Shown here: positions 1 to 64,000 of the stretch, piece after piece | Layout: every line of letters begins with the position of its first letter | Numbering within the stretch: position 1 is the stretch's first letter | Assembly (NCBI GenBank): GCA_973895155.1 | Contig: OZ316893.1 | Span: 15,592,645-15,656,644 of the forward strand | Length of the DNA: 64,000 bases | Direction of reading: 5' to 3' | From: Marsupella aquatica | Taxonomy: Eukaryota > Plantae > Marchantiophyta | Notes under the pieces: model-generated | Seen by the model: the letters and a program-made list of their open reading frames with translations, nothing else | Database searches by the model: none | Told to the model about the DNA's origin: nothing | Position numbers and translations under genes: made by a program

Positions 1-382
1 TTGTCCTTCCTCCTCCCCCTCTTTCTTCCCTTGAACCCCGCCTTGAACAACATTAAAAATATTTTTAAATAAGTTTAAAAGTGGGAAGAAAAGACAATTA
101 ACCTCAAAAAAATTAAACATTCTTTGTAAGAGTTAAATCCAAAATAATCTCCTTAGTGCTCGTTCCTTGCCAAAAATCATTATCTCAAGTCAATCTATTT
201 TCACTTTAATGCTCCATGCCAAAATGTACTCTAAATAATACTCTACTTTCATTTTAATGTTTAGTCCAAGAACCTTAAATAATTCTAGAAAACATGTGAC
301 GGTTGAACATTGTTCCCCCCTATTTCACTTTGTAACCGGATGATGGACCAAAAGTGGCAGGATTCATTATTATAGTAGTAGA
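1..382 (-). mobile_element. possible Helitron 5' end, element running off the left edge
   Basis: Minus strand reads A|TCTACTACTATAATAATG at 382, resembling plant Helitron 5'-TC termini. The 3' end is not in the window. Confidence 0.25.
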
Positions 383-3300
383 TAGATAGATATATGATCA
401 ATTATTGCATGGTGTATATGAGGCTGGGTTGCATATGGACGAATAGGGTACATTTCGAGGCTGCTATATGGTGAATCCACCTTTCAGATTTTGTCTCATT
501 CATATTTTGTGTCAAGTATTTTGATTATAATGTGCCTTAACAAGGTAAATCATTTGTATTAATTTGATTTTTGAATTAACTTTAGGACCCCTCTTAATTT
601 TATTGAACTTAGAGTATTTTGAATGTATTTGGCTCCCCTCATCAAGGTTTAATCTTTTCTTTTCAATCACTCCTTAGTGAATTCTCTTTTTTCTCATGAG
701 AGTGTAAGAAATGAATTTGATCAATCTGAACATCTGGTGTATTAAGTTCCCCTCATGGTTTACTTTGCAAAAGTTATGGTTTTAATTGAGTTGAATGTCA
801 TTACCCAGAAGCAAGTGAAAATCTCTACTGTATGTACACAACTCAACTCTTTAGTACCTTTGTACTTTCTGGGTCATAATATAATTTGATGTGCATATAT
901 TTACGTGTCCCTACTTAAATGAATTACATATCACTAGAAGACAAAAAAAGAGACATGTTCCAGGATGAACATGCTATATGGACGACATGGGTTGGCATGG
1001 GTGCGTGGGTGAGATGATTGAAGGGTGTTGAGTGGGCAGCAGTGGGGGGCAGATCTCCCTGTCTTACACAGGGCTTGAGGCACAATTCAGCAAACAAAGT
1101 GGGGAGGGAGAAGGACGAGGAAGAGAGAGGGGACAAAAACAAGGAAGAAAATAATGAAAGAAGTGGGAGGAAAGAGATCAAAGGGAGAAACAAGTGGACT
1201 TCACAGGAAAAGAAAGGGGAATGTGTGGTGGGAGAGGGGGACGCTGGGTTTCGAGGCCAAGTAGATTGAAGGGAGGCTAGGGTGAAAACAAGTTGTGTTT
1301 GGGTGGGGGGGGGGGAGCGGAACAACTTTTGCGTAGGCAACACTTCCACTAACAAGCTTCTCAACATTTATATCAAAACTGCGAAAGAACAAAAAACTAA
1401 GTCAAACCTGAAGACAAGATGCCAAAGGTGGAAACCCGATAAAGAGGGGAAAGGAAAAAAGAGAGAGACCCAAGAAAACCCAAGAGGCCTCACTAGCCCC
1501 AGAGCACTACCAACCCCAAAAGAAGACAAAAACAACAATTATGGTCGATAACACTTTCCTTTGACAGCAACTATGCTGAACATAGGTTTGTTTTGCCATT
1601 TTTTTGTTCAACAATTTTTATCGTCGACATCTTTTCAGCTCAATATATTTTTGTTCAGTTTTATGCTCAACATTATTTTCACTTTATATTTTGTCTGCTC
1701 GAAAATACTGGGCTAGGCAGGGACAGGCTAGTCAAGATGAATTGAGATTGAAGACCAGGTTTTCTTAGCAACGTAAATAGCATTGATTTTAAAACTGGAA
1801 GAAGAGGTCTGGAGGGGAAATTCATTTTGGAAGACAGGAATGAGCTCGGAAATATATTCAAAACCATCTCAACCAAATTGGAGGGACTCACATTCGATTC
1901 GAATGGTACCCGCTCCTGTCACGAACGAATTGAATGAAGATGTCCGCAGTAATCGGTCCTTTTCTATTAGCGCAGATAGCACAAATTCATAAGAAATTGG
2001 CCTTTTCGTTGGATCTGCTCGGTATCCACGAGAACTGTACGAACTAGCATTAAAAGCCAGTACTCTGCTCTGTATCAGGCTTGTTGGGTGGTGAAATTGG
2101 TAATAACAAAGTTAAGTGTGCAAAGCTCGTAAAGGGACGTTGAGGATCATTTAATATTGATATCCTGCGCTGCCTGGAGAGCTACATTGGGAATCACCGA
2201 TCACTACTATTTGGCGGACTGCGCTGCGGAACAATGCGTCAAAAGTTTCATTGAGATTCGTGTCAACTTGCTCTGCTACAGGCTATTAGAGTCACACAAA
2301 TCTGGCTTATTGAGACTTGCTCTTCCACAAATTGAAAGGAAAGATGGGTCAAGACAAAAAATAATTGGTAACATCTAGCTTCCTGGAATTCAGATACAGC
2401 TTAAATGCAATTGCTCAGTTGGCAACTTCAAATGTGAACTCTGCCTTCGCAAATTTGTGTCCTACAATGCAAGAGGGGCCATCGGGCAGACATATATCAG
2501 GAAATCTGGAATTGTCTACCTACCTATGCCGCCAAAGAATAAAAGAAAAGTCTGTGTTGCTTGGCATGCCTATCTAATTGGTCTGCCTAAGAATGCGTGG
2601 ATTCGGGCTTGACTTCAACTTTGATATGAACTCATCCGCAATTCAGTTACCCTGCAGATGCTCTACATCAAGTCTAAACTATGTACAACTTTCCCATTTT
2701 TTGTGGGCCAAACAAATTGCTAAGCCCATGGTGTATGATAAACATCTAGCTGCTATAGAATTTCCTGTACTGACGTGGCCAGTATGTACAGATGGGTTCC
2801 ACCCGACCCCTTGCTGCATGTACAAACAAATTGAACAGGGATGGATAATTAGATGTCCAGAAGTGCGTTACATCCGATGCCCTCAATGCTGCCTTCCCTC
2901 CCGGCTTCCCTCCACTCTGTGTCAGCCTTGCCCATGAGCAGTCGACCAGTCACGATCCCAGCAAAGCAGGGGTTTTACAGTCTCTGGGTTGCACTGAAAC
3001 AACTTGAATCATGTACATCGCTGATTCAATCAGCTGCTGGGCAGGAGTGCAACTTGAATCACCCAACAAAATCACCGGTAAAATCATTGTTGAGTCGAAC
3101 TGCTGAACTGATCCATGATAGCTCCAATTACCGCTTGTAGCATCATAAAACATACGCCGCAATTGGCTTTGGATGTGATGGGCCTCAGCTTGACCTCCAC
3201 ATAGGACACTGCGACCATTTTGGAGGACCCATAAATTCGCTGCAATTGGCGACGTGGCAGCTTCCATCCATGGTAAAGTTGTGGAAGCTGGGTACTCCAA

Positions 3301-3433
3301 TCACTTGTTACAGCCCATCACAACAAGCTTGATCGAGAGACCACCGGCACTGCCTGCTCACGTGGATGTCCTGTACCCTCAGCCCAGTAATGTAACTTGA
3401 ATCTTATGAATGCAATTAAACCTGCTACAAATT

Positions 3434-3523
3434 CTATGAATCTCCATCGTCATTGTTGTCATCGGCTGATAACCAGGTTGGTGGTGGTGATCCAGGATAG
3501 CCAAATGTCTCATTAGGATCCAT
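3434..3523 (-). CDS. small ORF A3, 29 aa MDPNETFGYPGSPPPTWLSADDNNDDGDS
   Basis: Manual translation ATG 3523 to TAG 3434. Paralog at 21906-22001 keeps the frame through a 6-nt indel and a TAG/TAA stop change. Confidence 0.7.
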   Translation of the reverse strand: MDPNETFGYPGSPPPTWLSADDNNDDGDS

Positions 3524-3618
3524 TCTAAAGCTGCACTGCTCGCGGACAGTGAACGAAATCCTCTGCTTCTTTGCTGAATTGAGGGTGACTCCCGGTGACA
3601 TAAAATAACCCGAAGTGT

Positions 3619-3702
3619 CTATCGACGGCCAGCATTATCCTGGCCAACCAACCACGGTGGTGATGTGGTGTTCGGATATCCGAATTGCTCATTGGGATCC
3701 AT
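3619..3702 (-). CDS. small ORF A2, 27 aa MDPNEQFGYPNTTSPPWLVGQDNAGRR
   Basis: ATG 3702 to TAG 3619; corresponds to the C-terminal part of track ORF 3619..3843. Same motif as its neighbours. Confidence 0.65.
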   Translation of the reverse strand: MDPNEQFGYPNTTSPPWLVGQDNAGRR

Positions 3703-3832
3703 TAGTAACCCACCAAATCGGAATTTGGGCACGAGGACTACACCTTTCTGTGTGTTTGTATGCTGGCAGGATCGTTGATGGCTGACTTCACTGTGAATGA
3801 TGTCGAAGTCAAGAAAGCCGAGCTCTGGCTCC

Positions 3833-3916
3833 CTACTGATCACCGTCGTCAGATGAACAGGACAACCACGGTGGTATGCTAGTACCGGTGTATCCGAATT
3901 GCTCGCTGGGATCCAT
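3833..3916 (-). CDS. small ORF A1, 27 aa MDPSEQFGYTGTSIPPWLSCSSDDGDQ
   Basis: ATG 3916 to TAG 3833; paralog at 22304-22384. Confidence 0.7.
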   Translation of the reverse strand: MDPSEQFGYTGTSIPPWLSCSSDDGDQ

Positions 3917-4229
3917 TGACAAAAACTTTCTGGTGAATTGCGTGCAGGGATATGTAGTAGCTAAGTGAATGCAGATTCAGAGTCGTGAGCCTACAGCTGA
4001 GCCGTTGCTCACTATGAAATCCAATGCTGAATGAATCGATTGCAGATGGTGAATAATCACAAAGCCACTAAGATTCCGACAATCTTACTCCCCGAATCCC
4101 AGTCGAAACGAAAGGATGCGAGTGCACGATTCACTCTTAGAAAAGTCCCAAACTAGAAATCTTAGTGTCGAAGACACGATGAGAATTGAAGGCAGACGGT
4201 CTCGAGAGGAAGATATCCGACGCAACGAC

Positions 4230-4305
4230 TTCACAGCTGAACGAGAGAGCGAGAGATGAAAATGAGAATGATTCCAGAGGAGAGCACGGGGTTTATTTTA
4301 TGCTT
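4230..4305 (-). promoter_or_regulatory. putative core promoter / CT-rich leader start of cassette A
   Basis: Minus strand GCATAAAATAAA TATA-like box (~4303-4292) followed by pyrimidine-rich TCTCTCGCTCTCTC. An equivalent GCATAAAAGAAA lies at ~22666-22654 in copy B. Confidence 0.4.
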
Positions 4306-6081
4306 CCCTTTAAGATGGAGTACTCCTGAAGCATCAGTTCGACTGCAATCTCGCGGGCTTCCTTAGCTGTTTTCCTCAGATGCGTCACTGAAAAGTCGGG
4401 CAGGGCGGGTTGAGGTTCCCAGGACTCCAGGAGGTCCAGCTTTTCCTCTCCAGACCGGTAAAACCTTCAGTGGTCGCCGTGGACGATCCCAGAAACTTTA
4501 ACCGTGTCCATCGTTCTCTTTGCTCGCATCCCAATGCCATGTCAGCGTCGGAGGGGACTACCGGTTCATGGCAATGAATCATATTCGGGCAATGCCGTCT
4601 TACGCGGATTTTCTTGTCTGCCGGGAAATTTGGGGGCTTTTCGAAATTCTGTCATTATTATCGTTATTCCGTTCACACGCAATGGTCCTGCAAACCGGAC
4701 GTCGACACGTAGATACAGAACTGCAGCTGCAAAAGTGCTCCCTCATCCTATGAGCAGAAACACGCGGGCTTCAACTCAACCGGCTCTACCTGGTCAATCC
4801 CCGTATTATCTGGTAATTACGTGTAGTGCAGGCTTTCCTGACGAGGGACACAGTCGTTGGAATCTACGACTGTGCACCGCGAACCATCGATGACAGAAAT
4901 GCAGAATGATGCGCATGCAACCACGGCCCTTCGTAGCTAACGGATTTTATGGGGTGATTATCCAGCCCGGTTGCAAGGACACGAGTGGGCTTTGAGCTAA
5001 ATTTCCCTAGCGCGACTGAACCCTGGCGGCATTACCGTGCGTGCGGTCAAATCCGTGTACATACAAGGGAAGAACGAACGATCCACCCTACGATCGTCTG
5101 GTTGCGGATCAAGATAATTCATTACGTGAAGCAATCTCGAAGAGATATTGCCTCCTCTGGTTGAGCTGTTCCAGATAAACCCCTGATTTCGGTAGCAGCA
5201 TGACCCCTCCACCACAAGCTGCCACGAAATGGACTTTGACGGCCATGGGAATTGCTGTGCAGGACAAATGCCTCAAATAACTCGATTTCGTGTGATGAAA
5301 GTTGGCCCAAAATAGCTTGGCCCAAATGTGCATGCCCTCATTGAGTAGTGACCATTTGCTGAACAATACGCCCCCACCCCCCCAAACAATGATTACTGGT
5401 GTGTGACACTTTCCAAAGGACACTAATTACTTACAATAGGGTAAAGAGGGTACTAGTTCTCCCCACCTCTCGCCTTCTCTATTAGTATGGGCAGCTTCCA
5501 AATCTACCTCAAGTGATTATATTAATGTGGCTTTAGAAGTTGGGGCACTTTTGATGTTTTTCTACCAAAGCTAATCCCCCAAGGGTTTTACATAATTATC
5601 TACAACTATAATTTATAAGGGCTAAAAGAGAGCTTGGAATCCTTTTAGGGTCCCAAAGTGTCCGTAAGACCAACTGAGCAAGTGCACTGGAGTTATTTGA
5701 TAAGAGACAAGTTGGGGAGGGACCCACTCCACCTTAAAAATCACATAGTGATCTGGCTGGTGCCCTTCTCGCTACAATATGATGAAGGGACTGCGGTTTC
5801 ACTTTTAATGCAAACGAGTGGAAATAAGAATATAGCTACACCGTAAGTTCTAACACTTTGCTATTTTAACTTATTGAAAATGATGTAAAAATGATCTTAT
5901 CATATAGTATTTGAGTTTATAAAAGTAATCATTTGAATTAAAGTACATAAATGATTTTATTGTGAAGAAATAGAGGCGCATCAATCTCAGACAGCGTGCC
6001 TTGTACAAGCCATAGAATTTATAAATTTAAGTAATTTAAGTAATAAATATTTATCATGTCAGAAGCCTAATGTGTAGCATA

Positions 6082-6145
6082 ACCACTGTAGCACAGTGGT
6101 GGTGGCCTTGTGTGCAATCTGGTGGGTTGGGGGTTCGAGCCCTGC
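6082..6145 (+). other. tRNA-derived / SINE-head-like Pol III promoter remnant
   Basis: A-box-like TAGCACAGTGG (6089-6099) and B-box GTTCGAGCCC (6133-6142) at tRNA-like spacing; no convincing cloverleaf. Confidence 0.35.
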
Positions 6146-6219
6146 AAGTAATAATTATTTCACATCAAGATTATTTTGAAGAGAAAAATTATATAAGAAT
6201 TGTGAAAAGGAGTACAAGT

Positions 6220-6581
6220 GCAAAAAAGAAAAACAAAGGATTTTGAAATAACAAAAACATATAGGGGGTCTGAGATAAATTCAAAACTTATGGAATATTA
6301 ACAAAGAAGACAGCCCTCATAGACCAAATTAAAATTAAAATAATGACAAAACAAAAATGAACTAGGAAGACTGAAACAAAGATTCGCCATATAGCAATGT
6401 TGCAAAAAAGAAAAACAAAGGATTTTGAAATAACAAAAACATATAGGGGGTCTGAATAAATTCAAAACTTATGGAATATTAACAAAGAAGACAGCCCTCA
6501 TAGACCAAATTAAAATTAAAATAATGTCAAAACAAAAATGAACTAGGAAGACTGAAACAAAGATTAGCCATATAGCAATGT
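6220..6581. repeat. tandem duplication, 2 x ~181 bp
   Basis: gcaaaaaagaaaaacaaaggattttgaaataac...atagcaatgt repeated nearly identically at 6220 and 6402. Confidence 0.9.
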
Positions 6582-9500
6582 AAGAAAAATAAGAATAAAC
6601 CAAGCCCGAGGATGAACTTACCTCCAATAGAGATGGACTACAAACTAGGATAATAAGTGAATGTGCTCCGTAAAAGCAAAACTTGCGTCCCACTCCATTG
6701 CATGTAGTATTAGCAGCAAAACTTGGGTCCCGCATGTAGTATTCGCAACAGTTTAGCAGGAAACAGCCCCCAACTTCAAGTTAAATGAACTGGAACAATA
6801 TCTTTCCATTCGACGGTGCCGATGACATCCTGGAGACCAAAAAATTAGAGTAAATTGCGCCCAAAGTCTTGTAAATGCACCTTAGACTAAGGAAGGAGTT
6901 AACCTGTTGGTCTACGATGCAATGATCCATGCACATTGCTTACATTCATGCATTGCGATGCACTCCTCACACGGCCCTGGCCTCGTCCTCGTCTCTTTAC
7001 CATTGTCGCAAAACCAAGCGTAAAACCAAAATAGCCATAATCTCTGGCTGGCTTTTCTCTCATTTTCTGGTCCAGCTCGATCACTATAATGGGCATGAAT
7101 GCAACCACAGTAGGGCATGTCCAGTTGAGATCTTGAGTGAAAAAGCTCAAAAGTTCAACAAACATTAAAGTAACCCTAAATCCCCAAGAATGATTAGAAA
7201 AATTGAATATATATCCTTTATGTACATACATGCCTGAATTGCTTGATTCGTTGTAATCTTCATTCGAATCCCTGTTTCAACTGTTCTGTGGTTCCTGCAC
7301 CATTAAAGGGAGATTCGCCAATCACACAAGAGGTGCAGGATAATGCATTTGCATCGGAGGTATGATACTCAAAACAAGAATTCCTAACCACATGACCGAC
7401 GAATTCTTACGTTGGGTTAACAATATATATAAGCATGGACGGGATGCTTGATGACTTTTGAGTTCACACATGATGCGCATCTTCGGCTGATAGGACTGTA
7501 CCTCGGGGGGATTTACTCTGATTGCATGGTTTCATCTTACCGACCTTTATCAATTCCACTAATTTTAAGCAAAGATCTTTCGACCTGTGTTGTCCATAAT
7601 GCTCGGTAACTTTGCATAATATTATCGTTCATCGCGACATAAGCTCAGAGACCCAAGATGAAAGACTTTTATCGATGAAGAACGATATTAAAAGTGAATT
7701 TTCAACAGGCTAGGTGCAACCCACCAGAACTACTTCTGTCAGTGGCATAGAGGATGCCTCGAAGTACAACCAGTCTGACAAACTGCAAGTTGTGTACGTG
7801 GCGTTTTCCACCTATCGTAAATGAAAGTCACGTTGAAGCTAAGGTCTGGAAGATTGACATGGTAGCTTTGAGTTCGCCAGTAACACATGTGGGACCGACT
7901 CAATCCACAATGAACTTAATCGTGTTTTTCATGCTTGGACGTTTCGGAGATTACTGTAGATAACTGTATGATGCCATTTATAATCCAAAATGTTACTGCT
8001 GAGGGACAAGTCTCCCATCATTGTGTACTGCTACAGTCCTACGAAAGATTGGAACAGAAGAACTAGAGTACCTTTCAGGGCACTCATCTCGCATCTGCTG
8101 TCGTATTTTTAGAATTTTTAATGGGGGCAAAAGCCCAAACTGTAGTATATGTCTACGGGGCTCAGGCAGCACAAACTTACTGGCAGACCCAATTATGTCT
8201 CTTTCTTCAATTTGAACTCGCCTTCCCGTGTTTCCAGCAGTCGCTGAATTCGACCGGCATGCCAGTGACATGTTGGCTGTACAGCATCAGATAACCACTG
8301 CTGCAAACATGTAGAAATGTCTTTCATCACCGGGGTCTGCAAAGACATGTAGTACCTGCTTATTGCTTCCAAGCGAATGATTGCATTCAGATTTTATCGA
8401 CGTTCAAGAGATAACAATTTCTGCCGCAATTTCTATTCAATCGTTTCCTATTCAATTGTTTTTCCAGCGAGTATGTAGTGCCTGGGGAGGGTCTGCTGAA
8501 ATTAGCAATATTACTACATGCTTGTTGAGCTTGCAAACTGAAGTTCCGCTATATACGTCGAAAGTCTAGCTACCTTGTGATTATGACCGTTGTGATTCTT
8601 TCCAAATTACAATTTTAGCCTGCATTAAATGTTTAAACCTACGCCCTGCGTTCTTTCTGGCTGCCAAAAGTGTTCTTTGAATCGCGGGAATGGTTGACCT
8701 CTGAAGACTTATCTACAAATCTTCGATGAATCCCTACTATATATCACTTTGAATTGGGTAGTTTGATTAACAATAATAGTCGAGTTAAATATGAGGGGAC
8801 AGCGTTCAGTGTCACGTCTAGGACACAATGAAAAGTACTACCTCCCAACGCCATGGTCCTGCATCCTCGTCGGCAATCGCATCGGAATCCCATATTGAAA
8901 GTAAATTCATAGTTTCAAACATCTTGCAACCTTTTCTAATCTTGCCCATGACCCCCGGTAGCTCGGATTTAACTTTTTCCCATCTACATACATTGTCTTC
9001 CTTTGAATGCCGCCCGTGGCTAGGACCAGCAAAGCATTTAATCAGCGAAAGGCTCTAATGATTACCATCAGCTTAATTTTAGTATCAGCCCATAGTTGCG
9101 ATTTGATGTTGTTATCCAAACTTGACTTGCCAGGTCAACTTCAGCGACCTTGGCGAACCAAGTTCGGACAACAGCATGAAATATGAAAGGACCGCGCGTA
9201 CATCAGTTTATAACTTTCCAAGCCTTCCGGTGGGGTTGTTGTGCTGTTCATCCGTTGGACATCATGTGATCGTGAAAGTCTGTCTTCCCCACATCTGCCT
9301 TCTAAACGGTTCAGATTAGATTACTACTGAAGGCAGAGCAACAGATCGAGGCCTCACAAATCAATCTTTCAAGCTGCCGGTATTCATCTAGCCATAATCT
9401 GAAGACTTTGCATAGCTTTGACAGTATCGGTGCTTCTGCGTCTCTGATTGAAAAGGTTTCACATACTCATTGTAGTTCAGAGCTTCAACCACCTAGAATC

Positions 9501-11384
9501 GCTATCTTGCGGAGCCGATCCTTCTCCGGCAAGCTACTCATGGGTGGATGGCGTAGCTTCTAAAACGTCCTCGGACAGAGTAAACATTTTTCTCTTCCGA
9601 ATCTGCTAGTGGTCAAATCCTGTGTGAATGTGCTCCACTGGCCGGATGACGACCATATAGTCAGTCAATCTACTATAGATGCTGTAAAGGAACGAAATGC
9701 CTTGATCTCTGTGAACAGTGCACAATCATTTGCAGCCTCCGACTGGTCCATCGTCCGTTGCGTTGAAAACTTCGATCAGATATAATTGTCCCCTACAAGG
9801 GCGACAGCCCTACTATTTACGCTCCATGGGACTTGGGACGCCTTTGCCATCATTCCGTTCGCAATTCGGAATGAGAGCCAGCGTAACAGCCTGGGGGGAT
9901 TACTAGTGGTCACTAAGTTGTATACCAGTCTGTTGAAGTATGGTATCTGATACTAAGATGTGATATCTCCACGAGAAGTCCAGATTTCTGTAGCCTAGTA
10001 ATCAATGCTCGATTGGTCACATGTATTTAATCTATCCACATTGGCACCGGGTTATCATATGAACCCTCTACCGATAGGGAGTCAAGGTACTCTCGATCTG
10101 ATCGAAACGGAAGTATTTTCTCCAAAGGGTAAATGACAAATTTGAAAAATGAAGGGTGAGTCGAAGCAATTCCTGGAACGTTCCCGTTCACATACGTATG
10201 GGAGTTCCTTTTTGAAGACATTAACAAAAGCTGAAGAGTCTAAAGACAATAAGCTCTACACCCTGCTGTACCCTGGCTAAACGTGAAGGTTTGAGAGTCC
10301 AGATCTCCTCGATCCGGCGAATTACCTTTTGGCGAATTTTCGCATGGCCACGGCTACAGAAACAAAACCTGGACCGAAACTTCTTCGAGGAATACACGAA
10401 GTTCCTTCATCTAATACAGATGCAGCCACGTCAATAGAAATAATCTGGAAGGTTCGTCAGGGGAAACACGTCATTCCTCCATCGAGGATCTGCATGCTTC
10501 TTCGAGGGATATGAATGTGCGCGACTCCGCTATGCCATGAAGGAAAGATTCAGCCACATCACCATAGCTGCGAAGCTTCTTGGAGGGATGTGAGAAGTTC
10601 CTCCAGAAAGACAAAATTCAGCCGCGTCAACACAACCTGGATTCTTCTTCGAAGGATGCACCAAGGTGGCAGCAAGTTGCTGCATGGCTCGAGGAAATTA
10701 CACACGGGAGCCAAAAGAAATTCTAGCAGCGAAGACAAGTACCGCAGAAGAAATGGAGTCACTACTGGCATTCTCCAGCGATACAAAAAGAACTGGAGAA
10801 GCTTCATCGAAGCCTTCCGTAGTATCTTCGAATTTGCAAATTTGGAGGTCTCATATGGAGCGAACATTAGGTAATTGTCAGCTAAGAAACTGCAGATATA
10901 GCAAGTTCCATGAAATTCCCAAACTTCACGACGCGTAAATTGATATATATCGCTCAGATGTCCTCCCGCTACCAAGGTGCAGCGTAGCTTCTTCTAGCCG
11001 CGAACTTTCTCGAATGCACCTGACCACAAAGTTCTGCAATCTCAAACCTGACTGGCAAACCCGACTGGCAGAACTCCAGGCGCTGAAGGAGTCAGCTGAG
11101 ACGTTCAGACAACTTGACCGAGAGAAATAGACTCGTGAAACTGACCAGATTGGGCCGGCATTCCAAGACAGTGCTGTCTACGGCCACAATTACCTCCCCC
11201 GGGCGGAACTGATTGAAGAGCTTCCTGGATCCATCTACGATTCTCGGCCCCGGGCGGAACTGATTGCAGAACTCTCACCTTTTGAATGATGACGATAAAA
11301 AGTGACTGAGCAGTTGAGTGGCTCTTTCGTACCGTCTGAAAAGCCCCTACCGTTGAGTCCATCGCACTTGTGTTCAGCGATTGT

Positions 11385-11642
11385 GCTCCATTAGGGGGGT
11401 CTCAAAATTGGGTCATAAACGAAAGTTGGTTTTCTCAAAATTGAGTTATTAGTGAAAGCTGTCTTCTCAAATTAGTGAAAGAAAGTTAGGCTTTCTCGAA
11501 ATTGAGTCATTAGTGAACGTTGTCTTCTCAAATTAGTGAAAGTTAGTTCGTATCGAAGTTGGGTCATTAGTGAAATTTAGTTAATTGGGTTTCATAATTA
11601 TGAGTCTCACTAATGACCCCGGGTGAGACTCCGTATTGGAGC
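11385..11642. mobile_element. MITE-like element with internal degenerate ~30 bp repeats
   Basis: Imperfect terminal inverted repeats gctccattaggggggtctca / tgagactccgtattggagc; internal repeats of tctcaaaattg(g/a)gtcattagtgaaag. Confidence 0.45.
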
Positions 11643-13692
11643 GTGAACTTTTTTAATTAGTGTGGGGAACTAACTTGTCTTTCTTTCAACTATGAATTAT
11701 TTATTTTAATTTGTGAGGTTTAATTTTCTTTAATTGAAAGGCTTTATACCCCTAACCTAAGAAAAATCTTGCCAGTCCAAAATGTCTAGTTTCTATGCCC
11801 TTGTGACCCTTGCTCTCATCAAAACAGCAAGGCACCCCACAAGGCACCAGCAGGGACACCAGTTAGTGCTTCGAGTTGTCATCAAAGGAGCAAGGGAGCA
11901 AGACAGTCACATACACATCAGTCTAGTCTTGTCTATAATAATTAAACAATCATGTCCAAAGGAAGTGCTTCTGGGGAGGTATATGCATGATGCGACCCCT
12001 AGCAAAACTTTTTACATATTGGGCCCCTTTGAAAGTCCCTTTTGCTACGCATGCAGTAGAGTCTCACCAGGAAATTGGTAAGAAACAATGTGAAAATACC
12101 TTGGGTAGCTTGTGTGAAAGTAAACATAATGAAAATCATGGTACAATAAAATTCAAACCAAAAGACATTAACTATAAATATTGTCTTCACTTAAGTTACA
12201 TCGGAGTTTGGCCAACCTTGGCCACTATCCTACGGGTCTCCCAATACTCTATCAACCGTCCAAAAATGGGCTCCGACCGTGCATTTTTTATAGTGTGACC
12301 AAAAACAGCTGTTGTGAAACTAATGGTGAATCATAAATTTACAACTCGTTTTTGGCAGGAGTCAATTTTGGCACTTTGATCAGAAATGAGATTTTCATGA
12401 CTGTCAGATCTTGAAACCAGGGTTGATGAAAAAAAAATGGACACGGCCGTGCAGGATGTTTGCTGGGATGGGCTGTCAAAGAGAAGGGGAGGGCGGGGAA
12501 ATGTCAATGAGGGGGAGGGAGAGGGGAAGAAGGGCAGCCAGAGAAGGAACAGAAAGGGAAGTGATCGAGAAAAAGGAATGAGCAGGCACCCAACAATCAT
12601 CTTTCTGCACTCTTTTTTGCCCACAATTTTCAAAGCAATTGTATTCTACACTAACATCACTCTTTTACAACAATGCAAGGGCAGTTGAGTACCATAGTTG
12701 AGTACCATGTTTGGCATTCAACATTGTTGGTTGCTCAACTAACAATATTTATGCTCCGTCAGGCATTAATCATCTTTTGCGTGGGCAACACTTTTGCTGG
12801 GCATCTTTTTTACTGATCAACTTTTCTAAATGTTTGACATAGTTTCTACTCAAGACATTTTTGACAATTTGTATGCATCGACAATATGGTAGAACTGCTA
12901 AAGGATAGTAATTTGAGAGGGCCTCTGATTTTGTTTTTTATTTTATTACTTGTTTTCCTTTGTTGGTCTTCCAATATAGGAATGTCCTGCCCCAAGACAC
13001 TGCAAATAATTTCTGGACCCAACTGTGTAGGATAATTATGAATTGAGACTCAAGAGAAAGATTTTCTCTTCAAACAAGTTACTATTTATTTTTTCTTGAA
13101 AGGAATACTAGCTTTACTTAATATTTGGAAAGCAAAATCCAACACAACCAGGAACCACAAGCCAGAATCAAAACGGGACCAAGGCCAAACACCACCCAAA
13201 GCCAAACACATTTGGCTAAGAGGGAACCAGTGAGGGAACTCAAAGTAATTGCAAGGAACCAACAGTCCCAAAACCAAGGAGAAACAGCTAAACAGCTACC
13301 GCAAATAAGAGGGCCAACTCAGCAGGAGAGCAGGGAGAGCACCAAGATAATACAAGGAACTGAACCACAGTCCAACTTACAGCGAAAATCAAAGTAACTG
13401 ATTAACTATTTGCAAGAAACACTACAGAGCCTAACATCTCAAAATCATAGGGAAAAGAAAAGTGAAACTGAGGAACGACAACTAAAACAGTTTGAAGATT
13501 GAAAGCCAAGAGGGGGCAGCAGCCAGCGCTGAAACATTTATCAACAACTAATAAAGACCTCCTTCCCCTCCTCCTTCAAAACCTTGGGGGTTTTACCTTT
13601 CACAACAATATCATATCACGCCAGACAAAAGATAGGGTCACTTTATTGGTTATGTTGTAAGGGAAGACTTAAAAAAATTCTTATAAGAACAA

Positions 13693-14113
13693 TGTTGGGT
13701 ATTTACTCTTACGTCTAGGTTAGGTATGACGTGGTTGGTACAACAACGTGGGTTGGTACAACTATGTGGTTAGGTACAACTACGTGATTAGGTACAACTA
13801 TGTGGTTAGGTACAACTACGTGATTAGGTACAACTATGTGGTTAGGTACAACTAAGTTGCACACTATATCATAAGAGGCATGTGTGCTTGGAGAGGAAGG
13901 ACCAAGGCTCATTGTTATGGAGCCACTTGAGAGATAGGGAGAGCTTACACTGTGGAGACTCGGTATAGCCGACGGGCTTAGAGTTCAGTAAAGCTCTCTT
14001 GTGTGTTCCCGTGGACGTAGCCTCAAGGAGGTGAACCACGTATCTCTTGTGTCGACTATTGTGCGTTGGATGGTTCATGGGCTTGCCGTTGCGATCGTCG
14101 TCTATGCTCAACA
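13693..14113 (+). repeat. 5' LTR (421 bp; seven 18-bp GGTACAAC units)
   Basis: Starts tgttgggtattt, ends ctatgctcaaca; matches the 3' LTR apart from repeat number. Confidence 0.95.
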
Positions 14114-14115
14114 AT

Positions 14116-14127
14116 TGGTATCAGAGC
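14116..14127 (+). promoter_or_regulatory. primer binding site (tRNA-iMet)
   Basis: TGGTATCAGAGC 2 nt after the 5' LTR, the canonical plant iMet PBS. Confidence 0.93.
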
Positions 14128-14647
14128 ATGCTTGGGAGGTGACGTGTGTTCGTGACGGGATTTCATTATGGTTTTTCCAGCGTTGAGTGTCGGTGGATTT
14201 CCCGGAGTTCCGTCGCATGGAACTTGGAGTTTATGGGCTCAACGGATAGATCGGGGCAAGAGCTTTCTAACGGTGTGAAGAAATCGCTGAACGGAGCTCG
14301 TGGTGCAGAGAGATCTAAGTTTTCGTCGTTCTGGATTTTGTGAAGAAAGTTGGCAATCGACTCGGAGGGAGAAGCGTCAAGTGTTTTGACTCAACGGAGA
14401 GATTGAGGCAAGACGATTGTTTTGAGTCCGGGATTGGCTCTTTGATGCAAAGAGGAAGGCTAAGCAAAATCAATTACCTTGTTGGATTGGTGACGGCACC
14501 AAGTGCAATTGATCAACATTCGTTATTGACAAGGGGCAGAGAGAGGAGCAGGAGGAAGAGCACGTGACACCGATACCATTACCGGTGCGGCGTGTGGTGG
14601 AGGAAGCAGTACTACTACCGGAGCTCACGGTAGTGCCAAAGAAGAAG

Positions 14648-15505
14648 ATGGGGACTTTCAAGCTTGGGGGACCCAAGTATGAAGTGACAAAGTATGATGG
14701 GCGCTCTGACTACTTGCTATGGGAGAAGCAGGTGAAGGGAGTGCTCTATGCGTCAGGGATGGGCCAACTGCTGAGCACTCGTGAAGACGATGTTGATGAG
14801 AAACAATGGGACCGCATGCAGGAGCAGGGAGTGTGGTGTGTTACACTCTATCTCATGCCTCCCATCATCAAGCAGTTGGGTGCACATAAGGATTGCATGT
14901 CCTTGTTTGCGGAATTGCAGAGCAAGTATCACCGCAAGGAGTTGTCAAACCGGCTCTACACTTCCTACAAACTCATGAGTTTCAGGATGAAGGAATCCGG
15001 CACAAAGTTGCAAGACCATGTGGATGCTTTCAACGACATGGTCGTTGACTTGGAAAACTTTGGGGAGACTTTGAATGATGAGACGAAGGCTCTGCAGCTT
15101 CTTAGTTCATTGCCTCCATCTTACCAGTCCCTATCACGAGTGTTGTTGCATCGTGATAGGGATACCATTTCATATAATGACGTGGTAAGTTCTCTGCTTA
15201 GTGATGATCTTCAGCAGAAGATGCACATCACATCACAGCCTTCATTATCTGGTGCTGCCCTCAATGTTAACCGTGGGAGGGGTATGTAGCGACCAACTGG
15301 GGACCGTAGAACCCAGTTTAGATCTAAATCCAGATCTAAGTCCAAGGGTAAATCCCCTCAGAGGAGGCAGGTGACATGTTGGAAGTGCAACCAAGTTGGA
15401 CACTTCAAGCGAGACTGTAAGGGAAAGGCAGCGGAAACTTCATCGGCAAATGTGGCTAGGGCTGATGGAGAAGCTGATTTACTCAATGATGAGTATGTTT
15501 TATGA
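14648..15505 (+). pseudogene. gag: copia gag (UBN2-like region + CCHC zinc knuckle), in-frame TAG at 15287-15289
   Basis: KYDGRSDYLLW...LLSSLPPSY; the frame continues past the TAG to CWKCNQVGHFKRDC, then reaches TGA at 15503-15505. Confidence 0.88.
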
Positions 15506-18500
15506 AGTCGGGGGTATGCCCTGTGCACGTCATCTAGGAGAGCAGATGATGTGTGGATTCTTGATTGTGCTTGCTCTTTTCATATTTGTTACATTCGTGA
15601 GTTTTTCAGTTCTTACTCTATTTCAAACGGTTCAGTTCTGATGGGAAATGATCACTCCTGTCAAATTGAGGGAATTGGGTCTGTGAAGATTCAAATGTTT
15701 GATGGCGCTGTGCGCACAGTGTCCGGAGTCAGGTATGTACCTGGCATGCGTAAGAATCTGATTTCACTCGGTGTGTTGGATTCAAATGGTCATCAATGGA
15801 GCGTTATTGATGGTGAACTTCAAGTCAGGTCGGGAGAGACAGTGATTTTGAAGGGGAGTAGACAAAAGAATTTGTATGTGTTACAGGGCAATACTGTATG
15901 TGGAGAGGCCAATGTAACCAAGTCTCACGAGGAGATGACTCAACTGTGGCATTCACGGCTAGGCCACATGAGTGAGAAGGGTTTGGCTATCTTACGGAAG
16001 AATGGACTCATTTCTGATTTGCAATCTTGTAAATTAGAGTTTTGTGAGCATTGCATTCTTGGAAAGCAGCATCGTCGTGCTTTTGGTGTTGGAACTCATC
16101 GTTCCAAAGCGGTTCTTGAGTACATACATAGTGACGTGTGGGGTCCATCCCCGACTCCCTCACACTCTGGAAAGTTGTACTATGTATCATTTATTGATGA
16201 TTACTCAAGATTTGTGTGGATTTATTTCATGACGCATAAGTCTGATGTCTTGTCCATTTTTAAGAAGTGGAAGGCCCAAGTGGAGAATCAGACTGGAAAC
16301 ACGATCAAGTGTTTGGATACAATGGTGAAGAGTTTGAGGTCAGACAACGGCGGGGAGTACACTTCAATGGAATTTGAAGAGTACTGTTCAGAACAGGGGA
16401 TAACTCGCCATCTCACCACAGTTTATACTCCGCAGCAGAATGGTGTCGCTGAGAGGCTCAATCGGACACTATTGGAGCGGTCACGGAGTATGTTGAGCCA
16501 ATCAGGTTTACCACAAGAATTTTGGGCAGAAGCTATCAATACCGCAGCTTATTTGGTAAATCTTTCTCCTTCTAGTGCTATCAATTTCAAAATGCCGTTT
16601 GAGATGCGCTATAAGCGGCAAGCAGACTATCATGGCTTGGTAGTTTTTGGAAGTGATGCATATGCTCTCACACCGAAGCAGAATAGGACCAAGTTGGATC
16701 CTACCTCCAAGAAATGTGTTTTTCTTGGGTACCAGAGTGGTGTGAAAGCCTATAGGCTCTGGGATCCTATTGCCTGTAAGCTCGTTGTCAGTAGGGATGT
16801 TTCCTTCAATGAATCCAGATTATTGAAGGAGGGGGAGAATACTCAGGTCTCCCGTACTGACAAAGGAAAATCTCCTATCCCGGATCTCATTGAGGGGGAG
16901 ATTGGTTATGAGGTGCATGACCGAAGAGAAGGAGTTACTCCAATTATGGAGCTGGTTCCTGTGCCAGAGGAACCAGAGGAGTTTGTTGATGCTGGTGAGC
17001 AGCAAGTGGATGTTGTTGAGCTTCAAATTGTACCAGCACACGCAGATCAACCGAAGTCATCGGCTAGAAGAACATCTGGTCGCACTGTACGTGCTCCACC
17101 AAGGTATGGACAGTGGGTTGATTCATCTCAACTGCAAGAAAATGATTTTGCAACTGATGATGAGGGTGATGCGTTAATTTTGGAAGAAGGGGAACCTTCT
17201 TCATTTCATGAGGCAAGTGCTTCAAAGGAGAAGCAGAAGTGGACTGCAGCAATGCAAACGGAGATGCAGTCACTAAAGGACAACAAAACTTGGGAGCTTG
17301 TTAAGCTGCCTAAGGGTCAGCAAGTGGTGGACAGCAAGTGGATTTACAAGCTGAAGGATAATTCCATAGGAGGTGGATCGAAGGTCTACAAGGCTAGGTT
17401 GGTAGCAAAGGGATTCACACAAGAGAAAGGTGTGGATTACAATGAGGTCTTCTCACCAGTTGCTAAGTACTCTACAATACGACTATTGTGTGTACTTGTT
17501 GTAATGTTTGGTCTGCTGCTAGATCAGATGGATGTTGTCACAGCTTTCCTCTATGGCACATTGGAAGAGGTGATCTTCATGAGACAACCGCTAGGTTTTG
17601 TGAAGAGAGGACAGGAGGAATTGGTTTGCAGATTGCTGAAATCCTTGTATGGTTGAAGCAGTCACCAAGACAGTGGAACAAGCGGTTTGACGATTGGATT
17701 CGGTCACAAGGTTTTCACAGAAGTGTATTTGACCCTTGTGTGTATTTGAAATCGGTAAAGAATATTGTATTTGGGTTCATTGTTTTAATACTTTATGTGG
17801 ATGATATGCTAATTGCAGCCAAGGATAGGTCTGAGATTGTTAAGCTCAAGGTACTGCTTAGTGCAGAGTTTAAGATGAAGGACTTAGGGCCAGCTAAGAG
17901 GATTTTGGGTATGGAGATCACTAGGGACTTGGAGGCTGGCAAGCTATGGTTGACGCAGAGCAGTTATGCGAGGAAGGTAATTGCAAGATTCAACATGGGG
18001 AATAGCAAGCCAGTAAGTACCCCGTTGGCTCCACACTTCAAGTTATCATCAGCGTTCTGTCCTACGGATGACACAGAGAAGGGGTTGATGTCAAAGGTTC
18101 CGTATGACAAGGCAGTGGGGAGTCTCATGTATTTGATGACTTGCACTAGACCTGATCTTGCCATGGCTATGGGCAAGGTGAGCAGGTACATGTCGAATCC
18201 AGGGAAGGTACACTGGGAAGCAGTGAAGTGGATTATCAGGTACTTGAAGGGTACTGTGGATCATGGTCTTTTATTTGATGCGAATGCAAAGAATGCTAAA
18301 TCATTGATTGGCTATGTTGATTCTGACTATGGACAAGATTTGGACCGAAGGAGATCAACAACAGGATACATGTTCACACTTGGCGGTGGATGCATAAGTT
18401 GGAGGTCTACTTTGCAGAAGTGTATTGCTCAGTCTACTACAGAAGCGGAGTATGTTGCAGCTGCGGAAGCAGCAAAGGAAGCGATTTGGTTGGATAGACT

Positions 18501-18777
18501 TATCACTGAAATGGGATTGCCACAGGGGAATGTGAAGCTCCATTGTGATAGTCAAAGTGCGCTCCACCTTGCTGTGAACCAGGTGATGGACAGCAGAGTG
18601 AAGCACATTGACGTTAGGTACCATTTTATCAGGCAGGCTGTGTCTGATAATTTGTTTGAGCTAGTCAAGATTGATGGTAAACTCAACCCGGCTGACGCAT
18701 TTACCAAAGTGATTCCTTTGGAGAGTTTCTCTAGACACCGTGACGTATTGCAGGTTTTGCAATTGCATCACAAGTAG
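15506..18777 (+). pseudogene. pol: copia pol (protease, integrase, RT, RNase H) with 1-nt frameshift near 17651-17656
   Basis: WILDCACSFH (PR), HSRLGH/CEHC, HSDVWGP, LRSDNGGEY, NGVAER (IN), YKARLVAKG, LYG/LKQSPR split by the frameshift, YVDDMLI (RT), GYVDSDY and KHIDVRYHFIR (RNase H). Confidence 0.95.
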
Positions 18778-18949
18778 AGTTTTCTTAACATTCATTGTAA
18801 TTACTGATATATGCTCTTCCTCATTCCTATGTATTAGGCTACGGCTTAGTTCTGGTTTGCTCTAGTTAGAGAGGGAAACCGGTTTGGTTTTTGTCCAGAA
18901 CTTCCCGCTGAGGGATCATATACATTGGCAGTATTACTCTCCCCTAGAC

Positions 18950-18967
18950 CAGAGTCAAGGGGAAGAT
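18950..18967 (+). promoter_or_regulatory. polypurine tract
   Basis: Purine-rich agagtcaaggggaagat immediately before the 3' LTR. Confidence 0.75.
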
Positions 18968-19352
18968 TGTTGGGTATTTACTCTTACGTCTAGGTTAGGT
19001 ATGACGTGGTTGGTACAACAACGTGGGTTGGTACAACTATGTGGTTAGGTACAACTACGTGATTAGGTACAACTATGTGGTTAGGTACAACTAAGTTGCA
19101 CACTATATCATAAGAGGCATGTGTGCTTGGAGAGGAAGGACCAAGGCTCATTGTTATGGAGCCACTTGAGAGATAGGGAGAGCTTACACTGTGGAGACTC
19201 GGTATAGCCGACGGGCTTAGAGTTCAGTAAAGCTCTCTTGTGTGTTCCCGTGGACGTAGCCTCAAGGAGGTGAACCACGTATCTCTTGTGTCGACTATTG
19301 TGCGTTGGATGGTTCATGGGCTTGCCGTTGCGATCGTCGTCTATGCTCAACA
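18968..19352 (+). repeat. 3' LTR (385 bp; five 18-bp units)
   Basis: Matches the 5' LTR minus 36 bp; followed by the AACAA TSD. Confidence 0.95.
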
Positions 19353-21905
19353 AACAATAGGGTCTTTTAGATACAATTTTGAGACTTACAAGGGCATTAG
19401 GTCTTTTCACTCACTTTATAGCAGTTAACAAATTCTAGAATACATATTCTTACATTTTAGAGTGTTTGAGGCCTAAAAACTTACTATTGTAGCATCTGTT
19501 TTCCCTCTATAAGGGGAAAACAAGATAAAAACATATGATTTTTAAAACTCCAGATGAATTGGGAGTGAAGACAAAGTTTTCATTGATTTTAAAAATGGAA
19601 GAAGCGATGGTCTTGGAGGAATACAAAGTTTTATTGGGAGGAAGGAAAACTAAATTTGGAAGCTGACCACGTGCAAGATTTGGTTGGATTTTTTTTATTA
19701 AAGACCATCAAATCAATCAAAGTGGAGGGACTGATATATTTGATTGGAATGGTACCTTCAACTTCAAGGCAAGGAATTGAACGAAAACAAGTCAACAGTA
19801 ATAGATCCTTTTATACAAAGTTAGTATAAGAACTGAGAGTTGACGCTATCCAGGATTCATTCAGCATCATAGATGCTTTTCCCTGCCCAACTTGCTTTCA
19901 TGTCCGAGTAGAGTCATGGCAAACTAAATTTGTCGTAAGCACTTTTTGGATTTGGAATTTTTGTCCCCAACTATTAAGATTACTAACCTTCGCTAGAGAT
20001 TTACTTGAGCCATGCCTTGTCAAGCTCGCTTTCTGAATCTCTGCCAGCTTGTTCTTAATAGTTGGGGACAAAAAAGGGAGCTTGACAAGTCATCCTTTTC
20101 TAGAGTGCGATCCCATTCAGCCACTAATTTAAGGTGGATGGCCTTTCTTTACTATAGGAAACTTTTGGCTGTCATTTGAGCACTGATACGCCAGAATGTA
20201 CATGGTAGGTGGTGAACCCCAATGAGTAGTGGCTGATGATCTCTATACTGGTTTTTGTGGCCAAAGTTTAGACCACCTGAAGAGGGGTCTAAACTTTTGT
20301 CTGCTCAGATTTTGGATTGCATTGCTTGCATTAGTCACATTGGCCCTCCGTTCAGCTTAGGCCTGGAAGCTCACATAAATGTCCACTTGTTTTGGTCTAG
20401 AAGCTTCCAAAATTCTAGTGAGTTTTACTAGGAGGAGCGGACATTTATGTAAAACCCCACTAAAATTTTGGCCCTTTCGTTGGATTTGCTCGGTATCCAC
20501 GATAATTGTACGCTTCAGTGAAATTGGTAACATTGGTACAGTCCGTGTGCAGAGCTCGTAAAGTGACGCTGAGGATCATTATTTTGATATAATATCCTGA
20601 ACTGCCCGAAGAGCTACATTGTGAATCACCGATCAGAATTCGTTGAATGTTGCTCTGCTACGCGCAGAGTTACACAAATGAGTCTCATTGACACTTGCTC
20701 TTCAATCCATAAATTGAAAGCAAAGATGGCTCACGACAACCAAAACTTGGTAACATCTACCTTCCTGGAATTTAGATACAGATTATGTAAGTGCTGAGTT
20801 TGCAACTTCAAACGTGAACTCTGCCTTCGCAAAAATGTGTCTTAAAAGAGAAGCAAGGACATCGGGCAGGTATATCGCAGAAAACGGAACTCTGAAATAG
20901 TCTACCTAACTATGACAGGAATAATGATCCGCCAAAGAATGAAAGAGAAGCATGTGTTGCTTCGCATGCCTATCCAATTGGTCTGCCCTAAGCTAATGAT
21001 GGTCTGTCCGAGAATGCCAGGAATTGCTAGTATGTGCAGCTTGCAATTCGTATCTGTGACTGATTTGCACCCTCATTCTGGCTGGATACAACTTCAACTT
21101 TGATACATACTCATCCGCGATTCAACTATCTTGCAGATGCTATACATTAAGTCTAAGCTAAGCGCACTTTCGCACTTGATTTGTGGGCCAAATGCTAACC
21201 GATGTTGTATGATAAACATCTACAGTAGCTGCCGAGGAAATTCCAACACTGATGTGGCTGCTAGGTACAGATGGGGTTCCACCGCACCCCTTGCTGCATG
21301 TACAAACAAATTGAACATGGATGGATAGTTAGATGTCGGAAGTGCGTTACTTCCGATGCCCTCAGTGCTGTCGCCCCTACACTCTGTGTCAGCTTTGCCC
21401 ATGAGCAGCCGACCTGTCACGATCCAAGCAAAGCAGGGGTTTTACAGTCTCTGGGTTGCACCGAAACAACTTGAATCATGTACATCACTGATTGAACCGG
21501 CTACTGGGCAGACGTGGAAGCTGAAGCACCCAACAAAGGCACCGGTACAATCATTCAATTTGTTGAGTCGAATAGGTGAACTGATCCAGGCTGAAGCGTT
21601 GATAGCTCCAATTACCGCTTGTAGAATCGACCTTTCGCAACAGTTGCAGCATGTGGTCGGCCTCAGCTTGGCCTCCACACAGAACACTACGAACATTTGG
21701 AGGACCCATAAATGCGCTGCAATTGGCGACGTAGCAGCTTCCATCCACGCTGAAGTTGTTGAAGCTGGGTACCTCAATCGGTTGTTACAGCCCATCACAA
21801 CAGCTTGAGAGACCACCGGCACTGCCTGCTTACGCGGATGTCCTGTATCGCCGGCCCAGTAATGTTACTTGAACCTCATGAATGTCAACAAGCCTGCTCC
21901 AAATT

Positions 21906-22001
21906 TTATGAATCCTCATCGTCATTGTCGTCATCGTCATCGACCGATAACCAGGTTGGTGGTGGTGATGCAGGATAGCCAAATGTCTCATTAGGATCCA
22001 T
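21906..22001 (-). CDS. small ORF B3, 31 aa MDPNETFGYPASPPPTWLSVDDDDDNDDEDS
   Basis: ATG 22001 to TAA 21906; paralog of A3. Confidence 0.7.
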   Translation of the reverse strand: MDPNETFGYPASPPPTWLSVDDDDDNDDEDS

Positions 22002-22099
22002 TTAAAAGCTCTGATGAAACTGCTCGCCCACTCTGTCAATTCGACAGTGAACGAAATCTTCTCTATCAATCTGCCTCTTTGCTTGTAAGTTGAGGATGA

Positions 22100-22213
22100 C
22101 TAAATTCCCGTTGACATAAACCCGAGGTGTCTATTGACGGCCAGCATTGTCCTGGCCAACCAACCATGGTGTGATGTGGTGTTCGGGAATCCGAACTGCT
22201 CATTGGGATCCAT
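22100..22213 (-). CDS. small ORF B2, 37 aa MDPNEQFGFPNTTSHHGWLARTMLAVNRHLGFMSTGI (1-nt deletion relative to A2)
   Basis: ATG 22213; ACATCACACCATGG versus ACATCACCACCGTGG in A2. The ancestral stop would be at 22131-22133. Confidence 0.5.
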   Translation of the reverse strand: MDPNEQFGFPNTTSHHGWLARTMLAVNRHLGFMSTGI

Positions 22214-22303
22214 TAGTAACCCTCCAAATCAGAATTCGTGCACGATGACTCCTCCTTGATCGCTGACTTCGGTGTGAATGATGTTGACGTCAAGAAAGCC
22301 AAG

Positions 22304-22384
22304 CTAGGCTTCCTCGTCAGATGAACAAGACAACCACGGTGGACTGTCGGTATTGGTGTATCCGAATTTCTCGCTGGGATCCAT
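22304..22384 (-). CDS. small ORF B1, 26 aa MDPSEKFGYTNTDSPPWLSCSSDEEA
   Basis: ATG 22384 to TAG 22304; paralog of A1. Confidence 0.7.
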   Translation of the reverse strand: MDPSEKFGYTNTDSPPWLSCSSDEEA

Positions 22385-22975
22385 TCACCAAAACTCTCGG
22401 AAATATTTCGTGAGCCTACTGCTTGAGCCCTCTCTCACGATGAATGCATGAATCACAAGCCACTCAGATTCACTGCTCGAGTGCCAATCGAACGGAAAGG
22501 ATGCCAACGCACGGTTGACTTGTGAGAAGTAATGTCAAATTAGCGATCATGTGGAGCACACTATGAGAGAAGAAGATATGGGATGCAAAAACTTCACAGC
22601 TAAAGTGTGAGAGAGACGACGAAGACTAGAATGCATTCAGTGGAGAGCAGTGGGTTTCTTTTATGCACTCCTCTGGCGATCGAGTACTCCCCAAACATTG
22701 GTTCGACTTCACTCTCGACGTCACTCGCTGAAGCTGTTGTGTCCGGCTGGCGGTTTTCCTCAGATTAGTCACTGGAAAGTCGGGCAGGGCCGGGCGAACT
22801 TCAGAGGAGGTCCAAAATTCGACTCCAGATCGGTAAACTTTCATCAGTCCCAGTGGAAAACCCGGGAATCTTTACCCATGTGGATCATTCTAGTTGCTCA
22901 TGATACTTTATCAAAATGCCATGTCACCGCCGTAATAAGGTCGGACGGACTGTTCCGTTCAGGGCACTGAATCAT

Positions 22976-23561
22976 GAGGGGTCTCAAACTTACATTTATT
23001 TATTCCCCATTGGCACCCCGTATTTCCCTGGAGCGGGCCGCCCAGATGAGTTGATCGGCCCACGAATTCGGTGACCTGAAGTTTTATCCTGAGCTTTTTA
23101 GTGACCCGGTCGTCCGCTCTGTTCGCTGTGTTTGCTATATACCGGCCTCCACTTCCGTCTGGAGGCAAAGTTCAAAACCCATGTTTTGGGACACCCGATT
23201 TTGGGTCGTGGTGTTCATTGTCAGGTGGGGGCCGGAGAAATCCAGGAGACTAGAGTTTTTTTAGTGGTGAAAATTAGCCAGATTACACCTACTCCACCTC
23301 CCCAAAAAGCTTTCGCCCACTTTTGATGAAAATTGGCTATTGTAGTTTTATCTGTCTCATTAGCCGGTGCCTCACCTAATCACAGGCCAGTTAGCCAGAT
23401 CTAACAATCACCCTTAAATCAGATGAGATCTGACGGTCAGTAAACGAGTCCAATAAAATCAGATAAAGAAGATTTTGTGCATCTTGTCCTTCACGGAGTC
23501 GACATTCGCTACTCTGGGGAGAAAGTGTAAACCTTATTAACGGGGCTGGTTGAGACGGCCT
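22976..23561. mobile_element. ~585 bp MITE-like insertion upstream of cassette B
   Basis: Copy A reads gaatcat|attcggg contiguously (~4577-4590); here that junction is split by sequence with imperfect TIRs gaggggtctcaaac / gttgagacggcct. Confidence 0.6.
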
Positions 23562-23994
23562 ATTCGGGCCCAGCCAGCTGCCTGGGAGTTGGATTTGCGG
23601 CATTTGCCGGCTTGCCGGGGAATTTGACGGCAGAAATTCTGTCATTATGATAGACTCGCAGTGTCACACGTAAGGTTCCTGCCAGCTGGGATCCGACAGG
23701 AAGCATGCATTGGAGGATTTGGAGGCTTGGAGCAGCTACGCGAATCGTGGGCAGAAACACGCGGGCTTTACCTCAACCGGGTATACCTGGTCGACGCTTG
23801 TTCGAAGGTCCAATCTCCGTGTCGCCGGGAATTGCGTGTATTATTTCTTTGACTAGGTATTATTAGGTCTCCCGCGGGCAGGTAAGAAAATGAACATGAT
23901 TCCCGTATTTCAGAAAAGGTAAAGCGACATGATAAGACTGTTTCTTGTCTAATTAATTTTGATTCATTAAAATTTGATCATGAGGGTATCTCAA

Positions 23995-24759
23995 GAACTT
24001 AAAGTCCTCATGGACACACAGGTTTGCTAGGATTTACCCTGATGGACACAACCATGTGACATTGTAAGAAGAATTTCCAATGACAACTAACAAACAGATC
24101 ACCCGTCTTTAATTAACGGAAGGAAACCTTACTTTAGACATTCAAAGAGACGAGTCCCTGGAACAGGATTAACTCTACCTCGGGAACCCTCCATGGAGTC
24201 CAAGAAATTTAAATAAAATGTCAGCTACTGTCAAAAGATTGCCTCCAGGGAGTCCAAGAAATTTAAACAAACTCTCCCACAAACAGATGCAAAGGGAAAA
24301 AGGCACTACACAAGAGGGGATAAGAAAGTTGAATTAAGTTAAGTCTCTAATTGAGAGGGAGCCAGGTCAGTAGTGTGTAAGGTGATGGCCTGAAAACTAA
24401 AGAGATGGGTGCAAAAAGGGGGGAACTCAGGGTGCTCCTTCCGGTAGGCTGTGAGGGAGTCCCGAGGTACAGTTAATGTTGTTCCAGGGACTCGTCTCTT
24501 TGAATCTTTAGACCTTATGGTTGAGTTAGTCGGTCACCGCATCCTTGCACGGAGGAAAAAATGGACAGAATACAGGAAGAATCAACCGAATACTGACTGG
24601 TCCCAGTCACATACCTCCTTACAGGTCACTTTGGGATTACAACCAAAAAGTGTGTTACAAGAGTAAAAAATGAAATCCAGTTTGTGTCCATCGGGTTGTG
24701 TGTGTCCATTCAATCAGGCTTTCTTCCAAACATGTGTGTCCATGGGGGCTTTAAGTTCA
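23995..24759. mobile_element. Mutator-type (MULE) MITE, ~765 bp
   Basis: TIRs gaacttaaagtcctcatggacacacaggtttg / caaacatgtgtgtccatgggggctttaagttc; 9-bp TSD GTATCTCAA at 23986-23994 and 24760-24768. Confidence 0.85.
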
Positions 24760-26006
24760 GTATCTCAAAGATTCAAAATTATGAATGATGACATTATACC
24801 AAAAAAAATGATCATAACCTTTATATAAATATATGTCACCAACCTCTACAATGACTAATGGTATGGCGGGTGGTATGGCATAAAACCAATCCTTATGACA
24901 AAAGTTTTTAACAACTTTGAGATGTCCTATTAGACTTATACTTAAATGTAGAAGCTGAAGCACTGAAAAGTGAGGTGAAAAAAAAAACTTAATATGTGGA
25001 AGTGTAAAACCTCAAGTGAGACCTGTTAACTAACCAAAACTGAGGTTGAATGAGTTTTAGTATCATTCTCAAAATTGCAAGTCAAGTACAGAAACGGTAT
25101 TGAGCAGCAGCAGCTTCTGATGAATTGCAGCAGCACAATCATTCAAGACCAGCTCCAAGCTATAGCTTTAAAGATCACCGTGTTTGCACTGAGGGCAATG
25201 ATTCAAAGCCATTTTCTAGAAAACAAAACAAGAAACTCCAACAGCAAAGGTAGAGAGGGTTAAACAAACACAGAGCTTTGCACAATTAGTTTAGCAATGG
25301 AGGAAAAATCATGAGAAGCAAATCCAGAGCCATACACAGCATATACGTTCTCTCTTTCTCAAATGCTCTATGGCAACACACTTGTTCTCAGAGCCTCCTT
25401 GGTGGCACAACGCAAGCAAAGTTGGACAGACAAACTCTGGGTGACTTTCAATAAAAACAGCTTTTGGAAGCATGAGTGCAATTTCACCCCTGATTCAAAC
25501 ACCCAACTGTCATATTGGGTTGGAAACCTAACTCACACCGAACCCAAGTTACATGACTGTTGACTCACCCACCTTCTGGCACTTTACACTAAGCTCTATT
25601 ATATTGCACTAGATTAGTCATAGATGAAAACTGGCAAATCCAGGTTTTAGCCAAAAATGACTGACCCTTGTGGTTAATGACGTGACTTAAAACCAGGTTT
25701 TAAAGAAGGCATCTATACGTAGATAGGTTTAATTGCACATACGCTATCTTGCTTGCATTTTTTATTATCAAAACAAGTACAGTACAGCCGAAATTGGCAC
25801 ATGAAACTCATGCTTGTATTTCCTCAGGGACAGAATTTTTTTAACTTATAGAAATTTTTACGGCTTATGGATATCTGGACTTGTCAGGGACCAATCAGTG
25901 ATAGAAACTTGTCAGGGACAATCAGTGAAGAATATATGACAATACACCGCGAACCATCGACTACAGAAATACAGAATGATGCGCATGCAACCCGGTTTTC
26001 ACTGTC

Positions 26007-26795
26007 GGACAATATGTGTCCTTGTCCGACACGACAAATGATAATTTGTCCGCCCAAAAATGATAATTTGTCCGCCCAAAAATGCTCTATTTGTCCAATA
26101 TTCCCTTATCTTCCCCGGCCGAGACCAAAAAATTCCTGGCCCACACCCGGCCTGGTCAAAAACTTTCCCGGCCCGGTCCTAAAATCTCCCGGCCAAGTCC
26201 CGGACGCCCCCGGTTAAGTGAGCCGGCCCCTGGTTTAGGGTCGGGGCCGGGGGTTAGGGGGTCGGGGCTGCAGTGGGGCACGGGGTCAGGGCAGGGGGGT
26301 AAGGGGAGGTCAGGGGGACGGGGCCGGGGCGGACCGGGGAGGGCCGGGAGGGGGAGGTTGGGGAGGGGGAGGTTCGAAGGTTGGGGTAGGGGAGGTCGGG
26401 GGGGGGGTCGGGGAGGACCGGGCGAGGGGCAGGATTGGGGCGGGGAGCAGGGCCGTGGGGGAGTGGAGGTCCGGGGGGAGACGGCCGGACCGGGATGGGA
26501 GGCGGGGTCGGGCCGGGGAGCAAGGCCGGGGGGGGAGGGGAGGTCCGGGGGGAGACAGCCGGGCCGGGGAGGACCGGGATGGGAGAGAGGGGGGGCCGGG
26601 TAGGGCAGCGGGGCCAGTGGGAGGGGGAGGTCCGGGTGGACGTGGCCGGGCTGGGGAGGACCAGGCCGGGGTTTGGGGGAGGGGTCCCGACCCGCCTCTA
26701 TTTTCTCCCGGCCCAACCCTCTCACCTGGCCGGGATTGGCCGGGATCGACTGGGACGACATATGTCATTTGTCGTCCCAAATCCTCCTATTTGTC
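26007..26795. repeat. extremely G-rich low-complexity insertion, probably a non-autonomous DNA element
   Basis: Dense G-runs (ggggagggaggtccggggggagac repeats); imperfect inverted ends ggacaa...acgacaaatga / tcatttgtcgt...ttgtcc; absent from duplication copy A. Confidence 0.55.
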
Positions 26796-28517
26796 CTTTG
26801 TACTTATTTTAATGTTACTGGATCATTCCGCCCTATTTAACAAGGGAGTAAGTCCCTAACGCGACTGTTCCCTGGCTGCATTGCCGTGTTTGCGGTCAAA
26901 TCCATTCTAAATACAGACGGAGAACTCCTGCTTGCGGCTCAAGAGACTTCATTGCGTGAACCAGTCTCTTGGAGATACTGCCGCCTCGAGTTGAGCTAGA
27001 TAAACCCTCGATGCCGGTAGCTCCATCATCTTTCCACCACTGGTTGCCAAAAAATCATTGTACTTGGCCTTGCATTGCGTCAATCCCACGATTGCTTACT
27101 TCTGCCCAAAGTTGGCCCAAAACAGCCATATCTTCACGTGGTGAAATGTGGTAATCGAGGCGCTACGGCATTACATGAAAGTAATGTGTGCTTCATCTGA
27201 ACCGGTTACATCTGAGAACTTAGTTTTAGCGGGTGGATGGGGTAACACAGAACTACAGCCGGGGTGGACCACAATGTTTGACAAATGACTTGCATCGACC
27301 ATCGCTGCCCCAGATGGATCATCTCCAAACCAACTCAGCTAGGATCATTTGGGTCTTAAAAGATGCTAGGTCAATATTAGTTGCATAGTAGAAGGCTTTA
27401 GTTCTGCTGTTGTGGAACTCTCAGGCTTTTGGCTCTTGGGCTTTGGCTCTAGAGCACTAATGTACTCTCTTATGTTCCCAAATTTCCATTTCCCTGTTAA
27501 AACAATAATTTTAGCTTCATCAATCCAGTTAATGAGCTAAGATCTCCACTCACCGGAGGTCCATGTACTAACAGACGTTTGGGAACCATCAGATCTTCCT
27601 GGAGTTTAGGAGGGGAGTCAGATCTGGCAAATAGTTCTGTTAGACAGGTCAGTACCTGGCTAAGGAAGGGAGAAAATCTGAAAAAAAAATCTTTGTATTG
27701 GTTGTTTTTTTTGTGAGAATTTGGTGTAAATTAGCCAAAAGAAGAAGGCTGCCGAGCACCCGTCAATCAAATTATTCTTAGAAAAACTGGCTGTTGCTTG
27801 ATCTGGAAACCAAACCCCATGTACATAAACACTTGACAAAAATGCATAGATGGACTAAAAATATATAAAAGTTTTGATGGTACTGATGTAGCATTCTGCC
27901 TTGGGTTAATTGATATATATTTTTTCAAGACGTGTGGTCTGGAATGAAGACTGGACACCAAGTTCAAAGAATGGTCACTCAAGCTAGTATATAACTTGAA
28001 TCAATAGGAAAACTAATGTGGGTGAGGTGGTGACATTTGTATCCCTCTTTCTTTCTATCATAAATGATAGACTGCATGTCACCTTACACTGAAATTTTGA
28101 CATAGAAGTCAAAGGTGATTGACCACCAATTTCAGTTATTAGAATTTGTTGGTCAAGACACTCCCTACCAATTATAATTTCAGCTCCGTGTTCTCTTGTT
28201 CAAACCTTAAAGTAAAACTTGTTCTGATACAGGTCCTTGTAACCAGACTGGCACCTTCCATTGACCCAGGGACTGGGAATGTCATAGAAGCATAAAGTAA
28301 AGTCTACCTTGTCTAGTGCAGCTCCGGGGAGACAACCCAAGCCTGCAGTTATCTATGCTATGCATGTGTTTCATAAGTGCATGTTGCACTTTTCCATATT
28401 TGTCTGTTGCACTTTTCAGTAAGTGCCTATGAAATCATTTATACACTTACACAAATGTTTTGTCAAGTCATAGATTTCTCATACCCAAAATACATGATTC
28501 AATTGAATAAGTGGAGA

Positions 28518-28668
28518 GATTTGCTTGGTGGGACCCCAAATGAAAATGTTTTACTTAATTGGACTCTTGAAAGTTTAGGTCCATTTATTCAAGGTAAATC
28601 AACTGTGTGAATCACTCAAGGGTCCTATCAAGTAAAACATTTTCATTTGGGGTCCCACCAAACAAATC
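28518..28668. repeat. foldback inverted repeat (53-bp arms, 45-nt loop)
   Basis: gatttgcttggtgggaccccaaatgaaaatgttttacttaattggactcttga pairs with 28616-28668 with about 4 mismatches. Confidence 0.85.
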
Positions 28669-30378
28669 CCTCGAATAAATGCATGAAACTTTCTATTATA
28701 CTTGTCAATAAATACTTCTAACATATATGTTGTATTGATTAATGTATCTGTATTCTTATAGATAAAAATGTCTTTATGTATTTGTTTTTTAGTGACAAAT
28801 AATCTGTACTTTATAGAGAAAAATGTCCTTATGTATTTGTGTTTTAGTGACAAATAATTTGCACTTACAGACAATGCATTTTTTGGTGTATTCATAAAAT
28901 ATTCTACTATATTATTGAGAAACTACACTATCACCCTTTGCAATTACTCACGGAATGCAGTTATTTTCGTTACACTTATTCATTGTACAATTGTAGTACC
29001 ATGGAATTTACAAGTTCTACGATAGCAATAACTACGGTAAAAGTCAGGGGGAAGTAGTCAGCAAGTCAAAATCTCGTGCGCACTCCTGCAGTCCTGAATC
29101 GTCAGTACCTCCATCAACGCGGCAGTAGAGGATGATGCTTCCCACTTCCCAGACCACTAGAGTACAGACCAGTCCTGGCAGCGAACAATAGCCAGGAGCC
29201 AGTCTAATCAACGGTTGACAGTGAGTAGAACGTACTCTCAGGGCTGCATCATGGTACTGTACCGTGTTTGACCTCCCATGGAATTGTTTCAGGCCAAATG
29301 TTTCAGCACATGAGTGCGTGATTGGTACAATATTCTGTTAGAGCATTGCTTCACTAGGAGCATTTCCATTTCACGGGCGTTGATTACTTAATTCGCTTGT
29401 AAGCAACGGGGAACGGGTTATTGTCAAGTGAACCTAACTTCAATATGGATTGGTCAGGACCTTTACGTCGGGGAAAATTACCTCGTTTGTGTAACCCTTC
29501 CGCTTCAGCTTACAATAATAAAGTTGGCGTGCCTCGTTTGCGACGAAGTCAAATGCGTTTCAAAAGAGGATACATTCTGCAGAAGAATAGTGACTCCTAC
29601 TGGGGACGCGGCTACAATGTAAAAACGCTGATTCGGAAGTGTCACATAATTTTCTATACCGATGCCCGATGCCTCCCAAGCGGTCATTGGAGTCAACGAG
29701 GAGGATACCTTAAGGAGTGCCCTTAGTAGCAAGACTCGAAAGACTTTGCTGAAGTACTCCTCAGGGACTGTCAGGTACTTTGTGGCTACACAAATAATAC
29801 CTGTATATACACAAGCTGGCTGCTGGCAGCCACGCGACTTAGGCACAACCCCGCCCGAAGAGCGGGCCCTAGCGTGAGGCTTGTAGCCCAAGCAAGGCTT
29901 GTAGCTCAAGTAAGAAGCTTTGCGAAGAATACGTGTGGGAATTCATGTCGATATAGCCCCAACAATACCACCATTAACTATATATTTGCAGCACTTTGAA
30001 TCGAACTGTATTGATTCGAGTCTTGAGGCGTCTTAGCAGCTCAGTACGTATTCACGCTGAACGAAGGAGGTAGCAGCAGTGAGTTGTGTTTGCATGTGTG
30101 GGAGTGTAGAGTGTAGCTTGGTCAGTTCGTAACGCACAATCTGATCGCTGCACGCTGCTATTACTGGAATTCGATCGTCGGATGAATTGCGCGCAGAGCT
30201 CTAACTTGTACATCCGACTGTACTTTGCGGCATTTTTAACGTGCTTCCTTCGCTTGCAGCTGTGGTCCACGGCATCGATCACTGTTGGGACAGTGGTAGT
30301 TCAGCTTCCAGCCAAAAGTGGGAGAGCTATCGCCGGTGAGGAAAGGCCAACCACCGGTAGCTTTCGTCAGTGACATCG

Positions 30379-30570
30379 ATGGATCTAGGGGAACAGTTTA
30401 GTGGATACGGAGCTCCAGCCGGAGCTCCAGCCCCTGCTTGGCTCGGAGTACCTCACCTGAAGCCGAAATTCGTGCCTGGCACCGGTTCGCGCAGCACTAA
30501 TACTGGGTCAGAGACCAGTAGCCAGCCACCTCGGGACGAGCCTCGGGAGACACAGGATCACAGTAGATAG
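30379..30570 (+). CDS. small ORF, 63 aa, MDLGEQFSGYGAPAGAPAPAWLG..., member of the MDPNE-FGY-PPWL family
   Basis: First ATG of track ORF 30370..30570; family motif at the N-terminus; TATA-like ctatatattt at ~29978. Confidence 0.55.
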   Translation: MDLGEQFSGYGAPAGAPAPAWLGVPHLKPKFVPGTGSRSTNTGSETSSQPPRDEPRETQDHSR

Positions 30571-32544
30571 GACATCGAGCTGTTCATCGACGTCAGTACT
30601 ATACTCATGAACATCTCTTTGGTCCTCGCCCCTTTCTCCTCGTTCATCTACATTAAATGGCAGTTATATTTTCGATCTACATGCTTCGAACTTGGCAAAC
30701 GCTGTTTTACACGGAGAAGAACGGAGAAGAACTATCGTGGTCGTGACAAGCTCACCAGCACCTTTCTACTATTTTCATGCTTGACACCAGTTTGTTGTTA
30801 CTCGTATCATCTACGGCAACCACTGTCGAAAGGGATTCTGTTCCTCAGTCACGTTCAGTGGGACTCATTCCATCTTCCCAATGGTTGACTCCTCAGACGC
30901 CTTCTCCAAGAGCAATGCAATCTTGCATTCATGACGAACAAGTGCCCAGGAAGGATGTGAAAACAACCGTAAAATGCTTCAGAATGCATTGAGACCGCGC
31001 CATTGCATGGTTTCATGCTATCAATCCTTAGAGTAGTACAAGAGCACCGTACTCGACATTTCGTAGATACGTCCCCGCCCGGCACATTGTCAGGAAGAAG
31101 CTCTTAGGTATATTTGGAAATTCGAGCTAGTACGCTCACGCCTGGAAGTTCAGTCAGTAGAACAATCATTTAGATTCGTCGACCATTACTTCATACAATT
31201 CTTCCTAATGAGATTCCTCCGGTGAATCTCAATCATTCAATACATCATGTGATTCTGCCATTCTGTTACAGTCAATTGCCTCTCAATTGGACGAATGTCG
31301 ATCCATGCTTCTTGGCTTCCTCTGCTCTTGAGCAGTATTGTATATTTCATTAGGAGACTATAGGCCTGGATCCATCACATTCGTTAGGGCAGATCCAGTT
31401 GTTGGCATTTATGGTTTTGCACTCCTTGATGAATGACGTGATTAAATTGGCCTCGAATCTATTAGTCTTCCTAACCTTATCTTCAGATTACAGATGGGTC
31501 GGCGACAGCCATGCTTCAACGGCAATATTCGCATTGCTCTTGGTTTAATTTACGAGTCCCCGTCTATATATGCTATCTGCGAACCATTCGGCACAGTGCA
31601 TGACATCCCGTAGTTCATCAAGAGAGTGATAAGACTTCCTTCCATCCCTACATGAAGACCATTTAACAAAGTTACGTACGAATAGTGGAGAGATTGTGCG
31701 AGGGATGAAATTTGCGTACGAATAGTTGAGATAGTAGAATGTCACAATGCATCCTTAATCAAATTTTGGGCTCATATAACGAACGGATCTTTGATAGGCA
31801 TTTTGGGCTCATATAGAACATTTACTATCAAAGGCAACCTAAGTCTCAGCATGAAGCCGTAATGTTCCAAATGTTACAGTACAGGCCGCTTTCTCTGGTC
31901 TTCAGAGGTGAAACATTGAATGCAGATGTCGGGCTTTTGCCAAGATAAGGAGAGACGGATAGACGGCGGCATAATCTTCCGACCAGAGCGGAAAGTTTGA
32001 AACAATATACTGTCCTGGATGGGATGTTTCATGTTGTTGTCTGGACTTGACTTGCGTTGTTTCCAACGGTCGCCAAGTTCGGACAACAGCACAAAATACG
32101 AATTTATGGGCTGATCGATTTGGCACTGCTTTTAATTCGTCATCAAGAGTTGTGTTACAATTTAGGTGTCCATATAGGAAGTCGGCTGAAGTTAATCTGA
32201 ACATGAACACATCATAAACCCAATTAGATTAAGACATTATATACTCTGCATGTTAGATTTGCTGAAGCAAGTGCACCTCGATTGGAAGTTTGATAGTCGA
32301 TCTGGGAAAATTGATTCAATTACGTCATCGAAAATCCTCTACCAAGGACGCGGTAACGGAAAGCATGCTTGAATGGGGACCGCCTACTATATAAAAATAT
32401 TAAACGTAATTGCCTATCTTGCTTTCAATGCTCATTGGCTCCCATACACAACTAGTAACAATTCTCAGAATTCTTTTTGCCTCAGCAATATATCCAACAA
32501 AGCTAGGATCCGATCCAGAAATCGTCCACTAGTAGAAAACAATG

Positions 32545-33260
32545 TATTTTATGACCGAAACAATGACTATTAATCAGGTCTTTTTAACAAAACAAACACG
32601 CAATTGTTCTCGTCTTTCCAGACACGTCACAACAGACATTTTGGTCACGGTCCTTTTGGACAAATGACGCTAAAAACATGTGGTCATTTCATACTATCCT
32701 AAATGACCGTTTTTATGATATGGTCATAAATGTTGAACGGTCCAAAATGACGACACAAATCACCATCGACGGTCAATTGCCGTTGACCGTCGATGGTCCC
32801 CGTACCCAATCACACAATGACACATGGCAATAAAAAAACAAATAACATTGGTCATTTTGGACTTGTCCAAAATGACGTACATTATATAACAAATCAAATA
32901 GTGACACATGGTTCAAAGAGGATTCACCATTTGGCAATATATTTGGGTCATTTTGGACGTGTCCAAAATGACTACAGTATAAACAAGTCATATTGAGACA
33001 CGTGGTTCAATTGGGAGAAGACACGTAAAGATACACATTAGTCATTAATGACATGTCTTGAATGACATAAAGTGAGTCATAGTGGACTTGTTTATAATGA
33101 CCATGAGAAAGGTCATTATATATGTCATTCTTTGAATCATTTAGTCTATGTCTTTAATGACCAGAGTTGAGTCATATTGGTCACAAAGATAGTTGTGAAT
33201 AATGACCATTACATCAGTCATTCTAGCCAGTCATTTAATCATTCAAGCCAGTCATTCAGA
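32545..33260. repeat. left subterminal repeat region (ATGAC/GTCAT motifs)
   Basis: Many atgac/gtcat motifs in both orientations next to the TIR, typical of CACTA TnpA-binding regions. Confidence 0.8.
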
Positions 33261-33610
33261 CGAAGTATTCAATGATTTGGAGAAATTCAAATTTAAGTGA
33301 TCATGATAGATAAAACTTGATGTCAATCAAAAATCATACATTACAAAACCATTCAATAGAGTTGCTAAATGAAAACTTAAAGAAACATTCGATATATATC
33401 ACAAATCCAATTGATATTCATACAAGATACCTTCATAAGTCTCACGGTAAATATTGAACTCAATGCAAATTTATGAAACAAAATTACATTGACATCAATA
33501 ATATTAGATTGTCAATTGTTACAACCTGACATACCAATCACTCTGCATGTTTATAGAAAAACAGAGTTGTCATTCTATCATGTCTATTGTTTCTTGATAG
33601 AGTGCTATTT

Positions 33611-36600
33611 CTATTGCTTCTTAAGCAATCTAGAGTTCCATAGGGCATTCATCCCTTTCACATCAGATAATTTAGACTGGTTCTCCCCTGAATTGGCAAA
33701 TGGCAATGCCACATCTACAAACACTTCAATCACACGCACTCGCAAGAAAGGGCTTTCAAAATCTGCACAATGAAACTTATCTTCTCCTGGCAGCCCTGTC
33801 ACCTCACCTTCTGCCACTATCATGGAATTGTCCACAACGCTCTTCATCTTCACCAAATCTCCTCTTGCAAACTGTGAACAACACATTTTGTTAAAAATGC
33901 AATAAACAGAAATTGAAAGATAGAAGAACACTCAAATCAAACACACATTTACCTTTGCAACGGGGTTAGGAGACTGCATTGGTTTCTTCTGTGCAGGTGA
34001 TGCATTTGCTGAGGATCCTTTCTTCCTTTTCTTCTTTCCCTTTCTAGTTGATGGAGTGTCATCCTGTTCACTTGGAATGGGAGTTTCTTTTGGCAACTCA
34101 GATGATTCTGGGGTTACATCTGGTGTCAACTGAGTCGACTTATCCTCTGGCAACTGAAAGGCATCTGAAATGGCTTCTTTGGGCAACTTAGATGGCAAAA
34201 GGTTCACTTCCAATTCAGTTTGCTTTAGAGTACTGTTAGCTGTGTCAGTTGGTCTTCCCTGCGATACAGGAGGCTCCCCTAAAGATGCTGTCATAAAACA
34301 CACACAAAAGAAATGCATAAACAAACATGTATACACCAGCAACATATAATCACACTAAAAACATGCAAGAACATTATAAACATGCAATGACATATACACA
34401 TCACAATAATTACATTGAATGGACAGTGTATACATGATAGAGAATTTTACCTTCATTATCGCCTGAAAAAGTAAGAGATCGCTTTCTACTACCTTGTTTG
34501 GTAGTTGTAGTCAACTTACTGTGACTAGGCACAACTGTTGGAACTTGTGCATTACTGGGGTGATGTGCCATCCACGTAGTCATCATGTTTGTCAACTCCC
34601 TCATAGTGCCTTTCAACTCAGCGACATCCAATTTCACAGCCCCAATGGCAGTGATCTCTTCTTTTGAATGTGGGGTCTGTAAATGAACCACAAACCAACA
34701 CAACAGTCTCACTGTCAAACTTACAAACGACACAACACTGGCTCTGTCAAATGGAGAATGATGTACAAATCAAATTGGTATGACAATACTCACAGCTGAT
34801 CCATGTCTGTTTCCTTGCCCCAGTAAGCTAGCACTTTTACCCTCCCCACTTGCCAATGATGGGCTCACCTTTGCTCCCACAAAACTACCAGTCTGACCTT
34901 CTGCACTTGCCAATGATGGGCTCATTGTCACCTTTGGCAATGAACCCTGACTACCATGGTTTTCTTTCAGGTCAGATATACCTGGGCTTGATCCTCTCTT
35001 CTGCTTCTGTTCAAACACACAATGAATGAGAAATCATAGAGTTTGTTTTCATCAAGATTCACAAACAAGACAGAATTGATAGTGAAAATGATAGACAATT
35101 TACCATTCTCTTTGCTGCTGCAGCATGCCCTCCCCTTCCAAAGTGAGAGGTATCTTGCACTCGTGCTCTTTTATCAGTCATCTGTTTACTCAAAGATATC
35201 AATGCTGGACTGGTAAAATGAGATACCAAAGCTGCCCATTTCTTTGGATCAACACCAGATGGCCCAGGTTTGGTTGGATCCTCATTGCAAACTTTCTTCC
35301 AATAAACATGCATTTTATGGCGCTCTCTCTTCAATATGCCACGACAATGACTCTGGAATTTGGTGTTAATAAATTCCCCACCCACATACTCCCACTCAGC
35401 TGCCATGTTATTCCACACTGTGGTTGTATGAACTTGTGGATGATCAGTCCATTTTGGCTTTGATACATCAAAGACTCTGAGTACGTTGCCACGAAGTTCC
35501 TCCAGCCAGTATTGTTTGTTGCCATCAGAATCATCAATATCATTGTCATAAATCTGCATTTCACAGACAATGTCAGATCATAACTCTGGAATTTATGCAG
35601 AGTCCAGGTTTTATACACACAACAACAGAGAGGATCAGATTTGTCTAAATCTACAAACAAGTACAATACTCACTTTAATGTGTTTGGGCACCTCTCCGCA
35701 ATCCCTTCGTTGTTTGGCAGTATTATCAAACTGCTTCTTAGCATGCCTTCGTTCCCTGCGCATCTCAGAGGCCCCTCCTGCAATGCACACACATGCATTC
35801 AATCAAAAAATATGTACATGATTGAAAAGTTGAGAAAATGTACTTGCATATGCATGACGAGCAGATTGTGTATTACCTGAAGATCCTCTGGAATGTAGTA
35901 CATCAGATTGACCTGATCTGCCTTCAGATGCTGATGGAACCACTAAACAAACACACAACACCAAAGCACTTCAATTAATTTCATTTCCAAGTAGAATATC
36001 AACTTCCAAACACACCTGAAAAGTAGAACAGTACAATCCACTCACTTTCATATAAGAGTCCAGTGTCTGGGTCTTTCCAACATCTCACTAGCCCACCTCC
36101 ACCAGGCCCAGACTTCTTAGGACCACGATTTTGTTTCTGTACCTACATCATGGACAACGTAAGCATATCAACATATAATTTGAAAAAGGGACAAGGATCC
36201 CTTCCTATTAGGATGATGAAGTTCAAGCATTACCTGTTGTGCACTCTCTGGTTCTGACCCTCCAATGTCAGAATCCTCAGTGTCATACTCAGAAGGAGAA
36301 CCATAGCCATCATCACCAAACTCTGCCATGTTCACCTTGGTAACTTCTGATAGTCTAGAGCTCCTCCTCTTTGGCAATGTTTCAGTTGAAGTACCTTTCA
36401 CCAAAGCAGGCTTTCCTCTCTCTCGTTGTACATGTGTGGTTGGGCCTCTAAGGAACAAAGCAATCATCAACATACACCAATGCAGATCAAACATACATGC
36501 AAAATGAATCTACAACACCGTAACACTAGTACTTATGTACAGGATCCATACTAGTATGAGACCAATCTGGAATATGAAAACAGAACATGAACCTGACAAC

Positions 36601-36790
36601 TCCATCTACTGAATCAAATTTGCAATAGACATATCAAAACACACGTCAGCTTGCAGTCTGGCCCCAGTCCTAGATCACGCATAATTCTGACATTATGCTC
36701 TATGTTCCGATTTCGGGCCTCCTCATAAGGATTCACAGAATGTGACAACCCTTGCAATCTTCCTTTCACAGGCTGCATTCACCAACTGCA
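33611..36790 (-). CDS. CACTA ORF2 / TnpA-like protein (multi-exon; Ptta/En/Spm Transposase_24-like region, C-terminal Tnp1-like domain); boundaries approximate
   Basis: GT-AG-bounded exons include ~35555-35103 (KWAALVSHFTS...SKQMTDKRARV...HFGRGG), ~35008-34791, ~34677-34450, ~34290-33952 and ~33873-33611 (VAEGEV...H...RVRV...VALPF...KLSDVKGMNALW, stop at 33611). The 5' exons are uncertain. Confidence 0.72.
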
Positions 36791-36876
36791 CAAATGGGTA
36801 AACCATTAGTCTGATTTCATAAATAGTCCATACATGTAGTCCATCTATGGACTTCACACACCTAGCTAAAACCTAT

Positions 36877-39800
36877 TCACTGCTTAGGCCTGCCCTTTCT
36901 TGCAGATCCCTCTGCATCTCTGCCTCTTTTGGGACCAGTACTTGGTCCTGGATTTTCTCTGGACCTACAGGCCTTAGCCAATTCGATGTGTAATTTGGCA
37001 TTGTTTTCCATTGTAGCATGGAAATCAACGTCTGTGTAATCACCTAACACCCTTGTGGACCTGGATTCTTTGTGGAGGATTGTTCTCCATGCTATCCCCT
37101 TCTCATTGGGGTGGAAGAAAACCTGCTCCACTTGCTTTGGGAAAACGTAATCCATTTTCTTGGACACACCCAGTTCTCTATGGAAATTCACCTGCCAAAG
37201 ACCAGACTTGGTATACCTCATACTGGCAGAGGATTTAGGAGTCCATGATGGATCTGCCCATTTCCCTTTGAAAAGAATCACCTCTTTCCTCAAGCTGCCA
37301 TAATTCAGTACCAAGATATCTGTCAAGGCCCCTACATACTGTACAGATTCTTCTATGGTTGCACCAGACCTGTCCACTCGCTTCTCAGTGAATGTAGAAG
37401 CCATCCCAGAATCAAAAGTGCTAAAAGCACCAGAATCACAATCACTCAAACACCCCAAGGATGGAATAGTCCTCCAATGGTGCCCATAGGCTCTACATGC
37501 CCTATACAGTCGTGCCTTCAAACTAGGTGGTGTGGAGTATGCAGATAGTAATGACCGCTCAGACTCTTTCTCAAAATTATGGGTATTGACTAATGTTTGA
37601 AACCATTCCCTGAAAGGTGGCAATTCTTGGCAGTCTACGGGAAATTCCACTGGTTTTCTTCGATTGGCAGGCTTCCTCATCCACTCCTTCCGGAAATCCA
37701 CTCTTTGTTTGGTAACAGTCTCATTGGTAGCATCATATATCCTGCATGGCAACAACAACACTGAAGACATTAGTGCACGATCCACCATGAATATACAAAC
37801 ACAATGGGGCAACATAATTATGATCCATATGCCTAAGGATAGGAGAGTTTCTAGGGTTTATGTACCTGTACCATGGAGCCACTGTCTCTTCATTCTCTAA
37901 TATATAATGATGCATGGCCATCATTTCAGACCAATCCAAAGTTATCGCCTTTGCAGCCCCTTCCAAAACAATGCCTGCAACGCCAGCATCCTCCTCCAAC
38001 TCCCAGGTTCATTTTCCCTCTCCCTTTGCATCAATCATGTATTCAGAAAGAAATCCCAAAGACTCATCTAATACATAGCCTTCAGCCATAGAAGCCTCTG
38101 GACGTGCCTTGTTTCGTACATAACCCTTCAATACCTTCAGGTTCCTCTCTATTGGGTACATCCATCTGCCTGTAACTGGGCCACACAAGTCTAATTCCTC
38201 CACTAGGTGAATCATTAAATGGGTCATGACATCAAAGAAGCTTGGTGGAAAATGGATTTCCAAAATGCAGAGAGTGAATGCAACATCCATCATCAAATTC
38301 TCATACATTGAAGGGTCCCACACCTTCGTACAGATCTGGCGATAGATATTGCTCACCCCAGCTATGGCCAAGCAAACCCCTTCATCAAGTAATCCCATTG
38401 TTGCCAGAGGGAGAATCTGTTGCATGAGTTGGTGGAAATCATGTGATTTCAACCCAGAGAGTTTCTTGGATTTTGTAACACACTTTGCCAAAGAACTTGA
38501 AAAACCAGTGGGCCCTTTCAAGGTCAATAAAACCTCCAAGAACCTTGTTCTTTCCTTCTTGCTCAGGCAATATGGGGCTGGGGGCATCAACAATTTGTCA
38601 TCCTTACGCTTGGGAGCTGGATTGGGTACAAGCCATAGGTGTTGGCGCACCTGTAAGAGCTTCATGTCTTCTCTCACAGAAGGAGTGTCCTTGGTCCCAA
38701 TGATAGTGTGCACAATGTTGTGTGCAAGATTCTTCTCACAGTGCATGGGATCTAGACAATGGTTAATGAGTAGTTTCTGCAATGGACACACAATTCAGAA
38801 ATTAGGGCATTGAATACAACTTTTGGCATCACTGGGCAGTAGTTTGTGCAGTGGACACAATTCAGAAATTAGTGCATTGAATACAACAATTACAAAATCT
38901 GGGCTACAGGAAGTATATGAAGAGAATATATTTCAAAGTCATATGAAGAGATTGCAGAAATTCATTGTAGTAGTATGGAGTCTTACATTCCAATAGGGCA
39001 ACTTGTACAGACCAGTAGCCCTCTTCACTCCATGCACCTTTATGGGGCATTTCTCATCCTCAACCTTGGTTCCTCCCTTCTTCAAATATTCTGTTGTCTC
39101 GTCTCCCCACTTCTTTCTATCAGAGCTTGTCATTCTACACGGTGCAGGTCGACTCTCAATTGCACCATCAAAGTATTGTGCACTATCTGGTCTACTAAAA
39201 AGATGCCTTGCTGCTAACCATCGACGGTGGCCACTGTACTCTAATTTCTGCAAGTGCTTAGAACCACGTGCCACACATTCTGGCCCACAGATGACACATC
39301 CTTTGTATCCAGAGTGTTGTTGTCCAGATATTAAACCATATGCAGGGTAATCATTGATTGTCCACAATAGCACAGCCCTAAGGTTGAAGTGTTGAGACAA
39401 TCCTGGGCGTGGCAATTTGTCAAAGCAGGGCACTCCTTTCTTCCACAACAGCTCCAACTCCTCATAGAATGGGCCCAATATTATGTCTAGCTATTCCTCT
39501 GTTACTAAATCAGGTCCTGGAATCAGCATAGCTAGCATGACAAAGAACTTCTTGGTGGTAAGCCAAGGAGGTAAATTGTAATTCAACAACAGTATTGGCC
39601 AGGTAGACCAAGCTGTGGAATTATTCCCAAAGGGATTCACCCCATCAAGTGCCAACCCAAATCGCACATTCCTTGGTTCAGCTGCAAATTCCCGATCAAT
39701 ATTTGTATCCACATGCTTCCAAGCCTTTGAATCTGCTGCGTGCCGAACCATGTTGTCTGTGCTTCTATTCTCATGATGCCAAGTCATGAGTTTAGATGTA

Positions 39801-40846
39801 CCAGCAGTGGCATACAATCTCTTCAACCTGGGAATTATAGGGAAATACCGCACTACCTTCCTTGCCTGTAATGAATTCCCCACTCTCTTCATCTTGGGCT
39901 GCTGACACACTGAACAGTTTTCTAACTTGGCATTCTCACCCCTAAAGAGCATACAACCTTTCTCACAGACAGGGATTCTCTCATAATCCAAGCCAAGCTT
40001 TCTCAATAGCTGCTTTGCAGCATATAAGTTCTTGGGCAGATTATGCTCTGTAGGCATACCATGCTCCCCCATCAAAGACAACAATGCATTCACTCCTTTG
40101 TTTGAGAATCCATGGCCATGACAGATGTTCAGCAGAAGCAACATGAATGACACAACATCTATTTTGCTGCCTGGGAACAAAGGTTGCATTGCTGCATCTA
40201 AAGATAACTGTGCAGGATCAGTCTCCACAGGAGTTTTGGAGGTTTCAAGGGGGTTTACAGGATGGGCACCTCCTTCACTCTCATCATCCCCAAGTACAAA
40301 ATCCAAGTCAAAACGGTCCTGATCATCTAGCTCATGCTCAGGGGATTCTTCACTGGTTCTCAGCAACGTTTCTTCCAGTAGAGCCCTGATATGTTCTTCG
40401 ACATCTATAGTTGGATGTTCTTGAACATCCACAGTTGGATACTTTGGAACATCTACAAATAAATGTTCTTCAACATCTACAGTTGGCTGTTGTGCACAGG
40501 TTGCCTGCTGAAGGTTTGCTACCCTCAATGCCTCAGGGCCATGTTGTGACATGTAGTCAGCACCCCACTCTTCATCAGAAGAGTCCTGTCCCTCTCCCAC
40601 CCACACTCGACATGCAGGGTACCGACCATGTTTAATAAGGTGCAGTCTAGCAGTATTCCGATTAGTCCTATAATTCTCTTTGCAATTCACACAAGGGCAG
40701 TACATCTTATGGTCCCCACTCTTGTGGCAGGCCTTTTGTTCTCGAACCCACAAAGCATCATCACGATGTTGTACTCTAGCTGGATGGAAGAGCGGCAACT
40801 TTGGAGTTCTACCCACACCTAACGTATTCTGTGGCAATTGTGCCAT
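36877..40846 (-). pseudogene. CACTA TnpD-like transposase (Transposase_21/Tnp2, DUF4218- and DUF4216-like regions) with two in-frame stops
   Basis: CPCVNC, YFPIIPRLKRL, HAADSKAW, LALDGVNPF, YNLPPW, WTINDYPAYG, DPMHCEKN, GLKSHDFH, FPPSFFDVMTHL, RWMYPIER. TAG at 39491-39493 and TGA at 38009-38011 are both followed by in-frame homologous sequence. Introns at ~38987-38781 and ~37866-37743. Confidence 0.93.
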
Positions 40847-41443
40847 GCTAGCTTGATTGAAATTGTATTCAAACTATGATTTTCAAACTGAATCAGAGTG
40901 ACATGCATACAAAATTGGGCCTACCGTCACAGTTGTACAACCGATGCCAACCACAGTCCAATTGCTCAAACCCACAGAGCCCAGTTTCTCAAATCCACTG
41001 TAGTAGGGCACCTTCTCCTTGCATACAAATAGAGCATCACATACAGTGTCATCAGAATGATACTATGAACGTAAATCTCTGTGCCTTCATCATTTCCAGT
41101 ATTTGTTTGCCTAATAGGAATGTGAGTAGACAGGTCTGGAATAAGTAACGTTTGTGACACCAGTGACAAATTTACAAGTGAAGTTTAGACATCAATATGG
41201 AGGAAAGTCACACTCAAAGTACATGCTTGAAAATCAGAATCCTACCCTGGAAAAGATAATAAAGTTGATTTCTCAAAATTAATTGCCTCAATCCGCAATG
41301 CACTGTCGTAGAGTGTGTATACATGAGGAGTTCATCAAACTGCATATAAATAGTCCACATGTTTTAGCACTCTGAAAATTGTTTAAGTCCACGTGAAACC
41401 ATGAAAAAGCTCTATCTCAAGTTTGTGTTCGATCCAGCCTCAA

Positions 41444-42103
41444 TCAAATCCAAGATATGTGGCTCCTAGCAGGAGTGCCTAGTGTAGGGTCAATGTCATG
41501 GTCAGGACAGTAAAACATCCCCTTCTTGGGCTGCCCATGCGCTGAGTGATCCCAAATTGTTCGATCATGGGCAAATCCCCTCTGCTGGATAAACAGCAAG
41601 CAGTCCTTGTGCCATGCCTTAGGACACCTCATGCACTGAACCAAAAAGCCATTAGCCCCATCATTGGGCCCCTGTCCACAAGTAAGACAAATATGGAGTC
41701 CACATGATGTTGTGCTAGGAACCAAACACTGCCGACAGTAAAACCGGGCACAGAGAGGGTTTGGACATTTTCTTACCTCTTCACCAATTTTTCCAGACAC
41801 ATGACACTTAAAGCAAGAATGTTCATCATTCTTGCAATCAACACAAAGCCATTCTCCAACATGGCCATCAGCCAGGGATATAGTTGGGCATAGCCATTGC
41901 TGACCCAAAGGACAGGAAACATTCTTATGGAAATGTCGGTGGCAAGGCCCATCACAAACAATGAGATCCCCTCCCTCATCACAAATCGCACATACATGTG
42001 GACTATTCTGGTTAATCTCAATGTCTGAATATAAGGACAATTGAGGTGCTTGAGAGGATTCACCTCTGCAACGATTCATGGCCTTCTGCTTATTGCGAGC
42101 CAT
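41444..42103 (-). CDS. CACTA cargo: stand-alone EDM2-like multi-PHD zinc-finger protein (219 aa) with H3-tail-like N-terminus
   Basis: accATGG start at 42103 just after a tgcag acceptor. CAICDEGGDLIVCDGPCHRHFH...WLCVDC..HSCFKC...CARFYC...CGLHICLTC...QCMRCPKAWHKDCL...WD...FYCPDHDIDPTLGTPARSHI parallels, from recall, the PHD cluster and following YCxxHEID..L.TPxRxH motif of plant EDM2. Confidence 0.85.
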   Translation of the reverse strand: MARNKQKAMNRCRGESSQAPQLSLYSDIEINQNSPHVCAICDEGGDLIVCDGPCHRHFHKNVSCPLGQQWLCPTISLADGHVGEWLCVDCKNDEHSCFKCHVSGKIGEEVRKCPNPLCARFYCRQCLVPSTTSCGLHICLTCGQGPNDGANGFLVQCMRCPKAWHKDCLLFIQQRGFAHDRTIWDHSAHGQPKKGMFYCPDHDIDPTLGTPARSHISWI

Positions 42104-45100
42104 GGTCCTGCACACTCAGACCTACATCAGATTGTGAAACACGAAGGAATAACAGGGTGCAGCATGACACAAAGGAATGAGGGTGCAGCATAAAATATGA
42201 CATGTAACCACAAGGGTGCAGCATAAACCAATGCTTTATGGATGGCAAAGCATTTAGGGCTGAGCAGAGCCCTAACCTTGGCCTATGATTGGAAGCAATC
42301 ACAAATATTGCAACCTGTATGCCTTCGCTTGCTGTACAGCAGTGCTCGATCACTCACCCTGCCTTTTTAAAATCTGTAAGGGCAACACAGAACAAATAGC
42401 AATTGAGTTTCAGCAAAGCATTCATTTGGCTCTCAGGTTTTAAAATGGACAAACAAACACAACGATGTGCACAACAAAGCACAGAGAGCAACAAAACTCC
42501 AGCAAACTGGGACTCAGGCAAGAGACACGAATTTTAGCAGCAAAATCAAATCAAGATAATTCGGACCTGTAAGTTCAACATGCAGTGCTCACTCACCCTG
42601 CCCTTTTTTAAATCTGTAAAAACCAAGTTTTATTGCGTGCCTTCTACATCTTAAGCTGCTGCACACATCTGTTACAGAACCATAAGTTGCTTTACTCTCA
42701 ACAAGCTAGCTGCTGGTCCACCCACTTTTTCAAACTGCTGGTCCACCCACTTTTTCAAAAGCTGCACCGTACTCTATCTTCGTGCAGTCGTGGCATTACC
42801 GGGCTGCTGTCAGAGACCCTTACAAAGAATTTAAAATTGACCAAGCTGATTTTAGTTTAGTTTCGTCTAGTTTGCAGACCAAAGGAAATAATGTGGCTGT
42901 ATTCATGGAGTTGTATTCATTGCTGTGTATGGATGTTGTGTGAACGTCAGACAGTTAGCTGTAAATTACCATAGTTGAAGAGCAAGGCTTGTACAAAAGC
43001 CACTGAGGAATTCTCTGAGGTGGCACAGCAGTTGGCAAACCATACACAAAACTCTGAAACTTTTTGGCAACAGAATTCTACAGAGTCGTTGCCGGAATCC
43101 AGTGAGGATTCACCATACATGCCTGCACTTCTCTTCAATAAAAAAAAGAGAAAAGAAAAGGGCTATGATACAGAGGGATGTCAAAAGAAGAGTAAGGAAA
43201 CCAATTGATTGAGGAACACAGACAGACTAAGGAAAACATCATACAATGGAAAAATAAGGACTACATTGTAATAATAAGAGATCAAGCTCACCTTGCACCA
43301 CAGAGATTGTCACGAGTCACCTCGCAGTTCCTCGCAGCTTAGGTCCAGGATGACATTTCAATATGGAGGAAAGGAGTTTACTCATTTAAAATAGAGAAGG
43401 AGTGGCATCTACAGGGACTTTGGGAGCACACTCAAAAGGTTCGCGATACATCAGGTTATCTTTCTAGGTCAGACACTGCCAATAGAATTTTGAACACAAC
43501 AAACACAACAAACACTGCCAGATATAGAATTTTGAACACAAGGGTACGGCATCCAGATTTGCCTAAACTCAATCAACTTAATAGCATATTTTTATGTTCA
43601 ATTAGGCAGCACTAAATAGAACAGCCTTTCACGCAGTCAGAATAATTGGCAATAATTGCCAGACGACAACAAGACAACAAACTGAGCTGAACATAGCAGA
43701 CAAAACAAACTGCACTCAATAGTAGACTAATACGGCAAGTAGCAATCAGAAATCAACAGCAGACAGACAGAGGACAACTCGGTCAAAACTCGGGCACTTG
43801 ATTTAGTTGTGGTAAATAGGAGAAAGCTAAGAAACAGAGAGAGAAAAAACCATTTCTTAGCAATTGGATCTGTCTGCGATCTCCGCTGCCTGATTACAAT
43901 CAAGAAGATTTTGCCAAAACAAACGATAAAGCTGAGGTGGAGTCATTCAAAGCCCAAGTCTTGATACTTCGTCAGAAGCATGATCAGTGGAGCGCTCAGC
44001 TACGGAGGCATGGGGTTTTGGAGGACGAAAGGCTTTCGCGGGCAGTGCAGGCAGCCGTTCAGGTTTGGGAAGATTTTGCCAAAACAAACAATAAAGCTTG
44101 AAGATAGTTAAATTTCTTAGGTCTCTGATAGTTAATGGAAGGTCGCAGTGGAGCCAGCATGGGACAGGGAAGGAAATGCAGGCACTTGTGATGCAATAGG
44201 CTACAGAGGGCGAGAAGGTGGACAACCAATTGAAACTCAACAAACTCAAAGAACATGTAGCGAATGGCAATAGAATAGAAGATCAGAGAATATGTAGCAA
44301 ATGGAGAGGGATAGATAGAGAAAAAACATAAGCAGAGAGCTCTGGCACACAGCAACACAGGTCCCAACACAGCACATTGCAAGTCCCAGGCTGGGGTGGA
44401 GCCGGAAGTGGAGAGCACAGAGCAACCAGGCAAATCACAACATGGGCGCCAATGGGAATAAGGTCATACCTCTTTGCAGCTCTTGACCGACCAACAGCTC
44501 CTCACCGACCAGCGCTGCTGCAACTCCTCCCTGATGTAACCTCTTGCAGCTCCCGTAGCTCCTCCCGCAGCTCCGAAGCTCCTCCCGCAGCTCTGCAACT
44601 CCTCCAACAGCTCCGCAGCTCCCGATGTAATACCTCCCGTAGCTGCCACAGCTCCTTCACGAACAGTGAGACTAGTTGCTGTCACTGCCTCCGATCCACG
44701 AGCTTCCACTGTTTTTGCCTTCCACAATGATAGGGGTCCCCAACGCGCGAATGCCTTCCCTTCCCTCCTGCAACTCAAACATGTGCTCGGAAGAGTGTCA
44801 AAACTCCTCCCCTCCCGCAACTCCAACCTGTGCTCCTGCAGGTCTAAATGGTGAGACCAACGCGCGAATGCCTTCCCTTCCCTCCCGCAACTCCAATCTG
44901 TGCTCCCGGGGCAAATGTGCTCGGAAGAGTGTCGCAGCTCATCCCCTCCCGCAAATCCCACCTATGCTCCCAGGGCAAATGTGCTCGCCTTCGTTCCCTG
45001 CGCTTGGTGGAATGGAGCACAAAGCTGCGCAGCCCTAAGCCCTTGCAATGTGCACACAAAGGCATGCCAAGACATAAGCACATATCGCGTTGCCCTCTCG

Positions 45101-46139
45101 ATGTTTGTTGAGGAAAAAGGGCTCCTGTTGGTACGCAAGACCACTTGAGCGGGATAAACCTAATTGCTGGACCCCTAAACCCCGTAAAGGTAAGGTATTT
45201 TGTTGGATGGGGATGGTGGATATTGTGGGTCATTAATTAGGGTTATTTTTTGAGACTAGTTAATAACAATGTAACAAAACCCCCCCATAAGGCCCATAGA
45301 TAATACCAACTAAATAAGTTAATAACAAGGTCGGGACGCCCCCATAAGGCCCTAGGGAAGGCACTGAAGGTAAATAGCTCATAATGTCGCGACACCCCCA
45401 TAAGGTCATGGCTGTTTGTGTAGGTGCCCATAACCCGCCCCTCATTTAAACCTCCTTAATGGGAGGTGAGGGTGTTGTGGATTACATTAGTGTAATTAAC
45501 TATGTACCGGCCATGTTTTTTGGGTGATAGGTTATGTCTGCAAAAAGGACCATATGCATGAACACAATTTTGGACTACCTTATTAGTCTCACCATGACTA
45601 TATGACCTCCAATATGCCAACATTAATGGCTTCCAAGATGACAGCGTGAGTGACCCCACTTTTAGTCATTCATATTGAAGCACTATTTAATTCACAAATG
45701 ACCCAATGAACTCCCTTGTACCTCCAAAGAGAACCCCCCAATAGCCTTTGTAAGGACCACATTTCCAATCATTTGGAACTTCTTACCTGTAGTATGACAA
45801 CCAAAATGACCCTAATTTGAGGTGTTTTCATTAATGACACACCATGAGGGACCTGTCTAATGACCACAAATATGACTATAAAAATGACCCTATATGTAGT
45901 CATTGGCATTAATGACACACCATTATGTGAAAATGACCCAATGAAGAGTACATTACCTCTCGGAGTGCCCCCTTACAATTCATTTGGAATTTAATAGAAT
46001 ATATCCAAATCCAAATATCGGCACAAACATGACATAGTTATATAGAAGGACATAGTCTTCCACTAGTATTGCATTATATATCTCTTGGAGAGACAAAAAC
46101 AATTTTTGTTTGCCGTTTGGATAGGACAGTATGCATGCA

Positions 46140-49100
46140 GGGTACGTGACACTTTTGGCAAATCACTCCAAAGTTGTATGACTTGGGAGTGATTTCCCCA
46201 AAGTTACATTGTGCCTAAAGTAAATGCAAAACACAGCTCCAAAGTGCTACTGGTGCAACTAGTGGTTGGAGAATGGTAAATATAGTATTTTGCACCTAGT
46301 AGAGGGGTTGCGAGCTCTATGTGGGGCCACATGGCACTCTAGGGCCCGCCTCCAACCCTTAGCCCCAAATTGGTCATTCATGCTTGTCTCCAATGACTGC
46401 ACTAGGGACATCTCAAATGACTCAAAGTCCAGTCATTTGCCTTATATGACATCCCATATGACCAATTCAATGACCCTGCTTGTAGTCATTGGCAATTATG
46501 ACACGACTTTGTTAAAAAATGACCCAATGAAGGTCCTAGTACGTGAAGAAAGAGGCCGCTTTAGATTTCTTGTAAAATAGGAATATTCCTATTCCTTTAA
46601 CCAACACACATGTCCACCGTAGAGGGAAGCACCACTACCATGCCCATCCCATTGGTGTTGCACTACCTCGTTGAGGAACTAAACAAATGGCTCCATTTGC
46701 CTTAGGAACATAAGATATTCATGATCCATGTTGGTGCTTTTGGCAAATCACTCCAAAGTTGTATGACTTGGGAGTGATTTCCCCAATGTTGCATCATCCC
46801 TTAAGTAAATGCAAAAACTCACATGAGGTACGGTGCTAATGGTGCAACTAGTGGTTGGAGAATAGTAAATATAGTATTTTGCACATAGTGGAGGGGTTGC
46901 GAGCTCTATGTGGGGCCACATGGGACTCTAGGGCCCACCTTCAGCCCCTAGCCCCAAACTTGTCATTTGTGCTTCTGTTTAATGACTGCATGAAGGGCCA
47001 CACAAATGACCACAAGTCTAGTCACTTGACTTATATGACTTCCCATATGACAGTTTTAATGACTTGACTTTTGGTCATTGGCATTTATGACAAGTCATTG
47101 GTCACATATGACCCAATAAAGGCCCTAGTACCTCCAAAGAGAACCCGCAATTGCAAGGTTGGAATATTCCTCTTCCCTAAACCCGCACCCACACCATACT
47201 GAGAAGCACGATTCCCCTGCCCATTCCATTGGTGCAGCACCACCTCTTGGAGAACCAAAAAACAAGTTTTATTTGCCTTTGGATGTGATGGTGTGCATGC
47301 ATGGACACACTTTTGGCAAATCACTCCAAAGCCATATGACTTGGGAGTGATTTCCCCAAAGGTGCATCATGCCTTAAGTAAACACCAAAACATGTGTCCA
47401 AAGTGTTTATGTTGCAACTAGTGGTTGGACAATGATGAGTATTATAGTGTCCCGCACCCAGTGGAGGGGTTCTCACCTCTATGTGGGGCCCCATCGCACT
47501 CTAGGGCCCACCTCCAGCCCCTAGCCCCAAACTGGTCATTAGTGCTTGTGTTTAATGACTGCATGAGGGACCACACAAATGACCACAAGTCCAGTCACTT
47601 GACTTATATGACAGTCCATGTGACAAATTTAATGACCCTACTTGTAGTCATTGGTATTTATGACGGGCCATTGCTCACATATGACCCAATAAAGGCCCTA
47701 GTATCTCCAAAGAGAGCCAACTTTAGATTCCTTGCAAGGTTGGAATATTCCTCTTCCCTAAACCCGCACCCACACCATACTGAGAAGCACGACTCCCCTG
47801 CCCATTCCATTGGTGCAGCACCACCTCTTGGAGAACCAAAAAACAAGTTTTATTTGCCTTTGGATGTGATGGTGTGCATGCATGGACACACTTTTGGCAA
47901 ATCACTCCAAAGTCATATGACTTGGGAGTGATTTCCCCAAAGGTGCATCATGCCTTAAGTAAACGCCAAAACATGTGTCCAAAGTGCTTATGTTGCAACT
48001 AGTGGTTGGACAATGATGAGTATAGTGTCCCGCACCCAGTGGAGGGGTTCTCACCTCTATGTGGGGCCCAATCGCACTCTAGGGCCCACCTCCAGCCCCT
48101 AGCCCCAAACTGGTCATTAGTGCTTGTGTTTAATGACTGCATGAGGGACCACACAAATGACCACAAGTCCAGTCACTTGACTTATATGACAGTCCATATG
48201 ACAAATTTAATGACCCTAATTGTAGTCATTGGTATTTATGACGGGCCATTGCTCACATATGACCCAATAAAGGCCCTAGTATCTCCAAAGAGAGCCAACT
48301 TTAGATTCCTTGCAAGGTTGGAATATTCCTCTTCCCTAAACCCGCACCCACACCATACTGAGAAGCACGACTCCCTTGCCCATTCCATTGGTGCAACACC
48401 ACCTCTTGGAGAACCAAAAAACAAGTTTTATTTGCCTTTGGATGTGATGGTATGCATGCACGGTGACACTTTTGGCAAATCACTCCAAAGTCATATGACT
48501 TGGGAGTGATTTCCCCAAAGGTGCATCATGCCTTAAGTAAATGCCAAAACATGTGTCCAAAGTGCTTACGTCGCAACTAGTGGTTGGACAATGATGAGTA
48601 TAGTGTCCCGCACCCAGTGGAGGGGTTCTCACCTCTATGTGGGGCCCCATCGCACTCTAGGGCCCACCTCCAACCCCTAGCCCCAAACTGGTCATTAGTG
48701 CTTGTGTTTAATGACTGCATGAGGGACCACACAAATGACCACAAGTCTAGTCACTTGACTTATATGACAGTCCATATGACAAATTTAATGACCCTACTTG
48801 TAGTCATTGGTATTTGTGATGCAAATGTTTTTAGAAATGACCCAATAAAGATTACACTAGCTCCTTGAATGCCCCATCACTATTCATTTGCAAATTAAAA
48901 TATTGCCCATCCAAACATTGGCACAAACATGACACAATTACAACAAAGGATGACAAACTTCCATTGGTATTGCCCTACTTCTTGGAGAGACAAAAAGACT
49001 TCATTTGCCTTTGGATACGATAGTATGCATCTATATATGGTAACACTTCTGGCAAATCACTCCAAAGGTGTATGACTTGAGAGTGATTTCCCCAAAGCTA

Positions 49101-49200
49101 GGTGCATCACGCCTTAAGTAAATGCAAGACATGTGTTCAAATTGCTAATGCCGCAACCAGTGGGAGGACAATGATGAGTATTGTGTCCCGCATTTAGTGG
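46140..49200. repeat. ~578 bp tandem array (5 full units plus a partial one) inside the CACTA right arm
   Basis: ttggcaaatcactccaaag recurs at ~46155, 46740, 47313, 47894, 48472 and 49050. The central units are near-identical, hence the repeated MDNDEY ORFs. Confidence 0.93.
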
Positions 49201-49299
49201 AAGGGTTATCAACTATATCAATGACTCTACAATTATGATCGATGTATGGAATAACTACTGAGTATTTTAATCTTCATATCTCTTGGGTTCTTTAATGAC

Positions 49300-49985
49300 T
49301 CTATAAGTAGTCATTTATGCAATAAGTCCATAATGACTGTATGTTATTGTAAACATTGATATATCATGATTTTTAGATTGACCCTATATTTAGTCATTTA
49401 TGCGACAAGTCCATAATGAGAGTATGTTGTTGTCAACACTGATATATCCTAGTTTCAGTATTGACTATGGAGTTAGTCATTTATGAGAGAAGTCCATATT
49501 AATGACAGTATGTTCTTGTAAATACTGATATGTCCTAATTTCAAGATTGACCCTAGAGTTAGTCATTTATGAAAGAAGTCCATAATGACGGTATGCTATT
49601 GTAAACACTGATATGTCCTAATTTCAAGATTGACCCTAGAGTTAGTCATTTATGAAAGAAGTCCATAATGACGGTATGCTATTGTAAACACTGATATGTC
49701 CTAATTTCAAGATTGACCCTAGAGTTAGTCATTTATGAAAGAAGTCCATAATGACGGTATGCTATTGTAAACACTGATATGTCCTAATTTCAAGATTGAC
49801 CCTAGAGTTAGTCATTTATGAAAGAAGTCCATAATGACGGTATGCTATTGTAAACACTGATATGTCCTAATTTCAAGATTGACCCTAGAGTTAGTCATTT
49901 ATGAAAGAAGTCCATAATGACAGTATGCTATTATAAACACTGATATATTCTCATTTTCAGATTGACCCTATGTTTTGTCATTTAA
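49300..49985. repeat. 83-bp tandem array (about 8 units, central ones identical)
   Basis: cataatgac at 49581, 49664, 49747, 49830 and 49913 (period 83); degenerate flanking units. Confidence 0.93.
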
Positions 49986-52889
49986 CACCGTTGGTTAAAA
50001 TGACGGAAATACATTTTTTGTCATTTATCACCGTTGACCAAAATGACCCAAATAAATTTTTGGTCATTTTAATCATTGTCCAGAGTGACTATAATGGTGC
50101 TAAACATTGATTTATCATTGTTGTTATTAATTGCGTCATTTAAGACATGTGTCTAAATTGACCATTTAGGGAAATTGGGTCATTTTGGTCACATCAGTCA
50201 TTACAAACATTATACAAAATGACGCAAAAGTTAACATTTTGTCATTTCAGTCTATTGGTCATTTTGGACAGTCATTCTCTTGTCATTCTTTTTGTGTCAT
50301 TAGAAATTTTGGTCATTTATTCATCTCCGTCATTGGGTGATTGGTCATAAAGGGCCCTGTTTTCTTCTAGTGGTCAGACACTTGAGCATTCAAGAGAATC
50401 TGGACAGTGTTTGCTCTCCCAGATTCGTTGATCGATAACAATCCATAAAAAGCGATCACTGAGACCATGACATGTGATTCGTAACTTCCTGAGTTCAACT
50501 GCTTTCGATAGGAGTGTGACTGGAATCGATCCCAATACATCCTACGTTGAAACTTTGTGCCTCGACAGAATGGCTTATTTTCTTTCAAAGTGTCACTCGA
50601 TGGGTTTCAAAACACGTTAGCTAACTAGCTTGTCTACAGCATAATGTACTGGGTGTTCTACCTCCTCCTTTGGTCCTGAGCAGCACGAAGTAGTTCCCCT
50701 TTCTGAGGCCATTTGGTAATGATTTGGTGTACCGGTGAAAGAAGTTTCGGGTGGCTTTACAACAACTTGGGGCAACAGTTCATTTTTTCCAAAGTGTGAG
50801 ATGCAATGTCATGCATTCATATATGGGAACAGGGAACAGGTCACACTTCACTTTACATGAACTTGGGGGCACAATCAAGCAAAACCATATACATATATTA
50901 CTGAACCTAGTTATCTTTCAGTGGGCCCCTTGTGATCCTTTTTTCCTGATGTGTGTATGCTATTTTGTCCAAAACTCAAGCCTTCTCCTGAGGTGGTCTA
51001 AAAAACTGAAGCAAATGACCGGTTATTTTCAGTGAATTGCATTGATTATTTCCGGACCTGACACATTTTGGCATTTTAACTGTAAGAAAATGGCCATCAG
51101 CTTTGCTTGGGATGGGGAAACATTGAACTGCCCCCACCGTCTTGTAAAGCTCCCCTTAGTCCATTGTGTGGTTTGGAAGCTTTTCAACGTGTTTTGTCGC
51201 GACGTGTGGAACAGCGCAAACCACGCCTCAAAGCTTGTATGAGCGCAGTTTTTCTTTTCTTGGATTTGGTATTTTACGGAAGAGCGGTCCAGCACCGGTC
51301 AGCGGACAGAAAGATTTTGAAATGAGCTGTAAGCATCATAGATTCTAGTTGCTCATCAGCGTCGTGTGTGAAATTAGCAGCCAAAGCGAACACTGAGCTC
51401 GAGCTAGATTACATCCTATAATGATAATGACAGTTTGAGAATTGTGAATTGAGAGGACTGTCATCCATGTAATGATATTGACAGTAAGTTTGAGAATTGT
51501 GGTTTGAGAGGTTGAGAATTGTGGTTTGAGAGGACTGTCATCATGGTGCTCAGAAGTTTTTCCAACCGTTCATTTCCATCATATTTAAGCTTATGCCACC
51601 AAAGAGCCAATCGGAGCAGAAAATTGAAGCTAAGTGCGCGTCAGATTTAAACATAAACCATTGATAGATTCCCCAATTTTCTAAAAACTACGCAGCCATA
51701 AACCACAGAACAAATTTACTTTCCACCATGTCTTGTTCAACACGAATTGAAAGTTTATCGAATCTGAATGTTTTGATGTGGGAGACTTTTTGGAGTAAAA
51801 TCTCTGACACTGACCGAGCGGCGACGCACCTGAATTATTGGCAATAATCAATCGGTTATTTAAGAACATCGCTTGGAGAGCCTGTCCCTGTATACATATT
51901 TACCTATGATCTTAATATTGCCACGTTAAACTTAGACCACCATCGGCTACTCCAAACAAATGGTGTTGAATGGTAAACAAAATTGGGTGATTTTACCTAA
52001 AAATGCCCGTTTGAGGGCGATAGGCTGATTTGGCCATAAAACCTTATCAAATTAAGATTTCACGAAAACAGGAGAGCTGTACATGCATCCGTGACAAGTA
52101 TTAACTAAGGCAGAATAATAATAATATTCACCCACGTCAATTACTCGGGCTCTTTCGGTTTCCGAAGGAAAATTATGCTCGGATAAATGAGAACTTGGAG
52201 GGAAGAGTATATATATGTATATGTATGTGATATAAAAACGGACTGCAACGGGACTTTAGCACGGACTTGCATCAAAAGAATATTAGGGAGGTAACTCGGG
52301 AGGTAATCGGAGGAAAGATGATACATCCGCCACAGTCAAACTAATTGGAGGCTCAGTATCTGCATTTAACACAGTATGGTGACTAAATGGCGGGTCGGGG
52401 CGGTTTATATCCAGGATCGAAAAATTTAGCAAATTTAGCACAAATTACCGTAGACACTACCAGATTCTTCTTTCGTCAATGTTCACTTTTAGAACAGACC
52501 CGGGAACAGAATCTTGAGACTTTTGTAGATGAATCTACAGTAGGATTGAAGAATGAAAACACGGTGGTTTCTGGTTGCGATCTCTACTGGGAGTTCGGCT
52601 GCCTGTATCTATTCTTTGACGGCGGCGGTCATTTGTTCTACCTCAGTAGCCCTTCAATAAAACTTTGTTTTCCTGACACACATTCATACCTTTTTTAATC
52701 TCAATGAAACCTAACCAAGATGAAAAGTTAATTAAAGCTTAATTATTAAAAATAGAATTTAAAGAATTGAATATTAGCTTTAAATTTATAAAAAAAACTT
52801 GAATCTAAATAAAATGTATAAAATCTTTAATTGAAAAAAATTAATTAAACTTGGTTATGCTTGGACTCTATGATGCGGTGGTCGTTATC

Positions 52890-53445
52890 TCGCGTCTCCA
52901 ATTTCTATGTGCAATGCACGGGTTATTGAATATTTTCCCAACAATTTTACCTTGCCTTAACATCTTTTTTTCATCTCGTCGTTTTTTCTCGCATTGACAT
53001 CTTTATCTCACCCTCGGCATTTTTCTCTCTTCGATCTTTTACTCATCTTTACATATTTTTCTCACTTTGCCATCTTTTTCACCTCAATATCTTAACTTTC
53101 TCACCTTGACATCTTTATCTCACCCTCGGCATTTTTTCTCTTTTCGATCTTTTACTCATCTTTACATATTTTTGTCACTTTGCCATCTTTTCTCACCTCA
53201 ATATCTTAACTTTGTCTCACCTTGATATGTGTATCTCACCACAATGTCTTTCCTTCATCTCGATATCTTTTCTCTCCTTGACATCTTTTTTTTGCCTTGA
53301 CATCTTTTTCTCTCATGACCTCTTTTTTTCATCGACTTCTTTTCCTCACCTAGACATTCTTTCTCTCATTGACATCTTTCTCACCTTGACATCTTTTTGT
53401 CACCTCAACATCTCTTATGCAACACACAGTCAATCATAGGGCTAG
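52890..53445 (+). repeat. pyrimidine-rich tandem repeats (ctcaccttgacatctttt) with Helitron-like 3' signals
   Basis: ~112-bp duplication at ~52994/53106; gtgcaatgcacggg hairpin-like motif at ~52909; terminal CTAG|T at 53442-53446. Confidence 0.35.
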
Positions 53446-56400
53446 TGAATAATAGTCAAGAGTCACCTCAACAAAAGGTGTTGGTAGTCACAATAAATTT
53501 TTGAGCAAGTTGCCTTTCTTCAATCCAGTTTCTTAACGTCCTTTCCTATTTGGTTGTTTGTAGCTTGATACTCTAGAGATAATGGGGTTAACACAAGTTT
53601 GTCAAGGAGTGCCTCTAAATTGTCTTCTGGAGGTTTGGGATGGATTCCTTTTCTTCAGTGGTAACTCTAGTTAAATATTTACTTTGTGAGGGTTGTCTCT
53701 TGAGACCAAAGCCTGGGATGAACCCAGAAGTTGTCTCAACCCATCCCAATGGACTCCAGTCAAGTCATCAGTTTACACACAGAAGTTGTCTCATGTCAAC
53801 CCCCATGGACTCCCTGAGTCATCTATTTGAACAGGACAGGTCATCTTTGCTTTACACCCTGACAGAGTTGTTCCTTGGGGAACCCCTTCGTTCTCTGGGA
53901 GTGCATTTGGTTGGTGGCCATAGGAGACGAATATTCCTCTCCATAAGAGCAACGGCCACATTCCGTGGGTGATGGCCACTGGATTCGGTGACCCATTCCC
54001 TTGATTACACGCAAGCTCCATGACAAAACCCGTAGAGGGACAATGTAGAGGTAACCCATATCTGGTATTGGCACCCCTGGCTAATTAATGGGTCACCTCT
54101 ACATCCCTGCGGATGAGAGATGGCCAAAGAAATGGGTGACGACTACATGGTCGGAATGCAGCGGCCAGACAGAAGTTTGTTTTCTCTTTTCGTTGATAGC
54201 TTCCAATTATTTGTGGCCAATGCTAGCTAAATGAATTATGATGCTTTTGCAAAGGATCTTGCCATGAGCTTTAATTGGGGATTGCTGCTAGAACGTTTGT
54301 AGTTTCCGATTGGACTTTCTGGTCATTGGCTGCTTCTGTTTGGGTGTGGACACTTGACAAATATCAGGAAGGCTATCATGGTTTTGTGATAGTGCTTGCA
54401 TGAGCAGGTGCTAGATACTTAGTGGATGTCATCAGGGATGCAGAGTCATCCTGGAAGCAAGATGATTGCAAACATAGTTGGGAGGGTGAGATAAAGGGTC
54501 CCGGTAAGCAGTTTCCTTCAAGTTGGTGGATATTAGGTCTCTCGCTAAGGTATGTGTGGCTCAACAAGCATTCTGTTAAGCTTCATTAAGGTGCACAATC
54601 ACCGGGATCAAAAACCCACTTACGGCCTGGGTCAAAAACAAATAAGATAGGGTGTAATGTGCCAAGTGACAAGTAGACACAGTTTGAATGAATTTTACAC
54701 ACAGCTATAAACCCTGTTTCTAACACCATGCAAAGTGACAAGCACCCACAGTTTGAATGAATTTTCCATAGTTAACCATGACAAACCGGTTCCGATTACC
54801 ATTCCGGATGTACTGAAACCTGTCCGCATGGTAGCTTTTTCAACCCTCATGACCCGTGCTCTTATGTACGGCTGAGCTTATGGAAATCATGGCACTCAGG
54901 TATATGGTCGCCAGGACGCCATGATGTATTGCTGACCTGAAAACTCAAAAGCGCGTACAGATTTGAAGCTCGAACTGAGTCAAGCACTTTCTCATGAGGT
55001 TCTGGCTTCCATGTTCGTACGCTTATTCTCGCTCAAAACATCGTTCGTTCGGGATGTCCCAGACTCTGTGGCGCTAGTTGACGCTTTGACTATGGAAAGA
55101 AGTTGGCAGCGCTTTAACTGTTTGACTCGACTGGGAGTGAGTTGACCATCACTTTGACTCGAGTCCCCTTGTATCAACGGCCGTAATGTATGTGTCTTGT
55201 CCATTATTGTTAGAGCTTTCTCGGCAGCTTTATAAATATCCTGCTGGTGGAGGACGGACACTGACTACCTACAGCTCGAAATGATTACGACAGCCACATA
55301 ACTTTACTTGGCGGGTGCCGTCCTGCATACTCATACTCTCAGTCGGGGTTGATTTTTTAAACAGAGTCAGCGCAAATTCTTAACTAATATACAAATGAGA
55401 AATCGCGTGTACGCGTAAGGTGTTATACGAGAAATGGTCCAATTTAGCTGGTCCAATACATCGCTTACACGTATTGCCCTCAATCCTCATGCTGATAAGA
55501 GTAACGAATGAATGTTTCCCACTGCGCACTGCACTGTTGATGTTCAGCTTATTGCCCGAAAAATGTCAACCCAACCGCGCAAATGTGGGATCATAATCCA
55601 ATCCGAGAAACAACTGATTTGATTTTTACTGCAGCTTGCAACTTCGTGTTATAGGGATACCTGCTTCAGCGCGGTGATTGGAAGGTACGTGCAACTGAAT
55701 GCAATTTTCTAACGAGACGGCGTCTGTCTACTTTTATCGACGCGCTTGAAATTTACGAATTGGTCAAAGCTTCTGCTGGAAGCACTTATTGCGACTTTCC
55801 CAATCGGTCGAAGTAAGGGGTACATAATTCATACATCATTTTATAACGCAGTCTGACCTGCTATTCCAAAATCTAGCGAATTTCCATCTTGAGCTCAAAC
55901 GCGTGATTCTAGCTTTCAATTGGAACTGTTTCAATCAAGAACGAGTAGTAGACAAAATTGTTCAATCGCAATGGCAGACTCATCTCGGAACCACGAAGTC
56001 ATCGATCCTACCGCTTAATTGCCATTGAGTTGTTCGGCAATGTGCTTGACATATTGAGATAAGAAAAGTGTTCAATTGCGACAGTTGTTTGTATAATATA
56101 ATGCCCTTCTGTAGGTCAAGAACCCGAAAAGGGTCAGCATCCTTTTCCAATGACATGCTTTCAAGGTCGTCTACTTCAGCTTTCTCAACAATGTCACGAG
56201 TTTCAACATCCCTGTCAACACTAACTGTACTTTCTGAAGCACGTTTGGAAATTGATCGTGTGCTCGGTAGCTCTCGTAGTCCCGCGCGTAATCTAGACTC
56301 ACAATGGCAACGACATGGATGTAGGCCCCAATTCATAGACCAATGATCCCCCGGCCGTTGCAGCAGTGGCCATAAAGATACCTGAAGTCAATTCATTGAG

Positions 56401-57984
56401 TTTTGTCGAGGCAAACAAAATAAAGATACCTGAAGTTGTATGTACATACTACAGTAGACTTCACTGTCCTTTGCTTCCTACAGTCCGACCGCTCCCTGTT
56501 TTGAACAATGTAATCTTCAAGGGTTTTCCTTATCAGCCAGACTGGGAATGTCAGGTGTGTGAAAGTGTAATCTTTAATGTTTTTCCTCTTACCCAGAGTG
56601 GCGAATGTCAGGTGTGTGAAGGAACTCTACGTATGTGACGTTAGTCTCTAGATTTAACGAGTGCCGTTAGATTCTGGCTATGGGGCCTGTGACTAGGTGG
56701 GAACTGGAGAATGGACCATGAAAAAACTAGCGAATTTTCGTTAAAAGTGGCCCAAGATTTTTTGCAGAGGTGGAATAATTATAACGAAAATTTTACACTA
56801 AAAATAATGCTGGTTGTGAATACTAGCCTGAGGTCCCTGAACGTAAATTTTATAATGGCGAGTTGCAGCACTTTGGGAGACTCACTCTACCCCTAATCCC
56901 CATTTTCCACCCGAGACTTTAATTCTATTACACCCAGGGTCATTGTAGAGATAGGTGAAAGTAGAGGTAGAGTACACTCAAGCCAGTTGCACCATTGTCA
57001 GTCCACTGGCAACCCCAAGCGTCCCCCACTAGACTTAGGTCTATTGTAGATGCTTCACTCTCGACATAGGCCCCTACGGAATAGCCTTCAATGGCAATTA
57101 TGTAATTAGATTATTATTATATTTCCTGAGCCAAACGCTACTCGGTTGCTTCCGGTCGTTTTGGATTGAAGAGCGCAGAACATATCATTGGAATGAGTTT
57201 CTGGGTACTAGTTGTGAGCGTTGAGGCTCCCCGAAGCTTCTTCAGTGTGTTAATTACGCGGACCGCAGTCGACGCTCCAAACACCAATCGCGTATCCAGG
57301 GTCACAGTTTACTCACCCCTGCATGCGATCAGAAGATTATATGCAGGTGAAGGTCGAGTACATATTTTAACCATTCTGCCTGACTTCCTGTTGACACAGT
57401 CCTTCACAATCAAACGAAGATAAGGTCTGCTTGCTGGGATGGTGGTCTGAAACCGTGTTAAAGTCCCGTACGCTGCAGTTTCTCGTCAACGTAGAGTCGT
57501 TTCTAAAGTGCCACGCTGAAACATATTTGAAATTTTGATCTCAAGTACATAAAGTGGCGCAGCGGAGTCATTAACATTGACAAAACGACGAATGGTGAAC
57601 TTCGGCGTTGTTGCTCGAATAGATTCAGGGCACATCAGACGGCAGACTAAAAGCGGATCATTACTGGAAAGTAACAAAGGCAACAAACATCGAAGTTGCG
57701 TTAGCTATTCTGAGCTGGCGTACTGAACGATTGATCTCTGACTAAAGTTGTACTAATTATCGGTAACCAACCAATTGTCAATTGCCTACACATAGATTCA
57801 AGACACAAGTCTAAATCTAGTCACATTGGAAAAGAAGATAAACATACTTTTTGCGTAGCAACGGCTGGGAATCAGCTAATACTAGTATTGCTTCGCAGCA
57901 CCTTAATTATTCTGTTATGAATGAACAGCGTTACGCTGGCCGGAAAGGTTATTTCTGTGTCAGAAGTGTTCAAGAAAAGTTCAT

Positions 57985-58028
57985 GAGTCGTCGTTGAGTC
58001 GTCGTTGAGTCGTCGTTGAGTCGTCGTT
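57985..58028. repeat. 11-bp minisatellite (GAGTCGTCGTT)x4
   Basis: Direct reading of the sequence. Confidence 0.9.
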
Positions 58029-59747
58029 GCCCCATGACACACAATCCGACTTTAGTGGCTCCTCAAGTAGTGGCGTGGTATCAATGCCGCGCTTACGGTA
58101 CTGTTCTAGCTGCAGATGCCGCGAAATTGCCGAGGTCAAATTGACACACGGAGAATCTTCGCAAAACAGACTGCCCAAGAAATTCCAGGAAGGTGACGGT
58201 GAGGCTCTCCACGTAACCTCATTAAATTCAGCCATGAAATGTCGTTATTTCTTTTCTTTTGGTTTTCATGGAGCTGCGTTTCCAAAATAGAGGAAAGAAC
58301 TTCATTGCCTCTTGAATGTAAATTGTACGGCCATTTTTAATATCCTATGGATGGACCTACACTGATTACCGTGTAATTTCACCGTCGAGGTCTCTTAACA
58401 CCGGTCATTCATATACTTACAATTGAACAGAACGTATGTCAAGGGCTTTTGGAATGTTGGGATATCAACTCCACATTTCAGAGACTTTGATTCGTCTACA
58501 CCAATTTGTTCTGGAACGAAAGTGGATGCCTATTTTAAATCGGCAGAGCAAATTTAGTCCTGTCCGACCAGGTTAAGTACACGCTGTCCTAGCGCAAGGG
58601 GAGCAGAATAAGCATCAACGACGAACGCGGAGGTTATTGGTCGCTGTTGTCAATGACGTAAATTAGTTAGCTGTAGAAGATAGTTTGGCGCGAACATAGA
58701 AGCTTCCTTGTCCCCGCCAGAAAAAGCTCACGCGGAGGTCCATCTTCCGATATCTTCCTTTCAGTATTCAGATGTGCATCTCTAGATTTGAACCTTGAGT
58801 AAATGCTAACGCGCGCATGTGCTGCGTAGTTCACACCGAGCTTCGTCCTGAAGCTCATTCCTTACTCCATCCCATGTCTACCACGTGGCCTTTCCCGAAC
58901 TTATTCTTTGAGTGCACATTGTAGAGACGCCTTAATAATCTCAATTACACTGCATCAATCCAGAAAGCCGTCATTGGCAGATCGATGCACCACAGACAAT
59001 GCGGGTGCTCTAGCAGCTGCTGCGCACTTTACCTGTACGTATAGTGAAGCAGACGCAATTCTAGAACACGGTACGAAATAAAACACTCATTTCAGCGACC
59101 CTTGCCTCAATTCAATCGTCCCAATTTCTGAGGGAGCTCGTTCACGACGTAATTATGTCTGGCACGCATTTACCAAGAAATGCGAGAGACCTCCAAAATT
59201 ACAACAATTGATATCTCTACGGACGCTACTCTCTGAGAGATAAACCTACCCAGAGCTGAATCTAACAACCACAAATTCAGGAGAGTGGATGGATCTAATC
59301 CAACTAGAATAAGGGCTATTGTCTAGAGTGAAGCCGCGACCATGACTTTAACAAGGCCAAAGAATGCCATCGATCGGGTAGGAACCCGACATTAGACTAA
59401 GAGGATTGACAGTAGTGCCACACGCTGGTGACAAACTCTTCAAGGAGGGCCACGGTAGCCAGTTCTACATTAGTCTAGAGCCTAAGTGAAACTCATTCAA
59501 TACGGGCGGCACGGGCAGGGTAGATATTACAAACCCTCGTGATCTGCAACACATTGCCATGCAGACGTATATCCTACGATTTGTTGTGATTACACGTTCT
59601 CTTCCGATTGACACTCGATTGACATCAACTTGGTACGGCTTGTTCAGTACGCCTTTGGGAATCGACCACCTACAGGAGAGGTAGCTTCCAAGTCTTGGGA
59701 CATGCGTTGGATCAGGATTATGCAGTTTCCAGCTCTGGACTGGAATA

Positions 59748-59760
59748 GGTATATATACCC
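59748..59760 (+). promoter_or_regulatory. putative TATA box of the 60071 small-peptide gene
   Basis: ggTATATATAccc about 310 nt upstream of the ATG, followed by a CT-rich leader (tctcctattctatctcc, ttctcctcttct). Confidence 0.5.
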
Positions 59761-60070
59761 CTTCCCTTGGACCGTTTAGTCCAAAGTTCAAAGTCAGTGT
59801 ACCAATTCGTAGTAACAGCGGATTGATCTGCCCGTTGTCGACACCTCAATCTCCTATTCTATCTCCTAGTTCCCAGATTTCTCATATGCGAGCTGCTCCT
59901 CGTTTCACTTCTCCTCTTCTAACACGAGACGGGTGATCGAGACGATTTAGCACTCAGCAAGGACATTCTTGCACTGCCAGAAGAACTCGCTTGCATTACC
60001 AGAACGATCGCCAACGTTATTGCTGTATTTTTTTCGGCTGAATTTGAGTCGGTGGTACTGGCTATCAACG

Positions 60071-60223
60071 ATGGAGAAGCCAAACGACTTCTTCTATGCA
60101 AATGATTTACCGCCATGGCTTACTGCTGATGCTCCACCACAGACCGGGAATGGCAATGGTAACAACAACAACAACAACAACAACAACAACGATAATGCGA
60201 ATAACAACGGCAATCGTCAGTGA
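60071..60223 (+). CDS. small ORF, 50 aa MEKPNDFFYANDLPPWLTADAPPQTGNGNG(N)nDNANNNGNRQ, divergent family member
   Basis: aacgATGG context; PN-x-F-x-Y...PPWL motif; in-frame (AAC)n poly-Asn tail; upstream TATA box. Confidence 0.6.
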   Translation: MEKPNDFFYANDLPPWLTADAPPQTGNGNGNNNNNNNNNNDNANNNGNRQ

Positions 60224-61249
60224 TTCGTCCGATTTTCTGCCCAGGACTTCCGTACATTACGACTCCATCTTTCAATCGATCTGGCTTCCATAGTCTCATC
60301 AATCATCAACTTCACAGTTGATGAAAAATTCGTACCAACACTGTTTGCTTTCATGATACTGATGGAGAGCAGACGGTGCTTACTGATATTTGGCGCTCAT
60401 GATTTCACCTATAGCAATGTCCCTCCAAACATTGATGCGATCGAGCAGGATCATACTGATGGAGATCATTCGGCTCCAAATTTTCACCTCGACATTTGAA
60501 ACAGGGCTCCTCTGCATGATCGGCCTTGATACTTTGTCCAAATGAATTTCTGAACATACGACGTGCTCTGTTGGGTGCAATCCATGTCATTGATAACAGT
60601 CGTGAAAAGCTGACTTTCCACACCAGGCTGATGTGATCGTCACTTGTAAGTGAACCTTCTACAGGATGATCATAATAGGCAAGCTAGGGTGGCTGTACAA
60701 TTCCTTATTCTGTCGATACAGTGGACAAGATCCAGCGTGAATCCATTGTGAGCATTCAAGCTTTAAAAATTAGAGATATAGCGATGATAATTACAGTCTG
60801 TAGCTTTGCTTGCCGGAATCTTCGGCTAGTGCTCATATGTAACTGAAGGCTATCCTTTAAAAGAAGTTTGAAGGCTTCACCTACAAACTTGAGCCGGTCA
60901 AACCAATGAAATTGTGTTGGTGATATACGCCGAGAGAGGAATTTGTATCATTCCAGAGAGTTGATGTCAGACAGGATGCATAGGATAGCCAAGAGGTTGG
61001 TGGACTGTGCAGAGGAGATCGATCAACATGCTGGCAACCCCCTTCCACTCAACGGCCACGAATTATCTCTAGTGTAGGCCGAACTGTTGAGTCTGCTCCT
61101 GGTTATTATCACGATGCCAATGACCAACCACTTCGTCGCATTGTTCCCATAATCATGGAAACGGCCAAATGTATTTCATAATTATGAAGTGCACTTGCAT
61201 ATGTACTTGACTTACAGCATCCCACGGGACCCTACCTGTGGTGAATCCC

Positions 61250-61650
61250 TTTGATATGAATGCTCCCTTACTTGACCCACCACATGGCTAAACCCTAGGC
61301 TATGTCGTCTTTGTGATGAACTGCATTAATATGAAGCTTTCGCTGCTTGGCTACATGTGTGATGACGGCTACGTGGCTACACCCTAGACTATTTCCTTTT
61401 GTGTGATGAAATACATGACTGAACTCTTGGACACTCCATATTGATCACATGTGTGATGACGGCTACATGAACACACCCTAGACTCTTTCCTACTTTGAAA
61501 TAAGGCTACACCCCACACTATTTCGATGTTTGTGGTGAACTACATTATTATGACGTTTCCTAGTGTCTGGCAACATCTGAATGGGGACTACATATTTTGT
61601 TAGGCAATATGACTGATATGAAGTTTCGCACTGCTTCGCTACATCTATGA
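61250..61650. repeat. degenerate tandem repeats (acatgtgtgatgacggctac...accctagact)
   Basis: Motif at ~61353 and ~61447 with weaker copies around them. Confidence 0.6.
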
Positions 61651-62151
61651 TGCAGAGTACCTAAGAACTATGTAGGCCCACCGGTGGGGATGGTCTTAGT
61701 TCACAGGAGATTGCTTGCTTCACTTGTCTGTAAGTCCGTAGACATCTATTTTGACTGCTTCGAGTTCACAGGAGATGCTTGCTTCCCATGTTTCTCAGTG
61801 TCCAGAGGGCAAGGGCAGATACAATAGGTCGAGAGCACTGGGGGCAGTCCACACAGATGGATGTCAGTTCGTTGCACTGGAATTGCACTGATGTATTGGT
61901 TGTGAAGGTCCGTAAATTTTAAGATTGGCATGCGAGAAGGCAACGCTTGAGCTACAGAAGAGTACACGACCCGTGGGAGCCGCTGTCTACATAGGACAGT
62001 CGAAGTTCTTATCGCACGTCACAACATCCTCAATGGAAGAATAGCCAGTGGATTGATGTTCTGGTTAAGTGTGGCTGATGAGTTAGGTCGCTAGTGCCGT
62101 CTGCAGAAGTCTTTGCTTAACCACATTTGAGAGTGAGTTGTTGTGTCTCAA

Positions 62152-62775
62152 AGCATGTACAAATTAGAAACTACTTCAATTGTATTCGTCTGCACCACTT
62201 CGATTGAAGTAAATATGTCCTCCCTGTGTAAATTATCCAAAAAAGGTGCCTCGAGCCATTGCATCTGAAAATCAGGAAACGGACCAGTCGCTAACTACCG
62301 ACAAGATAGAACGGTAACAAACATCCAGACTCGACTGCCAAACACCTACGCTTCGACAAAAGATGTCCAGCCACACAAATAAGCTCAACAAACGTGAAAT
62401 ACAAATCTCCACCACTTATGGAACGCATGAAGTATCAGCCAGTACAACCCCCTGACAGCTGAGATTTGAAATCTCGCAGCATGTACAAATGAGAAGGTGC
62501 CTCAAATGTATTCTTCTGCACCACTTCCATTGGATCAAGTAAATATGTCCTCGCTGTGTAAATGATCCGAAAGAAGTGCGCCCAGAGACTGCATCTGAAA
62601 TCAGGCAAAATTATGAGTCACTAATTACCGACAAAATGAGAACGGTACCAAACATCCAGACTCCACTGCTAAACACCTTGGCTTCGACAAAAGATCCCCA
62701 GCTACACAAACAAGCTCAACCACCATGATAGGAAAGCATGCAGTACCAGATAGTACAAGCCCTTGACAGCTGATA
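62152..62775. repeat. diverged tandem duplication, 2 x ~310-325 bp
   Basis: agcatgtacaaat...ctgcaccacttc...aagtaaatatgtcctc...cttcgacaaaagat...tgacagctga at 62152 and 62478. Confidence 0.85.
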
Positions 62776-63597
62776 CTCCGTAACAATCTGTTTAGATCCT
62801 TTGGTTATGACGGTGACAGTTTAACAAGGGAGAATGGTCCAGGAGCCTTTCTGTTTACCTATACTCAATCTTCGTAATCGCAGGGAAGACGATAAAATGC
62901 AAATCAGTCATTGAGTCATCTTGTGTCCTAGTTCAGCTGCTAACCAACATCCTGCCATTAGCTTATTAACAACCATAGAAGAAAAAACTACCAGATATGA
63001 TTTCTTATGGGGATATAAAGTCCAACCAGAGAGCTCCAATTAGGCCATGCAAGAGAAGATGTTGCAGAGCAAGCTGGACCAGTTTCTTGACTAGAGGAAA
63101 CCTATTTTGCACTGGAAAATGCTTCCCGCGAGAGCTAGTTGGCTTACTCCTTTGACACCGACCAAATAACCCCACAGCAACGATGCATGGTTTGCAATAC
63201 TGAGACTCGAGATATTTTCAGAAAGCATTGTTGTCAATTTCATTGATACAGGAAGACAACCCATCTTCCACTGGTGGATCTCAGAAGGTCTACGATCCGA
63301 TATAGTTGTACAGATTCTTCCTACATTAAACTATTCACAAAAATATGCAATGGGCCTGAAATCATCTCTCCCAGGGTTTTTGGCATATGTTACCTCAAAA
63401 TAATCAAAAAATCAAATCGACAGGGCGACCAGCTAAATGAGTGTCGGAAGGGTTACTTTTACTCCACATAATGCGAGTATAGAGCTCATCTTCAATTGAC
63501 GACACAACTTTGCTGCCGTCCAAAACCAGGTAGCCCTTAAGGGTACTAATTCCCGTAACGTTGACAGCCAAACTGATGCAATGACTTCATGACATCC

Positions 63598-63999
63598 TCA
63601 CGGATGCTCCAGAACCTTTGACTGTCCAAGTAGAGTGTGTAAGCAAATTGCTAGGCACATCGTCATGGCCACCAAAGCCTTCGATGCAGTGGCTTGGGCC
63701 AGCTCCCCTGTCTTATTAATTACACGTAAGACTTTGGCAGTACCTGCACTCCTTTCAGATACAGATCCTTTCTCTGCTTTACCTCGTAGCGTCTGTGATA
63801 CCTTGGAGAGCATTACATCAATCGTCGAGCGAATAGCTTCTGACGTCACCGTGCCAGCAACATCCAACACGAGGGCTCGGTTGCTTGGTACAGCTAAAGT
63901 CCGAGAGAATCCCTCAATCCACCCCTGGGAAATTTCGGAAGACTTTGTAGGAAAGACTACTGGCTTCCCATTAATCTGACGGTAGCTTGAGGACGAAAG
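63598..63999 (-). other. open reading frame fragment running off the right edge, product unknown
   Basis: The frame of track ORF 63598..63870 stays open to the window end (about 134 codons); no recognised domain. Confidence 0.3.
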
Positions 64000-64000
64000 A

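Follow-up and report, generated by a model that had tools for sequence, protein, structure and literature searches.

Can a plant make several versions of one micropeptide from a single messenger RNA? Repeated-micropeptide polycistrons are a hallmark of the arthropod tal/pri genes, with strong developmental effects. In a 64,000-nt stretch of the genome of the liverwort Marsupella aquatica (hereafter the window), three tandem short open reading frames on the minus strand had been singled out from the letters alone as a candidate gene of this type. What, then, is this cluster? Judging from its sequence, we put the probability at roughly 55% that it is a polycistronic micropeptide gene, lineage-restricted and built like tarsal-less/pri, outside both that family and IRON MAN.

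Three short frames share one motif

Do the three frames resemble each other as peptides, and only as peptides? The original prediction described three minus-strand ORFs of 27, 27 and 29 aa with ATGG starts, separated by spacers of 130 and 95 nt, and all of this was found as claimed. The elements of this cluster (copy A) are, in the direction of reading:

3833..3916, minus: sORF A1, 27 aa, ATG-to-stop, motif peptide; T at -3, G at +4
3703..3832, minus: spacer 1, 130 nt, no ATG
3619..3702, minus: sORF A2, 27 aa, motif peptide; C at -3, G at +4
3524..3618, minus: spacer 2, 95 nt, with a single ATG (3601) in frame with A3
3434..3523, minus: sORF A3, 29 aa, motif peptide with Asp-rich tail; A at -3, G at +4

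Common to A1, A2 and A3 is the motif M-D-P-x-E-x-F-G-Y-x5-P-x-W-L. A degenerate codon pattern of the motif, allowing at most 2 mismatches, matches six times in the 64-kb window, whereas 100 shuffled versions averaged 0.00 matches. The fixed register predicted for the motif positions is borne out by the alignment of copy A with the second copy described below: ten positions are invariant in all five intact peptides. From the in-frame ATG at 3601, present in copy A only, A3 reads as a 55-aa frame.

Similarity had been said to be limited to the coding part, and this is what we observe. In ungapped comparisons of four non-orthologous pairs of units, scored in 9-nt bins, identity rises abruptly at the ATG, from 17–36% over the 45 nt before it to 92, 69 and 75% in codons 1–9. 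It is 33–53% in the linker, 75% in codons 16–18 and 22–44% beyond. That the spacers are unlike each other stands for most comparisons, but two of six flank or spacer comparisons gave a shuffle p of 0.03–0.04, not significant after correction. The tails, predicted to be polar or acidic, are indeed polar, but that of A2 is not acidic and ends in two arginines.

As to their physical properties, the peptides have a pI of 4.0–4.6, are hydrophilic and nearly lysine-free, and contain no long hydrophobic stretch. The top 7-residue hydropathy among five peptides is 0.84, in agreement with the predicted lack of a signal peptide. Given this acidic, hydrophilic composition without a hydrophobic stretch, we predict that they are neither secreted nor folded.

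A second copy of the cluster

A six-frame motif scan revealed a second copy of the whole three-frame cluster, absent from the original prediction, at 21906–22384 (minus), with motif starts at 22384, 22213 and 22001. Copy B comprises:

22304..22384, minus: sORF B1, 26 aa, intact motif, diverged linker
22100..22213, minus: sORF B2, 37 aa, frameshifted, Tyr9 replaced by Phe
21906..22001, minus: sORF B3, 31 aa, intact motif; acidic tail 6 nt longer, in frame
19549..27055, minus: full extent of duplicated copy B, matching 1732–5230, plus insertions found in B only

Copies A and B are direct duplicates that match in blocks, the long ones 69–78% identical, and a Copia element stands between them. Short upstream blocks are also common to both (4619–5230 in A, 23613–27055 in B; 70–89% identity) despite large insertions in B, and are possible regulatory elements. 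In B2, one base is lost after codon 14, which throws the P-x-W-L half out of frame; across both copies, five of six frames are intact. The two spacers carry seven gaps between copies. As a duplicate, copy B has likely decayed in part or become redundant. The notion of a micropeptide family thereby gains a second paralogous locus, but both loci belong to a single genome and one of them is partly broken. No transposon domain was detected in copy A or B, the ends of which were viewed by eye and by local BLAST.

Several mobile and repetitive elements surround the two copies. The Copia LTR retrotransposon spans 13693–19352, with a 5-nt target duplication, LTRs that are 91% identical and a coding region spread over several frames. 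A CACTA element occupies 36877–42115 (minus; Transposase_21, DUF4218 and a weak DUF4216), and a PHD-finger frame at 41444–42115 adjoins its genes. Among the 120 relatives listed for the CACTA transposase, the best is 58% identical, and two from the liverwort Riccia sorocarpa are 39% identical. Tandem arrays span 45600–49984, with ~580-nt units containing an internal palindrome (45.6–49.2 kb) and ~83-nt units (49.3–50.0 kb). A long hairpin at 28514–28672 is probably a miniature transposon; it has a weak Rfam match to MIR9555, at 41 bits versus a cut-off of 119 bits. Another strong hairpin (20341–20520, z -5.6) lies mainly in a downstream insertion specific to copy B, and a recent 181-nt tandem duplication, 95% identical, is found at 6219–6604.

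An ATG-poor leader and a long downstream region

How might three frames be translated from one message? The features that bear on this question are:

4240..4302, minus: putative core promoter of copy A, a CATAAAA box followed by a pyrimidine-rich patch; transcript start probably at ~4270
3917..4300, minus: ATG-free leader of copy A, 384 nt with no ATG; nearest upstream ATG at 4334
1732..3433, minus: downstream region common to both copies, 83–85% identical over 2116–3433, patchy below
2950..3018 (in B, 21417–21485), minus: 22-codon ATG frame without the motif, identical peptide in both copies

The TATA-like box that had been predicted is present at ~4302–4296 and is kept in copy B, but it reads CATAAAA, one base off the standard form TATAAAA, and is hence weak. 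Downstream of it, ATG is scarce. Stretches of 384 nt free of ATG make up 35 of 6362 same-length windows, and the 598 bases before ORF2 of copy A (4300–3703) contain one ATG, ORF1's own, making it the rarest trinucleotide there, a scarcity matched by 19 of 6342 windows; both counts are based on overlapping windows, uncorrected for base composition. No ATG separates the starts of ORF1 and ORF2 in either copy, three (A) or four (B) lie between those of ORF2 and ORF3, and the leader of copy B contains three. Judged by position -3, the start context is weak for A1 and A2, strong for A3 and weak for B3; all starts in A have G at +4.

Reinitiation at tal is described for frames of <35 aa spaced by 40–200 nt (PMC1852585, in the part available to us), and bicistronic algal messages are depleted of AUG ahead of their second frame (PMC11892635, likewise in part). 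As far as the order of starts can tell, the layout in copy A fits leaky scanning to A2 and reinitiation to A3. The claim of leaky scanning or reinitiation is thus upheld for its sequence layout: the ATG-poor 5' end is suited to scanning ribosomes.

Leader and promoter are only ~70% identical between copies, below the gene body, which may reflect a leader intron or gene conversion acting on the body. Copy A carries GTAAG, a strong splice-donor-like site, in its leader at 4088 (minus), and the corresponding position of copy B lacks a GTRAG. This site, together with the lower conservation of the leader relative to the gene body, makes a leader intron possible.

Downstream of the cluster, the segment 2116–3433 appears to be non-coding, because just seven of its 19 gaps are multiples of three, and we infer that 1732–3433 is a long 3' untranslated region. 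That no long ORF follows the cluster is correct: the longest minus-strand ATG frame in the shared block is 105 aa. It loses its reading frame in copy B and has no Pfam match. The 22-codon frame at 2950–3018 shows two silent and no replacement changes between copies and is the best-conserved gap-free 69-nt alignment window (binomial p 0.0006, before correction for the choice of window). With eleven ATGs between A3 and this frame, scanning is unlikely to reach it, and its conservation may reflect an RNA element or chance.

Could the three frames instead be conserved-peptide uORFs that act in cis, the nascent peptide stalling the ribosome on a metabolite and thereby controlling a main ORF past a long intron, or RNA decay? 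Frame length and a 5' position in the inferred transcript fit uORFs of 10–30 codons (PMC10275272, in the portion consulted). A long region common to both copies does lie downstream, and on that side copy A reaches the window edge. However, the shared sequence stops at 1732/19549 without a common main ORF, and none of the 141 stop-to-stop frames (at least 72 aa, outside transposon and repeat blocks) passes the Pfam cut-off, two being sub-threshold. Conservation, moreover, peaks at the N-terminus, and the tails differ in length and sequence. Stalling peptides typically rely on residues near the stop, so tails as variable as these count against control in cis, which we regard as unlikely.

Signs of selection on the peptide

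If the cluster is a micropeptide gene, is the motif kept at the level of the peptide? Among A1–A3, the three pairs give pS/pN values of 0.48/0.19, 0.89/0.26 and 0.59/0.22, with silent changes favoured. All four non-orthologous pairs tested are more alike in amino acids than a random-substitution null predicts (p 0.001–0.025). As for the orthologous pairs, A1 versus B1 falls within the null (p 0.17–0.22), and A3 versus B3, which differ by one change only, carry no information; with sequences in common, the six pairwise tests are not independent of one another, and core boundaries were set after the similarity had been seen. When silent codon differences are totalled across the three A pairs, the ATG frame, which is free of stops, scores 13; the remaining five frames score 9, 2, 1, 1 and 1, and four of these five contain stops. 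The runner-up, with nine, is on the reverse strand and contains stops. Mismatches among units fall mainly at third codon positions (12 variable columns versus 7 and 5).

Copy B provides a semi-independent test, the positions having been defined on copy A alone. In codons invariant among A1–A3, two of 89 bases changed in copy B, whereas the remaining core codons changed at 11 of 72 (Fisher p 0.003); the non-coding background divergence between copies is 16%. Both changes in invariant codons sit in the broken B2, and the base lost from B2 belongs to the same class. Between copies, the cores show a pN of 8.5/108.5 and a pS of 3.5/32.5; the summed ratio is only ~0.7 because the linker of A1/B1 changed at four codons, and of the eight bases that differ between the cores of A1 and B1, seven lie in codons 11–14. 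Because these selection tests overlap in their data and rely on cores set post hoc, they back selection on the motif and are no proof of present function. Peptide-level selection on the motif is thus supported by comparison within this genome, both by the codon tests and by the second copy.

The frameshift in B2, the ATGs in the B leader and the copy-to-copy pN/pS of ~0.7 would also suit a relic, that is, a peptide unit that was triplicated and then duplicated, with both copies now dead or dying, or else three frames expressed separately. A transposon-rich neighbourhood, and outside homologues not found in the collections searched, point in the same direction. Decay of this kind is hard to reconcile with five of six intact frames, with invariant codons spared in B while the spacers gained their gaps, or with promoter-side blocks that are also common to both copies. 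Spacers of 95–130 nt offer scant space for separate promoters and terminators. We therefore consider either form of this explanation distinctly unlikely.

Are the units perhaps DNA or RNA elements, such as small-RNA sites or protein-binding sites, or exons of a repeat protein, with the short frames incidental? We think this very unlikely. The first 27 nt of the units are alike at the DNA level, Asp2 is always GAT and Glu5 always GAG, and the reverse-strand frame mentioned above is not far behind in silent differences. The bias of mismatches towards third codon positions speaks against elements read as nucleic acid, as does the lack of any Rfam match in either copy, and among the 42 folding windows of copy A just one, at the far 3' edge, falls below z -2. 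An Rfam scan of 1–30000 gave three weak matches, none in the three-ORF clusters or their downstream regions, and no hairpin common to A and B was found in 120-nt folding windows, the two strongest in B falling mainly in the insertion specific to that copy. Exons spliced into a longer ORF had been named beforehand as an outcome that would overturn the micropeptide reading. Formal in-frame GT-AG joins do exist (15 for A1–A2, 10 for A2–A3, two for B1–B2 and none for B2–B3), but none of these 27 is strong or common to both copies: none has a GTRAG donor, T content is 20–29%, and copy A lacks the acceptor used by the two B joins.

Precursors of modified or cyclic natural-product peptides, in which conserved ends guide an enzyme to a variable core, are a far-fetched alternative: short unsecreted precursors with a conserved-variable-conserved layout like the one seen here occur in plants and fungi, and the changes between A1 and B1 cluster in the would-be core, but the window frames scanned contain no processing-enzyme domain, the linker is short and polar, and we know of no message that encodes such precursors in separate frames.

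Searches for homologues and for precedent

Does the motif occur elsewhere? A profile search yielded two candidates among proteins of 14–70 aa, none at E <=10, and 688 candidates among proteins of 71–2000 aa, with no match. The sole match among 1.84 billion representatives (P0001) proved an artefact, a 3555-aa repeat protein with 20 summed 11-residue matches. Exact look-up returned nothing for any of eight queries, a single PDB match at E 0.6 was disregarded, and the ESM Atlas, queried with B3, gave no usable match. None of the five peptides has a Pfam family at E <=10, in keeping with the earlier statement that the motif matches none of the plant peptide families considered there (CLE, CEP, IDA, RGF, PSK, DVL/RTFL and IMA).

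A metagenome scan with a fixed-spacing pattern, which relatives spaced otherwise would escape, produced nine loci. All were rejected, having neither a second copy nor DNA likeness to the window: in eight the match lies inside a long frame (184–280 codons open upstream), and in the ninth, a 72-aa frame, the Pro-x-Trp-Leu patch is missing. None of 48 pattern matches in viral contigs and none of 18 in prokaryote genomes was confirmed. The collections searched are other than plant genome or transcriptome sets and seldom hold plant frames of 27 aa, so the absence of homologues is weak evidence.

In the literature as far as it was covered, the moss sORF study PMC6724668 included, we found no plant gene with repeated motif-sharing frames, a 2021 survey of moss lncRNA-encoded microproteins lying outside that scope. 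Motif strings retrieved no title on such peptides; one string occurs once in a rice ZIFL paper (PMC3041735). Among the entries consulted in a 2025 tabulation of plant sORF peptides whose function has been characterised, none has this layout (PMC12744755, supplementary table 2). The description of the motif as undescribed therefore holds for databases and literature, as far as these searches reach.

A proposed mode of action

How would a polycistronic micropeptide gene of this design work? We propose that a capped mRNA begins near 4270 and that scanning ribosomes either initiate at A1 or, its context being weak (T at -3), slip by and initiate at A2 (C at -3). After translation of a short frame, reinitiation would follow across the 130- and 95-nt spacers; A3 is probably reached mainly in this way, given the three additional ATGs that separate its start from that of A2. 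One mRNA would thus give rise to three interchangeable, unstructured peptides of 26–31 residues, and repetition of the frame would raise the peptide dose per transcript. The M-D-P-x-E-x-F-G-Y and P-x-W-L patches may dock as a two-part linear motif on a larger intracellular protein, with the variable five-residue linker holding both patches at a fixed distance and the tails free to vary.

What could that protein be? Pri binds Ubr3 (PMC11475943), and IMA binds the E3 ligase BRUTUS (PMC12744755), according to the sections of these papers at hand. By analogy with these two precedents, a ubiquitin ligase or its substrate may be the partner, a tentative prediction that we rate as doubtful.

Put together, a plant gene may have reached the tarsal-less design independently, with one mRNA, three paralogous micropeptides, a new two-part motif, and leaky scanning combined with reinitiation, retuning a ubiquitin ligase or a similar hub. 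We give this full account slightly less than an even chance. If true, land plants would gain their first described repeated-micropeptide polycistron, from a family invisible to protein databases, and the design would have arisen twice. The locus would offer a natural land-plant test bed for reinitiation versus leaky scanning, and a new linear motif whose partner could be sought with a 27-residue synthetic peptide. Repeats in which similarity begins at the ATG could also provide a cheap route to other such genes.

Comparison with known systems

Secreted plant peptide hormones such as CLE, CEP, IDA and PSK carry an N-terminal signal peptide on a longer precursor, and the five peptides described here show no such hydrophobic stretch. 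A miPEP/pri-miRNA arrangement was sought as a hairpin downstream of the frames, and none was found by Rfam or in 120-nt folding windows, which longer hairpins could escape.

Plants and their relatives do use multi-frame messages. Bicistronic loci of green algae employ leaky scanning, their first start being weak and the stretch ahead of their second frame depleted of AUG (PMC11892635), and CDC26-TTM3 is a bicistronic mRNA found across the green lineage (PMC12744755), as far as the parts consulted describe them. Both cases pair two unrelated proteins, whereas the cluster described here contains three paralogous micropeptides and no main protein was seen.

The IRON MAN/FEP peptides are likewise short, unsecreted motif peptides with an Asp-rich stretch and tandem genes that long went unannotated (10.1101/351635, consulted in part). 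Their C-terminal consensus G-D-D-D-D-x(1,3)-D-x-A-P-A-A (same source) is missing here, where the motif is N-terminal. Unlike the frames of this cluster, tandem IMA copies are separate genes.

In legumes, a single plant RNA, ENOD40, yields two short peptides (12–27 aa) that bind a larger protein (PMC12744755; PMC10638237; both in part). ENOD40, which is listed as conserved in legumes, also functions as a structured RNA, whereas here there are no Rfam matches (E <=1) and no common hairpin. The two ENOD40 peptides, furthermore, are not known to be repeats of one motif.

Closest in design are tal/pri/mlpt. The LDPTGXY motif of that family is missing here: only D and P are kept in all frames, and Glu takes the place of the invariant Gly. 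The predicted peptides of M. aquatica are 26–31 aa long, have a second P-x-W-L patch and come from a plant host. Their N-terminus is nonetheless loosely similar, with Asp-Pro at positions 2–3 and an aromatic residue at 7, and copy A, with frames of 27, 27 and 29 aa and spacers of 130 and 95 nt, falls within the length and spacing rule of tal/pri/mlpt. In the sections of the tal study available to us, several short frames likewise repeat one motif on a unit that looks non-coding, and whole-gene duplications and an unrelated extra downstream frame are found, as here (PMC1852585).

What the first reader, a model, noticed from the sequence alone, without database searches (positions are those of the whole stretch)
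21906..22384. Second copy of the three-sORF cassette shows frame-preserving divergence
Seen: the paralogous cassette encodes B1 MDPSEKFGYTNTDSPPWLSCSSDEEA and B3 MDPNETFGYPASPPPTWLSVDDDDDNDDEDS. Substitutions fall in the variable positions (6, 10-14 and the tail) while M-D-P, E, F-G-Y, P and W-L are retained. B3 has a 6-nt insertion in the Asp tail and a TAG-to-TAA stop swap, while the flanking spacers carry large indels (B1-B2 spacer 90 nt versus 130 nt). Inference: purifying selection on the peptides after duplication, which is the best internal evidence that they are translated.
Basis: partly seen in the sequence, partly recalled or inferred. Interest (0 to 1): 0.75.

Follow-up and report, generated by a model that had tools for sequence, protein, structure and literature searches.

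The report
Duplicated three-peptide micro-gene, one broken peptide
A probably plant genome holds two neighbouring copies of an unannotated stretch with three tiny related reading frames whose key amino acids are kept while silent letters change, so it is likely a real gene making several short peptides from one predicted RNA; in this second copy the middle frame is broken.

Summary
B1 and B3 are as described, but the title is only partly right. Contigs of 3 of 4 public runs carry the deletion; X3 does not. Of three indels touching the ORFs, one is a triplet. Coding selection is better supported elsewhere. The three units resemble each other only over codons 1-18. A codon-aware model beats a frame-blind one (p=3e-4). 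A third genomic copy has three silent and no replacement changes in codons 1-9. Copy A has an ATG-free 374-nt leader. Best reading: a tarsal-less-like polycistronic small-ORF gene for acidic, unsecreted MDPxExFGY-x5-PxWL peptides, with A intact and B partly decaying. Main rival: orbitide-type precursors with a Gly8-Pro15 core. No RNA run was listed, no homologue was found, and the lineage is undetermined.

The parts
22304..22384 (-). B1 sORF, 26 aa, intact, net charge -5
22100..22213 (-). B2 sORF, frameshifted by a 1-nt deletion at codon 15 (about 22171); 37 aa; also Tyr9 to Phe
   Evidence: deletion in contigs of X1, X2, X4 and not of X3
21906..22001 (-). B3 sORF, 31 aa, intact, net charge -11
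22385..22665 (-). Putative core promoter and leader of copy B: CATAAAA at 22665, then a CT-rich tract; three upstream ATGs (22636, 22550, 22449)
   Evidence: promoter role inferred
21300..21905 (-). Trailer shared with copy A (13.6% substitutions), likely 3' UTR; no long ORF intact in both copies
21417..21485 (-). 22-codon ORF identical in A (2950-3018) and B with two silent changes; weak candidate fourth sORF
3833..3916 (-). A1 sORF, 27 aa, intact
3619..3702 (-). A2 sORF, 27 aa, intact
3434..3523 (-). A3 sORF, 29 aa, intact; an in-frame ATG at 3601 could give a 55-aa form
3917..4302 (-). Putative core promoter (CATAAAA at 4302) and ATG-free leader of copy A
   Evidence: 0 ATG in 374 nt, shuffle mean 5.1, P=0.003; promoter role inferred
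2800..3433 (-). Trailer of copy A, containing a 105-codon ORF (2950-3267) that is broken in B

Best explanation
The window holds two diverged copies of a three-sORF cassette whose conserved codons change mainly silently; each copy is likely one gene, predicted to be transcribed as a single RNA and translated into three related 26-31-residue peptides that would act unprocessed by binding a partner protein, and in copy B the middle ORF is frameshifted. SHOWN: the ORFs, the shared motif MDPxExFGY-x5-PxWL, mostly acidic tails, no hydrophobic signal-like stretch, codon-level constraint, at least three copies of unit 2 per organism, and the B2 frameshift. INFERRED: one transcript from the CATAAAA/CT-rich start; ribosomes reach ORF2 and ORF3 by reinitiation and leaky scanning; the two aromatic anchors at fixed spacing form a docking motif while the linker and tail drift; repeated ORFs and gene copies raise dose and give redundancy, which lets B2 decay. 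The partner is unknown. I put about 0.8 on coding selection, 0.65 on a polycistronic RNA and 0.45 on the whole statement.
For: (1) Units are alike only over the 54-nt core: in 6 of 6 unit pairs core z is 2.5-20, while the 80-nt flanks give z of -0.9 to 1.6. (2) Between-unit differences favour third positions (A1/A3 6,4,11; B1/B3 6,5,12). Permutation p for amino-acid identity is 0.0008-0.03 in 4 of 4 between-unit pairs, against 0.21 and 1.0 for the 2 A-B pairs tested. (3) On five intact cores, a model slowing replacements (omega about 0.1 at about 77% of codons) beats a frame-blind slow class, p=3.4e-4. (4) A-B pN/pS is 0.39, below all 234 overlapping trailer windows (median 0.95, minimum 0.44). 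(5) A third copy in X1, X3 and X4 aligns without gaps to A2 and has 3 silent and 0 replacement changes in codons 1-9; 8 of its 13 differences were not itemised. (6) Copy A has no ATG in the 374-nt leader (P=0.003), and neither copy has one between the ORF1 and ORF2 starts (P=0.015 and 0.042). (7) ORFs under 35 aa and spacers of 90-130 nt fit the reinitiation limits given for tarsal-less (under 35 aa, 40-200 bp; PMC1852585 passages). Weak first starts and ATG depletion mark green-algal bicistronic genes (PMC11291117 passages). (8) No splice fusion uses the same donor and acceptor in both copies.
Against: No transcript or peptide was seen. A single-ratio codon model gives omega 0.43, not significant (p=0.07). 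A-B divergence in the sORFs is not significantly below spacer or trailer. B2 is frameshifted and the B leader has three ATGs. There are ATGs between the ORF2 and ORF3 starts in both copies (3 in A, 4 in B). The trailer is about as conserved as the sORFs and is unexplained. In X3 the B-type locus appears to share a 65-nt unit-2 core identical to A2, so gene conversion may contribute to the similarity. The data are 17-18 codons in five to seven related units, and the frame was chosen by eye. Relatives are known only in two close organisms, so there is no deep conservation. The binding role rests on analogy alone.
Confidence: 0.45

Rival explanations
1. The sORFs are translated but are precursors of cyclic peptides (orbitide-like). 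Leader MDPxExF would be removed, an 8-9-residue core from Gly8 to Pro15/16 would be cyclised by a prolyl-oligopeptidase-type cyclase, and x-W-L plus the acidic tail would be the follower.
For: Size is near presegetalin A1 (32 aa; PMC6514808 passage). Gly8 and Pro15 are invariant in the five intact units, matching an N-terminal Gly and a final Pro/Ala (PMC11253845 section 3.2; PMC12143145 passages). The cores are Gly/Pro-rich and almost uncharged. Codons 10-14 of ORF1 changed at 7 of 15 bases (P=0.002 at the trailer rate). No signal-like stretch. An alternative cut after Glu5 and before Ser19 echoes the Rutaceae P1 Glu and P1' Ser (evolidine preprint).
Against: The follower's C-terminal end is highly conserved in Pseudostellaria precursors, whereas these tails differ in length and sequence. 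Core hypervariability is seen in 1 of 3 ORF pairs (0/15 and 1/15 in the others). Core length is fixed. Units 1 and 2 have Pro-Pro at the proposed cut, which such enzymes disfavour (recalled). The Rutaceae cut gives cores starting with Gln, Lys or Thr, not small residues. No cyclase or BURP domain was found among 272 frames scanned.
Confidence: 0.25
2. The units are a non-coding or formerly coding tandem repeat, for example a dead multi-repeat protein gene, kept similar by duplication and gene conversion; no peptide is made today.
For: B2 is frameshifted. Overall A-B divergence does not single out the sORFs. In A, spacer 1 and A2 lie in one stop-free frame of 113 codons (3622-3960), and in B, ORF1, spacer 1 and ORF2 share a frame with two stops. 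A conversion-like pattern is seen in X3.
Against: Constraint is frame-specific. All six window units keep an ATG at position 1, and the third copy shows no change there. Stops lie at non-homologous places yet keep intact products at 24-31 residues (loose ends, read by hand). The leader of A lacks ATGs. No Rfam match and no structure signal shared by both copies.
Confidence: 0.15
3. The three sORFs are regulatory upstream ORFs whose nascent peptides control translation of a downstream ORF in the conserved trailer (the 105-codon ORF of A, or the 22-codon ORF shared by both copies).
For: The trailer is as conserved as the sORFs. The 105-codon ORF has the lowest pN/pS of its six frames (0.59), and the 22-codon ORF has 2 silent and 0 replacement changes.
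Against: The 105-codon ORF is broken in B by frameshifts and a stop and has no Pfam match. Many ATGs precede it. The whole trailer shows pN/pS of 0.65-1.04 in six frames.
Confidence: 0.1

Closest known systems
tarsal-less / polished rice / mille-pattes (arthropods; PMC1852585 and PMC11475943 passages; PMC6428570 abstract)
   Same: Several related sORFs under 35 aa in tandem, spacers within 40-200 nt, a shared short motif, whole-gene duplicates, no long ORF.
   Different: No LDPTGXY motif; the motif spans 18 residues with two aromatic anchors and is followed by an acidic tail; the genome is probably plant; transcript, translation and partner (Ubr3 for Pri) are not shown.
Caryophyllaceae-type orbitide precursors (presegetalin, Pseudostellaria; PMC11253845 section 3.2, PMC12143145 passages)
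   Same: About 30 aa, conserved N-terminus, a possible Gly...Pro uncharged core, a multi-copy family.
   Different: The follower end is not conserved, core length is fixed, the precursors are three separate ORFs in one cassette, and no cyclase or product was seen.
Rutaceae orbitide precursors (proevolidine; bioRxiv 10.1101/2020.06.10.145326, parts 1-2 of 6 read, alignments not visible)
   Same: Glu before and Ser after a Leu-ending segment in 4 of 5 intact units.
   Different: The segment is 13 residues, starts with Gln, Lys or Thr, and is the conserved part rather than the variable part.
ENOD40 and green-algal polycistronic genes (PMC12744755 and PMC11291117 passages)
   Same: More than one ORF on one nuclear RNA in the green lineage; weak first start and ATG depletion before ORF2.
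   Different: The passages read do not describe those ORFs as paralogous repeats of one peptide; ENOD40 also needs a structured RNA region, and no shared structure was found here.

Membership tests
tal/pri/mlpt | LDPTGXY motif | tested here: not met
   Motif is MDPxExFGY-x5-PxWL; LDPTGXY per PMC1852585
tal/pri/mlpt | Tandem related sORFs under 35 aa, 40-200 nt apart | tested here: met
   26-31 aa for the five intact ORFs; spacers 90-130 nt
tal/pri/mlpt | One polycistronic RNA, all ORFs translated | not testable with these tools
   No RNA or ribosome data were available; indirect support from ATG depletion
tal/pri/mlpt | Binds Ubr3 and triggers Shavenbaby processing | not tested
   No partner known; no complex was predicted
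Caryophyllaceae-type orbitide precursor | Core begins with Gly and ends with Pro/Ala, 5-16 aa, mostly uncharged | tested here: met
   Gly8...Pro15 in 5 of 5 intact units; the cut sites are my choice; rule
Caryophyllaceae-type orbitide precursor | Conserved follower C-terminus | tested here: not met
   Tails differ in length and sequence beyond W-L
Caryophyllaceae-type orbitide precursor | Hypervariable core between conserved flanks | tested here: inconclusive
   7/15 bases changed in ORF1, 0/15 in ORF2, 1/15 in ORF3
Caryophyllaceae-type orbitide precursor | Head-to-tail cyclic product made by a PCY1-type cyclase | not testable with these tools
   Needs LC-MS/MS; the genome is not held
Rutaceae orbitide precursor | P1 Glu and P1' Ser | tested here: inconclusive
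   Glu5 in 6 of 6 units, Ser19 in 4 of 5 intact units; rule
Rutaceae orbitide precursor | Core starts with Gly, Ser or Ala and is variable; follower conserved | tested here: not met
   Starts with Gln, Lys or Thr; the segment holds the invariant residues
Burpitide precursor | Fused or adjacent BURP domain | tested here: inconclusive
   No BURP match in 272 of 347 stop-free frames of 60 aa or more; shorter exons and the rest of the genome were not searched
Known structured RNA (Rfam) | Match at gathering score | tested here: not met
   0 matches in the window

The most novel reading that the evidence does not exclude
A plant gene that encodes cyclic-peptide precursors as three separately initiated small ORFs on one polycistronic mRNA, rather than as one multi-core polyprotein, giving a set of Gly-Tyr-x5-Pro macrocycles in a lineage where none are described.
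Probability: 0.2. Interest if true: 0.85.

Novelty: new variant of a known kind. Interest (0 to 1): 0.58.

Why it matters
Polycistronic genes made only of repeated micro-ORFs are established in arthropods. My nine literature searches showed no plant gene with this motif or layout, though I did not see supplementary sORF catalogues. A plant case would show that the design arose again independently, and gene callers miss such loci. The family offers a natural experiment: an intact copy, a partly decayed copy and a frameshift present in some samples only. If the peptides are cyclised, it would be a new layout for plant peptide natural products.

Tried and rejected
No whole genome is held. No RNA holder was listed; this says nothing about expression. 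Protein searches with the peptide alignment: 0 of 6 near-length candidates and 0 of 895 longer candidates scored E<=10; the search needs exact 5-residue words, so the blank is weak. The HMMER search of protein representatives never ran because the queue was full. Atlas: no usable hit for B3 or the 105-aa ORF; this shows neither absence nor novelty. PDB: 1 hit, E=0.6, chance. Pfam: none of the 3 peptides scanned singly matched. Degenerate motif scan: 1 metagenome match, lying antisense to a 160-aa ORF and lacking the Tyr and Pro anchors, rejected as chance; 0 matches in viral contigs. Rfam 0. Folding: no window with z below -2 in both copies; the lowest was -2.9 in A only, among 42 windows with 25 shuffles each. 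Spliced fusion of the ORFs: no donor-acceptor pair shared by both copies. The two-class model against plain neutrality (p=2e-5) was set aside as confounded by rate variation and replaced. CpG retention near the cassettes (o/e 0.94 and 0.80 against 0.58) was set aside because several 2-kb bins in the gene-free 54-60 kb region reach 0.81-0.95. Lineage: homologues of the PHD ORF carried no names. A motif search of papers listed 31 papers, none evidently on these peptides by title. Earlier scan findings by place, sequence and words gave nothing for this genome or sequence. No structure or complex was predicted: the peptides are about 30 aa and have no known partner.

Full report
Setting. The window is eukaryotic and gene-poor. 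It holds a copia element (14.5-18.8 kb), a CACTA-type transposon with Transposase_21, DUF4218 and DUF4216 (36.9-40.8 kb) and a PHD-finger ORF. That these domains are chiefly plant is recalled; the lineage was not determined. Of 347 stop-free frames of 60 aa or more, 272 outside four transposon or repeat regions were scanned. Only the PHD ORF passed a Pfam cut-off, and one other frame gave a sub-threshold hit. Copies A and B lie in a duplicated segment (A about 1.9-5.2 kb, B about 19.7-27.1 kb), 78% identical over the central 1.3 kb.

Observation. B1, B3, the 6-nt insertion, the stop swap and the 90 versus 130 nt spacer are correct. It has a 1-nt deletion at codon 15, loses the in-frame PPWL, runs to 37 residues, and carries the only replacement at an anchor residue, Tyr9 to Phe. 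ORF1 differs by a 13-nt indel across its stop. So 1 of 3 indels touching the ORFs is a triplet. The deletion stands in contigs of X1, X2 and X4. In X3 a contig with B-type spacer runs through the site without a gap, and none of the B2 changes at 3655, 3677 or 3685 is seen. The frameshift is therefore real and present in 3 of 4 runs; X1 may be the window's own source. Whether the X3 contig is an allele or another paralogue is not resolved.

Substitutions per aligned base are 26/254 in sORFs, 25/181 in spacers, 80/589 in the trailer and 112/392 upstream. The sORFs differ from upstream DNA (p=1e-8) but not from spacers (p=0.29) or trailer (p=0.21). pN/pS over 78 codons is 0.39 (p=0.04), lower than all 234 trailer windows, which overlap heavily. 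Anchors defined from copy A alone have 0 of 60 bases changed in B1 and B3 (P=1.6e-4); B2 was left out of that count and has 2 of 30 changed plus the deletion. The A-B comparison thus gives modest support.

Stronger evidence. The three units resemble one another only over codons 1-18; 80 nt on either side score like shuffles in 6 of 6 pairs. Five anchors use different synonymous codons in different units (Pro3, Phe7, Gly8, Tyr9, Leu18). Permutations keeping substitution types give p=0.0008-0.03 for amino-acid identity in 4 of 4 between-unit pairs; these pairs are not independent. A single-ratio codon model is not significant (omega 0.43, p=0.07). A two-class model in which replacements are slowed beats a frame-blind slow class (p=3.4e-4, about 0.002 after allowing for six frames). 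A third copy of unit 2, outside the window, occurs in X1, X3 and X4. It aligns to A 3645-3734 without gaps; codons 4, 8 and 9 change silently, codon 10 changes Pro to Ser, and 8 of 13 differences are not itemised. Its loose end, read by hand, continues W-L-V with three Asp and stops after residue 24. A further unit-2 end in X3 and X4 also stops after residue 24. Whether these extra copies have units 1 and 3 is unknown.

Gene anatomy (inferred). Both copies have CATAAAA followed by a CT-rich tract, 280-390 nt upstream of ORF1. Copy A has no ATG in 374 nt of leader (shuffle mean 5.1, P=0.003; 3 of 2713 ATG gaps in the window are as long as the 418 nt before A1), and neither copy has an ATG between the ORF1 and ORF2 starts. 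The leader limits were chosen after seeing the data. All six starts have G at +4, and 5 of 6 have a pyrimidine at -3. B has three leader ATGs and a broken ORF2, so A looks like the healthier copy. ATGs do occur between the ORF2 and ORF3 starts; in A the one at 3601 is in frame with A3. The trailer is conserved to about 21300. It holds a 105-codon ORF in A that is broken in B (pN/pS 0.59, significance not tested) and a 22-codon ORF identical in both copies. It remains unexplained.

Mechanism. I favour a polycistronic small-ORF gene whose peptides act unprocessed. The layout fits the limits given for reinitiation in tarsal-less (ORFs under 35 aa, 40-200 bp apart, repeated ORFs, whole-gene duplicates; PMC1852585 passages), and ATG depletion fits leaky scanning as in green algae (PMC11291117 passages). 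Pri peptides work by binding the ligase Ubr3 (PMC11475943 passages). Here two aromatic anchors at fixed spacing, a free linker, an acidic tail and no hydrophobic stretch suggest a cytosolic docking peptide. That step is analogy only. The orbitide reading is a serious rival: Gly8 and Pro15 are invariant and match the Gly...Pro/Ala rule, and ORF1 shows a burst of change in codons 10-14. Against it, the tails are not conserved and the burst is seen in 1 of 3 pairs.

Comparison and novelty. It works like tal/pri in layout but fails the motif test, so it is not a member. It meets some orbitide features and fails the follower test. No homologue was found in the protein, atlas, PDB, Pfam, Rfam, metagenome or viral searches; these tools hold few plant genomes and handle 30-residue queries poorly. 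Papers seen: bioRxiv 10.1101/2020.06.10.145326 (parts 1-2 of 6; figures not held); PMC11253845 (outline; sections 2.1 and 3.6.3.5, first parts of 3.2 and 3.6); PMC6514808, PMC1852585, PMC11291117, PMC11475943, PMC12744755, PMC12143145 (passages); PMC6428570 (abstract). Others were seen as search listings only, and no supplements were read.

Verdict. Observation partly confirmed, interpretation partly supported. This is a real peptide family under coding constraint (about 0.8), probably polycistronic, with no expression evidence and copy B partly decayed. New variant of a known kind; interest 0.58.

Noticed in passing
window 13700-19310: Copia element between the two cassette copies; terminal repeats 99% identical over 300 nt (13773-14072 and 19012-19311), so a recent insertion; pol is split over two ORFs.
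   Followed up: no
window 41444-42115 (-): 223-codon ORF with NSD-like PHD fingers directly upstream of a CACTA transposase on the same strand, in a strongly CpG-depleted block (o/e about 0.2); possibly a chromatin-reader domain carried by the transposon. Three unnamed relatives at 52-82% identity.
   Followed up: partly
window 2950-3267 (-) and 21417-21485 (-): 105-codon ORF in the A trailer, broken in B; its last 22 codons form an ATG-started ORF identical in both copies with two silent changes.
   Followed up: partly
runs X1, X3, X4 laid on window 3606-3745 and 20400-23200: Further copies outside the window: three unit-2 ends in X1 and four in X3 and X4. The third copy in X1 lies on an 8-kb contig, and a joint suggests it also keeps a piece of the trailer (21229-21304).
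   Followed up: partly
window 45700-49200 and 49250-50080: Tandem arrays with units of about 580 nt and 83 nt.
   Followed up: no
window 23995-24758 and 26300-26700: Nested inverted-repeat pairs (MITE-like) and a G-rich repeat, both inserted upstream of copy B relative to copy A.
   Followed up: no

Follow-up and report, generated by a model that had tools for sequence, protein, structure and literature searches.

A likely translated member of an apparently undescribed short plant peptide family, with tandem and dispersed relatives in a 64-kb window

The window, that is, the whole 64-kb stretch of DNA that was analyzed, contains on its plus strand a short ORF, F, whose 63 codons carry the motif M-D-x-x-E-Q-F / G-Y / P-x-W-L, as a first-pass annotation had claimed. 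Inside its core, a tandem repeat was called by TRF at 30408-30432 (period 12, 100%). The locus is laid out as follows:

30379-30570, plus strand: unit F, an ORF of 63 aa, with a leader to Phe7, a variable uncharged core, Trp21-Leu22, and a 41-aa tail
30409-30420 and 30421-30432, plus strand: a 12-bp unit, equal to four codons, present twice within the F core, from TRF
29979-29984, plus strand: TATA-like box TATATA of F, a consensus match only
30079-30259, plus strand: predicted 181-nt 5'-UTR intron of F, with a GTGAGT donor, CTAAC at 30201, a pyrimidine tract, and a CAG acceptor

The TATA-like box, which had been placed about 400 nt upstream of F, lies exactly 400 nt before its ATG, the chance of finding TATATA or TATAAA in a 150-nt stretch being about 0.11. 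The two upstream ATGs, at 30094 and 30182, both fall inside the predicted intron, so that splicing would leave 30379 as the first AUG. An alternative donor is present at 30044, the start context of F is good, and the depletion of ATGs in its exonic leader is not significant (P 0.21). Overall, the TATA word, the canonical predicted intron, and the start context suggest a gene-like anatomy for F.

Related ORFs are found in two cassettes, A and B, which are parts of a segmental duplication and stand 18.5 kb apart. Each cassette is an array of four minus-strand units spaced 171-214 nt from one another, namely the three recognized earlier and a degenerate fourth:

3833-3916, minus strand: A1, intact, 27 aa; its ATG is the first to follow the TATA-like element of array A
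3619-3702, minus strand: A2, intact, 27 aa; its ATG is the array's second
3434-3523, minus strand: A3, intact, 29 aa, or 55 aa if translation began at an in-frame ATG at 3601
3262-3318, minus strand: A4, degenerate; register kept (Tyr9, Pro10, Trp17), stop at codon 6
22304-22384, minus strand: B1, intact, 26 aa
22100-22213, minus strand: B2, frame lost through a 1-nt deletion at codon 15
21906-22001, minus strand: B3, intact, 31 aa
21739-21795, minus strand: B4, leader degenerate; Tyr9-Pro10 and Trp17 kept, frame continuing to 21442 (117 aa)

With a DNA profile, A4 scores 12.0, which 1 of 100 shuffled windows reached, and B4 scores 14.8 against 12.5 for the best of 100 shuffled windows. Substitutions between A and B amount to 3-8% in the ORFs (codons 11-14 of unit 1 excluded), 13-17% in the spacers and downstream, and 30% in the leader. 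A second haplotype of array A differs by 15 substitutions in all; of the 13 that are listed, the 130-nt spacer has 11 and the 127 nt of ORF have 2. In both comparisons, conservation is higher in the ORFs than in the spacers.

Before A2, array A holds a single ATG in 588 nt, where 8.5 would be expected (P 0.002), its leader and first spacer being ATG-poor, and this scarcity is what a scanned polycistronic mRNA would need; the leader of array B, with three ATGs, does not share it. Leaky scanning or reinitiation might allow the units of each four-unit array to be translated from a single mRNA. Spacings of 214 and 179 nt in array A, together with a stop after every unit, speak against the alternative of one spliced ORF with several cores. 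Upstream of the TATA-like elements, a block of about 40 nt (4340-4400 and 22750-22795, minus strand) is strongly conserved between A and B and constitutes a candidate cis-element. Upstream of cassette B also lie nested inverted repeats (23995-24758, arms of 32 and 51 nt) that are likely MITE-type insertions.

A further ORF of the window is probably a second dispersed member:

60071-60223, plus strand: unit G, 50 aa, preceded by TATATA (-321) and CTAAC (-152)

G scores 17.8 with a Met-anchored profile, against a null maximum of 12.6, and 17.5 with a two-block model, a value equalled in 2 of 25 shuffled windows; these scores and its anatomy make it a probable member. Its poly-Asn tail is encoded by an (AAC)10 microsatellite at 60161-60190. 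The ORF at 57981-58235 on the minus strand (84 aa, Trp9, Pro15, Trp17, and a tail made of an 11-bp repeat), which faces away from G, was rejected as a family member, its score of 3.9 being within background.

Regarding the relationship of F to the cassettes, it had been proposed that F is an older paralog conserved only at the peptide level. Indeed, 9-10 of 13 anchor residues are identical between F and each intact cassette unit, when 4-6 of the 7-8 degenerate codons that they share differ synonymously, and a blastn search (word size 7) of 29300-31800 against the window returned no match to either cassette, in line with the earlier remark that the flanks of F are unlike A and B. Together with a natural haplotype that lacks 12 bp, described below, these observations support the older-paralog view. 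The accompanying claim that deleting one copy of the 12-bp repeat returns Trp-Leu to positions 17-18, as in the cassettes, is confirmed with two corrections: the position does match five of the six cassette ORFs, but the sixth (22100-22213) is frameshifted and owes its own Trp-Leu, at 18-19, to another frame. Moreover, the register is restored in count only, because an extra Ser8 puts Gly-Tyr at 9-10 and the linker is one residue shorter, so that what F keeps without one repeat copy is the distance from Phe7 to Trp and not the position of Gly-Tyr.

The profile check suggested along with these claims did not single F out when run as a local search with the six cassette peptides, one of which is the frameshifted B2: F reached 7.2 bits, inside the random background (among 56,767 shuffled sORFs, 102 scored at least 6 bits and 20 at least 8), and two unrelated sORFs of the window scored 7.5 and 7.2. 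This score is one of the arguments for seeing in F a chance look-alike or a decayed pseudogene, as are its flanks devoid of DNA similarity. Against such a reading, a Met-anchored profile with gaps allowed gives F 21.5 as it stands and 23.2 without one repeat copy, far above the maximum of 12.6 among 66,031 shuffled sORFs. A two-block model built on the five intact units (any start, six frames) gives F 27.1, when the best values of 25 shuffled windows have a median of 12.6; the highest of these windows reached 24.0, which again leaves some room for chance. Since both the anchored and the two-block models were made after F had been seen, independent evidence on F was needed.

Such evidence comes from natural haplotypes. 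Five public runs from three studies match the stretch or part of it, with no RNA run among those listed, and four of them were aligned (X2, X3, X4, and X5). In three of these four (X3, X4, and X5, from two studies), a haplotype lacks exactly 12 bases at 30408, which means that the edit made on paper in the first-pass annotation occurs in nature; X2 has no coverage over the F ORF. Judging from the family register, the F allele present in the window has likely acquired the 12-bp repeat recently. One contig of X3 spans 29906-30562 and differs by 24 substitutions, 17 upstream and 7 in the F ORF. Five of the latter seven, a small number to carry a selection test, are synonymous, for an expected share of 0.25-0.28 (P 0.013-0.022). 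Codons 1-28 contain a single, synonymous change between haplotypes, and the unshared tail has 4 synonymous substitutions out of 6. Read in the other sense frames of the locus, 0 of 7 and 1 of 7 changes would be synonymous; the antisense mirror frame shows 5 of 7, as expected, but contains stops and has no ATG. Substitutions are as dense inside the ORF (7/184) as upstream (17/473), so that constraint is visible only in the kind of change. Among the indels listed, the sole one in the F ORF is in frame, when 1 of the 11 in the flanks is a multiple of three, and the donor, branch word, and acceptor of the predicted intron are intact among the haplotype differences listed.

On this basis, F is likely a translated gene, and we consider it very likely that it is a real coding member of this family of short plant peptides, which lack a signal sequence and appear undescribed. 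The chance or pseudogene reading, to which the small number of substitutions behind the selection test also lends something, appears improbable in view of the anchored score, of the natural haplotype in the family register with its in-frame indel and synonymous bias, and of the TATA, intron signals, and first-AUG layout. The further proposal that the window is a gene cluster of this family is a fair description, with two four-unit arrays, F, and probably G at 60071, Pfam finding otherwise only transposon proteins; this judgment covers the 64-kb window.

The same runs offer some side observations. In 29700-31500 and 3230-3960, X3 and X4 carry a haplotype identical to the window plus a second one diverged by about 4-6%, and at the F locus X5 has diverged pieces only; a hybrid or polyploid origin is possible. 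X3 and X4 also contain a copy resembling A2 yet different from both A2 and B2 (3645-3734), with synonymous changes at codons 4, 8, and 9 and a change at Pro10; this copy may represent either a further paralog or an intact equivalent of B2.

The seven intact peptides share a layout made of an acidic leader to Phe7, a near-uncharged stretch of 8-13 residues rich in Gly, Pro, Ser, and Thr, a Trp-Leu pair, and a free tail. In the leader, Met1 and Phe7 are found in all seven, and Asp2 and Glu5 in six. The gap from Phe7 to Trp is exactly 9 residues in the five intact cassette units and in the shorter F allele, and 8 in G. Charged residues make up 2 of 66 positions in the cores versus 53 of 166 in leaders and tails, a contrast inflated by borders drawn after seeing the alignment and by the relatedness of the units. 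Within these borders, the cores begin with Gly in 5/7 and end with Pro or Ala in 5/7 and Thr in 2/7. Past Trp-Leu, the tails run for 8-41 residues to different ends, conservation there being limited to sister copies like A1/B1. The peptides have no hydrophobic signal stretch (top 9-residue hydropathy 0.99), and no fold is predicted for them (pTM 0.19).

Several of these traits recall the stand-alone precursors of orbitides (segetalins, citrus SCAmpPs, annomuricatins), which, as far as the sources cited here describe them, are likewise short signal-less ORFs in clustered multigene families, with a conserved leader and an uncharged Gly/Pro-rich core that varies in sequence and length and tends to be Gly-first and Pro/Ala-last. 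Orbitide cores are indeed described as 5-16 uncharged, Gly/Pro-rich residues, often Gly-first (PMC11253845), and those of Annona as ending in Pro or Ala (10.1101/647552). Among close copies of the present family, changes concentrate in codons 10-14, where the length variant of F also falls; between A1 and B1, 7 of the 12 nt in codons 11-14 differ versus 2 of the 57 nt around them, a pattern like the localized core divergence between paralogs that PMC4409773 describes for citrus SCAmpPs. Such hypervariability is seen in one of the three paralog pairs, A3/B3 showing one changed core codon and A2/B2 a frameshift.

These resemblances lead us to propose, as our preferred though tentative reading, which we would not call probable, that F encodes an orbitide-like precursor from which a small peptide, cyclized head to tail, is released. 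Transcription would start from the TATA box, the 5'-UTR intron would be spliced out, and cytosolic translation would begin at 30379 as the first AUG. A protease might then cut after the invariant Phe7, and a cyclase might cut before Trp-Leu (after Pro, Thr, or Ala) and join the ends, both of these steps being less secure than the preceding ones. The ring released would be uncharged, Gly/Pro-rich, and 8-9 residues long, or 13 for the F allele of the window, and diversification of its variable core could serve a defence-type role. Among the frames of the window that were scanned (46 of 60 long and 101 shorter ones), neither a cyclase nor a protease family was found; according to PMC11253845, plant pathways are rarely clustered.

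Differences from orbitides have to be set against this reading. The follower is conserved for two residues only (Trp-Leu), when the accounts of orbitide precursors in PMC11253845, 10.1101/647552, and PMC12366393 describe conserved followers; the residue before the core is Phe rather than the Glu of Annona and of the citrus WSE site; and repeats are separate ORFs, each with its own start and stop, rather than several cores per ORF. In size and in the lack of a signal peptide, the family does agree with orbitide precursors, which measure about 30-50 aa: the cassette units have 26-31, G has 50, and F, with 63, is above the range. Sequence similarity to orbitides was not found. Because the follower is not conserved, hypervariability concerns one pair in three, and both the product and the cyclase are only predicted, we do not file the family as orbitide. 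The fuller proposal of a new plant ribosomal cyclic-peptide class, combining polycistronic arrays (three to four ORFs per mRNA) with dispersed genes, Phe and Trp-Leu borders, a putative cyclase, and an allele-dependent ring size, seems to us rather doubtful.

A close rival, held with only slightly more reserve than a cyclic F product, is that the peptides act unprocessed, as microproteins whose Phe-Gly-Tyr and Pro-x-Trp-Leu dock into a partner, with a spacer between them and the tail free. The invariant anchor residues are indeed aromatic or hydrophobic and stand at nearly constant distances from Met1; the Tyr and Pro that are invariant within the core would suit a binding motif equally well; the tails vary freely in length and sequence; and disorder is predicted. 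In addition, the synonymous share in the unshared tail of F (4 of 6 substitutions) implies that the tail may matter in an intact protein. However, the A1/B1 spacer diverges more than the neutral flanks with their 13-17% (binomial P 7e-4, uncorrected), charge is nearly excluded from the spacer, the rapid birth and death of copies (B2, A4, and B4) would suit a family that diversifies its products, and there is no candidate for the partner.

Precedents for such microproteins exist, to the extent that they are described in 10.1101/351635 and PMC13670568. Like the IRON MAN (IMA) peptides of the former source, the present ones are diverse, unannotated, and held together by one short bipartite motif, and Asp-rich stretches occur in A1, A3, B1, and B3. 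The motif is N-terminal here and C-terminal in IMA, and the IMA C-terminal motif G-D-D-D-D-x(1,3)-D-x-A-P-A-A, as given in 10.1101/351635, is absent from all seven intact peptides. As in the insect tarsal-less/mille-pattes genes, in the account of PMC13670568, related sORFs stand in tandem, here perhaps on one transcript, but in another kingdom and with units of 26-31 aa that have variable cores.

A third possibility is that the sORFs are regulatory upstream ORFs, in which Pro-Pro-Trp or poly-Pro would stall ribosomes and thereby control a downstream main ORF, as in AZIN1 (on the account of PMC9082881). Pro-Pro-Trp is present in A1, A2, B1, and G, Pro-Pro-Pro in A3 and B3, and the sORFs are in tandem near the 5' end. 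We nonetheless regard this possibility as very unlikely, because a conserved main ORF is missing from the adjoining DNA, although splicing to a distant exon is conceivable: past their last units, the two arrays are set apart by indels of 1, 6, 11, 6, 12, and 1 nt, some of which break the frame, and the ORF that follows F (30607-30888) lacks 181 nt in the other haplotype. Furthermore, F is without Pro-Pro-Trp, and Pfam has no match downstream.

Returning to the cyclic-peptide reading, fungal MSDIN precursors are also short, with a fixed-length leader counted from Met1 and a variable core. Their leaders require Pro at the end, whereas position 10 is Thr in A1 and B1, and the window carries plant-type transposons.

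The family appears undescribed in the literature and collections searched. When 5.8 billion proteins were searched with a profile, neither the 14 length-matched candidates nor the 6,043 longer proteins gave a match at E ≤ 10. The sole match among 1.84 billion representatives, a 3,555-aa bacterial Ig-repeat protein that sums weak Pro-x-Trp-Leu matches, was discarded. A degenerate DNA pattern, which recovered 6 of the 6 expected sites in the window, matched elsewhere 5 viral and 15 metagenome sequences, all out of frame or unrelated. In the ESM Atlas, the best score was 0.78 for F and there was no usable match for G, Pfam has no match for the family peptides, and PDB returned nothing significant, all these collections being poor in tiny eukaryotic ORFs and their blanks correspondingly weak. 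A resemblance to the N-terminal motif of light-harvesting complex proteins was likewise dismissed, its E-value going from 0.045 with the full alignment to 6.5 once trimmed, with no match for single peptides or in Pfam. Six motif words did not occur in the literature searched, and topic searches found no paper on the family, supplements and figures, which may hold precursor alignments, being outside these searches.

In plants, sORF genes and lineage-specific peptides have already been described, as have, occasionally, transcripts with two sORFs (PMC12744755 and PMC5699049), and PMC13670568 describes arrays of related sORFs in insects; what is unusual here is that same-strand arrays occur together with dispersed single genes. 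Genes so small escape annotation. If the peptides were cyclized, they would form a new plant RiPP family whose masses are directly predictable and whose cores are multiplied in an unusual manner, as separate ORFs on one mRNA. Such a result would matter more if the source were a non-seed plant, given that, according to the chemotaxonomy section of PMC11253845, known plant RiPPs are limited to vascular plants and none of the five classes comes from true ferns. If the peptides were motif microproteins, related sORFs arrayed on a polycistronic transcript would be a rare case among plants. Under both readings, the F alleles with and without four core residues are a ready-made natural test.

As for the genomic setting, the Pfam scan covered 46 of the 60 long frames (the other 14 fall within repeats or share sequence with transposon frames) and 101 shorter ones, and matched no gene in the window beyond transposon proteins; Rfam gave 0 matches in the window. 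Reading the DNA as that of a plant is based on its copia and CACTA families. A full-length copia LTR element on the plus strand (13693-19352) has LTRs that are 99% identical and a 5-bp target-site duplication, AACAA, which indicates a young insertion between cassette copies A and B. On the minus strand, a CACTA/En-Spm element (33600-42200) encodes Transposase_21, DUF4218, and DUF4216, and NSD-type PHD fingers are found in the adjoining ORF 41444-42103. Further along, an array of about six palindrome-containing 580-bp units (45700-49220) is followed by another of about eight 83-bp units (49308-49984).

Follow-up and report, generated by a model that had tools for sequence, protein, structure and literature searches.

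An EDM2-clan PHD cluster with a candidate histone-mimic tail as cargo of a CACTA transposon in Marsupella aquatica

What use could a DNA transposon make of a histone-reader-type protein encoded between its own ends? This question is raised by a 64,000-nucleotide stretch of the Marsupella aquatica genome (contig OZ316893.1; hereafter the window), in which an intact open reading frame (ORF) for a protein with PHD-type zinc fingers lies inside a CACTA element. In the original prediction, it was regarded as a captured EDM2-like chromatin reader. In our opinion, this intact and selected ORF may serve the element as a chromatin adaptor or decoy aiding its activity in heterochromatin, and the probability of this reading, judged from sequence comparisons, can be put at about 0.4.

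The CACTA element and selection on its PHD ORF

The element is assigned to the CACTA/En-Spm type by its CACTA terminal inverted repeats (TIRs), 3-bp target-site duplication, subterminal repeats and Tnp2/TnpD transposase. One of its ends is CACTAGTAGAAAACA at 32527, and the inverted counterpart of this sequence finishes at 50372. Its main parts are as follows.

32527..50372, minus strand: full-length CACTA (En/Spm) element, 17,846 bp, with CACTA-starting inverted ends and a GTC duplication
32524-32526 and 50373-50375: GTC target-site duplication (3 bp) on both flanks of the element
50344..50372, minus strand: 5' TIR, 14 of its first 15 bases equal to those of the opposite end, with another match of 9 bp deeper in the repeat
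32527..32555, plus strand: 3' TIR, from comparison of the inverted ends
45692..50340, no strand assigned: 5' subterminal repeats (tandem units of about 578 bp, an array of eight 83-bp units), ATGAC/GTCAT-rich
32556..33300, no strand assigned: 3' subterminal ATGAC/GTCAT-rich repeats, inner edge approximate
41444..42103, minus strand: stand-alone, intronless ORF of the EDM2/NSD type with three zinc fingers, 219 amino acids (aa), P0001, from open translation, Pfam, PDB and alignment
42108..42109, minus strand: candidate splice acceptor 4 nt ahead of the ATG of the PHD ORF, predicted from a reading of the sequence
36877..40846, minus strand: TnpD-type (Tnp2) transposase, ATG at 40846
33611..36329, minus strand: nine-exon ORF of 615 aa, open under predicted splicing and TnpA-like by position

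Three ORFs of the element, namely the PHD ORF, the transposase and the nine-exon ORF, are located on the same strand, and about 600 bp separate the stop of the PHD ORF from the transposase ATG downstream. Translation of the minus strand meets no internal stop, the product contains 22 Cys and 14 His, and the predicted presence of an intronless Cys/His-rich ORF of 219 aa within CACTA TIRs, upstream of the transposase and in its orientation, was confirmed by translation, by the element ends and by Pfam. The transposase matches Transpos_assoc, Transposase_21, DUF4218 and DUF4216; PF02992 and PF13960 exceed the Pfam cut-off, and Transpos_assoc and DUF4216 are under it. With two predicted introns (38986-38777 and a second that starts at 37865 and finishes near 37742 or 37703), its frame is about 1200 codons long and is interrupted by exactly two stops, as had been predicted, at codons 452 and 876 (39493-39491 and 38011-38009), the second of which (row 38011) is a sense codon in the contigs of four out of four public runs. 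No significant Pfam match was obtained with the scanned exons of the nine-exon ORF.

The contrast between an open PHD ORF and a broken transposase was originally taken as a sign of function, and we reject it as evidence. By simple arithmetic, two stops in about 1200 codons correspond to some 0.37 expected in a frame of 219, which would remain open with a chance of about 70%; the contrast is weakened further by the third ORF of the element, which is open too. Evidence for the function of the PHD ORF comes from its other copies.

Sister copies were taken from contigs assembled from public runs, ten of which contain part of the region and two at least half of its words. All 30 bins of 32300-46000 were covered in four of four runs from three studies, and run X9 was omitted with 7 of 30 bins covered. 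Run X2 is not independent, since it has the same insertion flank without any difference. One contig of run X1, with a depth of 701, spans 41006-42205, that is, the PHD ORF and both of its flanks. Contig-depth ratios of about 30 (X1), 110 (X4) and 2.5 (X5), which are not copy numbers, suggest many copies.

The contigs contained 38 variant rows at 5% of depth or more, rarer variants being dropped by the contigs; 34 rows were within the PHD ORF, and the 4 outside it, including the sole indel row, were dropped. Among the 34 variants, 19 were synonymous (8.9 expected) and 15 nonsynonymous, with no stops and no changes of zinc ligands, which gives an omega of about 0.28 (p=2.2e-4, transitions and transversions being counted apart). 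The PHD ORF is under purifying selection across the copies. The search for sister copies with dN/dS below 1, proposed with the original prediction, has therefore found both, and a one-off neutral capture, which would have spoken against that prediction, is contradicted by the shared copies and the selection on them.

The window copy itself differs from the X1 majority at 7 positions, 2 synonymous and 5 nonsynonymous, as is expected of a dead copy that drifts, and it has probably been dead and drifting since insertion. Intronless copies of the PHD ORF with stops or a frameshift were also found at three metagenome loci (L001-L003, out of 184 pattern matches), from which P0001 is separated by saturated synonymous sites and a dN of 0.48–0.58. 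Their flanks, on contigs of 1.1–1.9 kb that are too short to decide, showed no match to the transposase of the CACTA element, and seven frames in them gave no Pfam match. Decayed copies without introns, scattered in this way, agree with a transposon gene, the transposon context being shown for near copies only.

These private changes of the window copy, together with the stops or frameshift of L001-L003, are what a neutral passenger fragment of the Pack-CACTA type would leave. However, decay of single copies is expected of any transposon gene, and this reading is largely refuted by the omega among the copies, by saturated dS with conserved ligands and by a start and a stop conserved across relatives of 41–82% identity; it hardly deserves further credit. 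As the PHD ORF was selected at the level of the element until dS became saturated, it most likely serves the element.

Concerning expression, candidate acceptors were also read, as a prediction, directly ahead of the transposase ATG, and the ORFs might perhaps be expressed via alternative splice acceptors from one 5' promoter. Production of TnpD and TnpA of Spm3 by alternative splicing from one promoter is described in the accessible part of a preprint (bioRxiv 2026.08.24.746577). Upstream of the PHD ORF there are two near-identical units of 17–18 nt (42357-42374 and 42596-42613, minus strand), bounded by AG and GTGAGT like duplicated leader mini-exons. A GC-rich block of short repeats at 44500-45050, near the 5' end of the element, resembles the first exon of maize Spm, which is likewise GC-rich; the 165-aa frame of this block had no Pfam match. 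The observed/expected ratio of CpG is 0.19–0.27 in 2-kb bins of 34001-42000 and 46001-50000 and 0.35–0.95 outside the element, and CHG is depleted (0.40–0.51) in the 5' repeats; such depletion is a sign of long methylation.

Elsewhere in the window, a Copia LTR retrotransposon (about 13700-19311) has gag/pol in three ORFs and LTR stretches 99% identical over 300 bp, by which its insertion is recent. The window also contains a pair of dispersed repeats (2890-3532 and 21357-22010, 85–91% identical), nested inverted repeats, possibly MITE-like (23995-24758 and 19958-20093), a G-rich block of degenerate repeats (26000-27000) and a T-rich degenerate 19-bp array (52948-53416).

The PHD cluster, its family and its relation to EDM2

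The following parts were distinguished in P0001.

42074..42100, minus strand: H3-like N-terminal tail, residues 2-10, predicted disordered
41834..41992, minus strand: PHD1 (C38-C90), with a long His-Cys spacer like that of EDM2, acidic overall, without an acidic residue directly before C1
41693..41815, minus strand: PHD2 (C97-H137), with Cys123 at the position of an EDM2 His and a loop of about 20 residues deleted
41498..41689, minus strand: third finger (C139-H202), from Pfam and alignment
41447..41512, minus strand: C-terminal YC..H...TP.R.H motif of the EDM2 clan, finishing in the family-wide H-I-S-W-[IL]

In Pfam, P0001 matched PHD_NSD (E 2.3e-8) and PHDvar_NSD (E 2.3e-7), both above the cut-off, and its best PDB match was the PHD1-3 region of NSD3 (E 9.2e-11), that of NSD2 being matched as well. 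Two AlphaFold models of moderate quality (pLDDT 58.5 and 65.3) led in Foldseek to generic PHD/PZP and NSD PHD-C5HCH folds alone, and an Atlas query with P0001 gave, as a lead only, a streptophyte PHD_NSD cluster at 0.90. According to the accessible text of PMC3776765, the EDM2/NSD clan of atypical PHD fingers is recognised by His as the last ligand of the C-terminal unit. P0001 has tandem atypical fingers with this His, the exception being one PHD2 ligand, which is Cys and not His. The concern that its best matches might be unrelated PHD proteins is removed by Pfam, alignment and tree, all of which place the cluster in the EDM2/NSD type.

The predicted trailing motif YC..H.ID..L.TP.R.H was found and aligns to Arabidopsis EDM2 (P0171, EDM2_ARATH), with which P0001 shares 29% identity over 214 columns (E 1.7e-25), the order of the three fingers and the long His-Cys spacer of PHD1. 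EDM2 has 1297 aa with an RFD and a methyltransferase-like (ELP) part, whereas P0001, bounded by its own start and stop, has neither; absence of the methyltransferase-like part had been foreseen, and that of the RFD is added here. P0001 also differs from EDM2 by the lack of the acidic residue before C1, the His-to-Cys change and loop deletion in PHD2, the H3-like tail and its location on a transposon.

Among 18 relatives compared, the best-scoring was the Marchantia protein MPTK1_1g03210 (P0025; 34%, E 6.6e-39), and a Riccia protein (P0026) with a similarly C-terminal PHD cluster likewise outscores EDM2 against P0001. This bryophyte paralogue shares CDGPC.R.FH, LVQC.RCPKAWH and IW.H with P0001 and has no RFD match; it is, however, a host protein of about 700–770 aa with the PHD cluster at its C-terminal end, which keeps FYH and the long PHD2 loop. 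The EDM2-like identity originally proposed is therefore to be narrowed: membership in the EDM2/NSD PHD clan stands, and the nearest host proteins are the bryophyte paralogue, not EDM2 proper. The long relatives among the matches listed include named EDM2 proteins, and many of them have an N-terminal RFD.

About 23 stand-alone relatives were recognised among the matches listed, forming one family with 41–82% identity to P0001 where measured. A single-sequence search gave 3 family members (82, 71 and 52% identity) among 9 candidates; in a profile search, 13 of 241 candidates were stand-alone, namely 12 family members (41–82%) and one EDM2-like protein. A HMMER search had 664 matches, the best 150 of which were listed, with more short family members at the top. 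A word-based search for longer forms (0 of 72) reflects a limit of sensitivity, as the HMMER search later found them. No relatives were detected in viral contigs (0 of 29 stretches scanned) or genome contigs (0 of 5). Complete members have about 213–245 aa, and most end in H-I-S-W-[IL].

In a tree of 46 rows, from which P0021 and P0029 were omitted for want of an anchor, the 13 family rows formed one clade (100/100) on a long branch adjoining the bryophyte-type paralogue group; a quick tree of 24 rows drew the family to a long NSD-like row. Grouping with seed-plant EDM2 was marginally rejected (p-AU 0.047), and grouping with the bryophyte paralogue was not (p-AU 0.42), a sister position to the latter being a possibility. 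On alignments and trees, P0001 is a member of the EDM2 clan and no fragment of EDM2. The donor was probably a gene of the bryophyte-type paralogue, the tree itself not fixing it. The PHD cluster would have been captured once, in the distant past, from a host gene of the EDM2 clan, most likely of this type, and later trimmed, remodelled in PHD2 and provided with the tail. Judging from these relatives, the ORF is probably an old transposon cargo kept across the family, its element context being observed for the near copies.

Some other short proteins were noticed. P0050, a stand-alone protein of 280 aa from the bryophyte paralogue group, has an ancestral PHD2 and an internal P-R-P-K-M-K-A-S-K like the family tail and is a possible intermediate. 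P0015 and P0018 represent a further short protein with EDM2-like PHD fingers and no methyltransferase-like part; its branch, within the bryophyte-type group, is long. P0056, P0060 and P0068 (320–386 aa) form a separate clade of EDM2-derived PHD proteins beside true EDM2, start with M-A-R-x-K and may have acquired the same architecture separately.

The fingers of the family have been remodelled. The acidic residue before C1 (FESVC/FDSVC in EDM2, EDEC in AIRE) is absent in 22 of the 22 members with that region, where the sequence up to the first Cys of PHD1 has become SPHVC or AAHVC; H3 reading of the canonical kind may have been changed or abolished for this reason. PHD2 is about 20 residues shorter and has YC in place of YH (strict pattern in 17 of 23 family proteins and in none of 97 long relatives, among the matches listed). 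PHD1 has a net charge of -4 to -9 in all 12 members examined. Binding of H3K9me2 by EDM2 is reported in the accessible parts of PMC7472560 and PMC9910501; with the start of PHD1 and PHD2 so changed, it is not to be assumed for P0001, and its transfer to the transposon protein, as originally suggested, is not supported.

Comparison with EDM2 also bears on the idea that P0001 acts in, or competes with, the ASI1-AIPP1-EDM2 complex and favours read-through past early poly(A) sites, the transposase and the nine-exon ORF being made from a long heterochromatic transcript. The role of EDM2 in distal polyadenylation (PMC7472560, PMC9910501, PMC7529245, in their accessible parts) and the three same-strand ORFs with candidate acceptors directly before the PHD and transposase ATGs agree with it. 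On the other hand, P0001 has neither the RFD nor the methyltransferase-like part, is probably outside the EDM2 orthologue group and, in the Pfam scan, matched PHD-type families only with no RNA-binding domain. We consider such action improbable.

The H3-like N-terminus and possible modes of action

P0001 has one more peculiarity, which escaped the original prediction. According to the accessible text of PMC8166343, H3 N-terminal mimics are defined by iM-[AGSCTPV]-R-x-K, a motif present in 48 of 20,996 human proteins. P0001 starts with M-A-R-N-K, in agreement with this definition, and is identical to H3 residues 1-9 at 5 of 9 positions (7 of 9 in P0002). As a background, the motif occurs in 3 of 1729 ATG-started open decapeptides of the window. 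In the 23 family proteins among the matches listed, it is placed right after Met in 11 (for two of these, P0007 and P0033, this is a Met inside the protein as called), two residues later in 6 and 6–7 residues in in 2; it is missing in 4. Among the same matches, none of the 97 long relatives starts with it. The form right after Met is present in several subclades.

The consensus of the family tail is A-R-x-K-x-K-[AS]-x-[KR], followed by a linker variable in length and sequence; pairwise identity is 57% in the tail against 7% in the next nine residues, tail positions 1, 2 and 4 being conserved partly through anchoring on them and family members not being independent. Position 7 is Ala or Ser in 17 of 17 tails. 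The tail is an imperfect H3 mimic: 14 of 17 tails have Lys at position 6, which is Thr in H3, and only 8 of the 17 retain Lys9. The two extra residues of six members would block a free Ala1. In both AlphaFold models, the tail is disordered with no fold-back. The 23 residues of the P0002 tail had no match in the PDB at E 10, as is expected for so short a query.

According to the reading that we prefer, that of a chromatin adaptor or decoy, removal of Met is predicted to expose a free Ala1-Arg2-x-Lys4 end like that of H3. The acidic PHD1 would bind a histone-type tail, the H3-like N-terminus would lure host readers or writers of H3K4/H3K9, and the protein would probably keep the CACTA element active in heterochromatin. 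A more specific version, in which an old plant CACTA lineage encodes a histone-mimic effector composed of an H3-tail decoy and a captured, remodelled EDM2-clan PHD cluster, is held by us only tentatively; such an effector would dock on chromatin, where the H3K4/H3K9 enzymes and readers of the host would meet a false H3 tail.

The same data can be read more simply, P0001 being a plain transposon-borne reader with a basic N-terminus for nuclear import or DNA contact that resembles H3 by chance. Lys at position 6, the retention of Lys9 in 8 of 17 tails and the two-residue extension in six members are in line with this, as are three unrelated short EDM2-type proteins that begin with M-A-R-x-K too, in long basic helices. 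However, the motif stays at Met+0 or Met+2 in the different subclades in spite of a variable linker, Ala/Ser7 is invariable, and the classical NLS pattern K-[KR]-x-[KR] was found in only 1 of 13 tails. A chance resemblance of this kind seems unlikely to us.

Chromodomains tether chromovirus integrases, and P0001 could likewise join the TnpD/TnpA transposition complex to nucleosomes bearing a given mark. The reader fold, selection at the level of the element and the position of the ORF, immediately ahead of the transposase and in the same orientation, would suit a target-site tether. No transposase-binding feature was seen in P0001, though, and the H3-like tail is left without an obvious role, which makes tethering a rather poor explanation.

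Finally, the tail might be a ligand of its own PHD1, intramolecular or head-to-tail, and autoinhibition or oligomers would then be switched by modification of the tail. A basic tail and an acidic PHD1 are indeed combined in one chain and connected by a flexible linker of 28–41 residues from motif to PHD1. The disordered tail of the AlphaFold models argues against such binding, yet weakly, since the alignments were shallow. We think it very unlikely. The adaptor or decoy remains, in our opinion, the reading to be preferred.

Place among known systems and significance

Transposons that repurpose host chromatin proteins are already a known kind. A captured MAIN-like chromatin protein is the likely origin of VANC (PMC13547354, accessible part), and, according to the available portion of bioRxiv 2026.08.24.746577, activation of elements by Spm TnpA leaves H3K9 methylation in place. 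The PHD ORF shares with VANC of VANDAL elements and with Spm TnpA the position of a transposon accessory gene and, as far as predicted, a role in chromatin. VANC and TnpA recognise DNA motifs and cause hypomethylation, whereas P0001 matched PHD-type Pfam families alone.

As described in the accessible text of PMC8166343, VRK1, BCL11B and PCLAF are H3 mimics with an iM-Z-R-x-K start like that of P0001, and H3-mimic peptides bind PHD and Tudor readers once Lys4 is methylated. These three are human host proteins, none of them described in that text as transposon-encoded, whereas P0001 is transposon-borne. In Pack-CACTA capture (PMC13317346, accessible part), host-derived sequence is found within CACTA ends, as here; in contrast to Pack-CACTA fragments, the PHD ORF is a whole selected ORF in a transposase-encoding element, with deep conservation in its family.

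No report of a CACTA-borne EDM2-type PHD or of a transposon-encoded H3-tail mimic was found in the accessible literature, subscription journals and Repbase being outside the search. The term "PHD" is absent from the main text of a 2026 review on capture (PMC13317346) and of an atlas of Arabidopsis TE products (PMC13547354). Various accessory domains are described in a preprint that compares 962 Spm protein structures, and the accessible main text contains none of the words "PHD", "zinc", "finger" and "moss"; its supplements may list P0001. An EDM2-clan transposon cargo with a candidate histone-mimic tail is real and selected and, apparently, has not been described.

If the preferred reading is true, this cargo would open a histone-level route of counter-silencing, as opposed to the DNA-motif route of VANC and TnpA. 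The more specific histone-mimic effector, if real, would be a third kind of anti-silencing system beside these two; histone mimicry, familiar from viruses, would then be employed by a plant DNA transposon. P0001 also provides a minimal module of 219 aa for the action of an EDM2-type PHD cluster without the rest of EDM2. Even with the tail as an import signal only, the case would be one of a host domain related to heterochromatin that was captured long ago and has been retained by transposons.
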